In this document: positions 1 through 64,000 of the stretch, in pieces
Position numbering within the stretch: position 1 is the stretch's first letter
Layout: each line of letters begins with the position of its first letter
NCBI GenBank assembly: GCA_965222375.1
Contig: CBDCTZ010000008.1
Span: 224,001-288,000 of the forward strand
From: Polyangiaceae bacterium
GTDB taxonomy: Bacteria; Myxococcota_A; Polyangia; Polyangiales; Polyangiaceae
Reading direction: 5' to 3'
Length of the DNA stretch: 64,000 nt
Position numbers and translations under genes: made by a program
Notes under the pieces: generated by a model
Database searches by the model: none
Told to the model about the DNA's origin: nothing
What the model saw: only the letters and a program-made list of their open reading frames with translations

Positions 1-1236
1 ATGCATCAGGGAAACCAGCAGCTTCGAGTGGGCCGTGCCAGAGGGGTACTTCAAGAAGCGGCCCGTTTTGAAGTGACCTCCCAGACCGCCAGCCATCACG
101 AAGGGCACCTTCTTCCGGCTATGGGTGTTGCCGGAGCCGAGCTCGTTGCACCAGAGCACCACTGAATTGTCCAGCAGAGACCCGCTACCCTCGGGCACTT
201 CGCTCATCTTCTGCAACAGATAGGCGAAGCGCTCGGCGTACCAGGTGTTGATCTTGATCAGAGGCGGGATGTCCGGCGCGCCGTTGTCTTCGTGAGACAG
301 GGAGTGGTGATTGCCATCCACGCCGATCCACTTCATCTGAGTGCCCCCGACGCTCTTGCTACACTGAATGCCCACCACCTGGGTCACGTTGCAGGCCAGC
401 GCCATCACCGCCTGGTCCGTCATCAATTCGACCATCTTGGGGAAGTTGTCGTTCTTCTTGTGATCGATCTTGTTACCGGGTGACACGGGAGCGCAGTACC
501 CACCTAGCTGGCCCGCTGGGTCGAGCTTCGTTTCGAGAACGCGCACGGCCTCTAGGTGCGCCTGCAGTTTCGCCTTTTCTGCCACCGGGAGGCGAGCCTC
601 TAGCTTGTTCAAGTCGCCGCGCACGTGGTCGAGCACGCTCTTGCGGAGCACGCGCACCTTCTCTGTTTCGCCCGGGTCCTTGAGCAGCGCGCCGAACAGC
701 TTGTCGAAGACAGTGTAGGGATCTTCGTAGGGGTCCCGAGGTGCGTCAGAGCCGTCATAGGACATTCGGCTCCAATTGGTTTTGCCGCCGGGCTGAATCG
801 CCAAATCTAGGGACTCGACCCCGAGGTGCTTGGCAATGACCTGGTCCACCGAGGGCCCGCTGGCCCAACCCGCCGTGCCGGCATTGCCACCACCCTTAAA
901 GGGGCCGGGGTTGAGCTCGGAGGCCGTGAGCATGTGCACCATGCCGCGCTGATGGCCGTCTCCGATGCCATGATTGCTGCTGACCATGTCCAGGCCATCC
1001 AGAATCATCAGCTTGTCCCGGAAGGGCTCGAGAGGCTTGAGAATGGTACCCAGGGTGAAGTTGGTCTCACCACCCGAGGGTACCCATTCGTCGTAGATGG
1101 TCCCGTTCGGCGAGAAGAAGATCACGAGCCGTTTCGGGAATGTGGGGTCCGCAGCGCGGGCATCCATCAATCGCATGGGAAGCGCCAACGCAGCCGCGCC
1201 CGCTGCGGCACCGCGCAGGAATGTTCTGCGTTTCAT
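1..1236 (-). CDS. DUF1552 domain-containing protein (runs off left edge)
   Basis: Read manually from ATG at 1236: MKRRTFLRGAAAGAAALALP..KRLVIFFSPNG..LKPLEPFRDKLMILDGLD..GDGH; Tat-like RRxFL leader; TAATG overlap with upstream ORF; typical partner of DUF1592/1588 genes. Confidence 0.85.
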   Translation of the reverse strand, partial: MKRRTFLRGAAAGAAALALPMRLMDARAADPTFPKRLVIFFSPNGTIYDEWVPSGGETNFTLGTILKPLEPFRDKLMILDGLDMVSSNHGIGDGHQRGMVHMLTASELNPGPFKGGGNAGTAGWASGPSVDQVIAKHLGVESLDLAIQPGGKTNWSRMSYDGSDAPRDPYEDPYTVFDKLFGALLKDPGETEKVRVLRKSVLDHVRGDLNKLEARLPVAEKAKLQAHLEAVRVLETKLDPAGQLGGYCAPVSPGNKIDHKKNDNFPKMVELMTDQAVMALACNVTQVVGIQCSKSVGGTQMKWIGVDGNHHSLSHEDNGAPDIPPLIKINTWYAERFAYLLQKMSEVPEGSGSLLDNSVVLWCNELGSGNTHSRKKVPFVMAGGLGGHFKTGRFLKYPSGTAHSKLLVSLMH

Positions 1237-1643
1237 TACTGGGCCTCCTGAGCGCGATAGCGGAAACCGTGTGCAGTGGTGAGGGCGATCATCAATTCTC
1301 GTATGTCGTAGCCAGAGTCTTTGAACTTAATCTTCGCCTGGGCGATGGTGTACTCGTCTTTGTCTTCACCGCGCTTGAGCGCGAAGCGGAACCAGAGCCG
1401 CGCCATGCAATCCTTGGCGATGTCACTACTCGCAAGCTTCTGCGCGAGCTCCACGGCGCCGACGAAGGGCCCATCGATATCCGATTCCACCATCTCGCCC
1501 GAATCGTCGATGCTCTTGCCTTCCTCGGTATCGCGGTACTGGCCGATTCCGTCGTAGCGCTCGAATCCAAAGCCGATGGGGTCCATCAGCTTGTGGCAGT
1601 TGGAACAGGCCGGGTCCGTGGAGTGCTGAACGCTTGGGCCCAA
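1236..1643 (-). pseudogene. C-terminal fragment of DUF1592/DUF1588/DUF1585-type protein
   Basis: HSTDPACSNCHKLMDPIGFGFERYDGIGQYR (CxxCH, DUF1588-like) then FVGAVELAQKLA..WFRFALKR (DUF1585-like); the usual several hundred N-terminal residues are absent. Confidence 0.7.
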
Positions 1644-1755
1644 AAAAACACAGCGAAAACGCCGGAATTTTGCGCCCCTGAGGGCTCCAGACTACGCGAC
1701 CAGGCAGGTCCAGTGCGACCCGCAGGGTCGCGGTAACTGGGACCTCCTAGCGACC

Positions 1756-3636
1756 TCAGAATCGCGCCTGCATAGCGACGCCATAGCCCACGAAATCCGG
1801 GGAAATGAAGCGCCGAAGCAGAACCGTACCACTGGGGTCGAGCTCGAGCCGGGTAGCGTTGTTGTCACGTCGATACTGCAGCCAAGTGACGGCGCTCATC
1901 ATGGGAGACAGATCCCACTTCAGACTCATGCGCGCCTGCAAGATCGGGACTCGAGTTTCCCCAACGGGCAAGAAGGCCAGGTTGCCCTGCTCGCGCACGA
2001 CAATCGTGCGCGACGTGTCCTGGCCAAACAAGTCAACGGACTCGCTGCGGAACGTGGCAGGCATCTGAAGCCCGGCGCCGAAGCCGGGCGTCAGCCGAGC
2101 ACTTTCGATGTAGTAGTCCGTGGACACCGCGAAGAAGGTCTCGTCTTCGGTTTTCGCCGCTTCTGGGATGGTCTGGAAGGGGATGAAGCTCGGCTGGTTC
2201 CGCAGCACGAAAGCCAGATCGCGGTAGATCGCAGATAGGCTGGTGCGAAGCGCCCCATATTGAAGATTCGCCTGCACGGCGGCGGCGCGGGCCAACTGTA
2301 TGTCTGTCGTGCCCGGGCGATCGAAGTCCTTCAAATTCTGGTGCAGCTGCGACGCCTCAGCGGAAAGCGCCCAGGTGAGTTTGCCAGCTTCGTAAGTCGT
2401 CTCTTTGAACAACTCCACGGGCGCGTTGGGATCGTTGCGATACAGCGAAAAGTCCGCACTCTTGGGAACAGGCATGCCATCGTGCACCACGACTCGGCCG
2501 GAAAACCCAAAGGTGAAAACCCGCTCGCCCAGCACGTCCGGTTCTTCGAAACGCCCCTGTTGGAAGTAGCCGGCACCCGCATCCACCCGAAGCATTTCGC
2601 CCAAGTCGACGCCAGCGCCCCCCAAGAAGCCGTAGTTCGTTTCGGCGACACGCACCGTGTCTGTCGAGGCGCCTTCGCCGCTTCCGCTTTCGACGATGCG
2701 CTGCTGCACCTCGACGATGCTGGCGGTCTTGAAACCGACATAACCGTAGAAGCCGTTACCGTCGTACTGGACCTTGGCTCCAGGTGCACTGCCCTGCAGC
2801 CGGGGGAAGATCGACTGGTTGATACGCGCGTTCGTGCCGCCCCAAGAGATGTCGTAGAGGTAACCGAGGCGAAAGCGATCCGTGTCGATCGGGTAGAGCA
2901 CCAGGCCGGTGCCCTCGGGCGACTGGTCCGTGCCGCCCATCTTGTAGAACACCCGCAAGTAGGTGCCAGCATCCTCGAACACTTTGTTCACGTTGTTCGA
3001 CTGGCTCGCCAAGCTCGACATGTTTACGCGCAGAACCAACGCGGCTTCCGTGTCCAGGTTCTTGACGTAGCCGGGCAACTTTCCGTAGAGCACGAGGTGC
3101 GAGACGTTTTCACGCCCCGAGAAGCGCGAATTCAGGTTGTCAAAGAAGAGCCGGTACTGGGAGCGATCGCCCACGCTGGCATTGGGCGAGAGGGGGATCG
3201 CTTCACCGGTGTCGTGAAGAAAATCGTCGTCGCCGAACGTCCACGTGAGGCGCGTGTCGACGAAGTCGCTGTGTGCCTTGGGTTTGCTCGGGTCGCTAGC
3301 CGCTGCCGTGACCTTGCCGCGTTGTTCCGCCAAGTCGACCTCGGGGCTGCGGGCGGCCGAAGACGTTGGGGCTTCCACGGGCTTGGCCGTGGTTTCCGGC
3401 TCTGGCGCAGGAGGCGGTTCTTCCGCCGGCGGAGCGGCCGGCTGTGGAGTCTCTTCGAGCTCGACCTTCTCCGGCGCGGGCTTTTCCTCCGCCGGTGGGT
3501 CAGCCGCAGGCGGATCCTGCGCGAGTGAGGGCGCCGCCAGTAGAAATACGCCAAAGAGCGCACCCACACCCGCCCGGCTGGACAGGTGGGTTCGGCAGCC
3601 GAGCCGGCCGCTAGTTTGTACCTTCGTTCGGATCAT
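1756..3636 (-). CDS. secreted protein, probable outer-membrane beta-barrel
   Basis: Signal peptide (APSLA-Q), Pro/Glu-rich linker, alternating amphipathic strands, C-terminal YGVAMQARF beta-signal; start uncertain. Confidence 0.6.
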   Translation of the reverse strand: MIRTKVQTSGRLGCRTHLSSRAGVGALFGVFLLAAPSLAQDPPAADPPAEEKPAPEKVELEETPQPAAPPAEEPPPAPEPETTAKPVEAPTSSAARSPEVDLAEQRGKVTAAASDPSKPKAHSDFVDTRLTWTFGDDDFLHDTGEAIPLSPNASVGDRSQYRLFFDNLNSRFSGRENVSHLVLYGKLPGYVKNLDTEAALVLRVNMSSLASQSNNVNKVFEDAGTYLRVFYKMGGTDQSPEGTGLVLYPIDTDRFRLGYLYDISWGGTNARINQSIFPRLQGSAPGAKVQYDGNGFYGYVGFKTASIVEVQQRIVESGSGEGASTDTVRVAETNYGFLGGAGVDLGEMLRVDAGAGYFQQGRFEEPDVLGERVFTFGFSGRVVVHDGMPVPKSADFSLYRNDPNAPVELFKETTYEAGKLTWALSAEASQLHQNLKDFDRPGTTDIQLARAAAVQANLQYGALRTSLSAIYRDLAFVLRNQPSFIPFQTIPEAAKTEDETFFAVSTDYYIESARLTPGFGAGLQMPATFRSESVDLFGQDTSRTIVVREQGNLAFLPVGETRVPILQARMSLKWDLSPMMSAVTWLQYRRDNNATRLELDPSGTVLLRRFISPDFVGYGVAMQARF

Positions 3637-5167
3637 CCTTGTCCCTCGGGAGCACGCACGGGTTATCTGTCAGGGAGCTGAGCGGAGCTGTCGGGCCTTC
3701 CACGCATGCCGGCTGGGAAGGCAGGTCGCACACAACATCCGCCGGGCAGCGAGCTTCGATCGTCCAATTGAGCGACCCCCCGCTGAAGTTTCGGAGCGTG
3801 CCGGTCACGGCTTTGATGGCCTTGCCACGCATGGCTACGGGGTCGAATCGGGTTCGAGGAATCGTACCGGTGTTGACCTGGATACCGACGCCGTTTTGAA
3901 AGATGACGCGGTAGTTGCCCCGGGCAGCGAAGCCCGTCCACTCGACGCATTGGGGCTCGGCCCCGCAAAGGTTGGCGCATTCGGCCTCGGGGCTGCCGGG
4001 CGTTTCGAAGTCGATGTCGCCGTTTCCGTCGAAATCACAATTCGAGGCATCTGGCGCGAAACCGTTCGTCGCTGGCTTGTCGCCGAAGAACTGCCCGATG
4101 GTCACACCTTCAACCCGCACGAGCGCACTCTCGATGCGTTCCAGCAAGACGTCGTCCCCGGCGAAGGTGTCGTCGATGACGATGGGCTCTGGCACCTGAC
4201 ACGGGCCGTCGTTCGGAGCCCCCGGGTTCTTGGGATCCGGGAAGACCCACTCGCGGTAGTTGAAGGATGGGAAAGACAGCTCAGTGAAACCGAAAAACTC
4301 CACGGCAGTTCCCGACAAGGCCGTGATTCGGTCGCAGACTCGCAACCCAGCAGGTGCATTGAACGTGAATGCGAAAACATGGTTGTAACAGAAGCCATCC
4401 GTGGCGCCGTTCGGCAGCAGGGGCCCCAGAATGTTCTTGTCGCATTCGGGCCTGCCAGCGACGGGATTGTCGCTGGTGTCCGTCGCGTAGAAACCGTCCG
4501 ACGCGATTCGCGTGACGATGAGGTTTGCTGGCAGCGCCGTCGCCACATCGACACCTTCGAGCTGATACGGAGTCCGGGATCCCCTACCCTGCACGTCACC
4601 AACCCGAGGCTTTGCGAAACGCACCGGCGCCGAAATACCCGTCGCAAACGTTCCGGCCGTCTCCGTGTCGTCGTTGGCGAACGCGCAACCTGGATCCTGG
4701 GGGTAGTCGAGCAAACCGTCCTCGTCGTTGTCGAGGCCGTCTGCGCACAGCGGAGGTTTTTCAGGATCTGAGGGTACGTAGCCGATGTCCTCGGCCCAGA
4801 TCCGCGTCGAGCCGCGAGCGTTGCGCACCACGATGCGGTGCTTTTCAGCGACGCCATCCAGAACCAATACGTTGCGACCACTTGCACGTGGTCCGCTGAC
4901 GCTCACGATGGACCCGGGTTCCGCACCTATGCGCACGAAGCCCTGAAAGCTGGAATCTAGAGAACCATCCGGATTGCGCGCGCGGATGTCGATTTCGAAC
5001 TCGACTTCTGCTGGAGGCAGCGGCAAGGGCGACTCGTCCGCGCCAGGCAGCGCGCTGCCATCCGTGGTGCGCACTTCGACCAAGAGCGCTTCGGTACGTT
5101 CGAGGATCTCGTTTTGAGTGGTGCAGGACACCAACACGAGCGCAGCGCCGGACAGCAGTCGTTTCAT
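3611..5167 (-). CDS. Cys-rich lipoprotein with OB-fold-like (nuclease-associated type) domains
   Basis: Lipobox LVSC; CADGLDNDEDGLLDYPQDPGC repeat; VTRIASDGFY..LRVCDRITALSGTAVEFFGFTEL and ALVRVEGVT resemble YhcR/ExeM-type OB folds. Confidence 0.6.
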   Translation of the reverse strand: MKRLLSGAALVLVSCTTQNEILERTEALLVEVRTTDGSALPGADESPLPLPPAEVEFEIDIRARNPDGSLDSSFQGFVRIGAEPGSIVSVSGPRASGRNVLVLDGVAEKHRIVVRNARGSTRIWAEDIGYVPSDPEKPPLCADGLDNDEDGLLDYPQDPGCAFANDDTETAGTFATGISAPVRFAKPRVGDVQGRGSRTPYQLEGVDVATALPANLIVTRIASDGFYATDTSDNPVAGRPECDKNILGPLLPNGATDGFCYNHVFAFTFNAPAGLRVCDRITALSGTAVEFFGFTELSFPSFNYREWVFPDPKNPGAPNDGPCQVPEPIVIDDTFAGDDVLLERIESALVRVEGVTIGQFFGDKPATNGFAPDASNCDFDGNGDIDFETPGSPEAECANLCGAEPQCVEWTGFAARGNYRVIFQNGVGIQVNTGTIPRTRFDPVAMRGKAIKAVTGTLRNFSGGSLNWTIEARCPADVVCDLPSQPACVEGPTAPLSSLTDNPCVLPRDKDDPNEGTN

Positions 5168-7443
5168 CGGCCCACCATCAGCACCCGTGCGTCGGATGCA
5201 CTGCCTAGGTCTTTATCGATACATGCCAGGAACTTGCACTGCTCGCCTCCCAGCTGACACGGGCCGATCTTCGAGGTGCAACTCGCGATGGCGATCGCGG
5301 ACTGGGCGTCAGAACAAGACTGCTTGAAGAAGTCCGCGACGCCCTGGCGACAGGCCGCTAGGACACAGCGCCCTTCGGAGCCGCAGGCACCTTGGGACGT
5401 GCAAGTGCCGTCCGCCGCTTCAGCGGCATTCTCCGGGCAGGCGCACACGAAGCTGCCACCGGGCACGCCGTTGCAATCCGCATCCGTGGTGCAGGCGCGC
5501 AAGCCATCGTCGGTGGAATGCTCCGGCCGATACCCGCAAGGCTTGCCCCCACGAACCCAATCGATCAACGCGTCACGCTGCTGGATCTTGGTGTCGAGCT
5601 GTGTGGTGTTCTTCTTGAGCACGACGAAGCCCGAGCCACCACCAGCGAGATATGTGCTCGTGGCCAACTCATAGGAACCGATGGGGTCGATCTGCACCAG
5701 GCAGCGCCCGCGGTTCTGGCTGTCGCGGAGGCCCAAGTCGCAAGAATTGAGCTGTCCGCCGCACTCGGCGTCGTTCGTACAGGGCTTTTCGTTCGAACCG
5801 ATGAAGATTTGGTCGGCGCAAGCGGTAATCAGGCAACTACCGGGCTTGTCTGGGGTCGAATCCGGCGCTGGGGCGGTCAGATCACACTCGTTGGAGGGGC
5901 AGTCTTCACCGCTACCACACGCCGTGAGCACCGGGTTGGCGCAACCTTTGCAGTTGAGCACGATGCGCGCACCCGCGATCTGTACCTGCGTCGCGCAACC
6001 TCGCCCCGCAGACCGGCGTGCGACGAAGTCGAACATCGACTGCACTTCAGAACCGGACAGCTGCATCTTGGAAATGGAGTTATCGAAGGGGAAGATGTTG
6101 AACATCTGCTCGACTGTCACGGGCCCGGGCACCATATCGGCACGGATCCCTGTCGTATTCGTGAGGGAGAAATCTGTCTCGATGCCGATGCGCCGCCACA
6201 TGGCCGTCGCAATCAGGTTGCCCAAGGGAGAGTCTCCGCCGCCGGTCCCGAAGCGGCGGGAGCCATCCGGCGCGAAGCCCACGAGAAGGTCGAGATCCAC
6301 CAGGGCGTCCAGCTCGCCACGATAGGGCTCGAGCAACTCCGTCACGGCCCGGTCTTGCGGCACGTCGCTGGTCACGGGAAAGAGCTTGAAGTTCTGTCCC
6401 ACAACTTCGAAGCCGTTGATGGGGTCGTAAGGGAAGTCCAGATCTCCCGGCTGATCGCTGACCACCAAGTCCAAGCGCCCCACGAACTTGGCGAAGGCGC
6501 CTGAGTGATTCAGCACCACCCTGCGTGGCTGGCAGTAGCGACGCATTCCGGGGTTTCCGTCGGCGTCCCTCAGCTCGATGTAGTTCCGACCCTGCTCGTC
6601 CACCATCGCGCAGTCTTCGACGATTTTGGGGGGCTGGAGCACGATGTGGTTGTGCCCACCGAGCACGATATCGATTCCCGTGGTGTGGCGGATCATCGAC
6701 TCGTCACCATTGAGCCCAAGATGGGTGACGAAGACCACCACGTCCACCAGCGGACGCAGCAGGTCGATGTAGGTCTGGGCCACATCGACGGTCTCGAGGG
6801 GTGTGACACCCAGGCGGCTCGGGCGCTCATAGAGAGAGCTGAGGCTGGACAGGTTGCCCATACCCACCACGCCGACTTTCAGACCGCGAACATTGAACGT
6901 CTTGAACGGAATGAGGACATTTTCGAGCTGGGGGTTCCCAGGCGCAGTGGTGTCTTCGAATAGGTAGTTGGCGGCGAGGACGGGGTAGCTCCCCCATTTC
7001 TGATACTGCTGACGGGCGTTCAGAGCGCCCTTGTCGAATTCGTGATTCGCGATGACCTGAGCATCGACGCCCATCATCCCCAGGGCACGGATCTCGGCTT
7101 CGCCATCAAAGAAGTTGAACACCGGCGCGCCCTGAAAGCAGTCACCACCGTCGATGTGCAGCACCCGATCAGCTCGCGCACGCTCGCGACCGATGATGTA
7201 CGCGATCCGCGCGGCGCCACCGACCGTCGAGACCGTGGCGGCAGGCCCGAGGCCCAGAGACGCATCATTCTGCGTGATCTGCAGAGCATAGGGGAACAGC
7301 CGGGAGTGAATGTCGGACGTGTGCAGCAACGTCAGCCGTGTTTGCCCCTGCACCCGATAGGGCGGGAGGTTCTCGGGACAACCCGAAAGCGCGAGTGCGC
7401 ATGCGCACGCCAGCGCGAGCATCAGGGCCGACGAGCGATTCAT
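5164..7443 (-). CDS. bifunctional metallophosphatase / 5'-nucleotidase lipoprotein with Cys-rich insertions
   Basis: LLHTSDIHS, DGGDCFQG, ANHEFD, THLG, GGHNH motifs; C-terminal NTTGIRA, FPFDN, YLAGGGSGF; lipobox LSGC; alternative start 7455. Confidence 0.9.
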   Translation of the reverse strand: MNRSSALMLALACACALALSGCPENLPPYRVQGQTRLTLLHTSDIHSRLFPYALQITQNDASLGLGPAATVSTVGGAARIAYIIGRERARADRVLHIDGGDCFQGAPVFNFFDGEAEIRALGMMGVDAQVIANHEFDKGALNARQQYQKWGSYPVLAANYLFEDTTAPGNPQLENVLIPFKTFNVRGLKVGVVGMGNLSSLSSLYERPSRLGVTPLETVDVAQTYIDLLRPLVDVVVFVTHLGLNGDESMIRHTTGIDIVLGGHNHIVLQPPKIVEDCAMVDEQGRNYIELRDADGNPGMRRYCQPRRVVLNHSGAFAKFVGRLDLVVSDQPGDLDFPYDPINGFEVVGQNFKLFPVTSDVPQDRAVTELLEPYRGELDALVDLDLLVGFAPDGSRRFGTGGGDSPLGNLIATAMWRRIGIETDFSLTNTTGIRADMVPGPVTVEQMFNIFPFDNSISKMQLSGSEVQSMFDFVARRSAGRGCATQVQIAGARIVLNCKGCANPVLTACGSGEDCPSNECDLTAPAPDSTPDKPGSCLITACADQIFIGSNEKPCTNDAECGGQLNSCDLGLRDSQNRGRCLVQIDPIGSYELATSTYLAGGGSGFVVLKKNTTQLDTKIQQRDALIDWVRGGKPCGYRPEHSTDDGLRACTTDADCNGVPGGSFVCACPENAAEAADGTCTSQGACGSEGRCVLAACRQGVADFFKQSCSDAQSAIAIASCTSKIGPCQLGGEQCKFLACIDKDLGSASDARVLMVGR

Positions 7444-7530
7444 CAGCGAAAGCACTTAGCAATTCCCCCGTTCGGAGCCAAGCGCCCATTGGTTTCAGCC
7501 GTTTTGGCCCGCCGCTGGCGGGGGCGTGCG

Positions 7531-9339
7531 TCAATCGTCGTCGATGAGGTCCGCCATCCGAGCACACAAGGCGGCTTCCACGGCGCCCTCGACCTCAGCA
7601 GCCGTGCCCAGTTGGAGTGCCCGAAGCGCCAGGTCTTCAGCCTCGGCAACGCTGACCCGGGAGATGGCGGCTTTGACCTTGGGAATAGCGGCGGCCTCTA
7701 GGCTCAGGCTGCGCAGGCCAACGCCCAAGAGCACGACCGTGGCCAGGGGATCGCTCGCCATCGCGCCGCAGACAGCGACGGGTCGGTCATGGGTTTGGGC
7801 AGCGCCCACAACGCCCTGAATCAAACGCAAGATTGACGGATCGAGGGGCGTGGCGAGGTGGGCCAACTCACGATTGGTGCGATCTACGGCCAGGGCGTAC
7901 TGGACCAAATCGTTGGTCCCGATGCTCAAGAATTCAGCCTCCCGTGCCATCACGTCTGCCATGACCGCGGCGGATGGCACTTCGATCATGATGCCCAGCG
8001 GGGTTTTGCCAGAGCGAGCCTGACCCGCCGCGTCCACCTCCTGTTGTGCTTCCAGGAACAACTCTCGGGCGCGCACCAGTTCGCTGAGAGAGGCAATCAT
8101 TGGGATCATGATGCGCAAGTCCCCGTGGGCTGACGCGCGAATCATCGCCCGCAGCTGGGTCTTGAAGATTTCCGGACGTGACAGACCCAAGCGAATGGCG
8201 CGCAACCCCAGTGCGGGGTTCATGTCCTTGGGCACTTGGAAGGCGCTGACGAACTTGTCGCCGCCGATATCGAAGGTCCGCACCGTGACCGGGCGGCCTT
8301 GCGCCGCGGACAGCACCCGAGCGTAGGTTTCGTATTGTTCCGCCTCGCTCGGCGGCTCGCTGCGGTCGACGCAAAGAAACTCCGTACGATACAGGCCGAT
8401 ACCCGCGGCGCCCAGATCCATCGCGATTTCTGCCTCTCCGGGCAGCTCGATGTTGGCCGTCAGTTCGACGGGCTGTCCACAGCTCGTCGTCGTGGGCGCA
8501 TCTCGAGACTCGAGCAGTCCGCGAGCGTGCAACATGCGCCGCTCCACCCGCCGCTCGGCGCTGGTCATCATCTCCACAGTGGGCGAGACGACGATGCGAC
8601 CCCGAGTGCCGTCCACGATCAGCATGTCGCCGTTGCCGACTACATCGAGGAGCTGACGAACCCCCACCACGGCGGGGATTTCCAGTGCTCGCGCCAAGAT
8701 GGAGGTGTGGCTGGTTCGCGTACCGATCTCCGTCGCCATCGCGAGCACGTGGCCGCGATCAAAGGTTGCAGTTTCCGCCGGAGAGAGGTCGTGGGCCACG
8801 ATGATCCCGGGCGCATCTAGACGCGCCGCCGTAGCTCCGTGCTTCTTGCCGGACAGCGCCATCTGAAGCCGGTCTCCGATGAACTCGAAGTCGTGGCTGC
8901 GCTCCGCAAGATAGGGGTCGTCCCCTTCTCGGAGCTGAACAGCCATGTCTTTGATCGCGGTTTCGAGGGCCCATTCCGCGCATTGCTGGTCGATGCGGAT
9001 CCGGCGCTCGACATCCTCTCGAAGCGTCTCGTCTTCCACCATCAGCACGTACGCCTCCAGAATCGAGGACTCCGCCCGGCCGGTCCCCTTCTTGACGCGT
9101 TCGGTGACCTCCCGCAGGGCTCGCGCTGCCGCCTCCACCGCAGCGTCAAAGCGCCCGAGTTCCCCCTCCGCAGCGCCACGACTCACGTGACGACGTACGA
9201 CCCCCTTGCGACGGGTGTCGATCACGACAGCGCGACCGATCGATAGCCCCGACGACCCCGCGATGCCGTCGAGTGTCACCGGAGGGCGATCCGCCACCGC
9301 GGGCAGCCTCCCGGACGAGCCACTCGATCTCATAGGCAT
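7531..9339 (-). CDS. ptsP: phosphoenolpyruvate-protein phosphotransferase (PTS enzyme I)
   Basis: RTSHTSILAR phospho-His motif, GIGLYRTEFL, NPALGLRAIR, SIGTNDLVQY. Confidence 0.95.
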   Translation of the reverse strand: MPMRSSGSSGRLPAVADRPPVTLDGIAGSSGLSIGRAVVIDTRRKGVVRRHVSRGAAEGELGRFDAAVEAAARALREVTERVKKGTGRAESSILEAYVLMVEDETLREDVERRIRIDQQCAEWALETAIKDMAVQLREGDDPYLAERSHDFEFIGDRLQMALSGKKHGATAARLDAPGIIVAHDLSPAETATFDRGHVLAMATEIGTRTSHTSILARALEIPAVVGVRQLLDVVGNGDMLIVDGTRGRIVVSPTVEMMTSAERRVERRMLHARGLLESRDAPTTTSCGQPVELTANIELPGEAEIAMDLGAAGIGLYRTEFLCVDRSEPPSEAEQYETYARVLSAAQGRPVTVRTFDIGGDKFVSAFQVPKDMNPALGLRAIRLGLSRPEIFKTQLRAMIRASAHGDLRIMIPMIASLSELVRARELFLEAQQEVDAAGQARSGKTPLGIMIEVPSAAVMADVMAREAEFLSIGTNDLVQYALAVDRTNRELAHLATPLDPSILRLIQGVVGAAQTHDRPVAVCGAMASDPLATVVLLGVGLRSLSLEAAAIPKVKAAISRVSVAEAEDLALRALQLGTAAEVEGAVEAALCARMADLIDDD

Positions 9340-9358
9340 ACCGCGACGCTACGAGGCT

Positions 9359-9634
9359 TCATTCGCTCTCCCCAAACCGATCGTTGATCAGCTGACCAAT
9401 CTGCCGCACAGCTTCCTCCGCACCATCCCCTCGCGCTTCCACGCCAATCACGGAGCCTTGAGATCCACAAAGCAATAGCACGCCCATCACGCTCTTGGCA
9501 TTAGCCGCTTGCCCCTCGCGGCTCACCTCGATTTCACAGGGAAAGCGACACGCCAGTTGGACCAACTTGGTCGCTGCACGTGCATGCAGCCCAAGTCGGT
9601 TCTTGATTTCGAACTCGCCCCTCGCAGGCTCCAC
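9359..9634 (-). CDS. ptsH: HPr phosphocarrier protein
   Basis: GLHARAA and NAKSVMGV motifs. Confidence 0.95.
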   Translation of the reverse strand: MEPARGEFEIKNRLGLHARAATKLVQLACRFPCEIEVSREGQAANAKSVMGVLLLCGSQGSVIGVEARGDGAEEAVRQIGQLINDRFGESE

Positions 9635-10570
9635 TTAGGCGCCGCTCCCACCGGGTTCACTCTTCCGGTCCAGATTGACGCGATCCACGTCCCGGTGCAC
9701 CAAATCGACTTCGCCACCCGTTTCCTCGTGTAGGTGCACTGCGATGCGCTCGGCCAAGGCGACGGAGCGGTGGCGCCCACCCGTGCAACCAATGGCGACG
9801 GTGAGGTAGCTCTTGCCTTCTCTCTCGTACCTAGGCAGGCAGAATTCCAGGAGCGAAAGCACGTGGCTGAGTAGCTCCTGGGTGTCCGGCTCTCCAAGCA
9901 CGTAGTCACGTACCGCAACCGACTGCCCGGTGAGATCTCGTAGTTCCGGCTCGAAGTAGGGGTTCTTCAGGAAGCGCACATCGAAGACGAGATCCGCGTC
10001 CACGGGCGCCCCATATTTGAAACCAAAAGAAACGACGCGAATCCGCATCCGTGGCGCGACCCCAGCGGCGGGACCAAATTGCAGCAGCACTTGGCGGCGC
10101 AACTCATGCACCGACAGGTTGGTCGTGTCGATGACATGGGTTGCGCGAGCCCGGAGAGGGGCAAGTTTTTCCCGCTCGATGCTGATGCCGTCCAGAACCG
10201 CCGGAGCCTCCGTGGAGGCCCCAGGGGCCCGCACGGTCGATAGCGGGTGGGGTCGCCGGGTGCTGGAAAACCTACGGATCAGGCTGGCGTCGGAGGCGTC
10301 CAAGAACAAGACGTTCACCACCTTTGCCAGCTCCCCGACGGAATCGACGAGTTCGCCGACCGCATCCACGAAGCTTCGCACGCGCACATCGATCCCGAAG
10401 GCGACCCGGGACACACCGGCTTCCCCCAGCGCGATCAGCGTAGAGCGTGCGACCGGTGGCGGCATGTTGTCCACGCAGAAAAACCCCAGATCCTCCAACG
10501 CGTGTAGCGCTGTCGACTTCCCCGCCCCTGACATCCCGGTGACGACGGCGAGGTGCTGGCACCCGCTCAA
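9635..10570 (-). CDS. rapZ: RNase adapter RapZ
   Basis: GMSGAGKS, SFGFKYG, DVRFLKNPY, GCTGGRHRSV. Confidence 0.95.
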   Translation of the reverse strand: MSGCQHLAVVTGMSGAGKSTALHALEDLGFFCVDNMPPPVARSTLIALGEAGVSRVAFGIDVRVRSFVDAVGELVDSVGELAKVVNVLFLDASDASLIRRFSSTRRPHPLSTVRAPGASTEAPAVLDGISIEREKLAPLRARATHVIDTTNLSVHELRRQVLLQFGPAAGVAPRMRIRVVSFGFKYGAPVDADLVFDVRFLKNPYFEPELRDLTGQSVAVRDYVLGEPDTQELLSHVLSLLEFCLPRYEREGKSYLTVAIGCTGGRHRSVALAERIAVHLHEETGGEVDLVHRDVDRVNLDRKSEPGGSGA

Positions 10571-11628
10571 CGCCCCCTCCTCGGCCCCACAGGTGGCGGA
10601 GCAGTGCTCTCTGGAACTTTGACCCGAGGCAGGGTGCTGCTCGGCGGACGCTGCGCGCGCATCTCGCCACTACCGCTACCGGTGACGGTCTCGAGGCGCT
10701 CCACGAACTCCCGAGCGGGGTGATGCCCGGCTTGTCGCAACAGCTCATCCCGTGCCGCAATTTCGATGATTGAGCTCATGTTGCGGCCGGGTTGAATCGG
10801 AAGAATCACTTCGCGTATCGGCACACCGAGCACTTCCTTGTGGTGCTCGTCCAGTCCGATGCGGTCGTAGTGCCCCTCCTTTTTGAACAGCTCGAGCTGA
10901 ATGATCAGATCGACCCTTTTTCGCTCACGGATAGCGGTGACTCCGTAGAGATCTTTGATGTTCAGAATGCCGAGGCCGCGCACCTCGATGTGGTGACGCA
11001 GCAGCTCTGCCGGCTGTCCAAAGATCATCCCGGGCGGCTTGAAGTCACATTCGATGACATCGTCTGCCACTAGGCGGTGTCCACGCATGACGAGTTCGAG
11101 CGCACACTCACTCTTGCCAATGCCACTCGTGCCCAAAAGCAGAACGCCAACTTCGAAAACATCGACCAGCACGCCATGAATCCGGGCGCGGGGTGCGAGG
11201 CGCTCATCCAGCAGCGTGTGTATAGCCGTAATCGCCGAAGATGACCGCTCGGCACATACGACCAGGGGCGTGCCGGTGCGTTCTGCCTCTTTGATGAAAG
11301 GCTCGGGTGGGTCCACTCCACGGGTGACGAACACGCAGGAAAGGCCCAGAGAAAACAAGCCGCGGGCAGCCGCAATCTGCTCCTCCGCAGACAGCGCGCC
11401 CGCATAAGAGAGCTCGGTTTCGCCGAGGACCTGCACCCGCTCTGGGATGATCCCGTGCATATGGCCCACTAGGGCCAGTCCAGACTTCTGGATGCGGGGG
11501 TGACCAATCAAACGGTCCAGGCCGCCGCCGCCGGCAAGCAGCCGCACATTGAGATCCAGGGCGGCGTCTTCCAGCAGGTCGCGAACGGCAACGGTTAGCT
11601 GAGTATCCGGCGGATCGTAGACGGTCAT
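10567..11628 (-). CDS. hprK: HPr kinase/phosphorylase
   Basis: HGVLVDVF, GTSGIGKSECALEL, HRLVADD, IEVRGLGI. Confidence 0.95.
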   Translation of the reverse strand: MTVYDPPDTQLTVAVRDLLEDAALDLNVRLLAGGGGLDRLIGHPRIQKSGLALVGHMHGIIPERVQVLGETELSYAGALSAEEQIAAARGLFSLGLSCVFVTRGVDPPEPFIKEAERTGTPLVVCAERSSSAITAIHTLLDERLAPRARIHGVLVDVFEVGVLLLGTSGIGKSECALELVMRGHRLVADDVIECDFKPPGMIFGQPAELLRHHIEVRGLGILNIKDLYGVTAIRERKRVDLIIQLELFKKEGHYDRIGLDEHHKEVLGVPIREVILPIQPGRNMSSIIEIAARDELLRQAGHHPAREFVERLETVTGSGSGEMRAQRPPSSTLPRVKVPESTAPPPVGPRRGR

Positions 11629-12101
11629 GTTGCCCCCAATGTGTCATCGCGCTGGCGAAGAAGCTGGTACGCCGCCTCGGCGTCGGCGGACTCCACGAGC
11701 CGCTTGCGAGTCCCCACATCCCGCAGCATCCGAGAAATTCGCGCCAAAAGACGCAGGTGCTCCCCGGTCGCCCTGCGCGGACCAATCACGCCAAAAACGA
11801 TGGTGCAACGAGCACCATCGATGGCCTCGAAGGGCACGCCCCGGGGACAGACCAATAGGGCACCAGCCTGGCTTTTGGCGGTCTCGACGGATGCATGCGG
11901 AATGGCGACGCCGTCACCGATCCCCGTACTCTGCAACTCTTCGCGATCCGTGAGGAGCTTTTCGATGTCTTGCTCGGGCGCGCCAACTACGGGTGCCAGC
12001 ATGCCGGCGAGCAAGCGTAGCGCATCCGGTTTCTCCTGCACGAATCCGCCGTCGAGGTCGACGAGGATGCGTCCCACCGTGAGAACATCGGTCAGCCGCA
12101 T
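11625..12101 (-). CDS. ptsN: PTS IIA (Ntr-type) component
   Basis: STGIGDGVAIPH, HLRLLARISR; start trimmed to MRLTD. Confidence 0.9.
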   Translation of the reverse strand: MRLTDVLTVGRILVDLDGGFVQEKPDALRLLAGMLAPVVGAPEQDIEKLLTDREELQSTGIGDGVAIPHASVETAKSQAGALLVCPRGVPFEAIDGARCTIVFGVIGPRRATGEHLRLLARISRMLRDVGTRKRLVESADAEAAYQLLRQRDDTLGAT

Positions 12102-12123
12102 CAGAATGCTCGACCCAGCTGGC

Positions 12124-12525
12124 TTAGCGTGCCTTCGCCCGCGAAGCGGCCTTTTTCTTCCCAGCCTTCTTCTTCTTGGCGGTCTTTTTGGCGGCCTTCG
12201 CGAGCGTGCCGCTGCGAAGCGAGTCACCGGAGCGACGCTTCTTGGATTGCGCCGCACCCTTGATACCGCGGATCTGCCGTTCCAACTTTCCGATCACCTT
12301 GTCGATCGAGACGTACATGTCTTCGGAGGCTTCTTTGGCCTCCAGGTGTGAACCACCACTGGATACGCGGGTCTCAGCGACGTGCTTTAGCTTGTCCAGG
12401 GAGAGCGTGACCTTTGCGGACATCGGCTGCCTGAGAAACTTCTGTAGCTTCGCTACTTTTTCACGAGCGTAGGATTTGACAGATTCACTGGCGTCCATGT
12501 GACGGAACGTGATGCTGATGTTCAC
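12124..12525 (-). CDS. hpf: ribosome hibernation promoting factor with Lys/Ala-rich tail
   Basis: MNISITFRHMDASESVKSYA..EDMYVSIDKV..KLERQ; directly downstream of rpoN. Confidence 0.9.
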   Translation of the reverse strand: MNISITFRHMDASESVKSYAREKVAKLQKFLRQPMSAKVTLSLDKLKHVAETRVSSGGSHLEAKEASEDMYVSIDKVIGKLERQIRGIKGAAQSKKRRSGDSLRSGTLAKAAKKTAKKKKAGKKKAASRAKAR

Positions 12526-12593
12526 GAGCTTCTCCTGAGATTGATATCCATTGCCCTGACGTCAGAGGCCCGACCTTTTCACGCGGCACCGGA

Positions 12594-14081
12594 TCAAAAC
12601 AACCGTTTGCGTTTCGAGGATGCGAGAATCCCTAGCATTTCGCGGTATTTCGCCACGGTTCGCCGGGCTATCTTGATGCCTTCGTTCTTCTCCAGAATCT
12701 CCACGATGGCCTGATCCGAAAGAGGACTCTGCTTGTCCTCCTCCTCGATGATCTTCTTGATGGCCTGTTTCACGCTCTCACTGGCGATGTCCTCTTCGCC
12801 AACGCGGCGGATGCTCGAATTGAAGAAGTACTTCAGCTCGAAGAGGCCTTGGGGCGTGTGCATGTACTTGTTCGTCGTCACACGACTGATGGTGGACTCG
12901 TGCATGCCGACGGCTTCAGCGATGTCCCGCAAGATCATCGGCTTGAGATGAGCAACTCCCCGCTCGAAAAAATCCCGCTGCTTTTCGACGATACACTCGG
13001 AGACCTTGATGATGGTCTTGCGACGCTGCTCGATGGCACGAATCAGCCATTGAGCATTTCTCAGTTTCTCGCCGATGAACTCCTTGGCGTTCGGATCTTT
13101 CATCAACTTCTTGGTTAGATTCTCGTTGATGTAGAGCCGTTGGACTCCGCGGTCGTTGTCCATCACGACGAACTCGTCGCCGTCCTTGATCACGTACACG
13201 TCGGGAGTGATCCCGATGCTGCGGTCGTCGGTCTCGGTGAAGTTCCGGGCCGGGCGGCTTTCGAGCTTCTGTATCTCTTTTGCCGCCTCGTACACCTCTT
13301 CGATGGGGAGCTTCATTTCCCGAGCTATCGCCTGGTAGTTGTGCTTTTCCAGGTGATGCATGTGGTGCTCGATGATCTCGATTTCCGAGTCTTCGTAGCC
13401 ATAGGTCTTGGCCTGAATCAGCAGACACTCCTGCAGGTCCCGGGCGGCAACTCCCAGAGGATCGAAGTTCTGGATCATTTCGAGCACCAGGGGCGTGTCG
13501 TCCGGATGCAGGCCCGCCTCGGCCCCCAGATCTTCGATGGTGAGATCCGGCGTTCTCGAGCCATCGTCCCGCTCAACGCCCTTCAGGTCCAGGTAGCCGT
13601 TTTCGTCTAGATTTCCGATGACCAACTCCGCAAAGCGGCGCTCCACATCCGTGAAATCGCTGAGCTGAAGTTGCCACAGCAAGTGATCTCGCAGCCCTCG
13701 GGGTTTGGTGAGGTTCTGTTCGATGGGGGGCAAGTCGTCGAAACCACCGCGATTCGATGGCATCGGCTGCTGCAGGGTCCGGTTTTCGAGAAACTTCTCC
13801 CAGTCGACCTCCCGCGCGGCCTTCTCGGACTCCCGAGCGTCATCCGCTCGATCGCCTTGAGGAAAATCCCGTTCCTCCGCCGTGGCTGCCCGCGCGTTGG
13901 CCTCCCGATCTCGCGGCCGGGAGTCCACCTCGTCTTCGCTGAGCACCGGGTTGTTGTCGAGCTCCTTGCGGACTTCGTCGATGAGCTCTAGGCGCGAAAG
14001 CTGCAGCAGTCGGATCGCCTGCTGCAGCTGTGGGGTCATCACGAGCTGCTGTGAGAGGCGTAGTTGCTGCTTGATTTCCAT
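12594..14081 (-). CDS. rpoN: RNA polymerase sigma-54 factor
   Basis: QQLVMTPQLQQAIRLLQL, HESTISR, RpoN box ARRTVAKYRE; start trimmed to MEIKQ. Confidence 0.97.
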   Translation of the reverse strand: MEIKQQLRLSQQLVMTPQLQQAIRLLQLSRLELIDEVRKELDNNPVLSEDEVDSRPRDREANARAATAEERDFPQGDRADDARESEKAAREVDWEKFLENRTLQQPMPSNRGGFDDLPPIEQNLTKPRGLRDHLLWQLQLSDFTDVERRFAELVIGNLDENGYLDLKGVERDDGSRTPDLTIEDLGAEAGLHPDDTPLVLEMIQNFDPLGVAARDLQECLLIQAKTYGYEDSEIEIIEHHMHHLEKHNYQAIAREMKLPIEEVYEAAKEIQKLESRPARNFTETDDRSIGITPDVYVIKDGDEFVVMDNDRGVQRLYINENLTKKLMKDPNAKEFIGEKLRNAQWLIRAIEQRRKTIIKVSECIVEKQRDFFERGVAHLKPMILRDIAEAVGMHESTISRVTTNKYMHTPQGLFELKYFFNSSIRRVGEEDIASESVKQAIKKIIEEEDKQSPLSDQAIVEILEKNEGIKIARRTVAKYREMLGILASSKRKRLF

Positions 14082-14204
14082 TGTGATTCCGCTGCTTCGT
14101 CGAATCGTCTGAGCCGACCCTGGTGAGTCTATCACCCCAAGAGCAAGAAGTGAGCCCAAGTCGTAGCGCGAAGAAAGTGCACGGGTTTTAGGCAGGTTCG
14201 AACG

Positions 14205-14903
14205 TCAGCCCAGGTAGCGATTCCGGACCTCGGGGTGGTCCTCGAAGGCTTCCGGGCTTTCCCAGACGCGGATACTTCCATCCAAGAGCAGCCCGGCGCG
14301 GTCCGAGAAGGCGAGAGCCTCCCGAACCCGATGATCTGCCACCAACACCCCGGCCCCATCCTCGGCGGCTTTGCGTACGACCTGACCAATCTTGGCGGCT
14401 CCCCCCGGGTCCACCCCTGCCAGCGGCTCGTCCAAAAGCAGCAGCCGGGGCTTCGGGATCAACACCCGGAGCAGCTCGAGCCGGCGGCGCTCTCCCCCCG
14501 AGAGATCCCGCGCTCGCCGCGGCGCGTAGCTGTCGTCCAAGCCGACCGCTTCGAGTCGCTCCGCCAAGCCCTGCTTCGCCGCGCCGCTGATGCGCTCGAA
14601 GGTGGCCACGTTGTCCGCCACGCTCAGATCGAACAACACACTGGGCGTCTGCGGCACGTAGCCAAGGCCCGCCCGCGCGCGGCGCCACAGCGGCTCCTTG
14701 GAAATGTCCTGCCCCTGCAGCGTGACCACGCCAGATTGGGCGGACAATTCCCCCGAGAGCACGCGAAACAGCGTCGACTTACCCGCACCACTTGGTCCCA
14801 GCAGCGCCACGACCTCACCCGCAGCCACCTCGACGTCCACGCCATCCAACACGCGCACGTCTCCGTAACTCAGACACACGCCTTGGGCGGATAGGACGGC
14901 CAC
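14205..14903 (-). CDS. lptB: LPS export ABC transporter ATP-binding protein
   Basis: GPSGAGKST, LSGGERRRLE, LLLDEPLAGVDP, EVRNRYLG; upstream of rpoN. Confidence 0.8.
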   Translation of the reverse strand: MAVLSAQGVCLSYGDVRVLDGVDVEVAAGEVVALLGPSGAGKSTLFRVLSGELSAQSGVVTLQGQDISKEPLWRRARAGLGYVPQTPSVLFDLSVADNVATFERISGAAKQGLAERLEAVGLDDSYAPRRARDLSGGERRRLELLRVLIPKPRLLLLDEPLAGVDPGGAAKIGQVVRKAAEDGAGVLVADHRVREALAFSDRAGLLLDGSIRVWESPEAFEDHPEVRNRYLG

Positions 14904-14931
14904 GCGGCCACCGTATCAGAAAGCGCAGGAC

Positions 14932-15438
14932 TCAGCGCTTGGGCGGCTGGACCGGAATCGAGCCTTTGACTTGGTGCAAGGTCACCTTGCGTGTGGCCAG
15001 GTCGATGTGTGCCTTGGCGGCTTTGACCCAACCCTTGCCGCGAGACAGTCGCACCGCACCGCGCAGGGTGACGCGCCGCTTGGCGACGTCCAACTCGACG
15101 CTCTGGGCCGTTGCTTCGATCCCCTTCAGCTTGGCCCGCACGCCTCCGCTACCGCGCGCCCACTTGACCCGGGGTGCTTCGTCGTAGCGGATCTCGACTT
15201 TGGGGCTGAGCACCTCCAGCTCACCCATCACCGCACGAACGTTGCCCTCGAGAGCGGCGGTGCCTGCGGACACGTCGACCTCGAGTCGATCCGCGGAGAT
15301 ATCTAGAGATTCTCCCTCGACCACGGCGAGGGGTTGGGCCTGGGCGCTGCGCGGCGCGCTCACCCCCGAGGACGCCAAGGCCACGAAACTGGCGAAAACC
15401 AGGGTCAGAAGCGATCGACGGGAGGAAGAAAACACCAT
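14932..15438 (-). CDS. lptA: LptA/OstA family periplasmic protein
   Basis: Signal peptide; ISADRLEVD..LEGNVRA beta-jellyroll pattern; adjacent to lptB. Confidence 0.7.
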   Translation of the reverse strand: MVFSSSRRSLLTLVFASFVALASSGVSAPRSAQAQPLAVVEGESLDISADRLEVDVSAGTAALEGNVRAVMGELEVLSPKVEIRYDEAPRVKWARGSGGVRAKLKGIEATAQSVELDVAKRRVTLRGAVRLSRGKGWVKAAKAHIDLATRKVTLHQVKGSIPVQPPKR

Positions 15439-15474
15439 GACAAGCCTAGCACTTGGACGGAAAAGGACACGTTT

Positions 15475-17955
15475 TCATTCACTTGCGCCCGGGGTTTTGG
15501 CGACCCCCATGACAGCTGTCAAGGCCTGCAGTCGCAGCACCCACTCGGGTCGCTGAAGGTCGGGCGCGTCTCGCCCTCTTCCCAATTCTCCCACGACGTC
15601 GACGCATACGGTCGCCAGCCGACTTGCAGTGCGCGCTCCGTCGTCACCCGCGAGTTCTGGACCGAGGGCACGCAAGGCCGCTCCGACGCCCGCACGCAGC
15701 TCCGCCCGGGGCCCGTCAGCGATGTCCGCGGCCTGTGCAAGCGACAGCAGCTCCTCCACGATGACGTCGCACAGCAGTCGCCGCGCTCGGCTGCCCAGAA
15801 AGCGATCCGCTGCCGCATCCACGGGCGCGCCTTGCACCGGTCGAGCAATCTCCTTCAGCTCGACAAGTCGCTCCTCCACACGGCGAGTCAAGGCCATGAC
15901 CCACGGTCGGGGTGCCAAGGCGGCCTGCTGCGCCATGGCCTGCAGCGCGTTGTCCTGGGCACGTCGCAGCTGCATCGCTTCGAGGATGTCTCTCTGACGT
16001 CTCTCGGCAACCGCCACCAGGGCAGCGACGGCGCGGCGGTAACGGACCCTCAGCACGCGATCCTTGAGCTCGCGGCCCCGCAGGCCCAGCAACTCCTCGA
16101 GCCGAGCGCTGACCTGCTCGAAGCCCGACCGAGCGTAGGCATCCGAATCTTCGCTGTCCGGGCTCGCGAGCAGTGCCGAAAGCGCCAGAGCCGCCCCCTC
16201 GGTGGGGAGCTTCGCATCCCGCAGCCCCGCATCCACGTGGGCCAACGCTTCTTCCAACTCGGCTTGGGACAGCCGATCGGCCTTGTTGAGCAGCACGACG
16301 ATGGGCACGCCAGACGCCGCGATGTCCTCCAGCCGCTCGCGCTCACTGGCCTTGAGAGCCTGAGAGGCATCGAGCAGCCACAACGCCACGTGCGCTTCAT
16401 CCAGCGCCTTTCGCGCGGCGCGGGCGTGATGCCCATCCGGGGCGTTGAAGCCCGGGGTATCCACCAGCTCGACGCGCTTGAGCAGCTCCAAGGGGGCGCG
16501 CAGCAGGACCTCGCCCACAGCGTCGGCGGGGATCTGACCAAGCGTTGCTTTCAAGTCCGAAAACGCCACCACCCGCGCGGGCTCACCGTCCAGCCGCTCG
16601 ATCCGAGCGATTCGATCCGGAGACCAAACCAATCGATGCAAGGTTGCCGTGGTCGGCAATACACCAGTTGCAGCCACGGACTCGCCCAGCAGCGCATTGA
16701 CGAAACTGGACTTCCCCGCGTTGAACTCGCCGACCACGGCGACCCTCAGGGGCCCTTCGAGTTCCCGGCCGATAGCCGCCAGAGCGCGGGTGACTTCGAG
16801 GGCGGCGAGATCTTCGGCCAGATCTGCGCAACAGGGCAATGCCTCACCCCAGACTGCGCGGCCTTCTCGAGCAAACCATTCAGCGACCACGGCTTGGCGC
16901 AGCTCCGCGGCCCAGGCGGTATCGAGTCCCGCCAAGCTATCCAGGCGAGCGGCGCCATCTCGCGACAGTGCGTCTGCGAGGACGGTGGTTTCTGAATCCA
17001 ATTCGACGCCGAGGCGCTCACTCGCGGAGGCAACCGCCCGCAGGCCCCGAGGATCCCGCGCCGCGACAGCCGCCGCAGCCAGGCCACTCAAGGTCTGTGG
17101 GTCGGAGGTGCTCTCGGCCAGCTGCAGCAGTTGTTCGCTAGCGTCGTCGTCGTCAGCGGATAGAGCGAAAGCGAGCTGCCACCCGGGCTTGGTGTCCCGG
17201 TCCAGATCTCGCGCCAGCTCACGCCACTTTCCTTGGCTCGCAGCGTTCTGATGAGGCAGGCGCCGCTGCGCCAACTCATCCGCCCCGGGCGCATCCAGCA
17301 GCACCGCGCGGCGCAGCGCCTGGTCCGCCTCGGGATCATCCGGGTCGAGGAGCTGGGCACGCAGCAGCCAACCCGGACCGTCCCCGGTGGCAGGCAAGCC
17401 GAGGTCTTTGGCGAGATTGCGAGCCGTGGACCGGTCGCCCACAGCCAGCCGCGCGCGGACCCGACGCAACGTGACTTCCGGCCCGACGGCACGCGCAACC
17501 GAAAGCTGATCCAGCCAACGCTCGGCACGCTCGCCGTCTCCGGTCGCCAGATCCATGTCGGAGAGTTGAAGCCTCGCCGCGTCCGCCGCGGCCGCCGGGT
17601 CACCGCACTCGACGGCTTGCACCAAGCTCTGTCGAGGGTCGAGCCCGGACTGTGTCTCCAGGTTGGCGCGGCTGAGCCAAATGTCGCCCCGATAAGGCAG
17701 CACCTCGGATAGCTCGCGGGCGGCGTCGAGAGCCTCGTCCCTCAAGTGCATTTCCGTGGCAGCGTCCGCGTGAAGGGCGAGCACCAGGGGTGAATGCGGC
17801 AGCACATTGCGCAGTGCCCGCGCCAGATGCAGCGCTTCTGGTGCGTTGCCCTCCGCCAGCGCTCGCTTGGCCGACCGAAACCGCCCTTCCTGACCCCGCG
17901 CGACGAGTTCCGCACGAGAGAGCCAGTCGCTCAGGGCCTCGACCAACGCAGGCAT
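15475..17955 (-). CDS. dynamin-like GTPase with N-terminal TPR-like region
   Basis: G1 GEFNAGKSS, G2 LPTT, G3 DTPG, G4 NKAD; helical TPR-like N-terminus; start trimmed to MPALVE. Confidence 0.8.
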   Translation of the reverse strand: MPALVEALSDWLSRAELVARGQEGRFRSAKRALAEGNAPEALHLARALRNVLPHSPLVLALHADAATEMHLRDEALDAARELSEVLPYRGDIWLSRANLETQSGLDPRQSLVQAVECGDPAAAADAARLQLSDMDLATGDGERAERWLDQLSVARAVGPEVTLRRVRARLAVGDRSTARNLAKDLGLPATGDGPGWLLRAQLLDPDDPEADQALRRAVLLDAPGADELAQRRLPHQNAASQGKWRELARDLDRDTKPGWQLAFALSADDDDASEQLLQLAESTSDPQTLSGLAAAAVAARDPRGLRAVASASERLGVELDSETTVLADALSRDGAARLDSLAGLDTAWAAELRQAVVAEWFAREGRAVWGEALPCCADLAEDLAALEVTRALAAIGRELEGPLRVAVVGEFNAGKSSFVNALLGESVAATGVLPTTATLHRLVWSPDRIARIERLDGEPARVVAFSDLKATLGQIPADAVGEVLLRAPLELLKRVELVDTPGFNAPDGHHARAARKALDEAHVALWLLDASQALKASERERLEDIAASGVPIVVLLNKADRLSQAELEEALAHVDAGLRDAKLPTEGAALALSALLASPDSEDSDAYARSGFEQVSARLEELLGLRGRELKDRVLRVRYRRAVAALVAVAERRQRDILEAMQLRRAQDNALQAMAQQAALAPRPWVMALTRRVEERLVELKEIARPVQGAPVDAAADRFLGSRARRLLCDVIVEELLSLAQAADIADGPRAELRAGVGAALRALGPELAGDDGARTASRLATVCVDVVGELGRGRDAPDLQRPEWVLRLQALTAVMGVAKTPGASE

Positions 17956-17971
17956 GAGCGGGACGCTAGTC

Positions 17972-19438
17972 TCACTTTGGCTCGGCGTCTCGGCGCAACA
18001 CGACGTAGGACTGGCTCGTGCCGCCCAGGGGCACGAGCCCCACGCTTCGAAAGCCCAACTCCGCGAGCTGGCTGAGCAGCCGCGCCTCCACAGCGCGACT
18101 GGCCATTTCGACGGCTGGGCGTTCGCCCACGGCTGGCCTTCGGCCGGGCGGCGCCAACACGACGGCGGCGTCCACCCCTCGGCGCCGAGCAAAGTCTTTC
18201 GGGATCCGCTTCGAGGTGTGGCCTCCAGCCAAGTAGGCCACCTCCGGGTCCGTCACCCCAGCCAGGTCGACAACGGGCGCCTGCGTCGCCAGTCCGACCC
18301 AGCCGACGTCCAAACTGACGATCGTGCCCGCACCGTCGAGGAGCGGGGCGGCGCCATCCACCAACTCGAGCCGGCGGCTCTCGACGGCGCGCGCATCTTG
18401 GAAATGCACCACCGCCGGCAGTGACAGACAAGCGACCCCGACTGCCACCGCACCCAGCCCTCGCCGGCGTCCGCAGTGCTCCAAACTCTCCGCAGCGAGC
18501 AGCAGCGCGACGGGAAGCACGGGGCACCACAGTCGATACAAGGGCATCCAGTCGCCGCCTGCGAGACTGAGCGCCGCCAGATGTGCGCTCAGCGCAACGA
18601 CGCGCGTTCGCCCCAACGCAGAAAGACGACTGTAGCGCAGCGAGCCCATGACCAAAGGGAGCGCTCCGGTAAAGACGCCGCCTCCGATGGCGTAGCGCAG
18701 TCCGTGCTCCAGATCCGAGGGCTTGGCCACGAACGCCAGGGGCGTGCTGACACCAAAGTGCTGCAGGCGCAGCGCGATCATGCCGACCGTCGGCAATAGG
18801 CAGACGCCCGCTCGTATCAGCGCGCCGCGGACCCCGCTGCCGCTCGCCCAGCCCGCACCCACCGCGCCCACGAGAGCAAAGGGCAATAGCTCGGGTCGCC
18901 ACGCCGCCGCGCAGCCGAGCAGCGCGGCCTGCCCTACGCGCGCGCCGCAGCCCGCCACGACCGCCAACATGATCAGCGCGGTCTCCATTCCGGACACGGC
19001 CCACGCCGGGATCCCAATGCTCGCGCAGAGCCAAACCAACACCCAAAACCGAGCCCTCGACTTGCCCGCGTAGCCGATTCGGATCCCCAACAGCACGCCC
19101 ACGCCGATCAACGCAGCCGCCCCCAAGAGCCTCGCAACCCGAAACGCACCCAGGGGCCCCGCGCCGCCAAGGGCCGCGACCAGATGCGCGAATCCCAGCG
19201 GCGTCACGGCATCCACGACGGGACCGTCGGGATTGAAGCGGTGCCCGCGGCCCTCAGCCAGATTGTCGGCCACTCGAGCGATGATCCAGGCGTCATCGAC
19301 ACAGAACCCCCACAGGCTCAGCACACCGATCACAGCGACAGCGCCCCCAAGCAGTCCCCCGACGCTGGCGGCGCGGCGCCTAGCCACCTTTTCGCTGGCT
19401 GTCCACTCCTCGGCAATCCAGCCTGAAAAGTTCTGCAT
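17972..19438 (-). CDS. polytopic membrane protein, GT-C-fold glycosyltransferase-like
   Basis: VDDAWI..VADNLAEGRGHRFNP, WAVSGMET, GGDWMP..R motifs; many TM segments. Confidence 0.65.
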   Translation of the reverse strand: MQNFSGWIAEEWTASEKVARRRAASVGGLLGGAVAVIGVLSLWGFCVDDAWIIARVADNLAEGRGHRFNPDGPVVDAVTPLGFAHLVAALGGAGPLGAFRVARLLGAAALIGVGVLLGIRIGYAGKSRARFWVLVWLCASIGIPAWAVSGMETALIMLAVVAGCGARVGQAALLGCAAAWRPELLPFALVGAVGAGWASGSGVRGALIRAGVCLLPTVGMIALRLQHFGVSTPLAFVAKPSDLEHGLRYAIGGGVFTGALPLVMGSLRYSRLSALGRTRVVALSAHLAALSLAGGDWMPLYRLWCPVLPVALLLAAESLEHCGRRRGLGAVAVGVACLSLPAVVHFQDARAVESRRLELVDGAAPLLDGAGTIVSLDVGWVGLATQAPVVDLAGVTDPEVAYLAGGHTSKRIPKDFARRRGVDAAVVLAPPGRRPAVGERPAVEMASRAVEARLLSQLAELGFRSVGLVPLGGTSQSYVVLRRDAEPK

Positions 19439-19472
19439 GTGAGCTCGGGCTTTCTACGATGCGTATCGTCGA

Positions 19473-21740
19473 ATGTCAGCGATTCACGTCGTCGTACGCC
19501 CCCGTGACCCCAGCCCCAGCGCCCCGAGCGATTCTCTGCTCGGGTGGCTCGATCTAGTCGTAGACGGGGTCAACTTGACCGCCCGTCTCGGCGAGGCCCA
19601 GACCCTGCCGCTCATTGCCGATCTGTCCCAGGCCGTCACTGCCCTGGATAGCGGCAAGAAGCAGCGGACCTGCCTGCAGGTGTACGGCGACGACGCAGTC
19701 TGGGAGATCGGGCTGGAAAACGATGGCGACGCCATCTTGCTCACCTTGTTCCGGAGCAGCCCCTCGCCGGAGGTGGCCGTCTTCGAACGCCGCTTGGAGC
19801 GCGCTCCCCTACGTGCGGCACTGACCAATACGGTCACCGAAGCTCTGGAGCGGCGACCGTCCGGCGACAGCGCTGGCGGGAGTTTGACTTTGGCGCGTCG
19901 CGCCTTGGCGGAACTTCCGTCCATGCCTGCGGAGGCTGCGCCGAGGGCCTCCTCGACCGTCGCACCTCGCTCGGTGGGTGGACTGCGACTGCGCGCCACC
20001 GCCGCGCTGCGCACAGCGACGGAAGAGCCCGGCAGCGATCCCGCCGTCGAACGCGCCGACCTGCATGCCTTGCTGGCCAAGGGAGACGTGGAGCTATCGA
20101 TCCGCTCTCGTCGAGTGCAACTCGGCGAGACCCACGTCTTCCTCCTCGCCGAACGCCTGCTCGCCCTGGCCGATGATGTGTTGGAAGCCACCCAGGGTGG
20201 CCGAGCCTGCTTTCGCCGCGTCGAACTGGGAAGCCTGAGGATCGGCGTGCAGCGTGGACCGGGCAACACGTCCCTGTCCCTCGTGGTCGGACCGCCCGGG
20301 AAGGACCGAGTGACTTTTCCCGAGGTCGACCCGCTGGCGTTCGCCAAGAGCGTTGCGCGTTTCACGCGATCTTTGTGCGACGCGATGACGGCGCGGGACA
20401 GTGCGGCACGCAACAACCTGCGCCTGACCTCGTGTCGCCACAGCGCTGTGCTGCTGGAGCGGGTCGCCGAGGAGCATGCCGACGGGGACGAGCCCGTCGA
20501 AAACCAGGAGCCCGAGAGCTACCGCAGCTTCGCCACGCCGCGACGCAGCGAATCCACGGGTCGCTGGTCGCACGGAGGCAAGATGCGCTTCGTGCCGCGC
20601 TGGGTGGCCACGGTGCCGAGCATCGATCTGCGTGCGACCTACTTGTGCGGTGACCGCTTGATCGTCGGCTCGGAACGCGAGACCGCGTGCATCCACCGGA
20701 CCACCGGCGCGCTGCTCTGGCGCATCCCCTCACCCCGGGCTGCCAGCGTCGCCACCCCCGCGGGCCTCGCCCGTCTGTATGCCGACGGCCGCGTTGCTCT
20801 GCACGACTTGGCCACGGGTGCGGTGCGCTTCGAGAGTCGCGTGGCGCCCCGCGCGGGCGGCGGAGCCACCGGCGCAGTCGTGCACAGCGCGGGGCTGCCC
20901 AAGCTGCTCGTGCTGACCGAAGGCGATCGCCGCATCACCGCATTGGATCTGGTCGGCGGGGACATTCGATGGCGCTACACCGCACGCCGGGCCGGCGCCT
21001 ACCGCGTGCGCCGGGCGGGTCGGTTGCTCCTAGTCAGCGGCGGCGACCGCAGCCTGACGGCGCTCGAAGTCGGCAGCGGTGAGGTCGTGTGGCGCTTGCG
21101 CTCCGAGGCGCCTCTGTCCGCGGAACTCACCGTGGACCATGACTGCGCTTTCGCGCTGTCCGGAGACGGCGAGGGCGCCATGTTGCTCAGCGTCGATCCC
21201 TGGACGGGCGCCATTCGCTGGCGTGCCGAAATCGAGGAGTGCCTGGCTCCTGGACAACGAGTCATCGTGACCCGAGACGCCATTGTCGTTCCCCTGCGCG
21301 ATCGGCGCGGGAGCGGGCTCGCGGGCTACTGCCGACAGACCGGCGCGAAGCTTTGGCAGCACGAGCCCGGACTCGCGGCCCCCACGGTGGCCTGGCTCGG
21401 GGTGGATTCGGTCGTGATCGGCAACAGCGCAGCCGGCACCCTGCTCTGCATCGGCGGCAGCGACGGCCGGGTTCGCTTCAGCCATGCCTTCCCTCGCCAC
21501 GTCGATGCGGACCAACCGCGACGGCTCGAGCCGGTGTTGCGCAGCGGCGCGCTGTTCGTGCCCCAACAACAGGTGCATGTGGTTCGGCCCCGGGATGGTG
21601 AAACCCTGGGCGTCCTGCCAACGGATCTGATTCCAGATCTTCTCCGCGTCGACGAGCGCTGCGACGTCTACGTGGCCGAAGAGAGCGGCCACGTGGCCGC
21701 TTTCGGTGCCGCCGCCCGCCTGACCCTGGTCAAGGGCTAG
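19473..21740 (+). CDS. PQQ-binding-like beta-propeller repeat protein
   Basis: Repeated (A)LD..TG...W blades (RTTGALLW, DLATGAVRF, DLVGGDIRW, DPWTGAIRW, RQTGAKLW). Confidence 0.8.
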   Translation: MSAIHVVVRPRDPSPSAPSDSLLGWLDLVVDGVNLTARLGEAQTLPLIADLSQAVTALDSGKKQRTCLQVYGDDAVWEIGLENDGDAILLTLFRSSPSPEVAVFERRLERAPLRAALTNTVTEALERRPSGDSAGGSLTLARRALAELPSMPAEAAPRASSTVAPRSVGGLRLRATAALRTATEEPGSDPAVERADLHALLAKGDVELSIRSRRVQLGETHVFLLAERLLALADDVLEATQGGRACFRRVELGSLRIGVQRGPGNTSLSLVVGPPGKDRVTFPEVDPLAFAKSVARFTRSLCDAMTARDSAARNNLRLTSCRHSAVLLERVAEEHADGDEPVENQEPESYRSFATPRRSESTGRWSHGGKMRFVPRWVATVPSIDLRATYLCGDRLIVGSERETACIHRTTGALLWRIPSPRAASVATPAGLARLYADGRVALHDLATGAVRFESRVAPRAGGGATGAVVHSAGLPKLLVLTEGDRRITALDLVGGDIRWRYTARRAGAYRVRRAGRLLLVSGGDRSLTALEVGSGEVVWRLRSEAPLSAELTVDHDCAFALSGDGEGAMLLSVDPWTGAIRWRAEIEECLAPGQRVIVTRDAIVVPLRDRRGSGLAGYCRQTGAKLWQHEPGLAAPTVAWLGVDSVVIGNSAAGTLLCIGGSDGRVRFSHAFPRHVDADQPRRLEPVLRSGALFVPQQQVHVVRPRDGETLGVLPTDLIPDLLRVDERCDVYVAEESGHVAAFGAAARLTLVKG

Positions 21741-21765
21741 CTTATATGCACTATGCATATAAGCT
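21739..21765. repeat. perfect AT-rich inverted repeat (12-bp arms)
   Basis: AGCTTATATGCA-cta-TGCATATAAGCT at the stop of the propeller gene. Confidence 0.8.
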
Positions 21766-22121
21766 CCCAGGGTGCAGCGGACCTCTTCAACGGCTCGGAT
21801 TCAGAGTTGCGCGCGCAACACTGAATTCGAGTGAGAGACCCCTCCGCACGAGGGTACGCTGGCCGGCGGCAGTCTGCCCAGGTTCGCCGCAGCCGCGTCG
21901 CGCGCCCCGCGGGCGAGAGCTCCTGCGCCGCCACCGCCTGACGCAAACACAGCTCTGTTGCCATCCAAAAAAACAAAGGTCCGTTCAGGGGTTTGGGTCT
22001 GCAACAGAGCTGCCCTGTCCCCCGCAGCCGACGCCGCAGCAACCCTCCCCCGCGTTCGCGCAGAGTTCGCCGGACCCGCTAGCCACGCGGGCAGCCGGTC
22101 CCAATCTCGTCGGTCGAAACG

Positions 22122-22946
22122 TCAGCCGCTGTGGGCTTCGCCGCCGTCGATGCAGAGCACGTTGCCGTTGAGCCAGTAGGTGCAGGGCTGGGCCAATGCC
22201 ACCAGGGCGCGCGCAACGTCGAAGGGCTCGGTCAGGCGGTGGGATGGGTTCTTGCGCACGGCCACTTGAACCATGGTCTCGTTGTCCGGGATCTTCTTTA
22301 GGGCGGGCGTATCCGTGACGCCAGCGCAGACGGCGTTGGCGGTAATGCCTCTCGGGCCCAACTCCAATGCGAGCTGACGGATGTGTGACTCCAGTGCACT
22401 CTTGGCGGCGCTGACGGCGCCGTAGCCACGCCAGACCGAAGTCGAACCGGTGCTCGTCATGGCGAAGATGCGACCGTCTTCACTGAGCAACCCGCGCTGG
22501 AGCACGTCTTGAGTCCAGTAGACGAGGCTGTGGGCCATCACGTCCAGGGTCATATCCATCTGCTTGGCCGTGACCTGGTCCTTGTCGGACTCCGCGACGA
22601 AAGGCCTCAAGGTTCCGAACGCGAGCGAGTGAAGCAGCACGCGAACCTGCTCTGACTTGCCACGCTCGTCGAAGCGCCTTTTGACGTCCGACAAGACCTC
22701 GGCCCGCTTCGCGGGGTCCGCTGCGTTGATGTTGTAAAACCACGCTTCTCGGCCCACGTCCTTGATCGCGGCGGTGATGCGCTCGACGTTCGGCATCGTG
22801 GATCGGCGATCGAGGTGGATGCCAATGACGTTCAACCCCGCACGTGCGAAGGTGACGCTGCACGCCTCACCAAAGCCGCTTGAGGCGCCAAGAATCACTA
22901 CCCAGCCGTCGAGGGCCGGCAAGCTCACGTCTCGCTCTCGAGTCAT
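22122..22946 (-). CDS. SDR family enoyl-ACP reductase (FabL-like)
   Basis: GASSGFG nucleotide-binding motif, YGAVSAAK (Yx6K), GVTDTPAL. Confidence 0.8.
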   Translation of the reverse strand: MTRERDVSLPALDGWVVILGASSGFGEACSVTFARAGLNVIGIHLDRRSTMPNVERITAAIKDVGREAWFYNINAADPAKRAEVLSDVKRRFDERGKSEQVRVLLHSLAFGTLRPFVAESDKDQVTAKQMDMTLDVMAHSLVYWTQDVLQRGLLSEDGRIFAMTSTGSTSVWRGYGAVSAAKSALESHIRQLALELGPRGITANAVCAGVTDTPALKKIPDNETMVQVAVRKNPSHRLTEPFDVARALVALAQPCTYWLNGNVLCIDGGEAHSG

Positions 22947-22964
22947 GTTCGTGCTGCCTGTGTA

Positions 22965-23471
22965 CTACACGTCCGGGGCTGGGGAAGAGGCGTTCTTCGG
23001 GCTTTCCAGTGTGGACCCACGGCTGGAACGGGGCGCCGGCAACGAATAGCCCACCTCCGCCGCCTTGGAGCGGACGAATCGGGTGATCGCCGCGATGGGA
23101 ACGTTGGTCGGGCAGAGCGCCTCTTTTTCCGCGAGAATTTCCTCGGGCACGTGGGTCAGGCTCGCCGCGGCGGCTCGAAAATCCGGCATGCTTCTCGACC
23201 CAGCGAGCACGATGGCCATGACGCCCCGATAAGCGCCGTCGGACTGCTCGATCCGCTCCCCTTCGCCGCGATCACACAACTCGCATGCGATGCAGCGGCC
23301 AAAACCCGACATGACCTCGCGCTCGTCCGGCGTGACCGGCGGCAGACGATCGGCGTCGTAGTTCTCTCGGAAAGCGGCGATCCCCTTCCGACCGCCACCG
23401 AACAGCCGGATGAAGAAGGTGCGCACCAGGGCCCAGGTCAGGAACAAGAATGCTTTCAGGCGGCCCGGCAC
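22965..23471 (-). CDS. membrane-anchored protein with Fe-S-like cysteines
   Basis: N-terminal TM; CIACELCD and CPTNVP. Confidence 0.55.
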   Translation of the reverse strand: MPGRLKAFLFLTWALVRTFFIRLFGGGRKGIAAFRENYDADRLPPVTPDEREVMSGFGRCIACELCDRGEGERIEQSDGAYRGVMAIVLAGSRSMPDFRAAAASLTHVPEEILAEKEALCPTNVPIAAITRFVRSKAAEVGYSLPAPRSSRGSTLESPKNASSPAPDV

Positions 23472-23636
23472 GACCCGGGCACCCTAGCGGCTTTGTCTTG
23501 TCGCGTCAGGGTGGGAACAAGCGAGCGCTTGGTGACGTAAGACGAAGCAGGGGGTCCGTCACACTGTTACGCTCGACTGTTACGCTGTGACGCTGGGTTA
23601 CGCCGCCTAAGTTATTGAAATTATTAGCTAGAAAGC

Positions 23637-23652
23637 TGGCACGCCGCATGCT
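23637..23652 (+). promoter_or_regulatory. sigma-54 (-24/-12) promoter upstream of ECF sigma gene
   Basis: TGGCACG-CCGC-ATGCT, GG and GC 12 nt apart; AT-rich tract and CTGTTACGCT repeats upstream. Confidence 0.6.
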
Positions 23653-23664
23653 CATAGACTCAGC

Positions 23665-24288
23665 ATGCAGACCGCAACCACCCAAGCGCCCCTCTCCACC
23701 ACCTGGGACGAGCAGACCCTGCTCGCCGGCCTCATCGCCGACGAGGAGCGGGCCTGGCGGGCCTTCTCGGATCAGTACGCACGTCTGATCTACCGCTGCA
23801 TTACCCGGGTGACCGCTCGCTTCGCCGCAGTGGTTGGACCGGAAGATGTCCGGGAGATCTACGCCATGCTCTGCGTTGCTCTGCTCGCCAACGACAAGAA
23901 GAAGCTCCGGACCTTCGAGCCCGGCCGTGGAAACAAGCTGGGCAGCTGGATCGGAATGCTGGCGATTCACGCCGCCTACGACTACCTGCGCACCGTCAAG
24001 CGCGAGCCGAAGCGGACCGGCCTGACCGAAGCCGAGTCCCTCAGCTCGGAGCTGCCCAACCCCTACGACCACTGCGTTCGCCGCGAACAGGCCGAAATCG
24101 TTGAAGGTCTGTTCCAGCGCTTCACGGACAAGGACCAAGAGTTCATCCGCCTCTACTTCGGCGACGGATTGGAGCCCGAAGAGGTGGCGGAGCGCATGGG
24201 GATCAGCATCAAGACCGTCTATTCCAAGAAGCACAAGATCCGCACTCGCCTCGAAAACCTGCTCTCCGAGCAGCGCCTGGCAGCCTGA
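23665..24288 (+). CDS. ECF-type RNA polymerase sigma-70 factor
   Basis: Region 2 (AWRAFSDQYARLIY..KLGSWI..AYDYLR) and region 4 HTH (EEVAERMGISIKTVYSKKHK). Confidence 0.9.
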   Translation: MQTATTQAPLSTTWDEQTLLAGLIADEERAWRAFSDQYARLIYRCITRVTARFAAVVGPEDVREIYAMLCVALLANDKKKLRTFEPGRGNKLGSWIGMLAIHAAYDYLRTVKREPKRTGLTEAESLSSELPNPYDHCVRREQAEIVEGLFQRFTDKDQEFIRLYFGDGLEPEEVAERMGISIKTVYSKKHKIRTRLENLLSEQRLAA

Positions 24289-24336
24289 GCCGCACCAAGT
24301 TGCGAGCCGCCGGCGTCTGGTCTAAACACCAGATGC

Positions 24337-25143
24337 GTGGCGGCTTTACGGCTATTGGTAGTGGGAATTGCGCTTGCCGTCGCTACCGGGTGTAGCGACG
24401 GAGAGCCGGGCGATGTCGCCCTCGCCCCCAAGCCCAAGGGCGATGTTCGAGGTTCTGGCTCCCGGCTGTCGGAGCTGAACGACCCGGCCAATCCGCGCCC
24501 GCCAGATGGTTCGGAGGTCGACGTCACGGGCATCACCGTACTGACCGTCGATACCTTCGACGAGACCAACAACGGCGCCAGCGTCGGGAACCTCTACGCC
24601 CAGGATCTTCCGGTCGATGGAACCGTGCCGCCCTTCGGCGGCATCACCTTGTTCAACACCAGTTTCAATCCCCCCACCCTCCGCGTCGCGCCCGGAGACG
24701 TGGTGGATGTGCGGGGCGCCTACGAGGAGTTCCTGGGCCCGCCGAGCAGCCCCTTCGACCCGGGTGAGAGCTTGCCGGAGATCGTTGGCGGCACGGTGAA
24801 GCTTCGCTTCGAACACGTGGTGCCCGAGCCGATCACGATCCCGCTCCAAGATTTGGCGAGCTACGACACCGGCCGCAAATGGATCGGCATGTTGGTGCGC
24901 GTGGAGAACGTGAAAGCCCAGTCCGACGGCTTCAAGGCCGGCTCAGGGCGCTTCTCGGTTCGCTTGGACGTACCGGGGGTCGCGGAGTCGGATCTACCGA
25001 CCATCAACAACGCCTTGTACGATGTCGAGTCCGCGCCCGTGTCGTGGGCCACCGGGACGCAGTACACGTCCGTGGTCGGCATCGTTCAGTTCTTCTTCAC
25101 CTTCGCCATCGGCCCGCGTTCCGAGGCGGATATCACCCCGTAA
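24337..25143 (+). CDS. lipoprotein with OB-fold-like domains
   Basis: Lipobox ATGC; LYAQD, VAPGDVVDVRGAYEEF, MLVRVENV, PRSEADI. Confidence 0.6.
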   Translation: MAALRLLVVGIALAVATGCSDGEPGDVALAPKPKGDVRGSGSRLSELNDPANPRPPDGSEVDVTGITVLTVDTFDETNNGASVGNLYAQDLPVDGTVPPFGGITLFNTSFNPPTLRVAPGDVVDVRGAYEEFLGPPSSPFDPGESLPEIVGGTVKLRFEHVVPEPITIPLQDLASYDTGRKWIGMLVRVENVKAQSDGFKAGSGRFSVRLDVPGVAESDLPTINNALYDVESAPVSWATGTQYTSVVGIVQFFFTFAIGPRSEADITP

Positions 25144-27476
25144 TGTCGCTTGGATTGCGGCTGTCGCGGGCCGCGGCTGCCGCGACCCTCCTTGTCGCAT
25201 GCGCCGGCAGCCCTGGTCGCAGCAGGCCGCCCCAACACGGCCCCGGCATTGCACCCCCAGCCCAACACCCGCGGCTCGAGCTCCTGGAGAGCACCGATCG
25301 ACCTGCCATCGCCAGGGTCAATCGCGGTGGGGATCCCTTGGCCGGCGTAGCCGTGGCCGTGGCCCACGATGGCGGTTCGGTCGCGTCGGTCGCGTTGGCG
25401 GGGCTGGTCGAAGCTCGACTGCGTCCGAGCTTTCCGGACGCCATCACCCGTCCTCACGATCTTGGGTTGGTCGTCAGCCACTTGGTTGCCGACCCTCAAA
25501 GCGCGGTGCGCTTCACCCAGAGCACGCTCTCGGCGTTGTCGACTCCGGTCGCCGCCGGCGACCCCGCCGTCGAAGAGGCACGCAAGAAGCTCGCTGCGTT
25601 GGTCCAAATTCGCGGGGGCCAAGCCGGCGACGATCCGATCCGTCGCTGCAGCGGCGAGCTGGCCGCCGGCGGACCTTTGCCCAAGCTGGATGGCGCCAGC
25701 CTGGAAAGCATGCGTGATCGCAGTGCCCGGACGCAGGGCGTCTCCGTGGGCGTGCTCGGCGCTCGGGGGATCTTGGACGCCGTGACCCACGCTGTGCAGA
25801 GCGGAGCAGCCTGGCCTGAAGGTGGCCCCGAAGACCCCTGGCCCACCGCGGGCCGCGTATATGGCACCGCCACGGCCAGCGGTGGCCCATCGCTGTCCGT
25901 CGCGCTGCGCCTCGACGATGGCGCCCGTGCCATCGCGGCCGCCCGGGCCCTGGGGCGCGGGGGCAGCGAGCGGCTGCGAGCGCGTCTGTCGGCGCTGAGC
26001 CCAGAGTTTCGAGTGGAACGCATCGCTGCCACCACGCGGCCACGGGGTGCCTGCTTGCGGATCGATTTGACGACTTCGGACTCGAAAGTCAGCGCCGAGG
26101 CTGCGGCGTGGGCCGCCCTGATCACCGAACGCGAGGCCCTGAGCGTGGCGCCAAAGGGAAGCGGCGCATGGTGGGACATCGAGGACGGCGTGCTGCGTGC
26201 CTCCGACCCTCGGGAAGCTGCAGCCGTTGCCGCCTGGCGCGCCTTGAGCGGAAAGCTCGTCGCCAAGGAGCCCCTTCGCTTCGTGCGTTTCTCTGGTCCA
26301 CGGGGCGCTCAACTACAGGCACAGCTGTCGAAAATCGAAGCGCGAAAGCCCGCTGAAATCGAAACCCGCACGCGGGTGGAGTCCGGCCAGGGAGAGCTGT
26401 GGCTCTTGGCTGCGTCGGACTGCGGTGTAGCACAAGAGTCCGAATCCGATAGCGGTATCACCGCCCTGATGCTCACCGCTCTGGCGCAAGCCGCTGCCGA
26501 GCGTCACCACGACATCGTGTTCGAACCTTGGATTTCTCCCGACCACGTGGGGCTCATGGCCCACGGCCCTCGCCAAGGTCCGGGCGAGACGGAGCAAGCG
26601 CATGCCCAGCGCATCGGCGATGCCCTGGGCTGGGCGCTCGCCGGCACGCGCCTGAAGGGCCCGCATGTGGCCGAAGCGCGCACGAGTATGACGACGACGC
26701 TCTCCGACGTCAGTGGCTCCCTGCGGCCAACCCTGCTCTCGGCGCTCAGCCCGATGCACCCTTCGTGGCTCGAGCCGCGGGGAACCTTCACCGCCTTGAG
26801 CGGGCACACGGGTCATGCGGCGGAGGCCCGGCGTCGCACCTGGCTGAGCGAGCCGTTGCGCTTGGCGATCTTGTCGAGCGGCGATCCCGCGCAGACCCGT
26901 GTCGTGCAAGAAGCCTTCGCGAGTTGGGTGCTACCCGGGCGTGGCGCTCTCCGAAGCTGTCCCAGCACTTCCGGCGCTCCAGCCAAAACCGGACAGCTGG
27001 AAGTCGACGGTCCCGACAAGGGCCAGGCCGTCGTGGCTGTGCCTCTCACCGCGGGTGCTCAGCGCGAGGCCCACTGGCTCGCCTTCCTGATGAACCGCCC
27101 CGGCGGACTGCTGGACCACGCTCTGGGTGGCACGCGCCTAGGGCGCGGACGGGCCCAGGTGATCGGCGGAACGAAGCGCGGCGCGCTTCTGGTGGAAGTG
27201 CACGGTTTCCCGGAGACCTTCAAGGACGCCATCGCCCAGGTCCGCGCACTGCTCTCGCGGTTGGCCTCCGGCGCCCTGGTTGCCACGGATTTCGAGCGCG
27301 CTCGGGAGCACTTCGCGCGGGTCGAGCTGCGCCGCTCCCTCGACCCCCGGGAGCGCCTGGCTCGAACCTGGGGCGCCCAGGCGGCGCCCGCCCCGAGCCT
27401 CAATTCGCTGCGACGTTTCTGTCAGCTCAATCTGGCTGCCTCGCGCCATCTCGTGGTGCGTTCCAGCGCACCCTGA
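25143..27476 (+). CDS. lipoprotein, M16 peptidase-like (no HxxEH, probably inactive)
   Basis: TAATG coupling; lipobox LVAC; ESESDSGITAL and DFERAR patterns reminiscent of M16 domains. Confidence 0.45.
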   Translation: MSLGLRLSRAAAAATLLVACAGSPGRSRPPQHGPGIAPPAQHPRLELLESTDRPAIARVNRGGDPLAGVAVAVAHDGGSVASVALAGLVEARLRPSFPDAITRPHDLGLVVSHLVADPQSAVRFTQSTLSALSTPVAAGDPAVEEARKKLAALVQIRGGQAGDDPIRRCSGELAAGGPLPKLDGASLESMRDRSARTQGVSVGVLGARGILDAVTHAVQSGAAWPEGGPEDPWPTAGRVYGTATASGGPSLSVALRLDDGARAIAAARALGRGGSERLRARLSALSPEFRVERIAATTRPRGACLRIDLTTSDSKVSAEAAAWAALITEREALSVAPKGSGAWWDIEDGVLRASDPREAAAVAAWRALSGKLVAKEPLRFVRFSGPRGAQLQAQLSKIEARKPAEIETRTRVESGQGELWLLAASDCGVAQESESDSGITALMLTALAQAAAERHHDIVFEPWISPDHVGLMAHGPRQGPGETEQAHAQRIGDALGWALAGTRLKGPHVAEARTSMTTTLSDVSGSLRPTLLSALSPMHPSWLEPRGTFTALSGHTGHAAEARRRTWLSEPLRLAILSSGDPAQTRVVQEAFASWVLPGRGALRSCPSTSGAPAKTGQLEVDGPDKGQAVVAVPLTAGAQREAHWLAFLMNRPGGLLDHALGGTRLGRGRAQVIGGTKRGALLVEVHGFPETFKDAIAQVRALLSRLASGALVATDFERAREHFARVELRRSLDPRERLARTWGAQAAPAPSLNSLRRFCQLNLAASRHLVVRSSAP

Positions 27477-27600
27477 GCCATGCGTTCCAGCGCACCCTGA
27501 GCCATGCGTTCCAGCGCACCCTGAGCCATGCGTTCCAGCGCACCCTGAGCCGCGCGTTCCAGCGCACCCTGAGCCGCGCGTTCCAGCGCACCCTGAGCCG
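27457..27600. repeat. 24-bp tandem repeat x6
   Basis: (T/C)GCGTTCCAGCGCACCCTGAGCC(A/G) six head-to-tail copies; first copy contains the upstream stop codon. Confidence 0.95.
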
Positions 27601-27684
27601 TGCCGCGAGCCCCGAGCGCGTGCTTCCGCGCCCCGGCAGCCGAGCCTCCCCTCGGACCGAAGGTCGTGGTACGAGACCAGCGCT

Positions 27685-29232
27685 ATGAATCGCGACTTGG
27701 TTCTCGTTCTCGACTATGGCTCGCAATACACCCAGCTCATCGCAAGGCGAGTCCGCGAGTGTCACGTCTACTGCGAGATCCACCCCGGCACCATCGACCT
27801 GGAAGCCATTCGCCGCATCGGGGCCAAGGCGATCATCTTGTCAGGCGGTCCGGATTCGGTTTACTCCGACACCGCGCCCAAGAGCGATCCAGGGCTCTTC
27901 GACTTGGGCCTGCCCGTGCTGGGGATCTGCTACGGCGAGCAGCTGATGGCGCAACAATTGGGCGGCAACGTCGAACCGTCTCAGGAGCGGGAGTACGGTC
28001 CCGCCAAACTGAAGGTGGTCGACCCGGTCGGGATCTTGGCGCCGTTTTCCGCAGGCGAAGAGCTGTCCGTATGGATGAGTCACGGCGACAAACTCACCAA
28101 GCCTCCGCCCGGCTTCCGCGCCATCGGCGAAAGCGGCTCGGCTCCCCTGGCGGCGATCGCCAACCCAGAGCGGAACCTGTTCGGGATCCAGTTCCATCCC
28201 GAAGTCGCACACACGCCGCGAGGCCTCGAAGTCCTGCGAGCGTTCTTATTCGACGTCGCTGGCCTCGAGCCCACCTGGACGCCGGGCTCCTTCGTGGACG
28301 AGGCCATCGAGAGGATTCAGTCCCAGGTTACCGCGGATGAGCGGGCCATCTTGGGCCTCAGCGGCGGAGTGGATTCCTCGGTGGCCGCGGTGCTGTGCCA
28401 CAAGGCGCTCGGGGACCGCTTGGTCTGCATCTTCGTCGACAACGGCGTACTCCGGGAGGGCGAGCGGGAAAGCGTGGAGCACACCATGCGCCAGAGCTTT
28501 CACCTCAACCTCATCGTCGTCGACGCCCGCAAACGGTTCTTGGACGCGCTTGCTGGCGTCACGGATCCGGAGAAGAAGCGGAAGATCATCGGGCACGAGT
28601 TCATCGAAGTTTTCGACGAACATGCCGCACGAGTGGAAAACGCCAAGTACCTGGTGCAGGGCACCCTGTATCCGGACGTGATCGAAAGCGTCAGCGTGCG
28701 GGGCCCCAGTGCGGTCATCAAGAGCCACCACAACGTGGGCGGACTGCCCGAACGCATGAAGCTGAAACTGATCGAACCGCTTCGCGAGTTGTTCAAGGAC
28801 GAAGTGCGGCAGGTGGGCGAAGCCTTGGGCATGCCCCACGACGTGTTGTGGCGGCAGCCCTTCCCGGGCCCGGGCCTGGCCGTGCGCTGCCTGGGCGACT
28901 TGCAGGAGCAGCGCCTCGACACCCTTCGAGCTGCGGATGCGATCGTGGATGAGGAAGTCCGCGCAGCGGGCCTGTACGGATCCCTGTGGCAGTCCTTTGC
29001 GGTGCTACTTCCGGTGCGCAGCGTGGGCGTCATGGGAGACGATCGCACCTACGAAGAGACCTGCATCATTCGCGCCGTGCAATCCAGCGACGGGATGACC
29101 GCAGACTGGGCTCGCCTGCCCCACGACCTCTTGGCAACCATGTCCGCACGCATCATCAACGAGGTCGCGGGCATCAACCGCGTTGCCTACGACATCAGCA
29201 GCAAGCCCCCATCGACCATCGAATGGGAATGA
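27685..29232 (+). CDS. guaA: GMP synthase (glutamine-hydrolysing)
   Basis: LDYGSQYTQLIARR, GICYG, QFHPEV, SGGVDS, IKSHHNVGGLP, KPPSTIEWE. Confidence 0.98.
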   Translation: MNRDLVLVLDYGSQYTQLIARRVRECHVYCEIHPGTIDLEAIRRIGAKAIILSGGPDSVYSDTAPKSDPGLFDLGLPVLGICYGEQLMAQQLGGNVEPSQEREYGPAKLKVVDPVGILAPFSAGEELSVWMSHGDKLTKPPPGFRAIGESGSAPLAAIANPERNLFGIQFHPEVAHTPRGLEVLRAFLFDVAGLEPTWTPGSFVDEAIERIQSQVTADERAILGLSGGVDSSVAAVLCHKALGDRLVCIFVDNGVLREGERESVEHTMRQSFHLNLIVVDARKRFLDALAGVTDPEKKRKIIGHEFIEVFDEHAARVENAKYLVQGTLYPDVIESVSVRGPSAVIKSHHNVGGLPERMKLKLIEPLRELFKDEVRQVGEALGMPHDVLWRQPFPGPGLAVRCLGDLQEQRLDTLRAADAIVDEEVRAAGLYGSLWQSFAVLLPVRSVGVMGDDRTYEETCIIRAVQSSDGMTADWARLPHDLLATMSARIINEVAGINRVAYDISSKPPSTIEWE

Positions 29233-29534
29233 ACCGGCGCCTCTGGATCGCGAGCGCGGCTTGCATGGCGCTGGGGTGCGGCGGTTTGGTCGGGCGGCCC
29301 GCCGTCTCCCTCAAGTTTCAATCCAAGCCCGGCACGCCCGCGGATGCCTCCGTCTACATCGACGAGGAGTACATCGGCCCCTTGGGCTATGTGGCCGCCC
29401 ACGGCGTGCGCCTGCCCCTGGGACAGCACCGCATCACCGTCCAGCGCACCGGCTATTTTCCGTGGGATCGCCTGGTGGAAGCGGACCGCAAGCCCATCCT
29501 GCTGCAGGTCCAGCTAGTGCCCGTTCCCGACTGA
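29229..29534 (+). CDS. PEGA domain lipoprotein
   Basis: ATGA overlap with guaA; lipobox ALGC; PADASVYIDEEYIG..LPLGQHRITVQRTGY. Confidence 0.75.
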   Translation: MNRRLWIASAACMALGCGGLVGRPAVSLKFQSKPGTPADASVYIDEEYIGPLGYVAAHGVRLPLGQHRITVQRTGYFPWDRLVEADRKPILLQVQLVPVPD

Positions 29535-29567
29535 CGTTTTGGCGCATAGAGGCCAAAGCGTGTTGTG

Positions 29568-30860
29568 ATGGCAGAAATGGCGGGCGGATCGCGACGCGGA
29601 TTCTTGGGAGCCAGCCTGAGCTTCGGCCTGGGGCTCCTCGTGGGCGGACGCCTGGGGGCGCCTCGAGCCTTCGCGCCGGGATTGCCCATGCCCCTCAACG
29701 AGGACGAAACCGAGTACGTCACCGAAGCACTGGCGGCCCTGGACCGCACCAAGATCTGGGATACTCACGTACACATCGTCGGCTTGGGTCGAGGCGACAG
29801 CGGCTGCTGGGTCAATCCCAAGAGCATGAGCCACCTGCATCCGCTGAGGCGGCTGCGCTTCGAGATCTACCTACACGCCGCAGGAGTCACGGATCTGGCC
29901 CGAGCCGACGAGCTCTACGTCGCCCGCTTGTTGGAGCTGTTTCGGTTGGCCAACCCGACCGGCAAGATGCTCGGCCTGGCCTTCGACTACGCCGTCGACG
30001 AAAACGGACAAGAGACGCCCAAGTACTCGGAGTTCTACACGCCCACCGAATACGTCCTTCGTCTCGCCAAGCAGTACTCGGAGATCCTGCCTTGCGCCAG
30101 CGTGCACCCGTACCGCAAAGATGCCTCCGATCGCTTGCGTCGCTTCGTTCAAGAGGGCGCCATCGCGGTCAAGTGGTTGCCCAACGCCATGGGCATCGAC
30201 CCTCTGTCGTCGAAGTGCGACGCCTTCTACAGGACGCTGCAGGAGCTCTCCATTCCCCTGATCTCCCACGCGGGTGAGGAGCAAGCCGTCGAGGTCAGCG
30301 GCTGGCAGGAGTTCGGCAACCCACTGCGCCTACGGCGCGCGTTGGACGCAGGAGTGCGGGTCGTGGTGGCCCACTGCGCCAGCCTGGGCGACGTGGAGGA
30401 CCTCGACGCGGGGCCGGGCCAGGAGATCTCGGCCTTCACGGCCTTCATGCGCCTGTTCACGGACAAGCGTTACAAAGATCTACTCTACGCTGACATCTCC
30501 GCGATGACGCAGTTTTCTCGATGCGGCCGCCCTCTGCGCGAGATCTTGCTTTCCACGGATTTGCACCCGCGACTGCTCTACGCCTCGGACTACCCCCTAC
30601 CCGCCATCGACCCCTTGGTCTCGACGCGGATCTTGGAGCGCGAGGGCTATCTCACACCCGAAGATCGCGAGAAGTGCAACCGCCTATATCGGAAGAACCC
30701 ACTGCTCTTCGACCTGGTGCTCAAGCGCAAGCTGCGCCTCGAACACAAGAACAACACCCACGTCTTTTCTCCGGCCGTGTTTCAAACCGCCAACTTCTTC
30801 TCCCCCCCGCCCGCGGCGGCTGCGCCAACCCCGCCCGTAGCCCCCGCGGCCCAACCCTAG
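29568..30860 (+). CDS. Tat-exported amidohydrolase family protein
   Basis: SRRGFL Tat motif; DTHVH, SVHP, SHAG, AHCAS, YASDYP. Confidence 0.85.
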   Translation: MAEMAGGSRRGFLGASLSFGLGLLVGGRLGAPRAFAPGLPMPLNEDETEYVTEALAALDRTKIWDTHVHIVGLGRGDSGCWVNPKSMSHLHPLRRLRFEIYLHAAGVTDLARADELYVARLLELFRLANPTGKMLGLAFDYAVDENGQETPKYSEFYTPTEYVLRLAKQYSEILPCASVHPYRKDASDRLRRFVQEGAIAVKWLPNAMGIDPLSSKCDAFYRTLQELSIPLISHAGEEQAVEVSGWQEFGNPLRLRRALDAGVRVVVAHCASLGDVEDLDAGPGQEISAFTAFMRLFTDKRYKDLLYADISAMTQFSRCGRPLREILLSTDLHPRLLYASDYPLPAIDPLVSTRILEREGYLTPEDREKCNRLYRKNPLLFDLVLKRKLRLEHKNNTHVFSPAVFQTANFFSPPPAAAAPTPPVAPAAQP

Positions 30861-30867
30861 AGGTCCC

Positions 30868-31410
30868 ATGGAGCTGAGCCCCTTCACGATGCTCACGCTG
30901 TTCATTCGCGGTCAGATGGTGTTCATGCTGCCCGCGCTCGTGGTGCTCGTGATCGTACGCCGCAAGTTTGGCGGCTGGGACATCAAGGACTGGGTCGTCG
31001 CGGGTGCCGTTGCCATCACCATCGTGGTGGACTTCATGGCCACCGCGGACCTGGAAGCGCACTATCTGGAACAGATCGGCACCAAGACCACTGGCACCAT
31101 CACCCGCAAGTGGTACGTCGACGGCGAAAACTCCACGACCTTCAAAGTGAACGTGCAGTTCAAAGGCTACGAGGACGACTACGAGGTCAACGAAGGCTAC
31201 TGGGACACGCTCAAGCCGCCCGTTGCCACACCGGTGTTCTACGATCCCGAGTACCCCACGGATTTCGTGCCCGAGTTCCGCCGCGCCGCCGCCCATCCAG
31301 CAGAGGTCGTGGGCGGCCTTCTGGTCGTGGCGGTCATCCTGGAACTCGCCATTTTTGGCTGGGTCCTGCTGCGTATCGTCGAGCGTTTCCGGCGCAAGGC
31401 GCCCGAGTAG
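30868..31410 (+). CDS. membrane protein (DUF3592-like)
   Basis: TMs flanking GTKTTGTIT..VFYDPEYP. Confidence 0.5.
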   Translation: MELSPFTMLTLFIRGQMVFMLPALVVLVIVRRKFGGWDIKDWVVAGAVAITIVVDFMATADLEAHYLEQIGTKTTGTITRKWYVDGENSTTFKVNVQFKGYEDDYEVNEGYWDTLKPPVATPVFYDPEYPTDFVPEFRRAAAHPAEVVGGLLVVAVILELAIFGWVLLRIVERFRRKAPE

Positions 31411-31531
31411 CCAGCCGCGGCGGCCCCGGACTGCGGCCCAGCGCGCCGCGCAAACGCTGCGCAGGCCAGCCGGCGCGACCCACCCTTTGTCCTGGCCAAG
31501 ATCGGGCTTTCGCACTAAACCCCTTCCCCCT

Positions 31532-31605
31532 CGGGGTGTACCTCAACCTGGTAGAGGGCCGGCTTTGGGTGCCGGACGTTGAGAGTTCAAATCTCTCCAC
31601 CCCGA
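31532..31605 (+). tRNA. tRNA-Pro (TGG)
   Basis: Full cloverleaf: CGGGGTG/CACCCCG acceptor, CCTC/GAGG D arm, CCGGC-TTTGGGT-GCCGG anticodon arm, GAGAG-TTCAAAT-CTCTC T arm; CCA not encoded. Confidence 0.97.
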
Positions 31606-32925
31606 CTGGTTTTTCCACTTCGCCTTGCCCCGTTTGGACACAGCTCCTGTCCGAACGCCAACGCGGAGCTTTGGCAACGCCGCCTCAGGGAGGGCCCGAA
31701 TCCTGCCACCGCTCTGGAGATAGCGCTGGTGCGCCTCCAGTGAGGCGTGCCCTGCCAGAGCTGTGGCTTGCTGGACATTGACGTCTGCGTCAGCCAGGGC
31801 CTGCGAGTAGGCCCGGCGCCAGCTGTGAAAGTCCACGGGCAAAGTGAAGTCGGTTTCGACGAACAGCTCCCGTTCCCGCGGCGTCATTTCGCGCTTCTGC
31901 TTCCAAGCCATCCGAACCAACTTGCGGCGGTTAGACCTGATGGTTTCGCGCTTCTCTAGCCCGTCGACCCCGAAGGCGCGCCGCAGGTCACGACGGAACG
32001 CCAGGGCGTGGCTCGTCTTGCCCTTGGGCTCCCCGGCCCGCTGTCCACGCCTCGACGGGAACAAGTGGCCCGTCGTTGGACGCCCTGCCCGCTCCCACCA
32101 GTCCCGCAGGATCGGCCGAAGCATCTCCGGCACCTCCAAGAGTTGGGGGCGCCGGGTCTTGCGCCTCGGTGCCCAACCCCACGTAAAGCCCGCGGCGGTG
32201 CCACCAGGGCCGGGCTCAAGGTCAAAGGCCTCCCAACACAGCGTGTGCAGGTCGCCGGTGCGCAGCCCGCCGAACATCCGTGCGATGCAGGCCATGGTTT
32301 GACGCTCCAGCACTCCATTGCGCCATTCCTTCTCAGGATGCTCCCAGGCCAGGTAGACCGCGAGTTCTTGGTCCGTCAGAACGGCTCGCTCTTTCCTAAC
32401 CGCCTCGGGAAACTTCGGCATGGTGACCCCATCCGCGGGGTTCGCATCGACGGCACCCTCGCGGACCAGCGCTGCGAAAACGTTGCGGAGGTCTTGCTTC
32501 AGGTGTGTGACGGTCTGCCTCGACTTGCCAGCGGCCTTGCAGTCGTCCAGCACGGTGTTGAGGTCGGTCGTTGGGATCTTGGTGACCTCGGCGTCCCAGA
32601 TCGCCGTCGCGTAGGCCTTCAGCCTCGCGATCTCGTCTTTGGCTCCGACCACGCCATCCGAGACCCGCGCCTCGTGCACGCGCTCCGCAACATAACCGAA
32701 CGGCTCGGCCCGCGCCGCGGTCTCAGCGGTGGGAACAATGCCTCTCTCAGCGTCGGCCACGAGCTTCGCTAGCTTTCGCCGTGCAAGTGTCTTGTTCGCT
32801 GTTCCGAGTGGGAACCAGCGTTTCTCTTTGACAGGTTTCCCGTCGACGTAGCCGACAACGACGGGGATGCGTGCGGCCCAGCCTGCCTTGGTCCAGATCA
32901 GTGTGCCTGTTGGTTTTCGGGGCAT
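31543..32925 (-). CDS. int: tyrosine recombinase/integrase (reads through attL into the tRNA antisense)
   Basis: GGLRTGD (R), DFHSWRR (HxxR), LAGH, HQRY (Y); N-terminal arm-binding-like domain. Confidence 0.93.
   Translation of the reverse strand: MPRKPTGTLIWTKAGWAARIPVVVGYVDGKPVKEKRWFPLGTANKTLARRKLAKLVADAERGIVPTAETAARAEPFGYVAERVHEARVSDGVVGAKDEIARLKAYATAIWDAEVTKIPTTDLNTVLDDCKAAGKSRQTVTHLKQDLRNVFAALVREGAVDANPADGVTMPKFPEAVRKERAVLTDQELAVYLAWEHPEKEWRNGVLERQTMACIARMFGGLRTGDLHTLCWEAFDLEPGPGGTAAGFTWGWAPRRKTRRPQLLEVPEMLRPILRDWWERAGRPTTGHLFPSRRGQRAGEPKGKTSHALAFRRDLRRAFGVDGLEKRETIRSNRRKLVRMAWKQKREMTPRERELFVETDFTLPVDFHSWRRAYSQALADADVNVQQATALAGHASLEAHQRYLQSGGRIRALPEAALPKLRVGVRTGAVSKRGKAKWKNQSGWRDLNSQRPAPKAGPLPG
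31562..31614 (+). repeat. attL core (3' part of tRNA-Pro plus 9 nt)
   Basis: GCTTTGGGTGCCGGACGTTGAGAGTTCAAATCTCTCCACCCCGACTGGTTTTT, identical to 45457-45509. Confidence 0.95.
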
Positions 32926-32939
32926 GTCAGGTCCTCTAG

Positions 32940-33866
32940 CTAGATGCGGTAGGGCGCCTGTGAAGGCCGAACCAGATCCGGCGAATACCCATGTGTTTTG
33001 AGCAAAGACCGAGCCCCGTGTGGTCCAGTTTCGGGATTCTGTAGCGGACCAAGTATCACGCTCTCCAGCTCAAATTGCCGTCCCCTCGCCGCCGGGATCT
33101 TCACGAAAGGGACAACTCCGGTCGCCCGCGCGCGATGGCACACCAAGTTGGTCTTGAGTGACCCCGCAGCCAAGAGCCTCCACTCGCGTTCCTCTGCGAA
33201 CGCGGAGTGCTTCGCTCTCGGCACAAGGAGGGCAGCCTGACGGAGCATTATCACCACCGCACGCTTCGCAACCGGGACCACGTCGGACACGTTGCGGTCC
33301 GAGACGAACTTGGCGAAGGACTCGGCTAGACGGCGAAACTGATGTCGCATCCGCGCCTGGAGCTTCTGCTCATCGTATTCAACCTTCGCAAGCATCAGCG
33401 CCAACGAGTCTGGCGTGAGTTCCACGCCTTCTTTCGGCATGGGGAGTTGCGCGAAGCCAACCGAGAAGCCCGCACCACCACTTGCATAGCCACGCCACTG
33501 GCTCAAGAGGTCGCCATCCTCAGAGAACGACGCGAGGAACAGATCCGCGACCTCACTCAACGGGACCTTCTTATGGGCCTCGCAGAACTTGCGCAACAGT
33601 TCGTCCGCAAGGTGGTTGCCGGTGGTGACCGTCTCCGCTGCAGCGTCCACCAGACGCTGACCGAGTTTCAGTTCCTCACGATCGTTCAGGTGCAGCGCGT
33701 GTGTCGCCCAAATCTCGCCTTTCTCGATCATTCCAACGAACCCCGTCGCGTCGGTGTAGTGGTAGAGCGGCACGTTCTGGGTGTCGTCGAGTTCTTCCAG
33801 CGAGAGCGCCTCTTCGAGCTCGACGAGTAGTGATTCCTCCTTTGAGTTCGACTCGGAAACTGTCAC
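32940..33866 (-). CDS. DUF2971 domain-containing protein
   Basis: LYHYTD..G..IWAT..LND..E, SFSEDGDLLSQWRGY, KHSAFAEEREWR. Confidence 0.85.
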   Translation of the reverse strand: MTVSESNSKEESLLVELEEALSLEELDDTQNVPLYHYTDATGFVGMIEKGEIWATHALHLNDREELKLGQRLVDAAAETVTTGNHLADELLRKFCEAHKKVPLSEVADLFLASFSEDGDLLSQWRGYASGGAGFSVGFAQLPMPKEGVELTPDSLALMLAKVEYDEQKLQARMRHQFRRLAESFAKFVSDRNVSDVVPVAKRAVVIMLRQAALLVPRAKHSAFAEEREWRLLAAGSLKTNLVCHRARATGVVPFVKIPAARGRQFELESVILGPLQNPETGPHGARSLLKTHGYSPDLVRPSQAPYRI

Positions 33867-33932
33867 GGCCGCGCCTCTGTGAGGGCATGCGCTTCCGTGG
33901 CTGCTTTCTCCGTCATGGCACTTCTCCTGGCC

Positions 33933-34118
33933 TCAGCGCTTCCGCTTCGTCTTGGGGCGGGCAGCGGCCCTGATCGGCACACCGAGCTGTACGGCGTAGG
34001 CCCTAACGGCCCGCCGCACGATGTCCGAGCGCTTCAATCGCTCGACCTGTGCGCAAGCCTCCAGCAGCTCCAGGTCATCCGGAGGGAACTTCACACACAC
34101 CGTGGTCAGATCGGCCAT
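33933..34118 (-). CDS. ribbon-helix-helix (CopG-like) DNA-binding protein
   Basis: TTVCVKFPPDDLELLEACAQVERLKRSDIVRRAV beta-alpha-alpha pattern. Confidence 0.7.
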   Translation of the reverse strand: MADLTTVCVKFPPDDLELLEACAQVERLKRSDIVRRAVRAYAVQLGVPIRAAARPKTKRKR

Positions 34119-34229
34119 GGAAGACACGGTAATACTGTGTCTTCCATGAATCAAGCACGAGATGCCAAAAAACGGCCTTCAAGCAAGCGCATGTGTCGTT
34201 CCCGTTGAACGCGGTAGGATGTCCACGAG

Positions 34230-34754
34230 ATGACCGACCGGAGCGACCCGCTCAACCAAGGAATCGAGAAGGCAGTCCCACCTCGCAAGCAACCACACTG
34301 GTTCTGGCAGGGCCTGAGTACTGGTGTCGTCGGGGGACTCCTCGGCGCGGGAGTCGGCATAGTGGGTGGCGTCTATCACCTAGGAAAACTCGAAGAACGG
34401 CTCGACACAATCAGGGCAGATGTCACCGGCAAGCTGGAGGCGGTGCGAGCAGAGGTGCGCGGGAACAGAACACTCATCGAAAACCACAAGGCCTGGCACG
34501 ATGGGCGCGCGGGCAGTCCAGTGCACGCAGCGCCAATGCCATCGGCCAACCCGCCTGGGAAGCGCGACATGCCTTGGACACCGGAGTTCCGTAAAGCGCG
34601 AGAAGCGTATTGCACCAAGCGCTGTGGTCAGAAGTACCCTGAGACCACGTGCCACGGAGAATGTCGTCAGCAGTTCCACGATTGCGGCATGGGCTGCAGA
34701 GCAGACCCAAAGGACCCGTGCTTCAAATCTTGCGTGAAAGCGCTGAATCGCTAG
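34230..34754 (+). CDS. membrane-anchored protein with Cys-rich C-terminal domain
   Basis: Gly-rich TM, short coiled coil, 8-Cys tail CTKRC..TCHGEC.. Confidence 0.6.
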   Translation: MTDRSDPLNQGIEKAVPPRKQPHWFWQGLSTGVVGGLLGAGVGIVGGVYHLGKLEERLDTIRADVTGKLEAVRAEVRGNRTLIENHKAWHDGRAGSPVHAAPMPSANPPGKRDMPWTPEFRKAREAYCTKRCGQKYPETTCHGECRQQFHDCGMGCRADPKDPCFKSCVKALNR

Positions 34755-34775
34755 GACAACCGACGGACGTGCCTG

Positions 34776-35663
34776 ATGAGGGACTACGAGCTTGACGAAC
34801 TGAAGGAGTTGTCCAAGCGGCTCGATGCCAAGTCGACCCTCCGGGAAGATGAAGTCAAGGTAAAATCGCGCACGGGTTGGAGCGTGACCGTGGAGGCACC
34901 TTCCATTGAACACTTGAACGTAAGAAGCACAGACCGACGGCGGGCTCGACTCACTCTCAAATCCGCACTGATCGAGCAGCTAGGCGAGCGCGGTCTCCTT
35001 CGGCCGAGCGAGCTGGATGACGTTCAATACGGCTACGGGGATGCGGCAACCCACAACCAAGAGGTGTTCGAGGACCTCTCCGGCATTCTTGAGCAAGGCC
35101 GGGCGGAAGAAGAGCTTCAGAAGTGCCTTGGGCGACATCCCGACATCTGGCGCTTTCTCGTCGGAACGAGGCCGCAAGTTGTCGACAAGATGCCACTTGG
35201 GCAGGCGTTTGTAACGGACTTCGTTGTGTTTGGCGCCGTCCTATGGGGTCAGTCGGAGACACCGACGGCAACGTTTGTGGAGATAGAGCGCGCTGACGCG
35301 AAGCTGTTCACCGCGAAAGGCGATCCTACGCGCGAACTGACGCACGGATTGCGCCAACTGCGAAACTGGAGGCAGTGGATCGCGGACCACAAGCAACAGG
35401 TGCGCGAACACCTGCTGGAGAAGACGCACCTTTCGTGGGAGCGACACGGCTACGAGGGACGGAGCGCTGGTGTTCCTGCGTACGGCTTCGCTGACGAATA
35501 CCTTCTGGTCATCGGTCGCAGGGGAAGCATGACTCCCGCCCAACGTTGGCAGTTGCAGCAGCTGTCTGCGGAACTGCCGAAAACGAATATCGTGACGTAC
35601 GATCTACTGCTGGACGTAGTTTGCCCAGAAGCTCCCTGGCCTCGTTGGATGGTCGAGGACTGA
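34776..35663 (+). CDS. Shedu (SduA)/DUF4263-family nuclease, copy 1
   Basis: EEELQKCL..HP, TDFVV, FVEIER..KLF, LTHGLRQLRNWRQWI, LLVIGRR, IVTYDLLL: DUF4263 motif order. Confidence 0.8.
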   Translation: MRDYELDELKELSKRLDAKSTLREDEVKVKSRTGWSVTVEAPSIEHLNVRSTDRRRARLTLKSALIEQLGERGLLRPSELDDVQYGYGDAATHNQEVFEDLSGILEQGRAEEELQKCLGRHPDIWRFLVGTRPQVVDKMPLGQAFVTDFVVFGAVLWGQSETPTATFVEIERADAKLFTAKGDPTRELTHGLRQLRNWRQWIADHKQQVREHLLEKTHLSWERHGYEGRSAGVPAYGFADEYLLVIGRRGSMTPAQRWQLQQLSAELPKTNIVTYDLLLDVVCPEAPWPRWMVED

Positions 35664-35796
35664 CGGCCCCAACAGCCGCCGAACCTCGATTGTCGCTGCC
35701 CGCAATAGTCCGCAGGCACCTGCTTCGCACTCGGCGCATTGACGCGGACATGGCCTGCCGTTCCAATGACTGCCGTTCGACACGAAAGGCCGAACC

Positions 35797-36684
35797 ATGG
35801 GCGATGACGAGCTAGAAGAACTGGAGCACTTGGCGAAACGTCTGGATCCCGACGCGAGCATCGTAGAACACGAGACGGACACGCCGCCCGCTCCCAAGTG
35901 GGTCGTGACTGTCGATGCGCGAACGTTGGAACCGGTGGAAATTCGATGTGCGAGCCGATCGCATGCCAGGCGTACTCTCAAGTCGTCCCTCCTTGAGCTA
36001 CTGGGCGAACGCGGGATGCTTCGCGCGCCCGAGGTCAACCGAGAAAACTGGGACCAGTCTGTTCCAGGAATGCAAAACGAGAAGGCGCACGCCGAGCTCC
36101 TAGACGTGCTCGCGAGCGGACGAGTCGAAGAGGACCTTCAAAAGTGTCTTGAGCGACACCCCGATATCTGGCGCTTTCTCGTCGCAACTAAGCCGCAGGT
36201 GGTGAACAAGATGCCTCTGGGGCATGACATGGTGACCGACTTTGTCGTTTTCGGCGCCGCGCCCTGGTCTCAATCTCAAATGCCGACGGCGACGTTTGTC
36301 GAGATTGAGCGCGCTGACGCAAAAATGTTCACTGCGAAGGGTGATGCGGCGCGGGAATTGACTCATGGCTTGGGCCAACTTCGAGATTGGAAACGGTGGA
36401 TTGGCGACCACAAGCAGGAGGTTCGGGAGTACCTCCTGGAGCACACCGCACTCAGCTGGGAGCGACATGGTTTCGAGGGCGAGTACGGCATGCCCCCATT
36501 TGGATTCGAAGACCGCTACCTACTTGTCATCGGCCGCAGGGCGAGCATGACGTCGGCCCAACGCTTTCAGCTGCACAAGTTGTGCGAAGACACTCCCAAA
36601 ACCACAATCGTCACGTTCGACATGCTCCTTGACGTGGTGTGTCCCGAAGCGCCGTACTTTCCGCCCTGGATGTGGGACGACTGA
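35797..36684 (+). CDS. Shedu (SduA)/DUF4263-family nuclease, copy 2
   Basis: Paralogue of copy 1 with the same motifs (EEDLQKCL, TDFVV, VEIER, GQLRDW, VIGRR, VTFD). Confidence 0.8.
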   Translation: MGDDELEELEHLAKRLDPDASIVEHETDTPPAPKWVVTVDARTLEPVEIRCASRSHARRTLKSSLLELLGERGMLRAPEVNRENWDQSVPGMQNEKAHAELLDVLASGRVEEDLQKCLERHPDIWRFLVATKPQVVNKMPLGHDMVTDFVVFGAAPWSQSQMPTATFVEIERADAKMFTAKGDAARELTHGLGQLRDWKRWIGDHKQEVREYLLEHTALSWERHGFEGEYGMPPFGFEDRYLLVIGRRASMTSAQRFQLHKLCEDTPKTTIVTFDMLLDVVCPEAPYFPPWMWDD

Positions 36685-36765
36685 CACGGACTACCCCTCT
36701 CGCCAGCAGGCCTTGCTTCGCGAGAGGGTCTCGGGCTGGGTGGTCCGCAAGCCACACCTCACCGG

Positions 36766-37680
36766 TCAGGGAAGCGCGAACGTTGAGAGGTCGATAGGCT
36801 CACCAGTTGCCAGGTGAAGAAACGGCTTCTGGAGGCGACCAGCAGCTGCGGCGTACGCCTTCGGGCTTGGCATTAGCTCAGGCTCGCGCAAGCCCAACAC
36901 ACGCGCAAGCCCGGCAGCGGAGCAAGGAGCCAAGCCACACTTGAACAACTTCCTAGCACACGGTTCGAAACCGTCATGGACAGTTCCCCAGGGGAAAGCG
37001 TCAACGAACCCTGTGCCAGGTTCAGGCCGCAGCTTGCTAGCCTCAACGAGGCCGGCACGGACGGATGCCACGACCTGGGCCGTACACACGTCCGAGTTCT
37101 CATCGGTGGGAAAGTCGGCGATGAGCATCTTCATTTTCGTGGGAAATGCTGTCCAACATTTCGCTCGTTCTTGCCCGGTGCGCTTGCCGCCGGCAGCTTG
37201 GTAGCAAAGGCCGTGGCACGTCTGATCGTTGCAACGCCTCTGGCAGCGTTCGTAACTCTCCGTGTACTGGAGAGATCCGTCGCGGCGTTCGTAGATGACG
37301 CCGCGGGCACAAGTATTGGCCTCGTTGTACTTGACCTCGGCGCGCCGCAGGATGGGGTAGCTGCTCCGCAGCGCGCGCGCCATTGCCGTGGCCTGCAGAA
37401 GCGTGCGTGGTTGCACTTCCGGAGTCTCCGCCGCCTGCGTGGCTTCCGGCTGTGCGCCACGCCGCGCGAGCAAGTAGACCGCAAGCCCCAGGACGACAAC
37501 AACTCCAATGAGCCAAGCACCTCGTGCTGAGTATCTCCTGCCGCTTTGTGGTCGTCCCGTTGGTCGCAGCCCTGACGGATGGTCCACGGCACGGTGCTGC
37601 GCGAGACCACTACCACAGTGCTTGCACTTGATCGCTTCCGTCCGGATCTCCTCGGCGCAGTATGGACATTTGCTCGTCAT
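36766..37680 (-). CDS. zinc-ribbon membrane protein with Cys-rich external domain
   Basis: CPYCAEEI..AIKCKHCGS, single TM, CQRRC..TCHGLC. Confidence 0.7.
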   Translation of the reverse strand: MTSKCPYCAEEIRTEAIKCKHCGSGLAQHRAVDHPSGLRPTGRPQSGRRYSARGAWLIGVVVVLGLAVYLLARRGAQPEATQAAETPEVQPRTLLQATAMARALRSSYPILRRAEVKYNEANTCARGVIYERRDGSLQYTESYERCQRRCNDQTCHGLCYQAAGGKRTGQERAKCWTAFPTKMKMLIADFPTDENSDVCTAQVVASVRAGLVEASKLRPEPGTGFVDAFPWGTVHDGFEPCARKLFKCGLAPCSAAGLARVLGLREPELMPSPKAYAAAAGRLQKPFLHLATGEPIDLSTFALP

Positions 37681-37763
37681 CTTCGCTCCGCTAGGTCGCC
37701 CAGCTAGACACGGTACTCGAATACCGTGGCCGCGACAACGCGACGGGGCCTACGTGGTCGCAA

Positions 37764-38027
37764 ATGCCGAAGCGCACGCGTTCTCCGGACACGACGCTGC
37801 TGCGCCAGGTGGGCGCTCGCGTTCGGCATGCGCGACTGGCCGCAGGATTGACACAAGAGGACGCGGCCGGACAAGCAGGAATGGACTGGCGTCGGTGGCA
37901 ACGTCTCGAGGCTGGCGAGGTTAACGCGACCATTGGCACGCTCGGACGCGTGGCGAATGCGCTTGGCTCGGATCTTTGGTGCCTTCTCGGGTCGACTGAT
38001 CCGCGAAAACCTCGACGCCCAAGGTAG
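37764..38027 (+). CDS. XRE-family HTH regulator
   Basis: VGARVRHARLAAGLTQEDAA..WQRLEAGEVNATIGTLGRVANAL. Confidence 0.9.
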   Translation: MPKRTRSPDTTLLRQVGARVRHARLAAGLTQEDAAGQAGMDWRRWQRLEAGEVNATIGTLGRVANALGSDLWCLLGSTDPRKPRRPR

Positions 38028-38112
38028 GCTCCTTGATCGGAGAGCGTCGGGAAGAAAGCGCCCAACTCGGCATCGCAGCAAGTCGTTACGCACGCAGCAC
38101 ACGTCAGCCCCA

Positions 38113-39723
38113 TCAGTAGGGACCTCGCCGCCAAGACTCACTGCTTTCTCGATCCGGGAGACGCGTACGTGTCCCGCAAACGATGACGCTACGACCCGCC
38201 CAACATTCGGGGTCATCCACGTACCCGAATGCCCCCCCCTGCGTGTGCATCGAACCGGGATCTCCTCCGGATTGCGCCCCGACCGTCGAGCTACTTCGCG
38301 AGGCGTGCCACAGCGCCAGCACGAAGGCCGACACGAGGTCACCGTGGGCTCCGCCGCGGCGGGGCGAGGTTATCTTGAGCCCGCCGCCAGTCGTTGGCTG
38401 GCTTACGACCTCGCCAAGCTGCACCGCAAGGCGCGTCAAAGTGCTCGGAATTCGGATGCGCCCAGCATGCAGCAGCTCACGCGCGACGCCGTACGATCGC
38501 GCCTTGCCCATCTGGCCACCCGGAGCCTGATACAGCTGTAGGTCGTGGGAGGTCGCCGCCTCGCGGACAGCTTCCAAGTAGAAAGCGTCGCTGCTGAATC
38601 CCGAGCCGCCATAGTCCCTCACCATCTGGCAGAAGCCGCCAGTGACCACACTCGGCACCAGAGGTTTGCCCTTGGCCGGCCTGCGCTCGAAGGCGGAACA
38701 GACGACGTACGAGGGCCGATTCTCAGAGCTCGCGGCGACCACAACACCCGCTGCCGCATCCTGACGGGCTGCGAAGTCGTAGCCGGCTCCGACCACCCAA
38801 TGACCAAGGTTCGAGAGCGAGTCGAGGGCGACCGGACACGGCAAATTGTCATCGAGCGCGTCCGAAATCGCGCCCCTGTCGAAGTACGCACCTGCACCAC
38901 CGGTGAACGGCACACAGTCGAACTCGCGCGCAGCGTTCAGCGGATCTCGGACTCGCTCGGCCTCAACAACAGCCCGAATCTTTGGACTATCGGGACGCAT
39001 CAGCTCGGTCGGAGCAACGCACGCCAGTGCTGAACTTGGCGAGCCGAGGTTTTGGCGGACGAGGTCATGCAGCAAACCCGACTCCAACCATGCAGTGCTG
39101 ATAACGCACAGAACTCCGTCGGCGACGATTCGCACGGCGAGCGCACGGAACAGCTCTGAATCGTTGATCTCCCCGCTGTCGCCGTCGCGGAAGAAAGCCG
39201 ACTCGTCCATCAGTCCAGCCAAGAGCGTGCGACCTCGTAGCGCCGACCCGCCGCGCGTTGCCGGCAGGGCAGTCACAACCACGCTGTAGCCGTCAGGTCG
39301 CCTGATCGTGAGCGAGTCAGAGCTGCGCCCGGCAACGAACCGCGCAAGGTCAGGCGACGCCATGGCCGCCCCCGCCGCGTAGCGCAGGCCCTGACGCGCC
39401 AATCGCATGTCCGGAGCTACAATCGGGCAGAACCCAAGTTCGCCCGCAGCAAGGCCCGCACAACTTGCGGTGAAAGCTCGATACAACAGGAACAAAGAGC
39501 AGAGCCAGGTACCACCCGCACGTGCACCCTTTGTCACTGCGAATACTCCACGCGCCTCCAACGGCACCGTGTAGACATCGCCAAACAGCTGCCGGGCGTG
39601 GTCGCGCGCCGCCCCAGTCAGGTCGCATGGCTCGACGGCGTCAAATCCCACGCGAGCGAGAACCCGTTGCGCGGGCGTAAGATCGACACGCAGAACGCAG
39701 TCCGCGAACTCTTCGAAGCGCAT
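38113..39723 (-). CDS. terL: phage terminase large subunit
   Basis: LTPAQ, deviant Walker A KGARAGGT, RGRTLLAGLMDESAF Walker B, VISTA coupling motif, AGYDFA..D and HGDLVSA nuclease motifs. Confidence 0.8.
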   Translation of the reverse strand: MRFEEFADCVLRVDLTPAQRVLARVGFDAVEPCDLTGAARDHARQLFGDVYTVPLEARGVFAVTKGARAGGTWLCSLFLLYRAFTASCAGLAAGELGFCPIVAPDMRLARQGLRYAAGAAMASPDLARFVAGRSSDSLTIRRPDGYSVVVTALPATRGGSALRGRTLLAGLMDESAFFRDGDSGEINDSELFRALAVRIVADGVLCVISTAWLESGLLHDLVRQNLGSPSSALACVAPTELMRPDSPKIRAVVEAERVRDPLNAAREFDCVPFTGGAGAYFDRGAISDALDDNLPCPVALDSLSNLGHWVVGAGYDFAARQDAAAGVVVAASSENRPSYVVCSAFERRPAKGKPLVPSVVTGGFCQMVRDYGGSGFSSDAFYLEAVREAATSHDLQLYQAPGGQMGKARSYGVARELLHAGRIRIPSTLTRLAVQLGEVVSQPTTGGGLKITSPRRGGAHGDLVSAFVLALWHASRSSSTVGAQSGGDPGSMHTQGGAFGYVDDPECWAGRSVIVCGTRTRLPDRESSESWRRGPY

Positions 39724-39848
39724 GGCGTCTGTACTCCTTTCGACAAGTGCGCTTCTGGCAACCGCTCAGACGGCCAATGTCCCTGGCTGTCCGAGCGGCA
39801 GGGCCGCGACTTCGACCCTTCGCGGTGGAGCCTCCGCTGCCAAAAAAC

Positions 39849-40457
39849 TCATCTCCAACGCAGACCGAGCCACTCCTCGCATTGATAGCCAGCGAGTCCT
39901 GCGTCGTGAACCGCTCTGCGGAACGTCGCGGCAAACTCGCGGTACCGGGGTTGGACTCGGCCGGGGCTGCAATCGCGTAGGCCGTGCTGCTTGCAGAACT
40001 GCTCCAAGCGCGCCGCCGCGCTTGACCGCCGGGCAACGCAGCTCAGCTCTTCACGCACTGCATCAAGTAGCGCCATTGCCCGCGTTCCGAAACTCTCCAG
40101 GCTCAGCTCTGGCTCCCCCCAGGCCACCGCCGCATCCTCGTCGGCTGCGTCTAGTTGGGCGCGAAAGCCCACGTCTTCCCATCGACGCTCGGAACGCGCG
40201 AGTGCCTCACTCGCCAACCGATGTTGCGTACGTGCAACGTCAATCTGCGCCTTCGCGGCTGCCACGCCGCTTGCATCCAACCGACCGAGAGCCGCCTCGG
40301 TTGTTGCGTGTTCGGCTGCGGCCACCGCCTGGGTAGTCTCCGCTGCCAACTCGTCAACGCGCTCGCGCTCGCTCTCGATGCGCTCACGGAAGGCGCGGCT
40401 TGCGCGCCCAAGCTCTTCGTCGGCCGCGTCCGCCGAGGACGAAGTTGCCGCACTCAC
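39849..40457 (-). CDS. hypothetical coiled-coil protein
   Basis: Ala/Glu-rich helical ORF coupled to 40454-40792. Confidence 0.55.
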   Translation of the reverse strand: MSAATSSSADAADEELGRASRAFRERIESERERVDELAAETTQAVAAAEHATTEAALGRLDASGVAAAKAQIDVARTQHRLASEALARSERRWEDVGFRAQLDAADEDAAVAWGEPELSLESFGTRAMALLDAVREELSCVARRSSAAARLEQFCKQHGLRDCSPGRVQPRYREFAATFRRAVHDAGLAGYQCEEWLGLRWR

Positions 40458-40792
40458 AGTCTGCCTCCATCGATTACTCGGCGCTGCGAACGAAGCCGGC
40501 GCGCGTGCCTAATTTGCGCGTCCAGCGGCATGCTTGCGAAACTCGCGTCTCGAGCGCACATGAAGTTGATCAGCTTCTCCGTAACGTTTCGCCCGGCCGT
40601 CGTCGAAAGGTCCACCGGTTCGTTGGTGTCCCGTTCATTCTCTTCCAAACGGGTGACAAATATTGCGAGCGCTCGCGCCACCGGCAGGCTTCGATCCTGG
40701 GCGCTGAGCGTCTGGTAGACGTCCGCCAGAGAGTGGTTGTGAAGCTGTTCGGCGAGCGCCCCAAGGTCTATCCTGTTTAGAGTTCGTCGCAT
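40454..40792 (-). CDS. hypothetical protein
   Basis: Overlapping chain of minus-strand ORFs in the element. Confidence 0.55.
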   Translation of the reverse strand: MRRTLNRIDLGALAEQLHNHSLADVYQTLSAQDRSLPVARALAIFVTRLEENERDTNEPVDLSTTAGRNVTEKLINFMCARDASFASMPLDAQIRHARRLRSQRRVIDGGRL

Positions 40793-41493
40793 GATTTGGT
40801 TCTTCCCTTGTGATTCGGGGCGCCTCCCGAGGTTGTTTCTGTATCGTTGTCGCTAGAGGCCGCTGATGGACGCGCTGAGAGCGTTTGGGCACCGTCGGTG
40901 CTCGGGTGCGCCGTCAGGGCGGAAGGCTCGCCAGCGGGCCCATCAGAGCCCCCGATGGACCACCAAGCCGGAGCCGGAGCGCTCTTCACACGTGCCTCGG
41001 CCTCGCGTGCGCAGAGTTCGTGAGCCGCAAGCAGGTTCTGGCGGCTGTCATTCGCAAGCCTGCTGCCAAGCTGCACTTCGCCCAGAACCTCAAAGGCAAA
41101 TCGGCTCGCAGCCAGCTGAAGTGCGGCAGACGCGATGATGCTCGATGGTGCCGGTCCACACTCGCCGCCCCCGACGCACTGAGCCAACCGCCGGACATGC
41201 AAGCGCCGGAAGGCCTTCGCAGCACCCGCGTATCGCTCAAACCGCGGATCCGCGAAGGTGTCTCCCAGCGCAACCCGCCGAGCCAGGCGCGACTTCCCCG
41301 CTCTCGCCTTCCCACCCAGGGCCGACAGCGCCCGGTGGCTTTCCGCATCCGCGGGGCGCCCATTGGCATCGCGGCGAATCTCCGGTTCGCGTGGCCGGTT
41401 CAGCGCCGCCACGCCGGCCGGCAGTTCATCCGCCGACAGCACCTCCACTCGGGGCACACCGGCGCCGTTTCCATGGCCACTGCGCAGGCTCAC
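40777..41493 (-). CDS. hypothetical protein, candidate small terminase
   Basis: RRDANGR..ALGGKAR basic N-terminal motif, helical core, upstream of terL; function is inference; GTG start chosen. Confidence 0.4.
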   Translation of the reverse strand: MSLRSGHGNGAGVPRVEVLSADELPAGVAALNRPREPEIRRDANGRPADAESHRALSALGGKARAGKSRLARRVALGDTFADPRFERYAGAAKAFRRLHVRRLAQCVGGGECGPAPSSIIASAALQLAASRFAFEVLGEVQLGSRLANDSRQNLLAAHELCAREAEARVKSAPAPAWWSIGGSDGPAGEPSALTAHPSTDGAQTLSARPSAASSDNDTETTSGGAPNHKGRTKSCDEL

Positions 41494-41779
41494 TGGGAGC
41501 CTCCGCAAGTGCGCGAAACCATTGGGGCCACATCGCTTTGTCCAAACACTCGTGTCCGAACGCAGCCGGAAACGCCTGCAAAGGAGCTACACGGAGCTCC
41601 TGAACGCCGGCTGAGCGAGCCGACGTGCGAAGGCTCATGGGGCAACAACTTCGCGCCCAGCGCCACGGCATGCGCGGCGCCGTGATCCGCTACGCTGCCG
41701 CAGCCGCCGAACTTCCGGGTTCGCGCCTGCGTATGTCGCCGGGGGGGGCAAGGTCGACTCCCGACTTTCGGCTCAGTGC

Positions 41780-41880
41780 TGACGCCACTGACAGACCTGA
41801 CACGCTCTCCAAAGTCACGGGGAGCGCGCGCGCGCGCGAATGCTTCTTTGTGAAGACCGTCAACCGCGTCAGGCTCGTCA
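41780..41880. other. candidate replication origin: symmetric iteron arrays
   Basis: TGAC at 41780/41789/41798 mirrored by GTCA at 41859/41868/41877 around an alternating GC run (41824-41838), right after the helicase gene. Confidence 0.6.
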
Positions 41881-43242
41881 ATCTTCATGGTCGATCCCCG
41901 TTGAAAGCTCGACGGCGTACCGCCGGGCGCGGCCATCAGATCTCGATGGCAGCCCAAGCAGCCGCATGCGTTCACCAAAAGTGTTACTGGCGACGGGTCG
42001 GTGGCCATTCTCGCCCGCCCACGTGCGATACGCCCGGTAGAGCTTGTCGGCAGCCATGCCCTCGATTACCGGTGCATTGAGGGCAAGCTTCCTCGTCGAC
42101 GCCTCCACGAACGCGCGAACCTGATCGGCGCGAGCTCTCCAGCGATCCTTTGCTCGGACCGAGCTATCAGGCACCGTGAACATGCCGTTTGCCAGGACGC
42201 GCTGCGCGCCACGGAGCATCCAGCTGACCACTGCGGCCCCGTCACGACGCAGGATCTCGTCAGCCAAGTTCACATTCTGTTCGGTCTCATCGAAGATGCG
42301 GTTGAACTGCAAGACCATGAGCCGACGCCAGAAGCCGTGCGTCTGGTCCGTGGTCCCGGGCAATCGGTTCGCGCTGTAGATGTGACCTGCGACCGGCTTG
42401 AAGCCGAAAGGGCTCTGACGAATTGCACGCGCCGTCGTCGTGTCGCCTGCCACTACCGACTTCCAGGACTCGGAATCCAAGATGTCTGCTTCAGGAAGTT
42501 CGGAAACCACATTCAGCAGCTTCCCGGCGAGAGCCGCCCGCCGATACTCTTGGCCGATGTCCTGTGGCGCGATGCTACAGACACTGTTCGGCGGCATGCT
42601 TCGTTCGGCAACAGCAGCCAGCACACCCTTCCCGTTCGCGCCGTCGCCCACGAGCACGAGTGCACGCTGAAAGCGAGTAGCCAGGCCGAGCAGAGAAATG
42701 CCGAGGTACTCCTGCACCAGCTGTACTTTCTGTTGGAGATCGGAGTCGCCTCGAAATACAGAACGAAAGAACTGCAGCAGCGCCACCGGCTCCGAATCGA
42801 AGGTGTAGCCAAACCTGTACGCGAACCGTGCCCGGTGCTCAGGACAGTGCTCATGCTGAATGATCCGGTCGCCCGTCACCTCAACGAATGAAGACGCGAA
42901 CGCAACGCCTCGCCGAGCCTCGTCGAAGAAACGCGGATCCGCGAGCTGGTCGGCCGCTAGTTTGAGCGTACCGCCTACGTCGGAGGCCTTTAGGCGCAGA
43001 GGCTTCTTTTCCCCGGTAACCTTGGTGCCAGCAAAGCCCTGCACGATTCGGCTGAGTCTGGTGGGCTCCACCCGGTCGAAGACGCCGCGACTCGCAACGT
43101 ACTGGTAGACGAACCCCTCAGCGAACGTTGTGCACGCTTCAGCCGTGAGCTTCCCAACGAGACGGTCCGCACACTCAACGTGGTCTCCGCGCGCAAACGG
43201 TGTACGGTCGAGCGGGGTCACCTTTGGGGCCAGCACGGTCAC
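41878..43242 (-). CDS. P4/D5-family SF3 helicase without primase domain
   Basis: D5_N-like region, GDGANGKG Walker A, LAGKLLNVVSE, HIYSANRLP, GFWRRL, C-terminal wHTH. Confidence 0.9.
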   Translation of the reverse strand: MTVLAPKVTPLDRTPFARGDHVECADRLVGKLTAEACTTFAEGFVYQYVASRGVFDRVEPTRLSRIVQGFAGTKVTGEKKPLRLKASDVGGTLKLAADQLADPRFFDEARRGVAFASSFVEVTGDRIIQHEHCPEHRARFAYRFGYTFDSEPVALLQFFRSVFRGDSDLQQKVQLVQEYLGISLLGLATRFQRALVLVGDGANGKGVLAAVAERSMPPNSVCSIAPQDIGQEYRRAALAGKLLNVVSELPEADILDSESWKSVVAGDTTTARAIRQSPFGFKPVAGHIYSANRLPGTTDQTHGFWRRLMVLQFNRIFDETEQNVNLADEILRRDGAAVVSWMLRGAQRVLANGMFTVPDSSVRAKDRWRARADQVRAFVEASTRKLALNAPVIEGMAADKLYRAYRTWAGENGHRPVASNTFGERMRLLGLPSRSDGRARRYAVELSTGIDHED

Positions 43243-43745
43243 TTCGCTCTCCGGAGCTGTTCCACGGCGCTCGCAGCGTCGATGGCTCCAACGCGGAGCG
43301 CAGCCGCCACCGACTGGCTCAGATTGATCAGTCGCCTCCGACTCGCGAGCTCCTGCAGGCTAGCGACCAGCTCCTCCAGACCACGGCGCGACCTGATTGC
43401 CGGTGCCACGTCCAATTCATCCTGGACACGTCGCGCGCACCACGCGCGATCAAGCCGAACGCAGACAGCGGCAACTCGGTCCGAGCCAGCAGGACTGTCG
43501 CAGTCCTGAACCCCGAGCAACACTTCCCGCGCGAGAGGATCCAGCAGCCACGCAAGCTCCACCTGGTCTGGGGCAAGCGCACCCGCGAAGATTGCATCCA
43601 GAGCAGACCATTCACCAATGCGATCACAAGGCAGCGGCGGCGGTCCAAGCGTATCCGTCAGTCGCAGATCTCGGCGCATGCGCCGCAGCTGCTGCTCTAT
43701 CGCCGCAAGGGAGTCGACCGAGCCGGGTGCCGCACGCATGCTCAT
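43239..43745 (-). CDS. stand-alone DnaB N-terminal-domain-like protein
   Basis: PPLPCDRIGEWSALDAIF..LLDPLAREVL..LQELASRRRLI parallels the DnaB-NTD pattern. Confidence 0.5.
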   Translation of the reverse strand: MSMRAAPGSVDSLAAIEQQLRRMRRDLRLTDTLGPPPLPCDRIGEWSALDAIFAGALAPDQVELAWLLDPLAREVLLGVQDCDSPAGSDRVAAVCVRLDRAWCARRVQDELDVAPAIRSRRGLEELVASLQELASRRRLINLSQSVAAALRVGAIDAASAVEQLRRAK

Positions 43746-44068
43746 CTTTCGGCACCCTCAACGACGCGCAGCCCACCGCGTTTCTGCTGCCGGCGTATCC
43801 AATCGATTACTGCTTCGAGCTCGAACCTGGCGGAGTCCCCAAGCCTCAGCTCAGGAAAGCTTGCCCGCTTGCGCAGACGGTCGAGCGAGCCCAGGCTGAC
43901 CCCGAGGGCGCGCGCGAGTGCGGCCCGGTCCAACAGTGCTGGCACCTGCTCCTCCTCCGGGACAAGTAGCACGCGTAGCCGGGCCGCCAACTCGGGGTCC
44001 GATTCCAGCACCGCGACAGCCTCAGCAAGAACCAACGATGCCACCGAAACTCGGCGAGGCGTGTTCAC
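43742..44068 (-). CDS. AlpA/excisionase-like HTH protein
   Basis: LLDRAALARALGVSLGSLDRLRKRASFPELRLGDSARFELEAVIDWI. Confidence 0.8.
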   Translation of the reverse strand: MNTPRRVSVASLVLAEAVAVLESDPELAARLRVLLVPEEEQVPALLDRAALARALGVSLGSLDRLRKRASFPELRLGDSARFELEAVIDWIRRQQKRGGLRVVEGAER

Positions 44069-44283
44069 CGACGCCCCACAACCCGCGCCATCAGTTGCGG
44101 CGGGCGGTGAATTCCGAGTCTCGCGGCGGCGGAATCCACGACAGCGTACGTCGCCAACGCGACAATGCGTACTTGTCCTGCGTAGCAACGCCGGATCGTC
44201 GCAATCCCGTGACCGGTCTCAATAACGAGGTGTGCTACCTGGAGATCCGTGAGTTTCGGAACGGTAACGTCGGTGTCCTGCAT
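44065..44283 (-). CDS. small HTH-like protein
   Basis: VAHLVIETGHGIATIRRCYAG; GTGA coupling to next gene. Confidence 0.45.
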   Translation of the reverse strand: MQDTDVTVPKLTDLQVAHLVIETGHGIATIRRCYAGQVRIVALATYAVVDSAAARLGIHRPPQLMARVVGRR

Positions 44284-44347
44284 CGCCCGGAAATGAGTTC
44301 CAGGTTTCGGTCCGCCTGTGAACGGCCGCACTGACCGGCCCCCTTGG

Positions 44348-45139
44348 CTACCGTGATTTTTTGATGTTTCTAGCGATGCGATCGCGAGCCTCGGCCTCGC
44401 TTTCCAGCGGCTGCTGAGACTCAATGCCAGCCGCGAGCAAGAGGTCCGCCGCCACGGTCGCGGGTGCCCACTCTTTCAGCGCCGCAACTGCGCGCTCAAT
44501 CGGCACGTTCTCGAAGCGCTCGTCATGGGTCGCCAGAGCCACTGCCCTCAGCGTTGCTTTGGCAGCGGCTGACGCATCGCCGGAGTCCTCCGCTAAGGGG
44601 AATCGCGCTATGATGCCCAGCATCTTTCGATTCCGCGACTGTTTGCCGGGTCCCCGATCCGTACCGCACGCCGCGACTCCAAGTCTTTTCAATCGCTCCC
44701 AGTGCTCAGCTCCGACGTCCGGAGAGAGCGCCCGGGCAACGAACGTGATCACTTCCAGTGCTGCGCGGTCGTGTGCGCGCAGATCCCCAAGCTCCGACGG
44801 AAGCAGGTCGAGTCCTGCCTGGATGAATCGCGCCTGAAGTTCAGGGACCGGCGCCACCGTCTTTTCAGCGCGTCTGGCCCCCAGGGCTCGCGCAAAGGCG
44901 ACGATGGCCGCTGCGCCTTCGTCGCTCAACGCCAGCGCTGCAAGCACCTTCCGCTCGATGGTGCGTACGCGCTCTCTATGCAGATCGGCCTCGGCTTGCA
45001 GCTCGCCTATCCTCTCGCCGACGCTAACCGGTGTTTCGGGCACGCGTCGCTTCGACAGGCTAGCCGCATGCGTTGAATCTGACGCCCGCGAACTTCGCCT
45101 CCGCGACTTTCTCGTGCCGTGTGCTTTTCCTTTCGACAT
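44348..45139 (-). CDS. hypothetical protein
   Basis: Long ORF starting MSKGKAHG, basic N-terminus, helical. Confidence 0.55.
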   Translation of the reverse strand: MSKGKAHGTRKSRRRSSRASDSTHAASLSKRRVPETPVSVGERIGELQAEADLHRERVRTIERKVLAALALSDEGAAAIVAFARALGARRAEKTVAPVPELQARFIQAGLDLLPSELGDLRAHDRAALEVITFVARALSPDVGAEHWERLKRLGVAACGTDRGPGKQSRNRKMLGIIARFPLAEDSGDASAAAKATLRAVALATHDERFENVPIERAVAALKEWAPATVAADLLLAAGIESQQPLESEAEARDRIARNIKKSR

Positions 45140-45197
45140 TGAACCCACTTCGTCACCCTCGGCCCTGCTGGCGGCGAGGCCTCTCTCTATGGTTGTA

Positions 45198-45455
45198 TCA
45201 CCCTGCCTTGGACTGCCCGCCTTTGCCCGCGCTCTCAAGCAGACGCTCAAGCTTCAACGCTAGCTCACGCGCTCGGCGCGGGTCATCTGGCAGTGCAGCT
45301 CGGATTTGGCGAACCCAGCTCAAGATCAAGTCCGTTTGCAGCGAGGCCAGCGTTTGGACACTCGCTTCGGACACTACTGACACATCCTCGGGAGATCCTG
45401 AGCGATCAGGCTCGACCCCATGTGCTGCATTCGACGTATTTTCCGCTAGTTCCGT
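45198..45455 (-). other. alternative 3' end of integrase (85 codons plus stop), joined in the excised circle
   Basis: In frame with the att-encoded KNQSGWRDLNSQRPAPKA shared with the integrase end. Confidence 0.75.
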
Positions 45456-45456
45456 A

Positions 45457-45509
45457 GCTTTGGGTGCCGGACGTTGAGAGTTCAAATCTCTCCACCCCGA
45501 CTGGTTTTT
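45457..45509 (+). repeat. attR core
   Basis: 53-bp perfect copy of 31562-31614. Confidence 0.95.
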
Positions 45510-45636
45510 GCGATTCCGCGCGGCAGCACGATCTGCCAAAAAGCACCCTTGCACGGAGCTGGCGCACTTCCGTTGGTTTGTGCGATTCCGCGCGGCAGCA
45601 CGATCTGCACCCCTGCACGGAGCTGGCGCACTTCCG
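45502..45636. repeat. two imperfect direct repeats (~65-70 bp) after attR
   Basis: TGCGATTCCGCGCGGCAGCACGATCTGC..TGCACGGAGCTGGCGCACTTCCG twice. Confidence 0.85.
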
Positions 45637-45649
45637 CTTTCGGAGCCGC

Positions 45650-46363
45650 TCAACTCGTCGGGCGTTTCACGTAGACGGTGGCGACGTGCTCGGGGCCAAA
45701 TTCGAGTTGCGTCGTACCGGCCGGCAAGTGGGTTTCCTCTAGCGGTGTTTCGACGTCCGCAACGTAGCGAGGGCCATCGGGGGATTCGATGCGCTGGCAA
45801 ATGCGCACCTTGAAGCTGGCGTTCTTACCCTCGTCCTTCGGGCCGTATACGTAGAGATTGACCGCCTGTCCCTCGCTGAGGCTTTCGCGTTCGCTCCGCT
45901 CGGGGATCTGAAACCGCGGATAGTAGTGGTCCGCCAGATGTTCGGCGTTCTGGATCCGCATGCCGGGCCGAGCGATGTCGCCGGGCGCAATCCCCTCGAA
46001 AGTCTCCGGGCTCCACTCTCGAGGCGTCACGCCGTAGTGATTCGCGCCATCAGGATTGGCCCCAGCTGCCAGCAGCGCCTGGATGATCGCTTCGTTCCGC
46101 TCCTGCGCGGCCATGTACAGCGGCGTCTCGCCGGTGCGGTGGTAGCGCAGCTCGGTATTCGCCCCCGCCTCGAGCAATCGCTGAACACCTTCCAGCCACC
46201 CCGACATGACCGCGAGACTCAGCGCCGTCATGCCCCACTCGTCCTGCATGTCGAGCAAGCCCGACGCCAGCCCCCGCTCGAGAACCTCCAAGTCCAACGC
46301 CGGCGAAAAGCCCCCAGCGTTGGAAAACCACTCACGATGCTCCATCAACTCGCCCCCATACAT
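45650..46363 (-). CDS. ankyrin repeat protein
   Basis: GMTALSLA..LLEAGAN, GETPLYMA..LLAAGANPD, YGVTP. Confidence 0.85.
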   Translation of the reverse strand: MYGGELMEHREWFSNAGGFSPALDLEVLERGLASGLLDMQDEWGMTALSLAVMSGWLEGVQRLLEAGANTELRYHRTGETPLYMAAQERNEAIIQALLAAGANPDGANHYGVTPREWSPETFEGIAPGDIARPGMRIQNAEHLADHYYPRFQIPERSERESLSEGQAVNLYVYGPKDEGKNASFKVRICQRIESPDGPRYVADVETPLEETHLPAGTTQLEFGPEHVATVYVKRPTS

Positions 46364-46754
46364 GCCTCCCCCACTCGAAGGCTTCAAGTCGTCGTCGGTT
46401 CCGCCGCTACCAGGTCTCAGGGAGCGTTCTTTTTTGGGGGGATGTGCCGGACATCGGCGTCATCGACGGTTCGTCGCGGTGCGCGCGGGTGCGCCGGTCG
46501 CGGTTCGGACCATGCTCCGCAGGATCTGTCCCCGAGTCCGGCACCGGGGGCGGCGGTTCGAATTGCCCGCGACGCTCATGCTCGGCGGGCAATCCTGGAA
46601 CGTTCAGGTGCTACGGGCATTCGAGAGCTACAATCCGGACAGCCCGATTGCCTTCAGTTGGTACGCCGAGTCGATCGAATAGACCGCGAGGCTCGAGCGC
46701 GGTCGATCTAATGCGGCAGCCGCGCGCCTCGCGGGTCGCCGCGCGCCGAGGATG

Positions 46755-47912
46755 TCATTGCGCGGCTCTGATCTGCTCCATCACGACACCGAGCGGCGCG
46801 ACGACGATGGCGTCCTTGAGTTCATATTCGGCCTCGCCTGGATAGATGACCCACTTGCGGTCCGGTTGAAGATCTTCGCATGCGTTGTGAAAACCCCTCG
46901 ACACCGAGGGGGCGGAGTTTCGTTTAATCTCGATCGCCCAGCGCTCGCTGCCGACTTGCAGAAGCAGGTCTATCTCTGCGCCGGCCTGAGTGCGATAGAA
47001 GTGTGCGTCAACGCCCGGCTGCGATGCGGCTATCAGGTTCTCGATGACGAACCCTTCCCAGCTAGCGCCAGCCACCGGGTGGCCTAGTACGTCGTCGAGA
47101 CGGCGGAGGTTGAGCAGCGCGTGGAGGATGCCCGCATCCCGAACATAAGTCTTCGGACTCTTCACCAGGCGCTTTCCCACGTTGGTGTGCCACGGCCGAA
47201 GGCGGCGAACGAGCATCAGATCGCTCATGAGATCCAGGTAGCGACTTGCCGTCTGTCCTTTGACGCCGAGACTGGCGCCAATCCGCGAAGCGTTGAAGAG
47301 CTGGCCTTGGTGGTGCGCGAGCATGGTCCAAAAACGTCTCAGGGTCTCCGCCGGGATGCGAAGCCCAAGAGCTGGAACGTCACGCTCCAAATACGTTCGG
47401 ATGAAGTCCAAGCGCCAGTCGAGGCTGCCGTCCGGTTCGAGCCAGGCGTCCGGAAAGCCGCCGCGCAGCCAGAGGCTCGATGCATTCTCCGACCCAACTT
47501 CCAATACGTCGAACGGGAACAGCTCTTGGTACGACACGCGCCCGGCGAGCGACTCCGAGGACTGACGCAACAGATCATTCGATGCCGACCCCAGCAGGAG
47601 AAACTGTCCGTGGCGGCGCCCCGCGCGCCGATTCTGATCGATCTGGCTGCGAATCACCTGAAAGAGATCCGGCCGGCGCTGCACCTCGTCGATGACGATG
47701 AGTTTGTCCTGGTAGTTATGGAAGTAGAATTCCGGGTCTTCGATCTTGCGTGCATCCGATGGCGCTTCGAGGTCGAGATAGACCGCGCTGAATTCGCTCG
47801 CCACCGCCTGCGCCAGGGTCGTCTTTCCGACCTGTCGTGGCCCAATCAGGACGACCGCGGCTCGCTGCTGGAGCGCCGAAAGCAGGCGAACGCGAAGCCG
47901 ACGAGTAATCAT
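46755..47912 (-). CDS. AAA+ ATPase with DUF4143 (COG1373-type)
   Basis: GPRQVGKTT, VIDEVQ, LLGS, SESLAGR, RGGFP, KSPKTYVRD, EIDLL..AIEIK. Confidence 0.92.
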   Translation of the reverse strand: MITRRLRVRLLSALQQRAAVVLIGPRQVGKTTLAQAVASEFSAVYLDLEAPSDARKIEDPEFYFHNYQDKLIVIDEVQRRPDLFQVIRSQIDQNRRAGRRHGQFLLLGSASNDLLRQSSESLAGRVSYQELFPFDVLEVGSENASSLWLRGGFPDAWLEPDGSLDWRLDFIRTYLERDVPALGLRIPAETLRRFWTMLAHHQGQLFNASRIGASLGVKGQTASRYLDLMSDLMLVRRLRPWHTNVGKRLVKSPKTYVRDAGILHALLNLRRLDDVLGHPVAGASWEGFVIENLIAASQPGVDAHFYRTQAGAEIDLLLQVGSERWAIEIKRNSAPSVSRGFHNACEDLQPDRKWVIYPGEAEYELKDAIVVAPLGVVMEQIRAAQ

Positions 47913-47914
47913 CC

Positions 47915-47947
47915 TTGTAAATTTACCAGCAACCAGTAAATTTGCAA
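47915..47947. promoter_or_regulatory. palindromic operator candidate
   Basis: TTGTAAATTTAC-N9-GTAAATTTGCAA (11/12 symmetric) immediately before the ATPase start codon. Confidence 0.55.
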
Positions 47948-48056
47948 TGAAACCTGAAGGTAGCCATCACCCAGAGCCACCGCGTGCCGGGATTGGTTTT
48001 GGGGATGTGCCGGAAAGACGGGTTGCAGCGAGGAATCGCAGCGAACGGGCCTCAAT

Positions 48057-48311
48057 TCAGCTGCCGGGTTGCGAGCACCAACGAAAGCCTTCGAGCGTGT
48101 TCCACTGGATCTGCTCCGGATTCTTCAAGTACTCCTCGAAGTAGCCACAGGCGGTGCACACAAAGGCCTCGACCTGCCCCGTAGTCCCGTCTCGATTCCT
48201 CGCGATTTCTCTCGCGCGCGCCTTGTGAGTCACCGCGCCCTTGTCCATCACCTTCTCGAAATAGCCCACCGCTTTCGCTTGGCACTTCGGACACTGCCAT
48301 GTTCGCTTCAT
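48057..48311 (-). CDS. small zinc-ribbon protein
   Basis: CPKC..VCTACGYFEEY. Confidence 0.7.
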   Translation of the reverse strand: MKRTWQCPKCQAKAVGYFEKVMDKGAVTHKARAREIARNRDGTTGQVEAFVCTACGYFEEYLKNPEQIQWNTLEGFRWCSQPGS

Positions 48312-48367
48312 CTTGATGGCCGTAGCGCAACCAAGCAGAAGCTGAAAGCCTCGGCGGCGACCGCCCG

Positions 48368-49318
48368 TCAACGCGGCACGGGCACCGAGCACGAGTCTTG
48401 GGGCCCCAGCCAGCTCATCAGGTTGACCCAGAGTTTCTCGATCTCCGGCAGCGTCGTCCATTCCGAATCGAATTCGATCCACTCGTCACCCCAGACCACC
48501 GCACGCCCTTTGCCGCGCTCGTGGGCAAACACCACGGGGCCCGCGGCAATTGTGCCGATGGGCGTGCTCGTGCCGCCGGCGCCGCCACTGTCAGCGATGA
48601 CGTAGCCGCCGAGGAAGGTGACCGACGTGAGCCCGGCCGTGACCGGGTGCGTCGCGAAGTTGGTGATGGGCCCGTTTTGCAGCCCGGGCTGATACGAAAG
48701 CCCGAAAGGAGCCAGCAATGAATTGGTGTGGAAGTCGGGATCCGGGTTGCCGGTGTAGCCGGTCATGGACATGAATCCGCCACCGGCTTCTACCCAGGTC
48801 TTGAGGGTGTCGGCTTCGGGCGCCGTGTAGGCGCGGGACAGTCGGTCGAAGATGATGACGTCGTATTTGGCGAGCAGGGTTGCGTCGAAGGTCTCCGTTG
48901 CCGAGGTGTGGGTGCGCTCCACGGACGTGCCGCGCGCGGTGAGCCACCCCTGGAAGTTCGCGGATGGGTTCACGCCGGGGCTGCCGATGATGCCGATACT
49001 CAGGCAATCGCAAATACCGTCCTTGCCCACGTCCACGTCGTCGATCTTGCCGTTGCAGTCGTCGTCCATACCGTCGCACTTGGTCTCGGTGCTGCCCGTC
49101 GGCGTGCAACTCCCCGAGTCGGTGACGATACCGCCTCCGGTACCACCCGTGCCGGAGGAAGCGCCGCTACCGGAACTGCCCGAACTGCCTCCGCTGCCCG
49201 CTGCGCCTCCGACCGCACCGCCGCCGCCGAGCCCACTCGGTCCGGCCGTCTTTCCCTCGTCTGAGGAGCATTGGAGCAAGAGCCCACCGACGATCACGAG
49301 TCCGAGGTGCTGCAGCAT
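48368..49318 (-). CDS. myxobacterial-type lipoprotein (Gly-rich linker, Cys metal-binding repeat, GATase-like domain)
   Basis: LLQC lipobox-like; ETKCDGMDDDCNGKIDD; YDVII..WVEAGGG..GKGRAVVWGD. Confidence 0.7.
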   Translation of the reverse strand: MLQHLGLVIVGGLLLQCSSDEGKTAGPSGLGGGGAVGGAAGSGGSSGSSGSGASSGTGGTGGGIVTDSGSCTPTGSTETKCDGMDDDCNGKIDDVDVGKDGICDCLSIGIIGSPGVNPSANFQGWLTARGTSVERTHTSATETFDATLLAKYDVIIFDRLSRAYTAPEADTLKTWVEAGGGFMSMTGYTGNPDPDFHTNSLLAPFGLSYQPGLQNGPITNFATHPVTAGLTSVTFLGGYVIADSGGAGGTSTPIGTIAAGPVVFAHERGKGRAVVWGDEWIEFDSEWTTLPEIEKLWVNLMSWLGPQDSCSVPVPR

Positions 49319-49522
49319 GTCCTGAGCATACGCCATTCGGCCCTCGGTCACATCACGTCGGGGGCTCATGGTGGTCACCACGCCGCGCATGGCTGCGTCG
49401 GCCGCACCCCGGGGGCCAACGCGGGAGTCGTGCCCCAACGACGCCCCAGGGATGCGACCCCCAAAACCACGATTGCCGAAAAGATCGTGGCACGCGACAC
49501 GAAGCTGGCGGACAGTAGGCCC

Positions 49523-50179
49523 GTGGCTAGTTCGTTCCGCTTGGACATCGAGAAGTTCGTCGCGCTGACCGCGGCCATCGCGGCCGCCGGTTGCTCCCCC
49601 GCGCAGGCGGGGTCGGGTGCGAAGTCGGCAGAGCAGCCACCGGACTACGACACGACTCAAGGCGCTGACGCAGTGACGGTTCCGGAGCCGGAGGCCATCG
49701 AGCCCGAAGCGACGGAGCCCGTGTCGGAGGTGACGGATCCGCCGCCGACTCCCGGCTGCGATAACTCCGTCGGGGACGTGGACTGCAGCTTTGTCGATCC
49801 CCAGCGCTTCGCCGGGCCCATGTGCGAAGGCTTTCGCGGCTCCTGCGAATTGCTCAAAGACGGTCGTGCCTACAAGCCGCGGGCCGCGGCGGCCATCGCT
49901 CGCTGTTACGCCCGCCGGGGGCCGGCAGTCTGCAACATGCGGGTGCGCACGCAGTGTATTCGGGCGGGTCTCGAGGAGACCTGCGCGGATCCCAAGTTCA
50001 CGGAGTTTTGCGAAGACATCGTGCGCTCGTGCAAGAAGCGTCGGCGACGCATCGACTTCAACGTGGAGCAGTGCGTGAAGACCCTGTCAGGGATTGGGCC
50101 CGACGAGCTCAACTGGGCGAAGGGCGCCATGGGCAGCCCCTCCCGAGAGGGTTGTAAGTTGATGTTCCCGGTCTACTGA
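49523..50179 (+). CDS. Cys-rich hypothetical lipoprotein
   Basis: AAGC lipobox, Pro/Glu linker, many Cys; GTG start chosen. Confidence 0.6.
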   Translation: MASSFRLDIEKFVALTAAIAAAGCSPAQAGSGAKSAEQPPDYDTTQGADAVTVPEPEAIEPEATEPVSEVTDPPPTPGCDNSVGDVDCSFVDPQRFAGPMCEGFRGSCELLKDGRAYKPRAAAAIARCYARRGPAVCNMRVRTQCIRAGLEETCADPKFTEFCEDIVRSCKKRRRRIDFNVEQCVKTLSGIGPDELNWAKGAMGSPSREGCKLMFPVY

Positions 50180-50982
50180 CGCTTCGCGCGCTTGCGAGCT
50201 GGCTCCGCCTCATCGGATTCGTGCAAGTCGTCGGCGAGGTCGTCCTCTTCGTCTTCGTCGGTCGCGACTCGCTCCCTGCGGCCAGGCAGCTGATTCGCGC
50301 CGAAGGCAAAGGCGTCATCCTCGTGCAGCGCTTCGACGCGAGCATGCCCCTTCAAAGCGCGGCCTGCTCGTGGCGCCTCGGAGATGACCTGAGCGATCGC
50401 GTCCACGGCGGCCTGAAGCTGCTTTCCACGCTTCTGAGACAGGGCTGCAAAGTAGCTCCGAACCACTGCGTAGACCAGAAGCACCCAGGCGACCGCAACC
50501 GCCGGCAACATCCCGGTGCCCACGAAGCGCACGGCAAACGGCAGAACGAAGCCCAAGCCACCGCCGCCAACGCCTCCGACAACGCCGCCGAACAGGCCAC
50601 CAGCCAGGTTGCCGAGAGGCTCCGAGGCGACGATCTTCGTCTCGCCGAAGCGCGACGTGACGCTGAACTCGACCACTCGCTGCGTCGACGGCGGCCCCGT
50701 CGAGAATGTGAGCGTGCTTCCAATCCGAGACACCTGCCCCAGAGACGCAAAACGTGCGCGCAACAACTGCACGATGTCCTCTGCCAAGAGATCGTCGACC
50801 TCGCCAGCCACGCGCGCTTCGACGCGATGGTGAATGGCGCCGCCCAACACAAGGGGCCAAAAGCCGCCGGGTTTTGCCTGAGTTATCTGCAGCTGGCGGA
50901 TCTGCGCCTCGGCGTCTTCGAGCTGTCCCTCCAAGGAACGCACTCGGGCTCTCAGTTGCTCAGCTTCGTCGCGATAGCCCAC
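50173..50982 (-). CDS. hypothetical membrane protein
   Basis: Coiled coil, GGLFGGVVGGVGGGGLG TM hairpin, acidic tail; start uncertain. Confidence 0.6.
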   Translation of the reverse strand: MGYRDEAEQLRARVRSLEGQLEDAEAQIRQLQITQAKPGGFWPLVLGGAIHHRVEARVAGEVDDLLAEDIVQLLRARFASLGQVSRIGSTLTFSTGPPSTQRVVEFSVTSRFGETKIVASEPLGNLAGGLFGGVVGGVGGGGLGFVLPFAVRFVGTGMLPAVAVAWVLLVYAVVRSYFAALSQKRGKQLQAAVDAIAQVISEAPRAGRALKGHARVEALHEDDAFAFGANQLPGRRERVATDEDEEDDLADDLHESDEAEPARKRAKRQ

Positions 50983-51063
50983 GTCAGCGCACTGTAACAT
51001 TCGTGTTGCTAAGCAGAGTAGCGGTGGACAGGTGCATGTGCGCTCGGGCATTTTTGCTGACCC

Positions 51064-52305
51064 ATGCCGGATTCTCGCGACAAAGTCTTGGGCGTCGTTT
51101 TGGCAGGTGGCGAAGGTCGCCGTTTGGCCCCGCTCACGGATGATCGAGCCAAACCCGCCGTTCCTTTCGGTGGTGTGTATCGCTTGATCGATTTCGCACT
51201 GTCCAATCTGGTCAACGCTGGTTACCTGCGCATCGCGGTGCTCACGCAATACAAGAGCCACAGCCTCGACAAACACCTGGCGCAAACGTGGCGAATGTCA
51301 CCCCTCTTCGGCAACTACGTGATGAGTGTGCCCGCACAGATGCGTCTGGGCCGGCGCTGGTTCGAAGGTTCTGCCGACGCCGTTTACCAAAACCTGAATC
51401 TGATAACCGATGAAGATCCCGACTACATTTGTGTGTTTGGCGCCGACCACATCTATCGGTGCGACCCTTCTCAAATGGTCGAAGCCCACAAGCAGACTGG
51501 CGCTGGCGTCACCGTGGCGGGCATTCGCGTGCCCTTAGAGGAATCGTCGCGCTTCGGGATCATCGAGCCCGATGAGCGCGGCCGCATCAAGAGCTTTCGA
51601 GAAAAACCAAGCGACGCGGTGGGCTTGAGCGAAGCGCCGGATTCGGTTCTAGCGTCCATGGGCAACTACGTGTTCGACCGAGAGGTCCTCGTCAATGCGG
51701 TTCGAGAAGACGCTGAGCGGGAAGGCAGCCGCCACGACATGGGCGGCGACATCATCACGGGGCTAGTGGCAAGCGGCGATGCTGCGGTCTACGACTTCAC
51801 CCACAACGAGATCCCCGGCTCCACGGAGCGCGACAAGGGGTACTGGCGCGACGTGGGGACCTTGGACAGCTACTACGACGCCCAGATGGATCTCATCAGC
51901 GTGCACCCGATCTTCAATCTGTATAACCAGGAGTGGCCTATCCACACCTGGTACGGCTCCCTGCCGCCGGCGAAGTTCGTTTTCGACGAAGACGGACGGC
52001 GAGGCCAGGCGTTGGATTCCATCGTGGCCTCGGGGGTCATCATCGCGGGCGGTTCCGTTCGACACAGCGTGATTTCGCCCGGTGTGCGGGTCGACCCTGG
52101 CGCCAAGATCGACGATTCGGTTCTGATGAACGACGTTCACATCGGGGAGGGAGCTGTGGTCCGGCGGGCCATCTTGGACAAGGGCGTCGTCGTCGAACCT
52201 GGGGCGGAGATCGGCGTCGATGCCGAAAAGGACCGCGCTCGTGGACTCACGCTCAGTGAGCGCGGCGTCGCGGTCGTGAAAAAGAGCAGCGTCATCTCAC
52301 CATGA
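51064..52305 (+). CDS. glgC: glucose-1-phosphate adenylyltransferase
   Basis: [38 protein letters not shown]. Confidence 0.97.
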
Positions 52306-53504
52306 GCGCGGAGCCACAGATTGCCCTTGTCTCCCGGGAGTACCCACCGGACGTCTACGGCGGCGCCGGCGTGCACGTGGAGTACCTGGCGCGAGAGCTC
52401 TCCAAGCTGACCGACATTGCCGTTCACTGCTTTGGCGACGCGCGGGAGGAGCCTTTCGTCTCGGCTCACCCGAGCTGGACCAGGCTCGATGGCGCAGCGC
52501 CGCACCTGGCCGCGCTGCGGACTCTGGCCACGGATCTGTCCGTGGCCAAGGAACTCGACGGCGCCGCGTTGGTGCACACCCATACCTGGTACGCCAACTT
52601 CGCCGGCCACCTGGCGAAGTTGCTCTACGGTATTCCCCACGTGATGACGACCCACAGCCTCGAGCCCCTGCGCCCATGGAAGGCGGAACAACTCAAAGGC
52701 GGCTACGAGGTCTCGTCTTTCTGCGAGCGCGTCGCGATCGAAAACGCAGACCGCGTCATCGCCGTTTCCGCGGGAATGAAACGCGACATCCTGGCCGCCT
52801 ATCCCAGAGTGGACCCCAGCCGCGTGGAAGTCATCTTCAACGGCATCGATCTGGACGAGTACCGCCCCAGCCCGGACGCGGCCGTCTTGAAGGAACACGG
52901 TATCGACAGCAGTGCTCCCTACGCCGTGTTCGTCGGACGCATCACGCGTCAGAAGGGCATCGTACATCTGCTGCGAGCCGCCGAGGCGTTGTCCAAGGAG
53001 ATCGGTCTGGTGCTCTGCGCCGGGCAGCCCGACACCCCGGAGCTGGCCCAGGAGTTTCGCCAGCGCTTCGAGGCGCTGACCCGAGAGCGCAGCAATGTCG
53101 TCTGGATCGAGCAAATGCTCCCGCGAAAGCAGCTCATCGCCATTTTGAGCCAAGCGCGCGTCTTCGTGTGCCCGTCGGTCTACGAACCCTTTGGGATCGT
53201 GAATCTCGAGGCCATGGCCTGCGGGATCCCAGTCCTGGCTTCGGCAGTGGGCGGGATCCCAGAGATCGTCATCCCGGAGCAGACCGGACAGCTCGTTCAA
53301 TTCGCCCCTCAGGACGGATCCACGGAGCCCCGAGACGCCCGCCAATTCGCGGCCGATCTAGCCGCTGGGATCGAGCGTGTGGCAACTGACGCCGACCTCG
53401 CCGCGCGCTGGGGCCGGGCGGGCCGCGCCCGCGTCGAAGCCGAGTTTTCCTGGACGGAGATCGCGAAAAGGACCCTCCGCACATACCGCCGGCTGCTTCA
53501 TTAA
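52302..53504 (+). CDS. glgA: GT4 glycogen synthase / GlgM-type glucosyltransferase
   Basis: [50 protein letters not shown]. Confidence 0.9.
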
Positions 53505-53601
53505 GCTGCATGATTTCAACAACTTAACGGCTCGGAGGGACAAGTCGGTGAATCCGTACGCAGCGACCCGGGCTTTTGCGGCATGATGATGACGACAACG
53601 C

Positions 53602-54543
53602 ATGGCGTCCAACGACGGCAGTAACGACTTTCCCGACGAGGAAGAATTCGAAGGGGATCGCACCGCAATCGTTAACCTGCGCGAGCTGCGCCGCTCCAGC
53701 ATGCCGGCGGGCCCCGACCGACATGTGATCGTGCGCATGGATGCGGCCAGCGTCGGGAAAGTGATGACCCTCGACGGCAACGAGTACCGCCTGGGAAGGC
53801 ACCCGAGCTGCCAAGTCGTACTGAACGATGACGGGGTCAGTCGACGCCATGCCCGCATCGCCAAAGATGGCGGCAGCTACGTGCTAGAAGACATGGGCAG
53901 CGCCAACGGCACGTTCATCGCAGGCAAACGCATCGACAGGCAGCCGCTCCGCGACGGCGACGTATTCCAACTCGGCCCGAACGTGATGTATCGCTACACA
54001 TTCACGGACGCGAGTCAGGAGCGCATGCTGCAGCAGCTCTACGACGCCAGCGTCAAAGATGCCCTCACGGGCGCCTACAATCGCGAACACTTCGAGGAGC
54101 GCCTCAAAGTGGAAGTGGCCTACGCCAATCGCCACAGTACGACGGTTTCGCTGGTGATGTTCGACCTGGACCACTTCAAGAAGGTCAACGACACCTACGG
54201 CCATCAAGCCGGCGACGCGGTGCTCGTGGCGGTGTCGAAAATCGTTTCCCACGGCCTACGCACCGAAGACGTGTTTGCTCGTTATGGCGGGGAAGAGTTC
54301 GCCATCGTGCTGCGGGGCATCGATCTCAAGGGCGCAGCCGCCGTCAGTGAACGGATTCGACAGCGCCTGGCCGCGAACCCGGTGCCCTTCGAACAGCACC
54401 GAATCGAAGTGAGCATGAGCGTGGGCTGCGCCGCCCTCACCTGCTGCCCGGAAGTGTCCACGACCACTCTGGTCGCGATCGCGGATCGGCGCTTGTACGC
54501 TGCCAAGCGGGGCGGTCGCAATCGAGTCGTCTTCGAAGGCTAG
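53602..54543 (+). CDS. FHA-GGDEF diguanylate cyclase
   Basis: FHA GR..SRRHA..SANGT; DLDHFKKVNDTYGH, RTED I-site, RYGGEEF. Confidence 0.93.
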   Translation: MASNDGSNDFPDEEEFEGDRTAIVNLRELRRSSMPAGPDRHVIVRMDAASVGKVMTLDGNEYRLGRHPSCQVVLNDDGVSRRHARIAKDGGSYVLEDMGSANGTFIAGKRIDRQPLRDGDVFQLGPNVMYRYTFTDASQERMLQQLYDASVKDALTGAYNREHFEERLKVEVAYANRHSTTVSLVMFDLDHFKKVNDTYGHQAGDAVLVAVSKIVSHGLRTEDVFARYGGEEFAIVLRGIDLKGAAAVSERIRQRLAANPVPFEQHRIEVSMSVGCAALTCCPEVSTTTLVAIADRRLYAAKRGGRNRVVFEG

Positions 54544-55472
54544 GGCTTGGGCTCGGCTTCGGACTCGGGCTCGGCTTCGGACTCGGGCTCGGCTTCGGAC
54601 TCGGGCTCGCTCGGTTCGGGGCGCGCCCACACGTCCATCCGACGCAGGTCTTCCCACACCTGGCCTGCGGACGTGTAGCGGTACTGCTCCGTGCGCCGCA
54701 GCATCACGCTGGCGATGTGGCCCAAGGGTGTGCCCAGGGCTTCCGCCTTGGCGCGGGGTGACCCCAGGCGGATCTGCTCGACGATGCCGTCGTAGCCGAC
54801 CGAAAAGTCCAGCGCCTGCTCCCCGGTGTGCATTTGATACAGCAGCAGGCCCAACTGATACAGATCGCTCTGCTTGGTGGTGTATCCACCTGCCAGGACC
54901 TCCGGCGCCATGATGCGATGATGCACGACGTCCGGGCGCACGGCGTACTGCCCGTACATCTCCTGGGCGATGCCCAAATCGCTCAGCTTGCAGGTCAACT
55001 TGTGCCCCTGCACCATGAGCACATTGCCCGCGTGGAGGTCGTTGTGCACGATCTCGTTGTCCGCCAGGTACTGGATGGCGAACAACAGTTGGCGCATCAC
55101 CTCGACCACCAGGCGATCCGTAAAGGGCTGGGTCAACATGGTCTCGAGGGCGTGGTCGCAGCGTTCCAGTACCAGCGCGAAGTGGCCGGATTGCTCGAAG
55201 TAGTCGAACACGTGCACGATGTTGGGGTGGCGCAAGCGGTAGAGCCGATCCGCTTCCCGCAGCCACTCGGTTCGCACTTCTTGGTAGGGCCGGTCTTGAG
55301 GCTGGAAGATCTTGAGAGCAAAAGATTGGTCGAAGGGGCCGACGCAATCGAACACCGCTCCATAGGCGCCATCCCCCAAGAGGTTGCCGAGGAGGTAGGT
55401 CCAGCCCCGGGGCGAGCGCAAAACGCCGCCGCTCATGGGGAAAGCCTTGGATCCGCTGATTACCTCGGTCAC
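54540..55472 (-). CDS. serine/threonine protein kinase
   Basis: LGDGAYGAV, ALK, HNDLHAGN, SDLG, MAPE, SDLYQLG. Confidence 0.88.
   Translation of the reverse strand: MTEVISGSKAFPMSGGVLRSPRGWTYLLGNLLGDGAYGAVFDCVGPFDQSFALKIFQPQDRPYQEVRTEWLREADRLYRLRHPNIVHVFDYFEQSGHFALVLERCDHALETMLTQPFTDRLVVEVMRQLLFAIQYLADNEIVHNDLHAGNVLMVQGHKLTCKLSDLGIAQEMYGQYAVRPDVVHHRIMAPEVLAGGYTTKQSDLYQLGLLLYQMHTGEQALDFSVGYDGIVEQIRLGSPRAKAEALGTPLGHIASVMLRRTEQYRYTSAGQVWEDLRRMDVWARPEPSEPESEAEPESEAEPESEAEPKP
54549..54609. repeat. 18-bp tandem repeat (~3.4 copies) encoding EPESEA at kinase C-terminus
   Basis: GGGCTCGGCTTCGGACTC repeated. Confidence 0.9.
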
Positions 55473-55556
55473 GGCACGAAAACTCCAGGGGGCGGGCGAG
55501 TTGCCGGGCAGCTGGACTTGCGCGCCGGCCTAACATTGGCTAATAGCTCGCGACTC

Positions 55557-55721
55557 ATGTCGAATCGAGCGATTTGGAACGTCCGGCGCCGCCACGAGTG
55601 GCTCGCGCAGGAACCCAAGAAAAAGCGGATGAAACTGCGCAAGCGATTGCGCTGCGGGTTGGAGCAGGCCCTCCAGCGCAAGAAAGCCAAAGCCGAGCCC
55701 GAAGCGGCCGCCGGCGGCTGA
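55557..55721 (+). CDS. small basic hypothetical protein (54 aa)
   Basis: MSNRAIWNVRRRHEW..KKKRMKLRKRLR; fills intergenic gap. Confidence 0.5.
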   Translation: MSNRAIWNVRRRHEWLAQEPKKKRMKLRKRLRCGLEQALQRKKAKAEPEAAAGG

Positions 55722-55730
55722 TTCAGTATT

Positions 55731-56642
55731 TCAGTGACCGCTTGCAGGTGGCTCTCCTTCCCAGGCAGCCGCCCAGGTCATGCTGCGCGTTGAACGCGCA
55801 AGGCCCAGGCGTCCATCCGCAGCTGCGAGGATGATGCCGCCAGTGGAGCCGACGCGCTCCTCGAGCTCGCGCACCGCACCGGCTGCAGCCGACAGCGGCT
55901 CCGCACCCGCCACCAATCGCTGCACTGCGGCGTAGGCCATGCTCACCCGTATGATGCCTTCGCCATGACCCGTCGCGGACGCCGCACCGCCGGTGATGTC
56001 AGCGTAGGTGCCCGCACCTATCAGCGGCGTATCTCCCACTCGCCCGGCGCGCTTGGCCGCCGTGCCTCCGGTACTCGTCGCCGAGGCCACATTGCCCGAG
56101 CCATCTACGGCCACGGCGCCCACCGTGCCTCCGGCCCAACTTTGGGCCTCGCCCTGGGCGAGGGCGTCCTTCAACTTGGTGCGTGCTCGGTCGGTGATCA
56201 TGTCGGCCGGGTCCGCTGGACGAAACCCATTGTCCGTTGCAAACGCCGCCGCGCCTTCGCCGGCGTAGAGCACGTGCGCACCGTCCTCCAAGACTGCGCG
56301 CGCGATCTGAACGGGATTCTCGAAGGGAGGCAGCGCGCAAATCCCACCGGCACGGAGCTGTCGCCCCTCCATCACGCTGGCATCGAGCTGCAAATGCCCA
56401 TCCCGCGTCAGGCTGCCCCCCGTGGCAGCGTTGAAGCAGGGATCGTCTTCCAACACGCAGACGGCGCCCACCACGGCATCGAGGGCGGAGCCCCCCTGGG
56501 CCAGAACCTCCTGGCCTGCTCGCGCCGCCCGTACGCAGCCCGCCTCGTGCACGGCAATTCGATCCTGGGGCACGTCGCCCGCGCCGCCGTGTACGAGCAG
56601 ACCTGGCCCGCGGCCACCCGTCCAGGACGCCGTCACGCTCAT
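55731..56642 (-). CDS. iaaA: isoaspartyl peptidase / L-asparaginase (Ntn hydrolase)
   Basis: VHGGAG, LEDDPCFNA, GTVGAVA, ATSTGG, GRVGDTP, TGHGE. Confidence 0.92.
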   Translation of the reverse strand: MSVTASWTGGRGPGLLVHGGAGDVPQDRIAVHEAGCVRAARAGQEVLAQGGSALDAVVGAVCVLEDDPCFNAATGGSLTRDGHLQLDASVMEGRQLRAGGICALPPFENPVQIARAVLEDGAHVLYAGEGAAAFATDNGFRPADPADMITDRARTKLKDALAQGEAQSWAGGTVGAVAVDGSGNVASATSTGGTAAKRAGRVGDTPLIGAGTYADITGGAASATGHGEGIIRVSMAYAAVQRLVAGAEPLSAAAGAVRELEERVGSTGGIILAAADGRLGLARSTRSMTWAAAWEGEPPASGH

Positions 56643-57331
56643 CTCTGATCCCTCGACGCGTAGAGCCCGAGGGGCAAGCCACAACAGACGAGCCAGTAGG
56701 GAGCGACCCGCCCGGCAGCCACCGCGTGAAACAGGAAGATCGCGACGGCAATCGTCGCCATTGCCGAATAGGCCGCGCCCCGCAGCTTCGTGATGCGCGC
56801 GCCCCATAGGGGCGCCGAGATCCCCAGGGACGCCACGGCGAGCAGGGCACCCCAGCGCGGTGGCGGCGGAAGATCTGGCCGGGCCTCTTTATCCAGAAAC
56901 TGCAATGCGCCGTCCGAGCTCACGGCAACGCCCTGGGTTGCTTCCACGAGCTGTCCGCCTTGCACGCGAAACTCGGCGCCCCGCGCGGGAGTCGGAAACA
57001 GTGCGGCGGGTGCGGACCAGGAACCGCCAATCATGACGACCGCGACCAGCGCCATGAGCCAACCACCCGCAACCGCGCCCACAGTGGCCCGTGCGCGCCG
57101 AGCACCGAGTGCCGCCAGCGCCGCGAGTTCGCCTCGCCGCTCGAGCTGGGCGACGGCAAGGAACGCCGCGATGGCGGCAGCAGCGGGGATGAGTACACTC
57201 AAACGCGCGAGTCGCTGCCCCACGCCACTCCCGATTTCATCCGTGAGCAGCATGACGACCAGGGTCACGACGGCGACGGCCACGCCCAGGACGAAGGTCC
57301 GGATCGCGAGCAGTCGGTCCTGCGGTGTCAT
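56639..57331 (-). CDS. membrane protein with LptF/LptG-like motif
   Basis: LERRGELAALAALG; multiple TMs. Confidence 0.45.
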   Translation of the reverse strand: MTPQDRLLAIRTFVLGVAVAVVTLVVMLLTDEIGSGVGQRLARLSVLIPAAAAIAAFLAVAQLERRGELAALAALGARRARATVGAVAGGWLMALVAVVMIGGSWSAPAALFPTPARGAEFRVQGGQLVEATQGVAVSSDGALQFLDKEARPDLPPPPRWGALLAVASLGISAPLWGARITKLRGAAYSAMATIAVAIFLFHAVAAGRVAPYWLVCCGLPLGLYASRDQR

Positions 57332-57419
57332 CGTGGGTGGATCCTACACGCCACACGGGGGGTGGCGCTGTAACACCGTAGATTTGCCCAAAGCGATACA
57401 AATTCGCTAGCGCTTCCCC

Positions 57420-57953
57420 ATGCCCGGATACAAATCCCTCGTCGCATTCCTGCTCGTCCTGTCCAGCTGCGCCGAATTCGGCCAGAAGGACGACGCCAAG
57501 ATCCCCGGCGATGAGCTCGGCACCTTTCACGTCGTCGGCCGCATGGACGTGTCCAGCTGCGGCCCCGGAGCCCTCGGTTCCAAACCGGTCTGGGAGTTCG
57601 ATGTGAAGCTGTCCCGGGATGGCAACGATCTATATTGGCTCAACGGTCAGGAACCGATCTACGGCCGAATTTCCGCCGACGGCGTCACCTTCTCTTTCGA
57701 CACCCAATCGGCCGTCACCACACGGCCCGCCAAGGGTGCCCTGCCCGGGTGCACGGTGATCCGCCGGGATTTGGCCAGTGGCGTACTCCAGGGCAGCGGC
57801 GAGGTCTCTGGTTTCGCGGCTGACATGCGCTTCGGCTACGCACCGACAGAAGTCAGCGATTGCACGGACCTGGTTGGGGTCGACGGCGGGTTCGCCCAGC
57901 TGCCGTGCGAGATAGGCTACGACCTCGACGCCGCTAAAGTCGCGAAACCTTGA
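57420..57953 (+). CDS. hypothetical lipoprotein
   Basis: LSSC lipobox; four further Cys. Confidence 0.7.
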   Translation: MPGYKSLVAFLLVLSSCAEFGQKDDAKIPGDELGTFHVVGRMDVSSCGPGALGSKPVWEFDVKLSRDGNDLYWLNGQEPIYGRISADGVTFSFDTQSAVTTRPAKGALPGCTVIRRDLASGVLQGSGEVSGFAADMRFGYAPTEVSDCTDLVGVDGGFAQLPCEIGYDLDAAKVAKP

Positions 57954-58021
57954 GGTTAATTGCCGTATTTCGCTGCTTTCCTTGGCACCACCCGCGGCAA
58001 CGTGATTAACTCTGAACCAAC

Positions 58022-58360
58022 GTGCAGGCAGGACACCAGTCCCGGAAACAGCCGGCGGGGATCCCCCGCACCTGCGCACGGCCAAAGGTCGCAATAGCGG
58101 CCTTTTCTACATGGAAACGTCCCAGACGGTGATTGCCGCGGGCGAAAGTCGCTTACGGCGGCTCTCCCGAGGGGCGTCCGGCAGCTTGCCGGAGGAGGAG
58201 AAAAATCGCATGAGCCGATATTTGACCCCGAACCCGGGACGGGTCCCCTTCACCGGAGGGCCGACGCCCTAACGACCGTCTAGCCTGCCTCGAAGCAGGC
58301 ACTCCCGGCGGTCAGGGTACGCGCAGCGATGCGTCGTAACCGGGACATCAGGGAGAATCG
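58022..58360. ncRNA. candidate structured non-coding RNA (possibly 6S-like); strand unresolved
   Basis: No ORF of 60 aa or more in most of the interval; multiple stems visible (see findings). Confidence 0.35.
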
Positions 58361-58488
58361 GGACGAGCCGCGTGCATAAAGCAGCACGCGGCTCGTTTTT
58401 TTGTCTTCAGCGCACGGAAAGCCCTCATAAAACTGGCGTCTCAGGGGCTCCGCAAACGCGGCTGACAGTGCTAGCCTTCGCGCCGCTC

Positions 58489-60312
58489 ATGCTGGACTTT
58501 GCATCCTTTGTTGCGGCGCAAATCACCGCTCCGCTCTTGGCCGCTGACTTTTTCTGGCAGAACCCGCTGTTCGCCAACGAGTCGTGGAGCCGGTTGATGA
58601 ACGGGCTGCGCATTGGCCTGACCTTGGGCGGCGCACTGCTCCTGATCTACGAGGTCCGCGCTTGGCGCCTCAAAGAGCCAGTGCCCGAGCGAACGCGGAA
58701 GCGGGTCGCCATCGTGATGAGCGCCATGGCGTTCGGCGCCTACTTCGACTTCTTCAATCCGAACATCCGCTACCCCGAGTACTACCACCGGCACGAGTTC
58801 TTCCACTACTACCTCGGCTCCAAGTACACCCAAGAGCTGGGCTACAAGCGCATCTACGAGTGCGCGGCCGCCGCGGAGATCGACATGGGCAAAGGTGCCG
58901 AGGTCCGGCGCCGCGAGCTACGTGACTTGCGCGTGAACTTGATCAAGCCCAACACCGCCCCCGACGTCGCAGCCCACATCGACGAGTGCAAACCGCGCTT
59001 TTCGCCGAAGAAATGGGAAGCCTTCAAGAAGGACGTGGCCTGGTTCGCCCAGGTGTCCCGGGGAGGCTACTGGGACAACATGCAGAAGGACCATGGCTAT
59101 AACCCGCCACCGGTCTGGACGATGGCGGGTAAGTTCTTCTCGTCATTTGGCAGCGCGGGGGATCGCTTTTTCAAGGTGCTCGCGTCCATGGACATCCTGT
59201 TCCATCTCGGATGCGTCGTGATGCTATTTTGGGCCTTCGGGTGGCGCGTGGGGGCCATTGCGACGGTATTTTGGGGGTGTAATGCGCCCGCAAACTTCTA
59301 TTGGACCGGCGGCGCCTTCATGCGCCAAGACTGGATCTTCCTACTCACGGCATCAATTTGCCTTGTGCGTAAGCGCTATTTCTTTTTGGGCGGAGCTGCG
59401 CTCACTTGGTCGGCGCTGTTACGCGTATTCCCCCTGCTATTTTTTGCCGGCTGGGGGATCATCATCGGTCTCTACGTCATACGAAGATTTAGAGACTGGA
59501 GATCCGGGAAGTTGGCTGCCCAGGCCGCGCTAGTGAGCGGCACGGGCAAGAAGGCCAAGAAAGGCAGGGCCAAACCTGGCGACTCGCCCGGACCCCTACC
59601 CGGTGGAATCCTCGGGCTGTTGCACCCGGACCATAGACGCTTACTCGCAGGCTGCATCGTCGCGTGTGGTGTGCTCATCCCCGCCAGCATCGTGGTGACG
59701 GGGCCGAACTCCTACGTGGATTTCGTCAAGCACACGCTCACGGTTCACAACAACACCCCGCTGACCAATCACATGGGGCTGCAGACCATCCTGGTTCACG
59801 ACTGGGATGGACGCATGCGTTTCACCCGCGATGACAACCTGGACGACCCATTCCAAGGCTGGAAGCAGGGTCGGCTAGATCGCCATAAGAAGTTGCGCTG
59901 GGCCCACCTGCTTCTGATCGGGGGCCTGTTCGGCTGGACGATCTGGGCGCTCAGACGCACCAAACTGCTGTGGATTGGTCAGGCGTTGGCTGCGCCCATC
60001 GTCATGGCGATGACCAATCTGACTTGTTACTACTATTCCATGTACCTACTGTGCGCAGCGCTGGCCATGGCGAGATGGCAGCTCGGCCCGGTCGTGCTGC
60101 TCGCCAGCGGCGCCAGTCAGATCTTGCTGCTCAACTACTACTGGGTGGACGACAAGTTCACGGCCCAGGCGTGGCTGTTCTGGATCTTCGGGCTGGTACT
60201 GCTCTACGGCTACAGTCGCCCCTTCAGCATGGAGCGCCTCAGAGCGTGGTGGGCCGGCAAACCCGAGCCGAAGCCTCGGGCAGCGCTTCGCTCGCCTGCG
60301 CCCGCGGAGTAA
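58489..60312 (+). CDS. polytopic membrane protein, GT-C-like
   Basis: FHYYLGSKY, DHGYNPPPVW, GGAFMRQDW; many TMs; start uncertain (58372 possible). Confidence 0.65.
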   Translation: MLDFASFVAAQITAPLLAADFFWQNPLFANESWSRLMNGLRIGLTLGGALLLIYEVRAWRLKEPVPERTRKRVAIVMSAMAFGAYFDFFNPNIRYPEYYHRHEFFHYYLGSKYTQELGYKRIYECAAAAEIDMGKGAEVRRRELRDLRVNLIKPNTAPDVAAHIDECKPRFSPKKWEAFKKDVAWFAQVSRGGYWDNMQKDHGYNPPPVWTMAGKFFSSFGSAGDRFFKVLASMDILFHLGCVVMLFWAFGWRVGAIATVFWGCNAPANFYWTGGAFMRQDWIFLLTASICLVRKRYFFLGGAALTWSALLRVFPLLFFAGWGIIIGLYVIRRFRDWRSGKLAAQAALVSGTGKKAKKGRAKPGDSPGPLPGGILGLLHPDHRRLLAGCIVACGVLIPASIVVTGPNSYVDFVKHTLTVHNNTPLTNHMGLQTILVHDWDGRMRFTRDDNLDDPFQGWKQGRLDRHKKLRWAHLLLIGGLFGWTIWALRRTKLLWIGQALAAPIVMAMTNLTCYYYSMYLLCAALAMARWQLGPVVLLASGASQILLLNYYWVDDKFTAQAWLFWIFGLVLLYGYSRPFSMERLRAWWAGKPEPKPRAALRSPAPAE

Positions 60313-60335
60313 GCTCCAGAGCCCGTCACAGCCCG

Positions 60336-60707
60336 TCAGCTCTGCCGGCGGCGCGTGCTCGGGGATGGCCCTTCTTCCTCGAGCCAAAGAACGGCTTCGA
60401 CGCGAGAATCGAAGGCCTTCATGCGCTGTCCGCTGGCCAGGGCCATGGCGGAAACAACCACGTGCCATAGCTTCTTTTCGGTAACAACCGCCACGCATTT
60501 GACCTTGGACTTGTAGCGGGAGTTCCACTCCACGAAGAGCTGGCGCGCCGCGGAGTCGTAGCCGGTCATCTCGCGACAATCGACCAATAGGTTTGCCTGC
60601 GACGAGGCCTGCACCAGCGCGGCGGATGCTCCGGCGAGAGCCGAACGCAGCACCCCCTCGCTCAAATGGCCATCCAGCTGGATGACAACAGGATCCCCAT
60701 CGGCCAT
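60336..60707 (-). CDS. STAS/SEC14 (SpoIIAA-like) domain protein
   Basis: LLVDCREMTGYDSAARQ..VAVV..KAFDSRVEAVLWL. Confidence 0.75.
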   Translation of the reverse strand: MADGDPVVIQLDGHLSEGVLRSALAGASAALVQASSQANLLVDCREMTGYDSAARQLFVEWNSRYKSKVKCVAVVTEKKLWHVVVSAMALASGQRMKAFDSRVEAVLWLEEEGPSPSTRRRQS

Positions 60708-60714
60708 CGGGCTA

Positions 60715-61365
60715 TCACATCACGCCGCGAACCGACTCCATGGCTCCATCCACGCCGTGGGGGAGGAGCTTGAGCAGCAGGTCCAGGTGATCCGTATCCG
60801 TCTCGATCCCACGCAGGGTCATCAATGCGGTGACGACGGATAGCATGCGGTCTGCCTTGCGATTTCCCGCGAGCTTCGGGTGCTTGCGGAGGTCGAGCAC
60901 GATGCGATCGTCCTTGGCGTCCACCAGCATCGCCGGCCGCTTCGGCATGAATGCTGCCAAGTTTCCGGGCTTGGACAGGTCCAGAGCACCGGACTTGAGC
61001 AACGTCGCGACCGGCGAATCCGAGCTGTCATCCACTAGCTTCATCTCCACGTCGGCGAGGCGGAGCTCGAACAAGATCTCGCTCGCGTCCAAACTCACCT
61101 TCTCCACGAAGACGGTCGCGGCGGCGCGCACGTCGGTCCCGGCCAAGTGGACCACGGCGCTGGCGCGAACCCCCGGCGGTACCGCCACCAGACGCAGATC
61201 TTTGGGGGCCTTTTTGCCGCGCAGCTGACCGGCAAACCAACGTAGGGCATCCAAGGGCAGCCCCACACGTAGCCCAAACGCGTTTTTGATGACGCGAGCT
61301 ATTTCCTCAGGATGATTGGCGAGATAGCTTGTCGCCGCTAGCGCCATGGCCTTCTTGTCTGGCAT
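60715..61365 (-). CDS. hypothetical protein
   Basis: Intact ORF with plausible composition. Confidence 0.65.
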   Translation of the reverse strand: MPDKKAMALAATSYLANHPEEIARVIKNAFGLRVGLPLDALRWFAGQLRGKKAPKDLRLVAVPPGVRASAVVHLAGTDVRAAATVFVEKVSLDASEILFELRLADVEMKLVDDSSDSPVATLLKSGALDLSKPGNLAAFMPKRPAMLVDAKDDRIVLDLRKHPKLAGNRKADRMLSVVTALMTLRGIETDTDHLDLLLKLLPHGVDGAMESVRGVM

Positions 61366-61463
61366 TGCCCGGCAGTATAGAGGCTAGCCACCACAGTTCA
61401 CCAGCGCTTCGTCCACAGAATTGGGCGAAGCAAGGATGCCCCTTCACGGCAGAGGTTTTGTCC

Positions 61464-62792
61464 ATGTTCGTCCGCTCCGAGGTCCCCGCCGACCAAGTCC
61501 ACGCCACTCTCCGCAAGCACATGCTGGTCGACGGCTACCCCATCGTGGTCGACATGGAGAACAGCAAGCGCTCCTGGGTCCGGGACTTGGTGAGCGGCAA
61601 AGAGTACCTGGACTTTTTCAGCTTCTTTGCCTCCAACCCCATCGGCTTCAATCACCCCAGCATGTTGGACCAGGATTGCCTCGATCGCCTTGCTCGGGTG
61701 GGTGTGACCAAGGTCTCCAACGCGGACTACTACACCACCTACATGGCCGAGTTCGTCGATACCTTGTCGCGAACCGCCGGCCACGAAGAGCTGCCCCACT
61801 ACTTTTTCGTGGACGGAGGCGCCCTCGCCGTCGAAAACGCCATGAAGGTCGCTTTCGATTGGAAGGTGCGTAAGAACCTGGCGGCCGGGCGCGAGCCGAT
61901 CGGCAACCAGGTGTTGCACCTGGAGCACGCCTTCCACGGCCGCAGTGGCTACACCCTCAGCGTCACCAACACGGATCCGGTCAAGACGATGCACTTCCCG
62001 CAGTTCGACTGGCCACGCATCCCCGCGCCGGGAATCGTCTTCCCCCAAACCAAGGAAAACGAGAGCGATCTGATCGAGCGCGAGCGCGAAGCGCTGTCTC
62101 TCGCAGCTCGTGCCTTCGAAGAGCGCCCCCACGAGATCGCCGCCATCCTGGTCGAGCCCATTCAGGGTGAAGGTGGCGATACTCACTTTCGGCCGGAGTT
62201 CCTGCGGGGCCTCAGAAAACTGGCGGACGAAAACGACGCAATGTTGATCTACGACGAAGTCCAGACCGGATTGGGCCTGACGGGCAAGTGGTGGGCCTTC
62301 GAGCATTGGGACGTCGTGCCGGACATCCTCTGCTTCGCCAAGAAGATGCAGGTCGGAGGTATCTTCGTCTCCAAACGTGTCGACGAGGTCCCGGGCAACG
62401 TCTTCGTGACGCCAAGTCGCATCAACAGCACCTGGGGCTCTTCCCTCACGGACATGGTGCGCTGCACCCACATCCTCGAGATCATCGAAAACGAGAACTT
62501 GCTCGATAACGCCCGAGTTCGCGGTGACGAACTCGCGAAAGGCCTCCGCGCCATCGAAGCGCGATTCTCCGGCGTCGTCACCAATGCCCGAGGCCGCGGC
62601 CTGATGTGCGCCCTCGACATGCCGACTCCGGAGCTGCGCGCCAAAGTCATTCGACAGTGTTTCGAAGACCAGATGATCGTGTTGCCCTGCGGCGAGCGCT
62701 CCGTCCGCTTCCGCCCCACCCTGACTGTCACCCAGGACGCCATCGCCGAGGGCATCAAGCGGCTCGAGGCAGCAATCGAAAAAGCCAGCTAG
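61464..62792 (+). CDS. lat: L-lysine 6-transaminase
   Basis: KHMLVDG, GGALAVENAMKVAFDWK, FHGRSGY, EPIQGEGG, DEVQTG, FAKKMQ, SRINSTWG. Confidence 0.93.
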   Translation: MFVRSEVPADQVHATLRKHMLVDGYPIVVDMENSKRSWVRDLVSGKEYLDFFSFFASNPIGFNHPSMLDQDCLDRLARVGVTKVSNADYYTTYMAEFVDTLSRTAGHEELPHYFFVDGGALAVENAMKVAFDWKVRKNLAAGREPIGNQVLHLEHAFHGRSGYTLSVTNTDPVKTMHFPQFDWPRIPAPGIVFPQTKENESDLIEREREALSLAARAFEERPHEIAAILVEPIQGEGGDTHFRPEFLRGLRKLADENDAMLIYDEVQTGLGLTGKWWAFEHWDVVPDILCFAKKMQVGGIFVSKRVDEVPGNVFVTPSRINSTWGSSLTDMVRCTHILEIIENENLLDNARVRGDELAKGLRAIEARFSGVVTNARGRGLMCALDMPTPELRAKVIRQCFEDQMIVLPCGERSVRFRPTLTVTQDAIAEGIKRLEAAIEKAS

Positions 62793-62880
62793 GCGCGTCT
62801 TTGGTTTGGTTTGGGGTCGTGGCGCTGGGGCGGCCTTGGGGCGCTAATCTCGTGCGGGGGCACACGGGGGCGCTGGTGAA

Positions 62881-63360
62881 AGGTGGCTGCTGAAGAGCGG
62901 ACGCGTCGTGGACTCGGGGGGCCCGTGAGATGTTTATGCGTGGGCTCGCGGGGCCTCGCAGCGCCGGACCCGCTGGGCCGCGCGTGCGATCTGTGTGCCG
63001 CGTGCCTCGCGCGGTGCTTCGCTAGGTACACATCGCGGGGGAAGGGTCCCCCGCCGACCCCCCTCGCTCCGGGGCCGCGGCCCCGGTCGCCTTCCCCTGG
63101 TCTAGGTGACTGCTGAAGAACAGACGCGTCGTGGACTCTGTGGGGCCCGTGAGATGTTTGTGCGTGGGCTCGTGAGGCCCAATAGCGCCGAACCCGCTGG
63201 GCCTTGCGTGCGATCTGTGTACTGCGTGCCTCGTGCGGTCCATCGCTAGGTACACATCGCAGGGGAAGGGTCCCCCGCCGCGCCCCCTCGCTCCGGGGCC
63301 CCGGCCTCGGTCGCCTTCCGCTGGTCTAGGTGACTGCTGAAGAGCAGACGCGTCGCGGAC
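62881..63360. repeat. ~223-bp imperfect tandem repeat (2 copies plus start of a third)
   Basis: Units begin AGGTG(G/A)CTGCTGAAGA at 62881, 63104, 63328. Confidence 0.9.
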
Positions 63361-63383
63361 CAATTGGTGCAGCCGCCCGCCCT

Positions 63384-63452
63384 CGCGCTCACCCCCGCGC
63401 ACGCGCTCACCCCCGCGCACGCGCTCACCCCCGCGCACGCGCTCACCCCCGC
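63384..63452. repeat. 18-bp tandem repeat (~3.8 copies)
   Basis: CGCGCTCACCCCCGCGCA repeated. Confidence 0.9.
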
Positions 63453-63461
63453 TCGACCAGA

Positions 63462-63917
63462 TCAGTCGCCCTTCTTGGCCTCGACGGTCTCTGTGCTCTC
63501 TTCGAGCTCACCGGCAACGCCACGGTGTTTGAGCTCATGGGAAACGCGATCCCCAAAGGTGTGTGCAAGCTTAGTGACCAGATCCGGCACTTCTTGAAGC
63601 AAGGCGCTCCAGGTGCTGCCGGAGTCCCCCTCGACGGTCAAGACGTGCGCGTGGCCATCCTTGCCCACGGCGATCGCCGCGACAGGTTCCAGTTCGATCG
63701 CGCCACCTGCGCCTTGGCCTCCGGTATCGCCGCCCACCTTGCCCTTGTGGGCGCCCGCGGTCGCGCTGCCAGCGCCGAAGGCGATCTTGACGCGGTGCAC
63801 GGGAATGACCGTCGCCTCACCCGCAGCCCGGGGCTCACCCACGATGGTCTCACTCTTGGAGACACCGTGGATGCCATCCAAGAGATTGCCGACCAGCTTG
63901 GTGATCTTGTCCGTCAT
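63462..63917 (-). CDS. YtfJ/GerW-family protein
   Basis: ETIVGEP..TVIPVHRVKIAFGAG..GAGGAIELEPVA. Confidence 0.8.
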   Translation of the reverse strand: MTDKITKLVGNLLDGIHGVSKSETIVGEPRAAGEATVIPVHRVKIAFGAGSATAGAHKGKVGGDTGGQGAGGAIELEPVAAIAVGKDGHAHVLTVEGDSGSTWSALLQEVPDLVTKLAHTFGDRVSHELKHRGVAGELEESTETVEAKKGD

Positions 63918-64000
63918 CGCGTCATCCTTCCTGCGAGGCTACCGCTGTCCGCGGCGAGACTCGAAACTTTCGTACCACGAACCATAGGCCGTCGACGAGT

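Follow-up and report, generated by a model that had tools for sequence, protein, structure and literature searches.

Phage satellites that have been described borrow the terminase of a helper phage (P4, PLE), redirect it by means of a small terminase, TerS (PICI), or build whole heads (cf-PICI). P4 has no terminase of its own and relies on that of P2, through a cos site common to both; the genome of phage Mx8 is about 50 kb in size. In the available text of PMC10085698, the defining genes of cf-PICIs are those for capsid, portal, protease and head-tail connector, which accompany a large terminase, TerL. The available portions of PMC6070905 and PMC4383910 place the attP of Mx8 inside its integrase gene, and integration changes the integrase C-terminus.

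We examined a 13.9-kb island within a 64,000-nt window (the whole stretch of DNA analysed; all coordinates are positions within it) from a Polyangiaceae bacterium. The anatomy of the island, its intact TerL, its recurrence as a family and the purifying selection acting on it were observed directly. On balance, at slightly better than an even chance, we consider it a phage satellite, integrated in a Polyangia-type myxobacterium and dependent on a helper, that brings its own terminase and is without capsid genes.

Integration and Replication Modules

The island is inserted at a tRNA-Pro gene and is bounded by a 53-bp att pair. The repeat, foreseen in the original prediction, was exact at both ends (31562..31614 and 45457..45509), and an extended match ran to 60 nt at 95%. 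The left copy, attL, lies inside tRNA-Pro(tgg), the integration target (31532..31606, plus strand, called by ARAGORN), of which it makes up the 3' part; the right copy, attR, is a displaced tRNA 3' fragment. The available runs, whose low-depth contigs break at the att repeats, revealed neither excision, nor a circular form, nor encapsidation.

The tyrosine integrase (31543..32925, minus strand), also predicted, matched PF00589 at 29.5 bits (cut-off 27.1) and phrog_1 at 2.6e-24. Its reading frame crosses the att core and encodes 460 aa in the integrated state vs 540 aa across the in-silico junction of the excised circle; thus attP lies inside the int coding sequence and integration alters the C-terminus, as for an Mx8-type integrase. 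The tail encoded across attP was 62% identical (E 1e-23) between this element and a sister element in the same genome, and we therefore regard the att pair as genuine. Among 24 relatives inspected, 14 had a tRNA gene that overlapped the 3' end of int. Excision of a 13.9-kb circle from tRNA-Pro would be the work of the integrase, perhaps aided by the HTH_17 protein described below, and would restore the full integrase gene across attP.

The predicted SF3 helicase (454 aa; 41878..43242, minus strand) was recognized concordantly by DUF5906 (3.6e-11), phrog_864 (1.7e-51) and TIGR01613 (139 bits, cut-off 108.7), the last representing the C-terminal part of the P4-family primase; no primase domain was detected with Pfam, PHROGs or NCBIfam. 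This P4-family module would replicate the excised circle. Beside it lie the genes for o168 (43239..43745, minus strand), 55% identical to a sister-element protein, and for an AlpA/excisionase-like DNA-binding protein (43742..44188, minus strand). The latter assignment stood only in part, because the HTH_17 match of 21 bits fell under the Pfam cut-off of 27, though three PHROG HTH/excisionase families matched at 1.9e-7 to 1.7e-5. The first gene inside attR, o300 (44348..45250, minus strand), had no family match in Pfam, PHROGs, PADLOC or NCBIfam. The coupling of ORFs that had been proposed was evident from the coordinates: the o243/o112 overlap is 16 nt long, and each of the pairs o112/o202, SF3/o168 and o168/HTH shares 4 nt.

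The Large Terminase and Its Upstream Genes

The 536-aa protein encoded at 38113..39723 (minus strand) is a genuine large terminase with intact ATPase and RNase H-like nuclease residues, in accord with the motifs first noted. Single-sequence profile matches were weak (phrog_2 3.6e-9; Terminase_6C below cut-off); the family profile matched the solved TerL nuclease domains 5tge/5m1f at 2e-8. The AlphaFold model (pLDDT 82.9) matched the large terminases of HK97, Sf6, D6E and T4 by Foldseek (E 7e-18 to 3e-13, 390-514 aligned columns, both domains covered), the best match being HK97 TerL (6z6d; E 7.2e-18, 514 columns), then Sf6, D6E and T4 gp17; the target TM-score against the G20c nuclease was 0.70 (rmsd 2.8). 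Walker A of the ASCE ATPase (residues 65-72) reads K-GAR-A-GG-T and includes the Walker A arginine; it is of the lambda type (K-GAR-x-GG-T) with K first, the same deviant pattern as KSA-R-VGYS of lambda gpA in Table 1 of PMC6379665. This K-first variant was also found in the bona fide phages L089 and L091, both with portal, capsid and sheath genes. The catalytic E174 of Walker B (LMDE) was invariant, as were nuclease residues D316, D322, D379 and D462 across 18 aligned sequences.

This TerL is not encoded beside portal or capsid genes of its own element. As had been claimed, none of the 16 element ORFs matched capsid, portal, protease or tail families (Pfam, PHROGs at E<=0.01, NCBIfam), nor was any capsid, portal, tail or lysis match of a complete tailed prophage found within the 13.9 kb; the largest unassigned ORFs encode 300-308 aa.

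Three ORFs at 39849-41493 had been singled out as TerS or adaptor candidates, and of these only o243 (40777..41508, minus strand) proved to be conserved in the family; o112 (112 aa; 40454..40792, minus strand) and o202 (202 aa; 39849..40457, minus strand), which separate o243 from TerL, are orphans present only in the window element and the sister element. A BLAST cluster gathered 24 o243 members, every one upstream of the TerL with which it is co-inherited; those of phages L043/L071 and L090 are among them. Its model is four-helix. There was no match to Pfam, an Atlas lead of 0.87-0.88 went to Terminase_4 clusters only, the hhalign probability stayed <1% for two families that take the place of TerS in related phages, and the fold search peaked at Z 7.7, no higher than helical-bundle noise. 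Sequence, profile and fold comparisons thus linked o243 to no known family of TerS or adaptor proteins. Judged by position, o243 is a candidate small-terminase-like DNA-recognition partner of TerL.

Sister Element and Cargo

The sister element (14.6 kb, at tRNA-Asp) shares two blocks with the window element: o243-to-TerL at 93% DNA identity, and the integrase with a DUF2971 gene at 90%. The two copies differ in cargo, tRNA target and replication module (SF3 in the window vs DnaB-like in the sister), so that replication and cargo modules have been exchanged while the packaging block between them stayed conserved. Between the copies dN/dS was 0.14 for TerL, 0.23 for o243, 0.09 for o112 and 0.25 for o202, directly showing purifying selection.

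The DUF2971 protein (308 aa; 32940..33866, minus strand; PF11185 34 bits, cut-off 22; phrog_1762) was 94% identical in amino acids between the two copies. Between its block and the TerL stop codon lies a variable cargo slot (34150..38140), which the blastn block ends delimit as having no DNA similarity to the sister element. The slot holds o174, a Cys-rich protein without family match in Pfam, PHROGs, PADLOC or NCBIfam (34230..34754, plus strand); two Shedu SduA-like nucleases with the SduA C-terminal DUF4263 domain (PF14082 at 50 and 56 bits, cut-off 27); and a 304-aa protein (36766..37680, minus strand) with an N-terminal zinc ribbon (Zn_ribbon_3 26.5 bits, just below the cut-off of 27), which also matched six PHROGs without assigned function. 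The Shedu paralogs, paralog 1 at 34776..35663 (plus strand; PF14082 4.7e-13; PADLOC SduA 4e-16) and paralog 2 at 35797..36684 (plus strand; PF14082 9.4e-15; PADLOC SduA 4.6e-18), share a 300-nt repeat at 73%. The two Shedu genes, the DUF2971 gene and the second copy of the element were absent from the original prediction.

The Shedu pair would suit a defence island, in which TerL and o243 add a weapon against the packaging of an infecting phage, by portal competition or concatemer cutting, and the island itself is not moved in particles. The available text of PMC10085698 and PMC9618062 describes satellites that disturb the packaging of their helpers, and no resident helper was detected in the 98%-complete genome (see below). 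We nonetheless judge this unlikely: the replication module, the att/int system and the narrow sizes of the elements (below) fit a transferable replicon better, and known defence genes are rare in relatives' cargo (PADLOC matches beyond HTH regulators only in the window, L042 and L048, with 107 proteins scanned). Moreover, interference and self-packaging are not mutually exclusive. Under the satellite reading, exchangeable cargo that benefits the host, here the two Shedu nucleases, would occupy the slot that lies between TerL and the integrase. The sparseness of recognized defence genes in the cargo of the family also counts against this satellite reading.

Distribution of the Family

Of 301 genomes searched within the order, 28 carried TerL homologs, and the family set comprised 48 non-redundant genome loci with a TerL homolog, mostly from Polyangiaceae MAGs; the hosts of the relatives are MAGs named Polyangiaceae, Polyangia or Myxococcales. 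Twenty-nine loci were satellite-type, in which the integrase lies 0.7-9 kb past TerL and portal and capsid matches are absent; nine were true phages, and ten were placed in neither type. The gap from TerL to the integrase was only 0.7-1.3 kb in L062, L064, L055 and L040. The gene order of the family is replication, o243, TerL, variable cargo and integrase, and fourteen elements delimited by direct repeats measured 10.9-17.7 kb (median about 14.5 kb). The search for relatives with the same gene order, recommended at the outset, returned tRNA-integrating int-TerL islands of 11-18 kb in 29 of 48 loci. Among the 51 IMG/VR loci, 42 had a portal or capsid gene after TerL and 20 were on 35-51 kb contigs; none was satellite-type, in a collection whose virus-calling pipelines favour hallmark genes.

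We considered if the element could be the remnant of a temperate phage of about 40 kb that lost its head-tail module, with a TerL still present only because the loss is recent or the gene neutral; such a remnant may still integrate and excise and would have no packaging role. The TerL tree did not separate satellite-type from phage-type sequences, and in identity to the window TerL the full phages (<=45%) fall only a little short of the nearest satellite-type relative outside the genome (57%). One satellite-type locus, L072, resembles an intermediate in that it has retained a head protease and a decoration protein. Two of the 29 satellite-type loci, L072 and L086, have a broken TerL, and therefore some family copies decay. 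Against this, the trimmed architecture recurs in 29 loci of many genera whose TerL is 23-57% identical to that of the window (own genome excluded), the att repeats of 14 elements are intact and their sizes vary little, the TerL dN/dS is low with catalytic residues invariant, and modules were swapped around the conserved packaging block in the two same-genome copies; independent decay would not reach one and the same end state again and again. Decay is thus an improbable account of the window element, and the claim that the element is intact was upheld. Neither finding that might have overturned the original prediction was made: the closest relatives (TerL 46-57% identical) are not full prophages, and no ORF was identified as capsid or portal.

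Discussion

The island, one of a family that recurs in soil myxobacteria, probably spreads by stealing the empty heads of a helper phage. In the mechanism we propose, o243 would recognise a packaging site on the excised and replicated element and recruit the element's TerL, which would cut the DNA, dock on the portal of an infecting phage's procapsids and pump satellite DNA in. The helper would be a phage of a lineage of roughly 35-50 kb using the same TerL family, and at about 14.5 kb the elements of the family reach roughly one third of that genome length. Several findings weigh against this mechanism: IMG/VR held no satellite-type locus, the TerL tree mixes satellite-type with phage-type sequences, TerL is broken in L072 and L086, and the 98%-complete host genome gave no match to PF05065, PF04860, PF05133, PF03237 or two portal types of related phages that would mark a resident helper. 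The lack of a helper match, and the dissimilarity of o243 to known TerS proteins, could also suit an integrative replicon whose TerL-like enzyme serves its own DNA processing or another export route, e.g., concatemer resolution or the loading of a non-phage carrier encoded elsewhere. We regard this as very unlikely, since the TerL family elsewhere adjoins portals and capsids, motor and nuclease domains are both conserved as in packaging enzymes, and no precedent for such a role of TerL was found in the available text of the literature cited.

More broadly, and with a little less than an even chance, Polyangia may harbour a widespread, undescribed "motor swap" class of satellites: elements with no capsid or capsid-remodelling genes, whose complete own terminase (TerL plus the small partner o243, which would represent a new family without kinship to known TerS proteins) would load genomes of about 14.5 kb, about one third of the helper genome, into helper procapsids, and whose slot would be an exchangeable bay for anti-phage cargo. 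If so, a motor-only family would represent a fourth satellite strategy and would imply that TerL-portal docking is exploitable across elements. Myxobacteria, a group with little-studied phages, would gain their first candidate satellites, and o243 would be a conserved TerL partner, without an assigned fold family, that is open to study. The variable slot would give a defined place to look for new anti-phage genes, worth searching because most cargo proteins of the relatives match no known family. Such elements would probably go unnoticed by the current satellite finders that rely on profiles of TerS or capsid proteins.

Comparison with Known Systems

The gene set lies outside the known classes, as was first suggested: PICI, cf-PICI, P4-like satellites and PLE, in the descriptions that the available text of PMC10085698 gives, all differ from it, and no described satellite family with the same gene set was found in the portions of the literature at hand. 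The likeness to cf-PICIs, as portrayed in the same part of PMC10085698, lies in a small integrative island with an integrase, a regulator, a replication gene and its own phage-derived TerL; the difference is that capsid, portal, protease and connector were undetected in the window element and in 28 of 29 satellite-type relatives, the exception being L072. The VEIMEs and tycheposons, in what was available of PMC9618062 and bioRxiv 10.1101/2020.12.28.424599, are likewise tRNA-associated tyrosine-recombinase islands (5-18 kb) that encode primase/helicase proteins and AlpA-type regulators and, in some cases, packaging functions; however, these sources report TerS, "motor-like ATPases" or a capsid protein, and the portions available describe no conserved pair of TerL and partner.

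PICIs and SaPIs resemble the family in size (although the PICI median is 9.5 kb in the available text of PMC10085698 vs about 14.5 kb here), integrase, accessory/defence cargo and packaging redirection, the last being presumed here, and more tentatively in AlpA-type HTH and primase/helicase module. From the PICI set of regulator and replicase genes, the integrase and helicase are present, HTH_17 reached 21 bits against 27 with PHROG HTH matches of 1e-7 to 1e-5, and no primase domain was detected. PICIs carry TerS as the only packaging gene and use the helper TerL, whereas this family carries TerL with a conserved partner of no known family, and no known TerS family was matched; a further difference is the integrase, which closes the operon at its distant end and whose frame crosses attP. 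With P4 the element shares the TIGR01613 helicase match, tRNA integration and a size about one third of the presumed helper genome; P4 Sid, Psu and Delta gave no Pfam or PHROG match at E<=0.01, a threshold that divergent analogues could escape. Finally, Mx8 is a complete phage and the window element is without virion genes, yet the two are alike in that integration changes the integrase C-terminus, here from 540 to 460 aa.

Results

The genome containing the window (10.6 Mb, 98% complete) carries an element at tRNA-Pro(tgg) (31532-31606) that is bounded by an exact 53-bp direct repeat (31562-31614 and 45457-45509), the left copy being the 3' part of the tRNA gene; the repeats enclose a span of 13,948 bp. 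Third-position GC is lower in the element (0.66-0.75) than in the flanking genes (0.78-0.85). Reading from attR, the minus-strand genes (ORFs named by length in amino acids) are o300, to which family matches assigned no function, an HTH_17 protein, o168, an SF3/P4-family helicase (DUF5906; TIGR01613 at 139 bits vs a cut-off of 108.7), o243, o112, o202, the large terminase TerL (536 aa) and a zinc-ribbon protein. Plus-strand o174 and two paralogs of the Shedu nuclease SduA follow, and the integrase end holds a DUF2971 protein and a tyrosine integrase, the int 3' end entering the tRNA. All items listed in the original prediction (att pair, integrase, SF3 helicase, TerL, HTH gene) were found, but its "AlpA/Xis-like" label for the HTH gene is weak because the HTH_17 score is below the Pfam cut-off. 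Scans of the element ORFs with Pfam, PHROGs and NCBIfam gave no match to capsid, portal, protease, tail or lysis families.

Immediately outside attR (45502-45636), a 64-72-bp unit occurs twice in tandem, with the first copy beginning inside the final 8 nt of the att core; earlier integrations may have left these copies behind, or they may belong to a host repeat. Just upstream of tRNA-Pro, ARAGORN called a tRNA-Phe (30725-30815, minus strand), possibly falsely, since 91 nt is an odd length for tRNA-Phe.

A second TerL, 93% identical, was found on contig C5 of the same genome, within a sister element of 14.6 kb that has a 45-bp exact repeat at tRNA-Asp. At the DNA level the two elements match over two blocks: int plus DUF2971 (90% identity), and a region that begins 120 bp upstream of o243 and ends with the TerL stop codon (93% identity). 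Different cargo fills the space from DUF2971 to TerL, and the elements are also distinct in the replication module (DnaB-like helicase in the sister vs SF3 in the window) and in the C-terminal third of the integrase and the att site. Window-to-sister dN/dS was 0.14 for TerL, 0.23 for o243, 0.09 for o112, 0.25 for o202, 0.23 for DUF2971 and 0.25 for int. The shared blocks and low ratios therefore indicate that the packaging block is a conserved, selected cassette recombining between otherwise different elements.

Joining the att sites in silico lengthened the window integrase from 460 to 540 aa and that of the sister from 458 to 544 aa. The tails added across attP are 62% identical between the two elements (E 1e-23) and are therefore coding sequence; int reading across attP confirms that recombination did produce both att pairs. 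Myxophage Mx8 is known to have the same arrangement (PMC6070905, PMC4383910). Of the 24 loci examined among relatives, 14 have a tRNA gene that overlaps the 3' end of int. The two integrases (31543-32925 in the window; 5327-6703 in L003, the sister locus) are near-identical over the first ~240 residues and diverge in the catalytic third and att-spanning tail, their targets being tRNA-Pro vs tRNA-Asp; dS between the elements varies by gene from 0.06 to 0.51. This looks like recombination inside int that would have swapped target specificity.

Element sequence was present in four read runs of one study as low-depth Logan contigs that end at both att cores; these contigs listed no attL-to-attR skip or attP joint, no RNA run was listed among those with the element, and the reads are uninformative on excision and expression. 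They hold a lone joint with 21-nt sides from 33807 to 41401 (depth 3.4), which is too weak for reading.

Because single-sequence evidence for TerL was weak (phrog_2, 3.6e-9), homologs were collected; of 301 genomes in the order, 28 carry one. A family profile of 18 homologs matched solved TerL nuclease domains (2e-8), and E174 (after Walker B), D316, D322, D379 and D462 are invariant in the alignment. The AlphaFold model (mean pLDDT 82.9, disorder only in residues 480-536) matched the large terminases of HK97, Sf6, D6E and T4 over both domains (E 7e-18 to 3e-13). We consider it very unlikely that the protein has some other DNA-processing role.

The one-genome-per-species contigs and IMG/VR were searched with an 8-sequence TerL alignment; the single TerL protein as query gave no match in either. 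Genomes of the order supplied 21 loci and the one-genome-per-species contigs 36 (10 of these duplicates), for a non-redundant set of 48, window included, carried mostly by Polyangiaceae, Polyangia or Myxococcales MAGs. A simple GC-frame rule was used to call ORFs at the loci, which were then grouped into BLAST clusters and compared with Pfam and PHROGs families. Satellite-type loci, with integrase 0.7-9 kb after TerL and no portal or capsid match in between, numbered 29 of 48; nine were phage-type, with a portal and usually also a capsid gene directly after TerL, and ten were left unassigned by contig ends or an integrase out of view. Satellite-type loci usually run from a replication helicase through an o243-like gene, TerL and variable genes to the integrase. 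One genome (G192) carries both L049 and L050, a possible case of a satellite-type and a phage-type TerL together. At four loci (L062, L064, L055, L040) the TerL-integrase gap is just 0.7-1.3 kb, so head genes have no room. The 14 elements delimited by direct repeats (20-59 bp) measure 10.9-17.7 kb (median ~14.5 kb).

The original prediction held that the element is not a decayed prophage, and the evidence favors that position: the architecture recurs, the ends are intact, sizes fall in a narrow range, selection is purifying and modules have been exchanged. All of this speaks against decay, and we regard a prophage remnant as an improbable reading. The same observations stop short of proving packaging. 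Individual relatives vary. L072 and L086 each have a disrupted TerL reading frame. In L072 (11505-13773) the broken TerL is followed by a head-maturation protease (phrog_328, 5e-29) and a protein for head decoration, with portal and capsid absent, and this locus may be intermediate between phage and satellite. L078 (3555-15751) has two integrases together with a 43-bp repeat at tRNA-Val (4839-4881 / 15679-15721), which suggests a tandem insertion of two elements; the one with TerL measures just 10.9 kb. The 14,335-bp contig L035 is one whole element with 45-bp att repeats 10 nt from either end; since assemblies tend to break at such elements, as in this contig and the Logan contigs ending at att cores, the family is probably undercounted.

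The window TerL has the Walker A form K-GAR-A-GG-T, in which the usual GK[ST] lysine is absent and a lysine stands at the first position. Walker A was matchable at 40 loci of the non-redundant genome set of 48: 15 carry the first-position lysine without the canonical one (K-GAR-x-GG-[ST]), 25 have GK[ST] without the first-position lysine ([C/A/L/V]-GAR-x-GK-[ST]), and none combines the two, an all-or-none switch. The IMG/VR loci gave 2 K-first and 39 GK[ST] forms, plus 2 doubtful regex matches. Lambda-type and canonical P-loops covary naturally inside one TerL family. Lambda gpA itself has the K-first pattern, KSA-R-VGYS, according to Table 1 of PMC6379665, as do the IMG/VR phages L089 and L091, both with portal, protease, capsid and tail-sheath genes; the K-first form is therefore a working variant and no sign of decay. 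The same two phages rule it out as a satellite marker.

IMG/VR held 51 loci with related TerLs (<=45% identity to the window TerL). A portal or capsid cluster follows TerL in 42, none is satellite-type, and 20 come from contigs 35-51 kb long. With 10 of its 19 inner branches unresolved, the TerL tree is star-like and gave neither supported separation nor supported mixing of satellite-type and phage-type sequences. The phage-type TerLs in IMG/VR, with a tree that does not set the two types apart, point to the satellites using the terminase lineage of temperate phages of ~40 kb from related hosts, and such phages are the obvious candidates for a helper. Neither an HK97-type capsid nor Terminase_6N was matched in the genome that contains the window, nor were two portal Pfam families or two portal types of related phages, so a helper would need to be external.

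A 24-member BLAST cluster upstream of TerL contains o243; a further 5-member cluster (L039, L040/L065, L045, L049) aligns with it, and members also occur in phages L043/L071 and L090. Family members share an N-terminal region, GHG...PRVEVL...ELPA / GRFAPGN, ahead of a four-helix bundle. No Foldseek match in PDB or BFVD reached E<=0.001. In a wide VIA-align search the best Z (7.7) did not exceed the noise quoted for helical bundles, nor did several phage neck/adaptor chains in the top 50 (9oab, 8vb4, 8ck1, 9lu4, 8zdl, 9d80), so "adaptor" stands only as an alternative label. Pfam at E<=5 on all 14 o243-family members gave scattered single matches only, and hhalign against two families in the TerS (small terminase) position of related phages gave probabilities <1%; Pfam, hhalign and fold searches thus found no link to any known TerS or adaptor. 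The predicted complex of TerL (1-480) with o243 (1-200) scored 0.00 and gives no verdict. We infer, only from position and co-inheritance, that o243 may be the DNA-recognition subunit. The neighboring o112 and o202, also put forward as TerS or adaptor candidates in the original prediction, are orphans confined to the window element and its sister; a search of 5.8 billion proteins, covering near-length candidates only, gave no o202 homolog beyond its own cluster.

The tandem Shedu paralogs (34776-36684; a 300-nt repeat at 73% identity, 1021 bp apart) are preceded by the Cys-rich 174-aa ORF; the doubled Shedu gene is an unusual cargo. PADLOC on 107 proteins found Shedu (window), a QatA/PifA-like ATPase (L042), a methyltransferase (L048) and HTH regulators. 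Support for a family-wide "defence hotspot" is weak, and packaging interference in the service of defence is, in our estimate, an unlikely explanation of the element. Some relatives carry tail-related cargo (L035, 2867-3643; L041, 11721-13079; L051, 12538-13101; L034, 12343-13821), of kinds that include a Dit-like/tail-fibre-like protein, a collagen-like fibre, a "virion structural protein" (phrog_1731, 1.5e-24) and an M23 peptidase; these are hints that some members may modify helper tails.

Discussion

The best fit, to which we give somewhat better than an even chance, is a helper-dependent satellite that supplies its own terminase and has a variable cargo slot, occupied here by Shedu. Its interest is chiefly that of a well-populated, testable family of phage satellites. 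Literature searches turned up no description of a TerL-bearing, capsid-less satellite, though the VEIME and SatelliteFinder supplementary tables could hold cases. In published accounts, PICIs are described with TerS only and the capsid-forming cf-PICIs with TerL alongside capsid, portal and connector genes (PMC10085698); of the marine satellites, tycheposons carry TerS or a capsid protein (10.1101/2020.12.28.424599) and VEIMEs carry TerS and "motor-like ATPases" (PMC9618062); and a 2026 preprint on myxobacterial viruses describes complete phages only (10.64898/2026.09.14.751636).

Follow-up and report, generated by a model that had tools for sequence, protein, structure and literature searches.

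Introduction

The integrase of Myxococcus phage Mx8, whose own reaction rewrites the gene that encodes it, has been regarded as a curiosity. The attP of phage Mx9 reportedly lies within int as well. Integration of SSV leaves int in two separate pieces and disrupts the enzyme. In mycobacteriophages with integration-dependent immunity, attP is located within the repressor gene, a change of the C-terminus couples the form of the protein to the integration state, and the part removed by integration is a degradation tag. The intragenic attP of Mx8 and the C-terminal change of its integrase on integration are described in the accessible sections of two sources (PMC6070905; PMC4383910), which confirms Mx8 as the precedent named in the first-pass annotation of the locus reported here. 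The accessible text also states that Mx9 integrates "by a similar principle" to Mx8 (PMC6070905) and that in the SSV-type integrases of archaeal fuselloviruses int extends across attP (PMC4383910), and integration-dependent immunity of mycobacteriophages is mentioned in the available portion of PMC4929511. In the Mx8 record (AF396866), int is located at 5208-6809 with uoi just upstream.

The integrated element and its tRNA target

The window analysed is the whole stretch of 64,000 nucleotides from Polyangiaceae bacterium (GCA_965222375.1, CBDCTZ010000008.1:224001-288000). A mobile element of 13.9 kb in tRNA-Pro occupies positions 31562-45509 of the window and is very probably an integrated P4-like element whose tyrosine integrase gene crosses attP (Table 1). 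The attB site lies in the tRNA gene, and the 53-nt core comprises the tRNA from the anticodon stem (position ~31) to the 3' end plus 8 nt. At attL the tRNA-Pro is intact (regenerated), and a displaced 3' fragment is present at attR. The crossover region is the anticodon-side end of this 53-bp core, which is common to the element and tRNA-Pro. Neither an attP nor an attB joint was present in the contigs of four runs from one study, contigs being prone to drop rare forms. Contigs of the same runs break at both cores, and one contig bridges attR into the host flank.

Table 1. Features of the element (window coordinates)
Feature	Position	Strand	Evidence or reading
tRNA-Pro(TGG)	31532-31606	+	ARAGORN; Rfam RF00005 tRNA, 62.7 bits
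Tyrosine integrase, integrated form, 460 aa	31543-32925	-	PF00589, phrog_1, invariant catalytic residues
attL core copy, 53 bp	31562-31614	none	exact direct repeat
Two TTYGGACAS words, inverted, in int tail coding region	31633-31641 and 31647-31655	+ and -	candidate arm-type Int sites
DUF2971 protein adjoining int	32940-33866	-	PF11185, 34.2 bits (cut-off 22)
Two paralogous Shedu SduA nuclease genes, defence cargo	34776-35663 and 35797-36684	+	PF14082, PADLOC, repeat D1
Weak terminase-large-subunit-like protein	38113-39723	-	phrog_2, E 3.6e-9; PF17289 below cut-off
P4-family primase/helicase (DUF5906, D5-like)	41878-43242	-	TIGR01613, 139 bits (cut-off 108.7); phrog_864, E 1.7e-51; PF19263
HTH_17/AlpA-like protein, candidate excisionase	43742-44188	-	PF12728, E 4e-4 (below cut-off); phrog_66 "excisionase and transcriptional regulator", E 1.7e-5
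C-terminal int extension, fused only in the excised (attP) form, 85 codons + stop	45198-45456	-	purifying selection, profile matches
Helix-turn-helix hairpin coding region (extension residues 30-78)	45222-45368	-	AF2
Two direct TTYGGACAS words in linker part of extension	45353-45361 and 45366-45374	+	candidate arm-type Int sites
attR core copy (displaced 3' part of tRNA)	45457-45509	none	exact direct repeat

The element counts as P4-like, having a P4-family primase and, at a tRNA gene, a tyrosine integrase. Comparison of the submitted ORFs with Pfam, PHROGs and NCBIfam gave no match to capsid, portal or Psu/Sid-like genes. With the primase, the integrase and just the weak TerL-like protein among the structural genes sought, the satellite nature proposed at first annotation is plausible, and such an element may depend on a helper. 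Both SduA genes match PF14082 (DUF4263 nuclease domain; E 5e-13 and 9e-15, both above cut-off) and PADLOC SduA (E 4e-16 and 5e-18). Several ORFs of the element received no name in the Pfam, PHROGs and NCBIfam comparison.

Exchange of the integrase C-terminus

The integrase matches PF00589 over residues 219-405 (29.5 bits against a cut-off of 27.1) and phrog_1 (E 2.6e-24). Residues R222, K256, H367, R370, H393 and Y402 do not vary among 60 aligned homologues; from general knowledge of the family we take them to be the catalytic R-K-H-R-H-Y set. The 460-aa ORF has no stop before attL and ends ...KNQSGWRDLNSQRPAPKAGPLPG*, its last 5 codons and stop being read from the strand opposite the host-derived 5' half of the tRNA. 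The minus-strand frame at attR (45800-45198) reads ...KNQSGWRDLNSQRPAPKATELAEN...ARELALKLERLLESAGKGGQSKAG*. Its offset from the int frame over the core is 1020 nt, a multiple of 3, which puts the two in register. Counted from the start of the core, 23 codons precede the stop at attL, against 103 in the excised form when the ends are joined by coordinates with a script. The 455 common residues are followed by 5 residues in the integrated form (460 aa) and by 85 in the excised form (540 aa). Excision, or an incoming circle, rebuilds a 540-aa protein in which a disordered linker of ~30 residues is followed by a conserved hairpin. The first-pass annotation had claimed that attP lies inside int and that recombination swaps the C-terminus, and the 53-bp repeat, the in-register frames and the two protein lengths bear this out. 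It had also read int as lacking a stop before attL, with the same frame open for 85 codons at attR, and had placed all catalytic residues upstream of the switch; both statements hold, the latter in the 60-homologue alignment with the switch at residue 455.

The open frame by itself is not beyond chance, because 30% of 100,000 points drawn at random on either strand of contig C16 of the same genome give at least 85 stop-free codons, and support for the extension therefore comes from comparison. That the extension is a chance open frame in GC-rich DNA is hardly credible, being contradicted by the synonymous-biased conservation and the profile matches in independent elements reported below, as well as by a confidently predicted helical hairpin.

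Sister elements, selection and predicted fold

The genome contains elements of this family in tRNA-Pro (contig C8), tRNA-Asp (C5; 45-bp core, 14.6 kb) and tRNA-Arg (C16; 45-bp core, 13.6 kb), and the intragenic-attP anatomy is present in all three. Past the attR core, the int frame alone stays open in each of them (86-104 codons from core start); the two other frames stop after 8-34 codons. The tRNA-Pro and tRNA-Asp extensions have a 51-codon block in common, in which differences at codon positions 1, 2 and 3 number 15, 10 and 31, respectively. Twenty-five codons of the block differ synonymously only and 15 non-synonymously (dN 0.235, dS saturated), and nucleotide identity in it is just 73% over 85 nt. 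Read in the integrase frame, the extension is thus subject to purifying selection.

AF2 modelling of the extension from an 8-row alignment (A4) gave helices at residues 30-54 and 60-78 with pLDDT of about 80-88. In the AF2 model of a homologue that is a natural long form (P0021), N-terminal, core-binding and catalytic domains are present and the hairpin helices span residues 508-524 and 528-543. A two-copy complex prediction for hairpin residues 30-85 scored 0.38 against a mark of 0.42, which speaks neither for nor against a homodimer. As expected from the first-pass reading, the frame beyond attR is conserved in related elements, with no stop right after the core and a conserved extension, and its amphipathic helical tail is supported by the models in the form of a helical hairpin.

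Homologues of the extension and distribution of the arrangement

A profile built from the two extension sequences (Pro and Asp) was searched against 1.84 billion representatives and gave 9 matches at E<=1e-3, with the module present in six. One of these, P0123, is the tRNA-Asp attR ORF of this same genome and is not independent. P0125 contains an antisense-tRNA peptide and then the module, and in P0128 an integrase catalytic end with the Tyr motif, an antisense-tRNA peptide and the module are contiguous. In P0126, P0129 and P0131, from other assemblies, the module is called alone as proteins of 70-77 aa. Behind different tRNA cores the same hairpin recurs, a genuine coding module under selection. 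The other three matches are repeat proteins and were taken as spurious.

The proteins called alone would also agree with the extension being a separate small gene of the element (e.g., a regulator with an internal start) that lies in the int frame and is never meaningfully fused, as would the GC3 of the extension (0.58, lower than the 0.75 of int) and the restriction of conservation to only its last ~50 residues. We consider a separate gene quite improbable, because the int register is kept in 3/3 elements despite differing cores and stop-free, poorly conserved linkers of 30-50 codons, because P0128 and P0021 are contiguous integrase-core-module ORFs, and because a single long ORF is found in five of six viral contigs (IMG/VR loci, with a tRNA gene in 0/6).

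A word-indexed search of proteins >350 aa with the extension alone gave no match, and the database contained no long form whose tail is closely the same, P0021 coming nearest. Tail-only phmmer matched P0021 at E 0.026 (Pro) and 9e-4 (Asp) in a 121-sequence set, and Arg_C16 matched P0037 at E 0.0012 in a small database; against the other long forms, only P0021 and the Arg_C16/P0037 pair scored. By eye the tail resembles that of Mx8 and those of the many other long forms, a likeness that is statistically not significant. From this visual impression and the two AF2 models, all long-form tails may end in a similar amphipathic hairpin.

An antisense-tRNA peptide follows the catalytic Tyr in 80 of 120 homologues, with 8 amino-acid labels. 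Among these 80, 32 end within 5 aa and 21 continue along the tRNA; 25 depart from the tRNA at its position 27 or beyond and continue for 20-160 aa, and 2 are of other types. At 10/10 loci where a full tRNA gene overlaps the 3' end of int, int follows the tRNA antisense (the three elements of this genome, L008, L011, L012, L016, L019, the second int of L022, and L023). No second core copy was found within the flank examined (up to 10 kb) at L008, L011, L012, L014, L016 and L019, the loci with a tRNA gene at or just past the int 3' end. A 12.9-kb MAG contig with a long form (L010) has HTH_36 and IstB/DnaC-like genes downstream of int and no terminal overlap that would show circularity; its gene content fits element DNA on both sides and is not proof of a free attP form.

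A single integrase protein as the query gave no relatives among the genome contigs, and an alignment was used as the query instead. The integrase family is sporadic in the order, with matches at E<=1e-60 in just 4 of the 151 genomes sampled, this genome included. Members of the clade are carried by viral contigs of 45-50 kb and by satellite-like elements of 14 kb with defence genes, and their tRNA targets have at least 8 amino-acid labels. The data indicate that an intragenic attP is the rule in this large clade of integrases, which is distinct from Mx8 Int and found in Myxococcota and some other MAGs. No description of this clade was found in the limited literature covered on intragenic attP beyond Mx8 and SSV.

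DNA words in the att arms

The word TTYGGACAS has 7 matches in the 64 kb against 1.8 expected, and 4 of the 7 are in the att arms. The words are repeated in both attP arms, inside the two coding tails. Related words are present in the arms of both the tRNA-Pro and the tRNA-Asp elements, and in both the left-arm word reads V-S-E in the int frame. Scans for sigma-70 promoters and terminators around both att sites gave nothing above shuffled controls.

The location of these words within both coding tails would agree with a reading in which the overlap is a by-product of packing the attP arms against int, the tail being translated but neutral and its conservation reflecting DNA signals (arm sites or a promoter of the leftward operon). 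Some of the "protein" conservation at V-S-E could be conservation of a DNA site, and once the element is circular the o300, HTH_17 and primase genes follow shortly after the extension, in the same direction. Such packing is nevertheless an unlikely explanation of the whole. Changes in the hairpin block fall mostly at third positions, with saturated dS and the dN given above, which is a constraint at the protein level, and a protein profile recovers the module from elements with other cores. The candidate sites are mostly in the linker, where one word lies entirely clear of the helices and the other reaches only three codons into the start of helix 1, and no sigma-70-like promoter was found in 44900-45700, a weak test.

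Possible retargeting cassette

The tRNA-Pro and tRNA-Asp elements have 97-100% nucleotide identity over int codons 1 to ~218 and the adjoining DUF2971 gene. Past a breakpoint within int, identity drops to 63-74% and the sequences then become unalignable, the synonymous sites of the extension being saturated. It is conceivable, if somewhat doubtful, that the att-proximal block (C-terminal catalytic half, tail, tRNA core and hairpin extension) is a transferable retargeting cassette and that the N-terminal arm-/core-binding half is a common chassis, freely exchanged between elements. If so, the choice of tRNA target in the clade would be set by ~200 residues and the attached attP, and the state-dependent hairpin would be part of the cassette, a natural design for re-targetable, direction-controlled integrases in GC-rich bacteria.

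Proposed mechanism and implications

Integration parts the first 455 int codons from the last 85, and the prophage form ends after 5 tRNA-antisense codons. We propose, by analogy with Mx8 IntP and IntX, that the long form, made from unintegrated DNA, would alone have full proficiency for attP x attB integration. In the prophage, the truncated form would be damped for further integration yet still able, with the HTH_17 protein, to excise. Both the form and the activity of the enzyme would then be set by the recombination state of the DNA. The hairpin might oligomerise or bind arm DNA or the excisionase. Carrying the Mx8 biochemistry over is an analogy, because the integrase is only distantly related to Mx8 Int; on that analogy the 460- and 540-aa forms may differ in activity, and the switch of directionality or stability by recombination state that the first-pass annotation had suggested would be its consequence.

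For annotation, int genes "ending in a tRNA" and orphan ORFs of 70-110 aa at attR are two halves of one gene, and island-mapping software must allow tRNA fragments that overlap int ORFs. For myxobacterial integration vectors, the long form, rather than the chromosomal ORF, is probably the one to clone.

Comparison with known systems

A tblastn search of a phage collection with the integrase gave no match at 1e-5. Pairwise blastp against Mx8 Int gave E 0.011, and hhalign gave 96% probability at 24% identity over columns 82-302, covering the core-binding and early catalytic part only; no significant full-length similarity to Mx8 Int was found. The Mx8 tail and the extension described here likewise have no significant similarity.

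In the anatomy of the site, the locus resembles Mx8 (IntP in the phage, IntX/IntR in the prophage) as presented in the accessible parts of PMC6070905 and PMC4383910. In both, attP lies within int and attB in a tRNA gene, integration gives int a new, shorter 3' end with the catalytic residues retained, and the host belongs to the Myxococcota. The carriers differ, a 14-kb P4-like element with Shedu cargo here and a 49.5-kb phage in the case of Mx8. The identity block here starts from the anticodon stem, whereas the Mx8 Int tail shows, in our reading, a T-arm-like peptide. Unlike in SSV, all catalytic residues stay in one ORF and the tail alone is exchanged. Unlike in the mycobacteriophages, the gene concerned is int, and the removed part is a predicted folded hairpin with no recognisable tag. 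The lambda-type heterobivalent integrases have the same N-terminal, core-binding and catalytic domains (here in the AF2 model of the homologue P0021) and repeated words in both arms, which here are candidate sites; the lambda int ORF ends outside the core, whereas int here crosses it. Overall, the locus has an Mx8-type arrangement in an integrase clade only distantly related to Mx8 Int, and adds a case to a kind already known.

Reading frame of the integrase across attP

The attP site of the P4-like element at tRNA-Pro lies inside the integrase gene (int), and on integration 5 residues take the place of a linker-plus-hairpin of 85. The element measures 13,948 bp with both cores included; the window is C8:224001–288000 of a 10.56-Mb genome (16 contigs, GC 63–65%). 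Its core repeats are laid out as is usual for elements that have inserted into the 3' portion of a tRNA gene. No stop precedes the attL core in the int ORF, which ends ...PAPKAGPLPG*, its final five codons being read from the opposite strand of the 5' half of tRNA-Pro, which is host DNA. At attR, the minus-strand frame 45800–45198 encodes the identical core peptide and continues for 85 codons to a stop at 45198. The frames at attL and attR are in register. Joined by script at their coordinates, the two ends yield a stretch from the start of the core to the stop of 23 codons in the integrated state versus 103 in the excised state, and therefore forms of 460 aa (prophage form) and 540 aa (long form) with 455 residues in common, as the first-pass annotation had claimed. 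Its statement that the catalytic residues lie upstream of the switch also holds for every one of them, and these residues are invariant in 60 homologues.

Features of the element at tRNA-Pro and its sister elements (window positions unless a contig is named)
Feature	Position	Strand	Remarks
tRNA-Pro(TGG)	31532–31606	plus	ARAGORN and Rfam
att core, exact 53-nt direct repeat	31562–31614 and 45457–45509		anticodon stem of tRNA-Pro to 8 nt beyond its 3' end
Tyrosine integrase, 460 aa	31543–32925	minus	adjoins attL; PF00589 above cut-off; phrog_1 E 2.6e-24
DUF2971 gene	within Pro element
Two paralogous Shedu SduA genes, 295 aa each	34776–36684		adjacent; 300-nt repeat, 73% identity
Zinc-ribbon protein	within Pro element
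TerL-like protein	within Pro element		weak match
P4-family primase	within Pro element		TIGR01613 above its cut-off
HTH_17/AlpA-like protein	within Pro element		candidate excisionase
TTYGGACAS inverted pair	31633 and 31647		inside int tail
TTYGGACAS direct pair	45353 and 45366		linker of extension
Asp element	contig C5		int adjoins tRNA-Asp; 45-bp core, 14,622 bp
Arg element	contig C16		int adjoins tRNA-Arg(CCG); 45-bp core, 13,632 bp

The SduA pair is cargo of the Pro element, and its region gives no alignment with the sister element at tRNA-Asp. Contigs of runs X3 and X4 (different samples, S1 and S2, of one study) connect position 31389, in host DNA to the left of tRNA-Pro, to position 36342, which falls within the second SduA gene; 33 other letters separate the two. 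This joint has a depth of 13 and 5.6, respectively, and may belong to a related strain or to another organism with a different arrangement. The host flank directly past attR holds a tandem duplication of ~64–72 nt (45502–45636; repeat families D3 and D4). Each unit opens by repeating the final 8 nt of the core, as TGGTTTTT or, in the second unit, TGGTTTGT; the duplication could be a duplication of the tRNA trailer or an old att footprint. ARAGORN also called a 91-nt tRNA-Phe at 30725–30815 on the minus strand. This call is probably false, since it sits inside a plus-strand ORF of 431 aa with GC3 0.82 and Rfam found no tRNA at that position.

Sister elements in the same genome

The source genome has two full paralogues of the integrase, one in the Asp element and one in the Arg element. 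Like the Pro element, both have an int ORF that terminates on tRNA antisense. Past attR, the int frame stays open from the core for 102, 104, and 86 codons in the three elements, and the remaining two frames meet stops after 8–34 codons in each. The open frame beyond attR, whose conservation in related elements the first-pass annotation had named as a check, is thus kept in the three members from its own genome.

Comparison of window 31733–33620 with the Asp element (G000:C5:189339–192000) reveals a mosaic integrase. Nucleotide identity is 97–100% over window 32270–33620, a stretch that takes in the DUF2971 gene together with the first ~218 codons of int, then drops to 63–74% over the remaining catalytic domain, and the tail is unalignable. 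This pattern points to a recombination breakpoint inside int, near residue 220–240, at about the boundary of the core-binding and catalytic domains. The contrast between the two halves argues for a recent exchange that set one N-terminal half on two old C-terminal/att cassettes with different tRNA targets.

Fragments of the family were also found on contig C5. Directly outside the attR core of the Asp element (locus L005, G000:C5:202505–205708) lies the remnant of another family integrase, matching query residues 373–442 at 44% identity. Its frame crosses the core and joins the Asp extension to form a 298-aa ORF, P0123, which suggests that an earlier element had integrated in tandem at tRNA-Asp. 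A second fragment (L004, G000:C5:287105–287272; query residues 367–422, 66% identity) lies ~60 nt from tRNA-Val(TAC) at C5:287331–287403, and is probably what remains of a fourth family element.

Chance and selection

An open frame of this length could have arisen by chance. Among 100,000 random positions and strands on contig C16, 30% showed at least 85 stop-free codons, so the open frame alone is not beyond chance, and it is comparison that makes the case. With a GC3 of 0.58, the extension is unremarkable beside int (0.75). The Pro and Asp extensions share an alignable block of 51 codons with 15, 10, and 31 differences at codon positions 1, 2, and 3, in which 25 codons carry synonymous differences only versus 15 with non-synonymous ones; dN is 0.235 and dS is saturated. 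Nucleotide identity of the two extensions is just 73% over 85 nt, against 90–93% for other modules of both elements. By these measures the extension has long been coding sequence, and purifying selection acts on it in the reading frame of int.

Predicted fold and candidate arm sites

Modeled with 8 alignment rows, the extension of the window is disordered over residues 1–29, followed by a helix (30–54), a turn at an LPDDP motif, and a second helix (60–78), with pLDDT of about 80–88. An AlphaFold2 model of P0021, a natural long form of 554 aa with a tRNA-Pro-type core, was built from a 60-row alignment and has a confident integrase body to ~residue 420, disorder at 429–506, and helices at 508–524 and 528–543 (pLDDT 54–75). 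The swapped part is accordingly predicted to consist of a flexible linker and, encoded at 45222–45368, a hairpin of two helices, and in these models the helical tail proposed in the first-pass annotation takes the form of that hairpin.

The window has 7 copies of the word TTYGGACAS versus 1.8 expected, a count reached in 0 of 100 shuffles, and four of the seven fall in the att arms (31633–31655 and 45353–45374). The Asp and Arg elements each carry related words in either arm, and the left-arm word lies 104–114 nt from the core in all three elements. These words are candidate arm sites only.

The wider integrase family

A homologue search with int returned 327 relatives, and the best 120 of these were examined; one close homologue has Polyangiaceae as its source name. 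The catalytic domain closes with a conserved stretch (Y402 ... AALP, ~residue 418), after which the tails diverge, and many are translated tRNA antisense. Tails were compared with antisense translations of the 75 tRNAs of the source genome using thresholds of our own, each label naming the nearest tRNA within that genome. An antisense-tRNA peptide was found in 80 of the 120 tails, under eight amino-acid labels; the other 40 gave no tRNA-antisense match at the stringency used. Thirty-two of the 80 enter the tRNA 5' half and then stop within 5 residues, 21 track the tRNA and read on, 25 depart around the anticodon, from position 27 of the tRNA onward, and run for a further 20–160 residues, and 2 behave otherwise.

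A profile built from the Pro and Asp extensions was searched against 1.84 billion representatives and gave nine matches at E ≤ 1e-3. One is P0123, the C5 attR ORF of the source genome itself. In P0125 the module comes after a different type of antisense-tRNA peptide. P0128 is one contiguous piece that starts in the integrase, with its catalytic Tyr motif and AALP segment, and passes through an antisense-tRNA peptide to the module. Three matches are ORFs of 70–77 aa with the module alone, and three are TPR-like repeat proteins, taken as spurious. With P0021 included, the module aligns as a motif of ~45 residues. The hairpin is thus a module under selection, and it accompanies tRNA cores of more than one kind.

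Protein form also follows integration state. A full tRNA gene overlaps the int 3' end at ten loci (the three elements of the source genome and the related loci L008, L011, L012, L016, L019, L023, and the second integrase of L022), and the ORF tracks the tRNA antisense in all ten. Among six related IMG/VR loci, none of which has a tRNA gene, five encode the long form with 126–170 residues beyond the conserved body, and four carry the antisense-tRNA peptide mid-tail. L022, in the genome of a relative (G138:C1:2154500–2174499), holds two family integrases 17 kb apart. One terminates on tRNA-Val antisense; the tail of the other resembles tRNA 5'-half antisense, and ARAGORN calls no tRNA there. In L014, on a more distant branch (44% identity), the ORF stops 29 nt short of its tRNA, so the feature is not extended to every relative. 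Overall, the comparative evidence suggests that an intragenic attP is a general trait of a separate integrase clade of some size.

Comparison with Mx8

Passages of a review (PMC6070905) describe the attP of Myxococcus phage Mx8 as lying within int, and integration as making a new 3' end that modifies the behavior of the enzyme toward att sites. The Islander paper (PMC4383910) states that the integrases of Mx8 and SSV extend across attP. These passages bear out the Mx8 precedent cited for the element. Following Mx8, the long form, which can be made solely from unintegrated DNA, would be the integration-proficient enzyme, and the prophage form would be damped for integration yet excise together with the HTH_17 protein (43742–44188).

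In the comparison with the Mx8 family, tblastn against 50,697 phage records gave no match at 1e-5. Pairwise blastp between Mx8 Int and the present integrase gave E 0.011, and an hhalign alignment (96% probability, 24% identity) was confined to the core-binding region and the beginning of the catalytic domain. The two tails showed no significant similarity. The clade would work like Mx8 Int but is not closely related to it. The finding of attP inside int is real, and the first-pass annotation is supported on this point. The Mx8-type intragenic attP was already known, and the comparative evidence extends it to a sizeable integrase clade apart from Mx8 Int.

Follow-up and report, generated by a model that had tools for sequence, protein, structure and literature searches.

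Two tandem Shedu-type nuclease paralogues with a dsRBD-like head in a satellite-like island of a Polyangiaceae bacterium

The locus and its host island

The window, i.e. the whole stretch of 64,000 nucleotides that was analysed, contains two adjacent genes coding for paralogous proteins of 295 residues each—designated here as A and B—both of them found on the plus strand at exactly the positions (Table 1) where an earlier note, made from the letters of the DNA, had placed them. The pair is carried by an island of 13.9 kb integrated at a tRNA-Pro gene and encoding, in addition to its integrase, primase-helicase, HTH, RHH, excisionase-like and TerL-like proteins. Among the 16 island ORFs scanned, no capsid or tail match was found in PHROGs, and six ORFs had no match at all. 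Concerning the relatedness of the island to other elements, blastn revealed a sister element in contig C5, the flanks of which are 90.5% (31729–34149) and 92.8% (38141–41628) identical to those surrounding the pair; the slot between them is unmatched and holds unrelated genes in the sister element. The earlier suggestion that the pair is satellite cargo thus stands, the island at tRNA-Pro having an integrase, exact repeats of 53 nt, no capsid or tail match and a slot that is swapped in the sister element. In its gene content the island is phage-satellite-like. Of 200 other genomes of the bacterial family, 37 carry homologues of its TerL-like protein, whereas close relatives of the Shedu pair occur in none of 200.

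Table 1 Features of the island carrying the Shedu pair (positions in the window)
Feature	Position	Strand	Remarks
tRNA-Pro (TGG), integration target	31532–31606	+	ARAGORN; Rfam tRNA 62.7 bits; 3' part = left attachment repeat 31562–31614
Tyrosine integrase	31543–32925	-	Pfam Phage_integrase 7.6e-07; phrog_1 3e-24; 3' end of ORF overlaps tRNA
DUF2971 protein, conserved backbone	32940–33866	-	Pfam DUF2971 6.9e-08; in block 90.5% identical to sister element
Ribbon-helix-helix regulator	33933–34154	-	Pfam RHH_1 6.2e-04; phrog_876 repressor 6e-05
Variable cargo slot	34150–38140		ORF174, Shedu A, Shedu B, ORF304, HTH; no match in sister element
ORF174, orphan	34230–34754	+	Hydrophobic segment, Cys-rich tail; ends 22 nt 5' of Shedu A
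Shedu paralogue A, 295 aa	34776–35663	+	Head residues 1–75 (34776–35000), linker 76–107 (35001–35096), SduA_C core 108–295
A–B spacer, 133 nt	35664–35796	+	AAAGG 5' of B start codon
Shedu paralogue B, 295 aa	35797–36684	+	Head residues 1–75 (35797–36021), linker 76–107, SduA_C core 108–295
ORF304, zinc-ribbon protein	36766–37680	-	Hydrophobic segment; convergent with Shedu B; Pfam Zn_ribbon_3 4.5e-06, just under cut-off
HTH (XRE-type) regulator	37764–38027	+	Pfam HTH_31 2.5e-10
Terminase-large-subunit-like, backbone	38113–39723	-	phrog_2 3.6e-09; Pfam Terminase_6C 0.0022, under cut-off; 93%-identical copy in contig C5
D5/DUF5906 primase-helicase, replication module	41878–43242	-	Pfam DUF5906 3.6e-11; phrog_864 DNA primase 1.7e-51
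HTH / excisionase-like protein	43742–44188	-	phrog_668 1.9e-07; phrog_66 1.7e-05
Right attachment repeat, island end	45457–45509	+	Copy of tRNA-Pro 3' part; 60-nt alignment 95%, first 53 nt exact

With regard to the neighbours of the pair, ORF174 is possibly co-transcribed with gene A; it gave no match in Pfam, PADLOC, PHROGs or NCBIfam and no homologue in a search of 5.8 billion clusters, its GC3 (0.67) being similar to that of the surrounding genes. ORF304 and ORF174 have a short Cys motif in common (10/23, E 0.009). No terminator-like, promoter-like or sigma-70-like site was found in the segment 33800–38200, and the neighbouring genes gave no significant PADLOC match (E < 0.001).

Nuclease core and active-site motifs

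As judged from profile matches, PADLOC models and the predicted fold of their cores, both proteins are members of the Shedu-type (SduA_C/DUF4263) nuclease family, as had been proposed from the sequence. The Pfam profile SduA_C (DUF4263, PF14082; gathering cut-off 27) was matched over its positions 4–159 of 159, with an E-value of 4.7e-13 (50.1 bits) for A and 9.4e-15 (55.6 bits) for B, and nine PADLOC SduA models for A and eight for B gave a match at E ≤ 0.1, the best ones at 4e-16 and 4.6e-18, respectively. PHROGs and NCBIfam yielded no match for either paralogue. Sequence searches of the PDB with B alone or with a profile of the eight family members returned no Shedu entry, and their top matches (L29, SdeA and RBP2) are attributed to chance; only a profile built from 85 relatives reached the SduA from Bacillus cereus (PDB 8ti8; E 1.4e-09). 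At the level of structure, Foldseek with the modelled protein retrieved 8ti9_C (E 2.4e-05) and 8ps5_A (E 6.2e-04), and VIA-align superimposed the core of the model of B on the Escherichia coli SduA (8ps4_A; Z 12.3, 177 residues aligned, rmsd 3.7) as well as on the B. cereus Shedu (8ti9_E, Z 10.2; 8ti8_A, Z 10.1), the full-length AlphaFold2 model behind these core matches being of moderate quality (pLDDT 64.8).

In both A and B, the active-site motifs consist of E111 (motif I), D148 (motif II), E169-x-E171 followed by R172 (motif III) and Q194 (motif IV), with E111, D148, E169, E171 and Q194 being invariant in 85 diverse relatives. All residues at catalytic positions are thus kept, so both copies look intact. 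The stretch V-E-I-E-R of the two proteins aligns to L-I-E-I-K of the B. cereus SduA, placing E171 at the position of K266. The substitution of the canonical E-x-K by E-I-E-R, pointed out in the earlier note, is therefore real, but it is not a peculiarity of the pair, since E171 is shared by 155 of the 159 nearest PF14082 relatives; among the same 159, E169 is found in 157, D148 in 153 and Q194 in 157, and both H190 (149) and R247 (135) are co-conserved with E-x-E. It should be pointed out that E171, being so widely shared, marks a clade inside PF14082 and is not a reason for excluding the pair from it.

The four motifs—I (E), II (D), III (E-x-K, to which the lysine belongs) and IV (Q)—are those given for the Shedu from B. 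cereus B4264 (PDB 8ti8/8ti9; 10.1101/2023.08.10.552793). The pair resembles that enzyme in possessing the SduA_C core, in motifs I, II and IV, which align as does the leading glutamate of motif III, and in its architecture, a small N-terminal domain being followed by a linker and the nuclease. It differs in having E-x-E-R in motif III, in its alpha-beta3-alpha, dsRBD-like head as opposed to the sPC4/Whirly-like one, and in consisting of two tandem paralogues of 295 residues each, whereas the B. cereus protein has 382 residues and is encoded by one gene; the cores are only ~15% identical. The best structural match of the core, the E. coli SduA (PDB 8ps4/8ps5; 10.1101/2023.08.10.552762), likewise starts with an N-domain and continues with a helical linker and DUF4263. 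Its N-domain (residues 1–145) is, however, described as a DNA-end clamp lacking structural homologues, unlike the 75-residue dsRBD-like head of the pair, and its catalytic Lys285, the mutation of which abolishes activity, is replaced by the glutamate of motif III. The mutation K557A likewise abolishes the activity of VcSduA from Vibrio cholerae. In the literature, no experimentally tested Shedu confirmed to be of the E-x-E form was found. Since both the E. coli and the V. cholerae enzyme need the motif III lysine and a glutamate occupies its place here, catalysis by the E-x-E form is an assumption.

The N-terminal head, the age of the duplication and the relatives

The two paralogues share 177 of 296 positions (60% identity; BLASTP E 1e-128), i.e. 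far above chance. The hand counts of the earlier note, ~37% and ~78%, were reproduced as 40/107 for residues 1–107 (37%) and 93/120 for residues 108–227 (77.5%), the identity of the whole cores being 74%. The low N-terminal identity is due mainly to the linker—a poorly conserved acidic stretch of ~30 residues in both proteins—in which only 5 of 32 residues are identical (16%), whereas the folded head itself (residues 1–75) retains 35 of 75 (47%). The two proteins thus differ most in the linker and in the net charge of the head (+2 in A and -6 in B). The divergence of the N-terminal domains stressed in the earlier note is no peculiarity of the pair, since a gradient of the same kind, with the N-domain less identical than the core, exists between all eight family members; most of the divergence lies in the linker. 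At four-fold degenerate sites, the identity of A and B is equal in the head (8/19) and the core (20/47) and close to the random expectation of 0.28, synonymous sites thus appearing near saturation. From these values it follows that the duplication is old and that the core is under purifying selection; gene conversion as the cause of the better-conserved core is ruled out by the same equality of head and core.

Concerning the fold of the head, a domain-only AlphaFold2 model of B (pLDDT 90.3; five models 87.0–90.3) predicts a helix at residues 2–16, strands at 21–27, 34–40 and 47–51, and a second helix at 54–71. The alpha-beta-beta-beta-alpha pattern, which the earlier note had read from the N-terminal ~70 residues, is predicted in the full-length model, too. 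Foldseek found dsRBD-bearing proteins in 36 of the 45 matches listed (probability 1.00, TM 0.5–0.6), the best E-value among the matches listed being 8.2e-03 and none of them reaching 1e-03. VIA gave dsRBDs in 29 of the 50 matches listed, such as DCL4 (Z 8.3, the best), Loquacious dsRBD3 (Z 7.7, rmsd 2.3 over 63 residues) and HYL1 (Z 7.3, rmsd 1.8 over 60), together with hibernation factors in 14 of the 50 (Z 7.9) and T7 Gp1.2 (Z 7.9). A dsRBD-like fold of the head is supported by these predictions, the alpha1-beta1-beta2-beta3-alpha2 topology being the one seen in the dsRBDs of RDE-4, DCL4, Loquacious (dsRBD3), HYL1 and RNase III, and most of the structural matches being dsRBDs; the scores are, however, modest, hibernation factors and T7 Gp1.2 tie with the dsRBDs, and neither the full-length proteins (E ≤ 0.1) nor the 78-residue heads (E ≤ 10) matched the Pfam profile dsrm (PF00035). 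It may be added that a word-based search with residues 1–80 of B, an insensitive one that missed even paralogue A, returned only B itself, and that a protein atlas gave scores of 0.76–0.78, which is below the meaningful level.

The contacts of dsRBDs with RNA are made by a GPxH-type loop between beta1 and beta2 and by a KKxAK motif at the start of alpha2. No loop of the GPxH type was found in the eight family sequences, the loop being variable, and at the N-terminus of alpha2 a basic stretch R-x-R-[AG]-R-R, and not KKxAK, is conserved among them, with R58 invariant. The net charge of the head is 0 or below in seven of the eight members. Moreover, the best structural matches include TRBP dsRBD3, Loquacious dsRBD3 and Staufen dsRBD5, which are protein-binding dsRBDs. 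For these reasons—no dsrm match, no GPxH loop, the charge and the protein-binding matches—the fold does not amount to evidence of dsRNA sensing, and binding of dsRNA by the head is not supported.

The combination of this head with the core was found in eight sequences in all, the two described here included. The pair accounts for all PF14082 matches in the 10.56-Mb genome, and among 401 genomes of the phylum eight others carry PF14082, with one match each. No two of the six relatives lie on a contig of equal size (7231, 6704 and 13858 bases among them), whereas the two members of this pair, P0001 and P0003, both lie on one of 518513, which indirectly suggests that the six are solo genes lacking a tandem partner. 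A search with the family alignment yielded pattern matches in genome, metagenome and viral contigs (68, 68 and 33, respectively), none of which was confirmed as a locus; tblastn found no match in phages and only one distant SduA match from Vibrio in plasmids (27.9% identity, E 2e-06). One sequence, P0101, considered as a second architecture with the head on a different tail, was rejected, its tail being of low complexity and the protein looking like a frame-shifted family member.

The nearest relatives outside the eight-member family are core-only Shedu proteins of 200–240 residues, among them P0013 (232 residues; E 1.2e-84), which begins in the linker and lacks the head, and ~20 more at E ≤ 1e-30. 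Such core-only ('Type 2') proteins share with the pair the E-[IL]-E signature together with H190 and R247, but not the N-terminal domain of 75 residues. The eight-member family has the appearance of a core-only Shedu to which a head was added. The table of 7,687 proteins of Gu et al. (10.1101/2023.08.10.552793) contains neither dsRBD nor dsrm as a term, and no paralogous Shedu pair was found described in the literature on Shedu paralogues, tandem or two-gene arrangements. KELShedu (PMC12577705) does combine a Shedu-type nuclease with the product of a second gene; its partner KELA is, however, reported to bind dsDNA and is no second DUF4263 nuclease, whereas the neighbour in the present locus is a paralogue with the full set of motifs.

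Proposed working of the pair and its meaning

Shedu has been described as a single-gene defence, with the domains at the N-terminus setting what is sensed; the locus studied here differs from it in having two adjacent paralogues. We consider it probable that A and B are two old paralogues, each a complete Shedu PD-(D/E)xK nuclease, serving as anti-phage cargo of the satellite-like island, and that keeping both widens the range of triggers or phages. Each protein would consist of a 75-residue head of the dsRBD fold, an acidic linker of ~30 residues and an SduA_C core of ~190 residues. On the model of the enzymes from B. cereus and E. coli, each protein would form a tetramer through its nuclease core and would be held inactive by its head and linker until a cue of infection appears, and the invading DNA would then be cut. 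A regulatory role of the N-domains is reported for both these enzymes (10.1101/2023.08.10.552793; 10.1101/2023.08.10.552762). The gain from two copies would most likely be a broader set of triggers or phages, and not a new two-component mechanism.

The long retention of both intact copies as direct neighbours in the same orientation, with 133 nt between them, would also fit an obligate two-gene Shedu, in which A and B form a mixed tetramer, the basic head of A and the acidic head of B make up an asymmetric sensor (+2 versus -6), and neither protein works alone; the oligomer interfaces of cores 74% identical may still fit each other. Such an arrangement nevertheless appears unlikely, both proteins keeping every catalytic residue with nothing to suggest that one is the enzyme and the other its regulator, the six relatives seeming to be solo, and the eight other PF14082-bearing genomes among the 401 of the phylum having one match each. 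The hetero-oligomer envisaged in the earlier note obtained a weakly positive prediction for the one A:B pair modelled (median 0.38 from runs of 0.20, 0.38 and 0.53, the best of three controls being 0.00), but this weak pass cannot distinguish a hetero- from a homo-oligomer and, given that Shedu homotetramers have been solved, it may reflect likeness only. The runs agreed in at least 67% of contacts, with a partner pLDDT of at least 71; as for the mark applied, 116 of 157 solved complexes attained it, as did 2 of 215 mismatched pairs, although at scores of 0.60 or below only 18 of the 157 did so, plus both mismatches that passed. It is quite doubtful whether the basic and acidic heads, pairing as an asymmetric sensor on an obligate mixed E-x-E tetramer, could read a structured nucleic acid unreadable by either homomer, e.g. 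a phage RNA duplex or a replication intermediate.

Some satellites encode nucleases directed at their own helper, and the island, with its TerL-like and primase-helicase genes and no capsid or tail genes, has the layout of helper-dependent satellites; the two nucleases might thus serve the island instead of general host defence, e.g. by cutting the DNA of the helper phage in favour of satellite packaging or by acting in replication or excision. We regard this as very unlikely, since the sister element, with a backbone 90–93% identical, has unrelated genes in place of the pair, which is therefore dispensable for the life cycle of the element, and the TerL-like homologues are far more widespread in the bacterial family (37/200) than close relatives of the pair (0/200). 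Highly improbable is also the loss of DNA cleavage by the entire E-x-E clade, which would make the pair nucleic-acid-binding or regulatory proteins, although a glutamate stands here where the enzymes from E. coli and V. cholerae depend on a lysine. The acidic triad and the glutamine, near-invariant over 159 sequences with H190 and R247 co-conserved, fit a maintained active site, and the restriction endonuclease BamHI has an E-x-E site and catalyses with glutamate in place of the lysine, showing that such a replacement is compatible with catalysis. To our knowledge, BamHI is the only precedent for E-x-E catalysis that can be named. On the other side, a lack of nuclease activity is predicted for many small 'Type I' Shedu proteins in PMC12577705.

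With two complete nucleases as the preferred reading, the pair is an unusual variant within the known Shedu defence family and not a new kind of system, so that the current understanding of Shedu is not overturned by this locus. Its importance lies elsewhere. The three enzymes with tested active sites—from B. cereus, E. coli and V. cholerae—all carry the motif III lysine, whereas a large E-x-E clade with co-conserved His and Arg is apparently untested. The dsRBD-like fold, for its part, adds a type of head absent by name from the table of Gu et al. The locus also demonstrates a swappable cargo slot in a family of satellite-like elements that is frequent among these bacteria at family level (37 of 200 genomes). 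Finally, the tandem paralogues, kept for so long, would allow a direct test of whether a defence nuclease gains in range when its sensor is duplicated or whether the two proteins assemble together.

Family membership and the active site

The two genes, Shedu A and Shedu B, lie 133 nt apart, exactly where the earlier note had placed two paralogues of 295 residues, and share 60% identity (177/296, E 1e-128 in BLASTP). Their assignment to the Shedu-type (DUF4263) nucleases holds, SduA_C (PF14082, formerly DUF4263) matching residues ~111-279 of both proteins with 50.1 bits for A and 55.6 bits for B against a Pfam gathering score of 27, and PADLOC SduA models matching at E <= 0.1 (nine for A, eight for B). 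B was modelled with AlphaFold2 from an eight-sequence alignment (mean pLDDT 64.8), and in Foldseek the model matches best 8ti9_C, the B. cereus Shedu (E 2.4e-05), followed by 8ps5_A, the E. coli SduA (E 6.2e-04); VIA-align gives Z 12.3 for E. coli SduA (177 residues, rmsd 3.7) and Z 10.2 and 10.1 for B. cereus Shedu, with FokI and other restriction-type nucleases ranking below. Within the 10.56-Mb genome, PF14082 is found in A and B only.

A profile of 85 relatives matches B. cereus SduA at E 1.4e-09, with 'vtDF...lVEiErp' aligned opposite 'LVDF...LIEIKTP'. Concerning the active site, motifs I-IV of B. cereus Shedu are listed as E204, D249, E264, K266 and Q295, K266 belonging to motif III (Gu et al., 10.1101/2023.08.10.552793). 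The profile alignment gives as their equivalents E111 (I), D148 (II), E169 (III) and Q194 (IV), E171 occupying the place of K266, and all five residues are present in A as well as B. The E-I-E-R noticed earlier in place of the canonical E-x-K is therefore found in both proteins, and, judging from the relatives, it is not special to the locus: among 159 sequences (the first-search matches plus the 150 best representatives), this column holds E in 155 and K in three, the E169 column E in 157 and the Q194 column Q in 157. It should also be noted that His190 and Arg247 are co-conserved in this E-x-E clade, B. cereus SduA having Gly and Met there; they may compensate for the absent motif III lysine.

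The N-terminal head and the family

The identities counted by hand in the earlier note (~37% and ~78%) were reproduced as 40/107 (37%) over residues 1-107 and 93/120 (77.5%) over residues 108-227. The low N-terminal value is mostly due to the linker, residues 76-107 (5/32, 16%), the folded head, residues 1-75, reaching 47% (35/75). The same gradient of head, linker and core is seen in every pair of the eight-member family sharing this architecture (47, 16 and 74% for A/B; 53, 40 and 82% for P0002/P0004; 44, 24 and 68% for P0007/P0008). The N-terminal domains are thus more divergent than the core, as proposed, but not in a way special to the pair, and the gradient reflects a family-wide constraint, not paralogue-specific diversification.

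Predicted alone from the same eight-row alignment as the full-length model, residues 1-78 gave pLDDT 90.3 and pTM 0.78 (87.0-90.3 over five models), with the elements H2-16, E21-27, E34-40, E47-51 and H54-71. Since this order is that of a dsRBD, a dsRBD-like fold is supported by the model. In Foldseek against the PDB, dsRBD-bearing proteins, including RDE-4, MLE, R2D2, RNase III, ADAR, Staufen and PKR, make up 36 of the 45 rows listed (probabilities 0.95-1.00, TM ~0.5-0.6, best E 8.2e-03, no row at 1e-03), the others being T7 Gp1.2, SRP Alu-domain proteins and one designed binder. In VIA-align dsRBDs account for 29 of 50 rows (DCL4, Z 8.3; Loquacious dsRBD3, Z 7.7, rmsd 2.3 over 63; HYL1, Z 7.3, rmsd 1.8 over 60), ribosome hibernation factors for 14 (up to Z 7.9), and T7 Gp1.2 reaches Z 7.9, values below 8 being able, by the tool's own caution, to mirror a common arrangement.

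The dsRBD-like domain proposed earlier thus stands as a fold but not as a sequence match, the dsrm profile giving no match at E <= 0.1 with the full proteins nor at E <= 10 with the heads. Sensing of dsRNA is not supported: the GPxH-type motif expected in the beta1-beta2 loop of dsRBDs is absent from this variable loop, and the net charge of the head is mostly zero or below (-6, +2, -6, -4, -1, 0, -4 and -6 in the eight members). The start of helix 2 carries a conserved basic stretch, R-x-R-[AG]-R-R, with R58 invariant, and the top structural matches include TRBP residues 291-365, Loquacious dsRBD3 and Staufen dsRBD5, which bind protein, not RNA. Neither 'dsRBD' nor 'dsrm' nor 'double-stranded RNA' appears as a term in the supplementary files that accompany Gu et al. 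(10.1101/2023.08.10.552793).

A search of 5.8 billion clusters returned just 12 proteins at E <= 1e-03, eight of them, A and B included, with the full architecture of 291-310 aa; the exhaustive profile search returned 2147 at E <= 1e-03, of which 21 reached E <= 1e-30. In the 150 matches listed, similarity extends over the head for the A cluster, P0007 and P0101 only. The last (212 aa) has the family head (E 1.8e-19) followed by a low-complexity tail and is probably a frame-shifted or mis-assembled member. Since the next-nearest relatives are core-only proteins of ~200-240 aa one of which, P0013, begins within the linker, the family has the appearance of an E-x-E Shedu, at first core-only, to which a small head was added. 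A search of 200 genomes from this bacterial family yielded no close relative of the pair, three of these genomes having other Shedu types that match the core only; PF14082 occurs in 9 of 401 genomes of the phylum, with two matches in this genome only.

The island and its cargo slot

The pair is carried by a 13.9-kb element flanked by an exact direct repeat, and no capsid or tail family was matched among its 16 ORFs scanned. With repeats at tRNA-Pro, an integrase and a primase-helicase, its layout is satellite-like, in agreement with the satellite cargo proposed before. A sister element, adjoining tRNA-Asp on contig C5 of the same genome, is highly similar on both sides of the pair, in the place of which it has 3.8 kb of unrelated, unannotated ORFs (6928-10738 of the stretch C5 185000-204500); the pair therefore sits in a swappable cargo slot. 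The sister slot ORFs gave no PADLOC match, the sole Mrr_cat match being a sub-threshold one (E 0.0096) in a 257-aa ORF, and are candidate cargo or defence genes. Of 200 further genomes from the bacterial family, 37 encode a homologue of the terminase-like protein (E <= 1e-20).

As for the neighbouring ORFs, the DUF2971 protein, weakly matching PADLOC PDC-S31 (E 0.0019), may be a backbone-encoded defence candidate. The pair is flanked by ORF174, for which no homologue was detected, and ORF304; both contain a hydrophobic segment, and a short Cys motif, RC...TCHG.C, is common to them (10/23 identical, E 0.009). Just outside the island, the odd size of a tRNA-Phe called by ARAGORN points to an erroneous prediction, or else to a tRNA that is degenerate or contains an intron.

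Features of the element and of the remaining window
Feature	Position	Strand	Remark
tRNA-Phe	30725-30815	-	91 nt; within 3' end of 431-aa ORF
Direct repeat, left	31562-31614		53 nt; tRNA-Pro 3' part
Region shared with sister element	31729-34149		90.5% identical
1 Integrase			Final ~20 codons overlap tRNA-Pro, opposite strand (31543-31606)
2 DUF2971 protein	32940-33866	-	
3 RHH regulator			
Slot with Shedu pair	34150-38140		
4 ORF174	34230-34754		
5 Shedu A	34776-35663	+	295 aa
6 Shedu B	35797-36684	+	295 aa
B residue 190	36364-36366		His in 149/159
B residue 247	36535-36537		Arg in 135/159
7 ORF304	36766-37680		Zinc ribbon
8 HTH regulator			
Region shared with sister element	38141-41628		92.8% identical
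9 Terminase-large-subunit-like protein			
10-12 Three ORFs			No assigned family
13 D5/DUF5906 primase-helicase			
14 ORF			No assigned family
15 Excisionase-like HTH protein			
16 ORF			No assigned family; ahead of right repeat
Direct repeat, right	45457-45509		53 nt; tRNA-Pro 3' part
18-nt repeats, second array	54543-54609		
Tandem repeats	62881-63447		Three of ~223 nt (75-89% identical), then 18-nt repeats

Duplication, proposed oligomer and role

At identical residues of A and B, four-fold-degenerate sites agree in 8/19 cases in the head, 20/47 in the core and 4/24 in the C-terminal part; measured against a random expectation of 0.28, the duplication is old, and the core is kept by selection on the protein. 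Gene conversion between A and B was considered and rejected on the head and core counts. The tree does not resolve the branching order of A, B and the clade that unites four of the relatives, which meet in a trichotomy. The longest contigs of the six relatives all differ (7231, 6704, 1337, 13858, 2014 and 1195), A and B sharing one (518513), which hints, if indirectly, that the relatives are solo genes.

This hint speaks against an obligate heteromer of A and B, which is rather unlikely, although complex prediction lent it weak support, with a median score of 0.38 (runs 0.20, 0.38 and 0.53; contact agreement at least 67%, partner pLDDT at least 71) against 0.00 for the best of three controls. 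Of 157 solved complexes, 116 pass the mark for this score, as do 2 of 215 mismatches; those passing it at 0.60 or less comprise only 18 of the 157 solved complexes but both of the mismatches. Given the solved structures of Shedu homotetramers and the 74% identity of the cores, the score may show mere likeness, and it does not tell mixed from pure oligomers. That the pair serves the satellite's own contest with its helper phage is quite improbable, the slot of the sister element being filled by other ORFs. A non-catalytic E-x-E clade is very improbable indeed: E169, E171 and Q194 are near-invariant over the 159 sequences, and E is able to replace K in a PD-(D/E)xK-type fold, as in BamHI. In its favour, the motif III lysine, here E, is needed in two other Shedus, function being abolished by K557A in V. 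cholerae VcSduA and by mutation of Lys285 in E. coli SduA (Loeff et al., 10.1101/2023.08.10.552762), and no experimentally tested Shedu confirmed as E-x-E was found in the literature.

The pair is thus best described as an E-x-E-clade Shedu with a dsRBD-fold head, duplicated in tandem long ago and carried in the cargo slot of a satellite. In the B. cereus and E. coli Shedus, N-terminal deletion is reported to leave the nuclease constitutively active or toxic (10.1101/2023.08.10.552793, 10.1101/2023.08.10.552762). By analogy with these two, each paralogue would form a tetramer via its core, which head and linker would hold in an inactive state. On meeting a phage cue, it would cut the invading DNA with its E/D/E-x-E/Q site; having two copies would most likely broaden the range of triggers.
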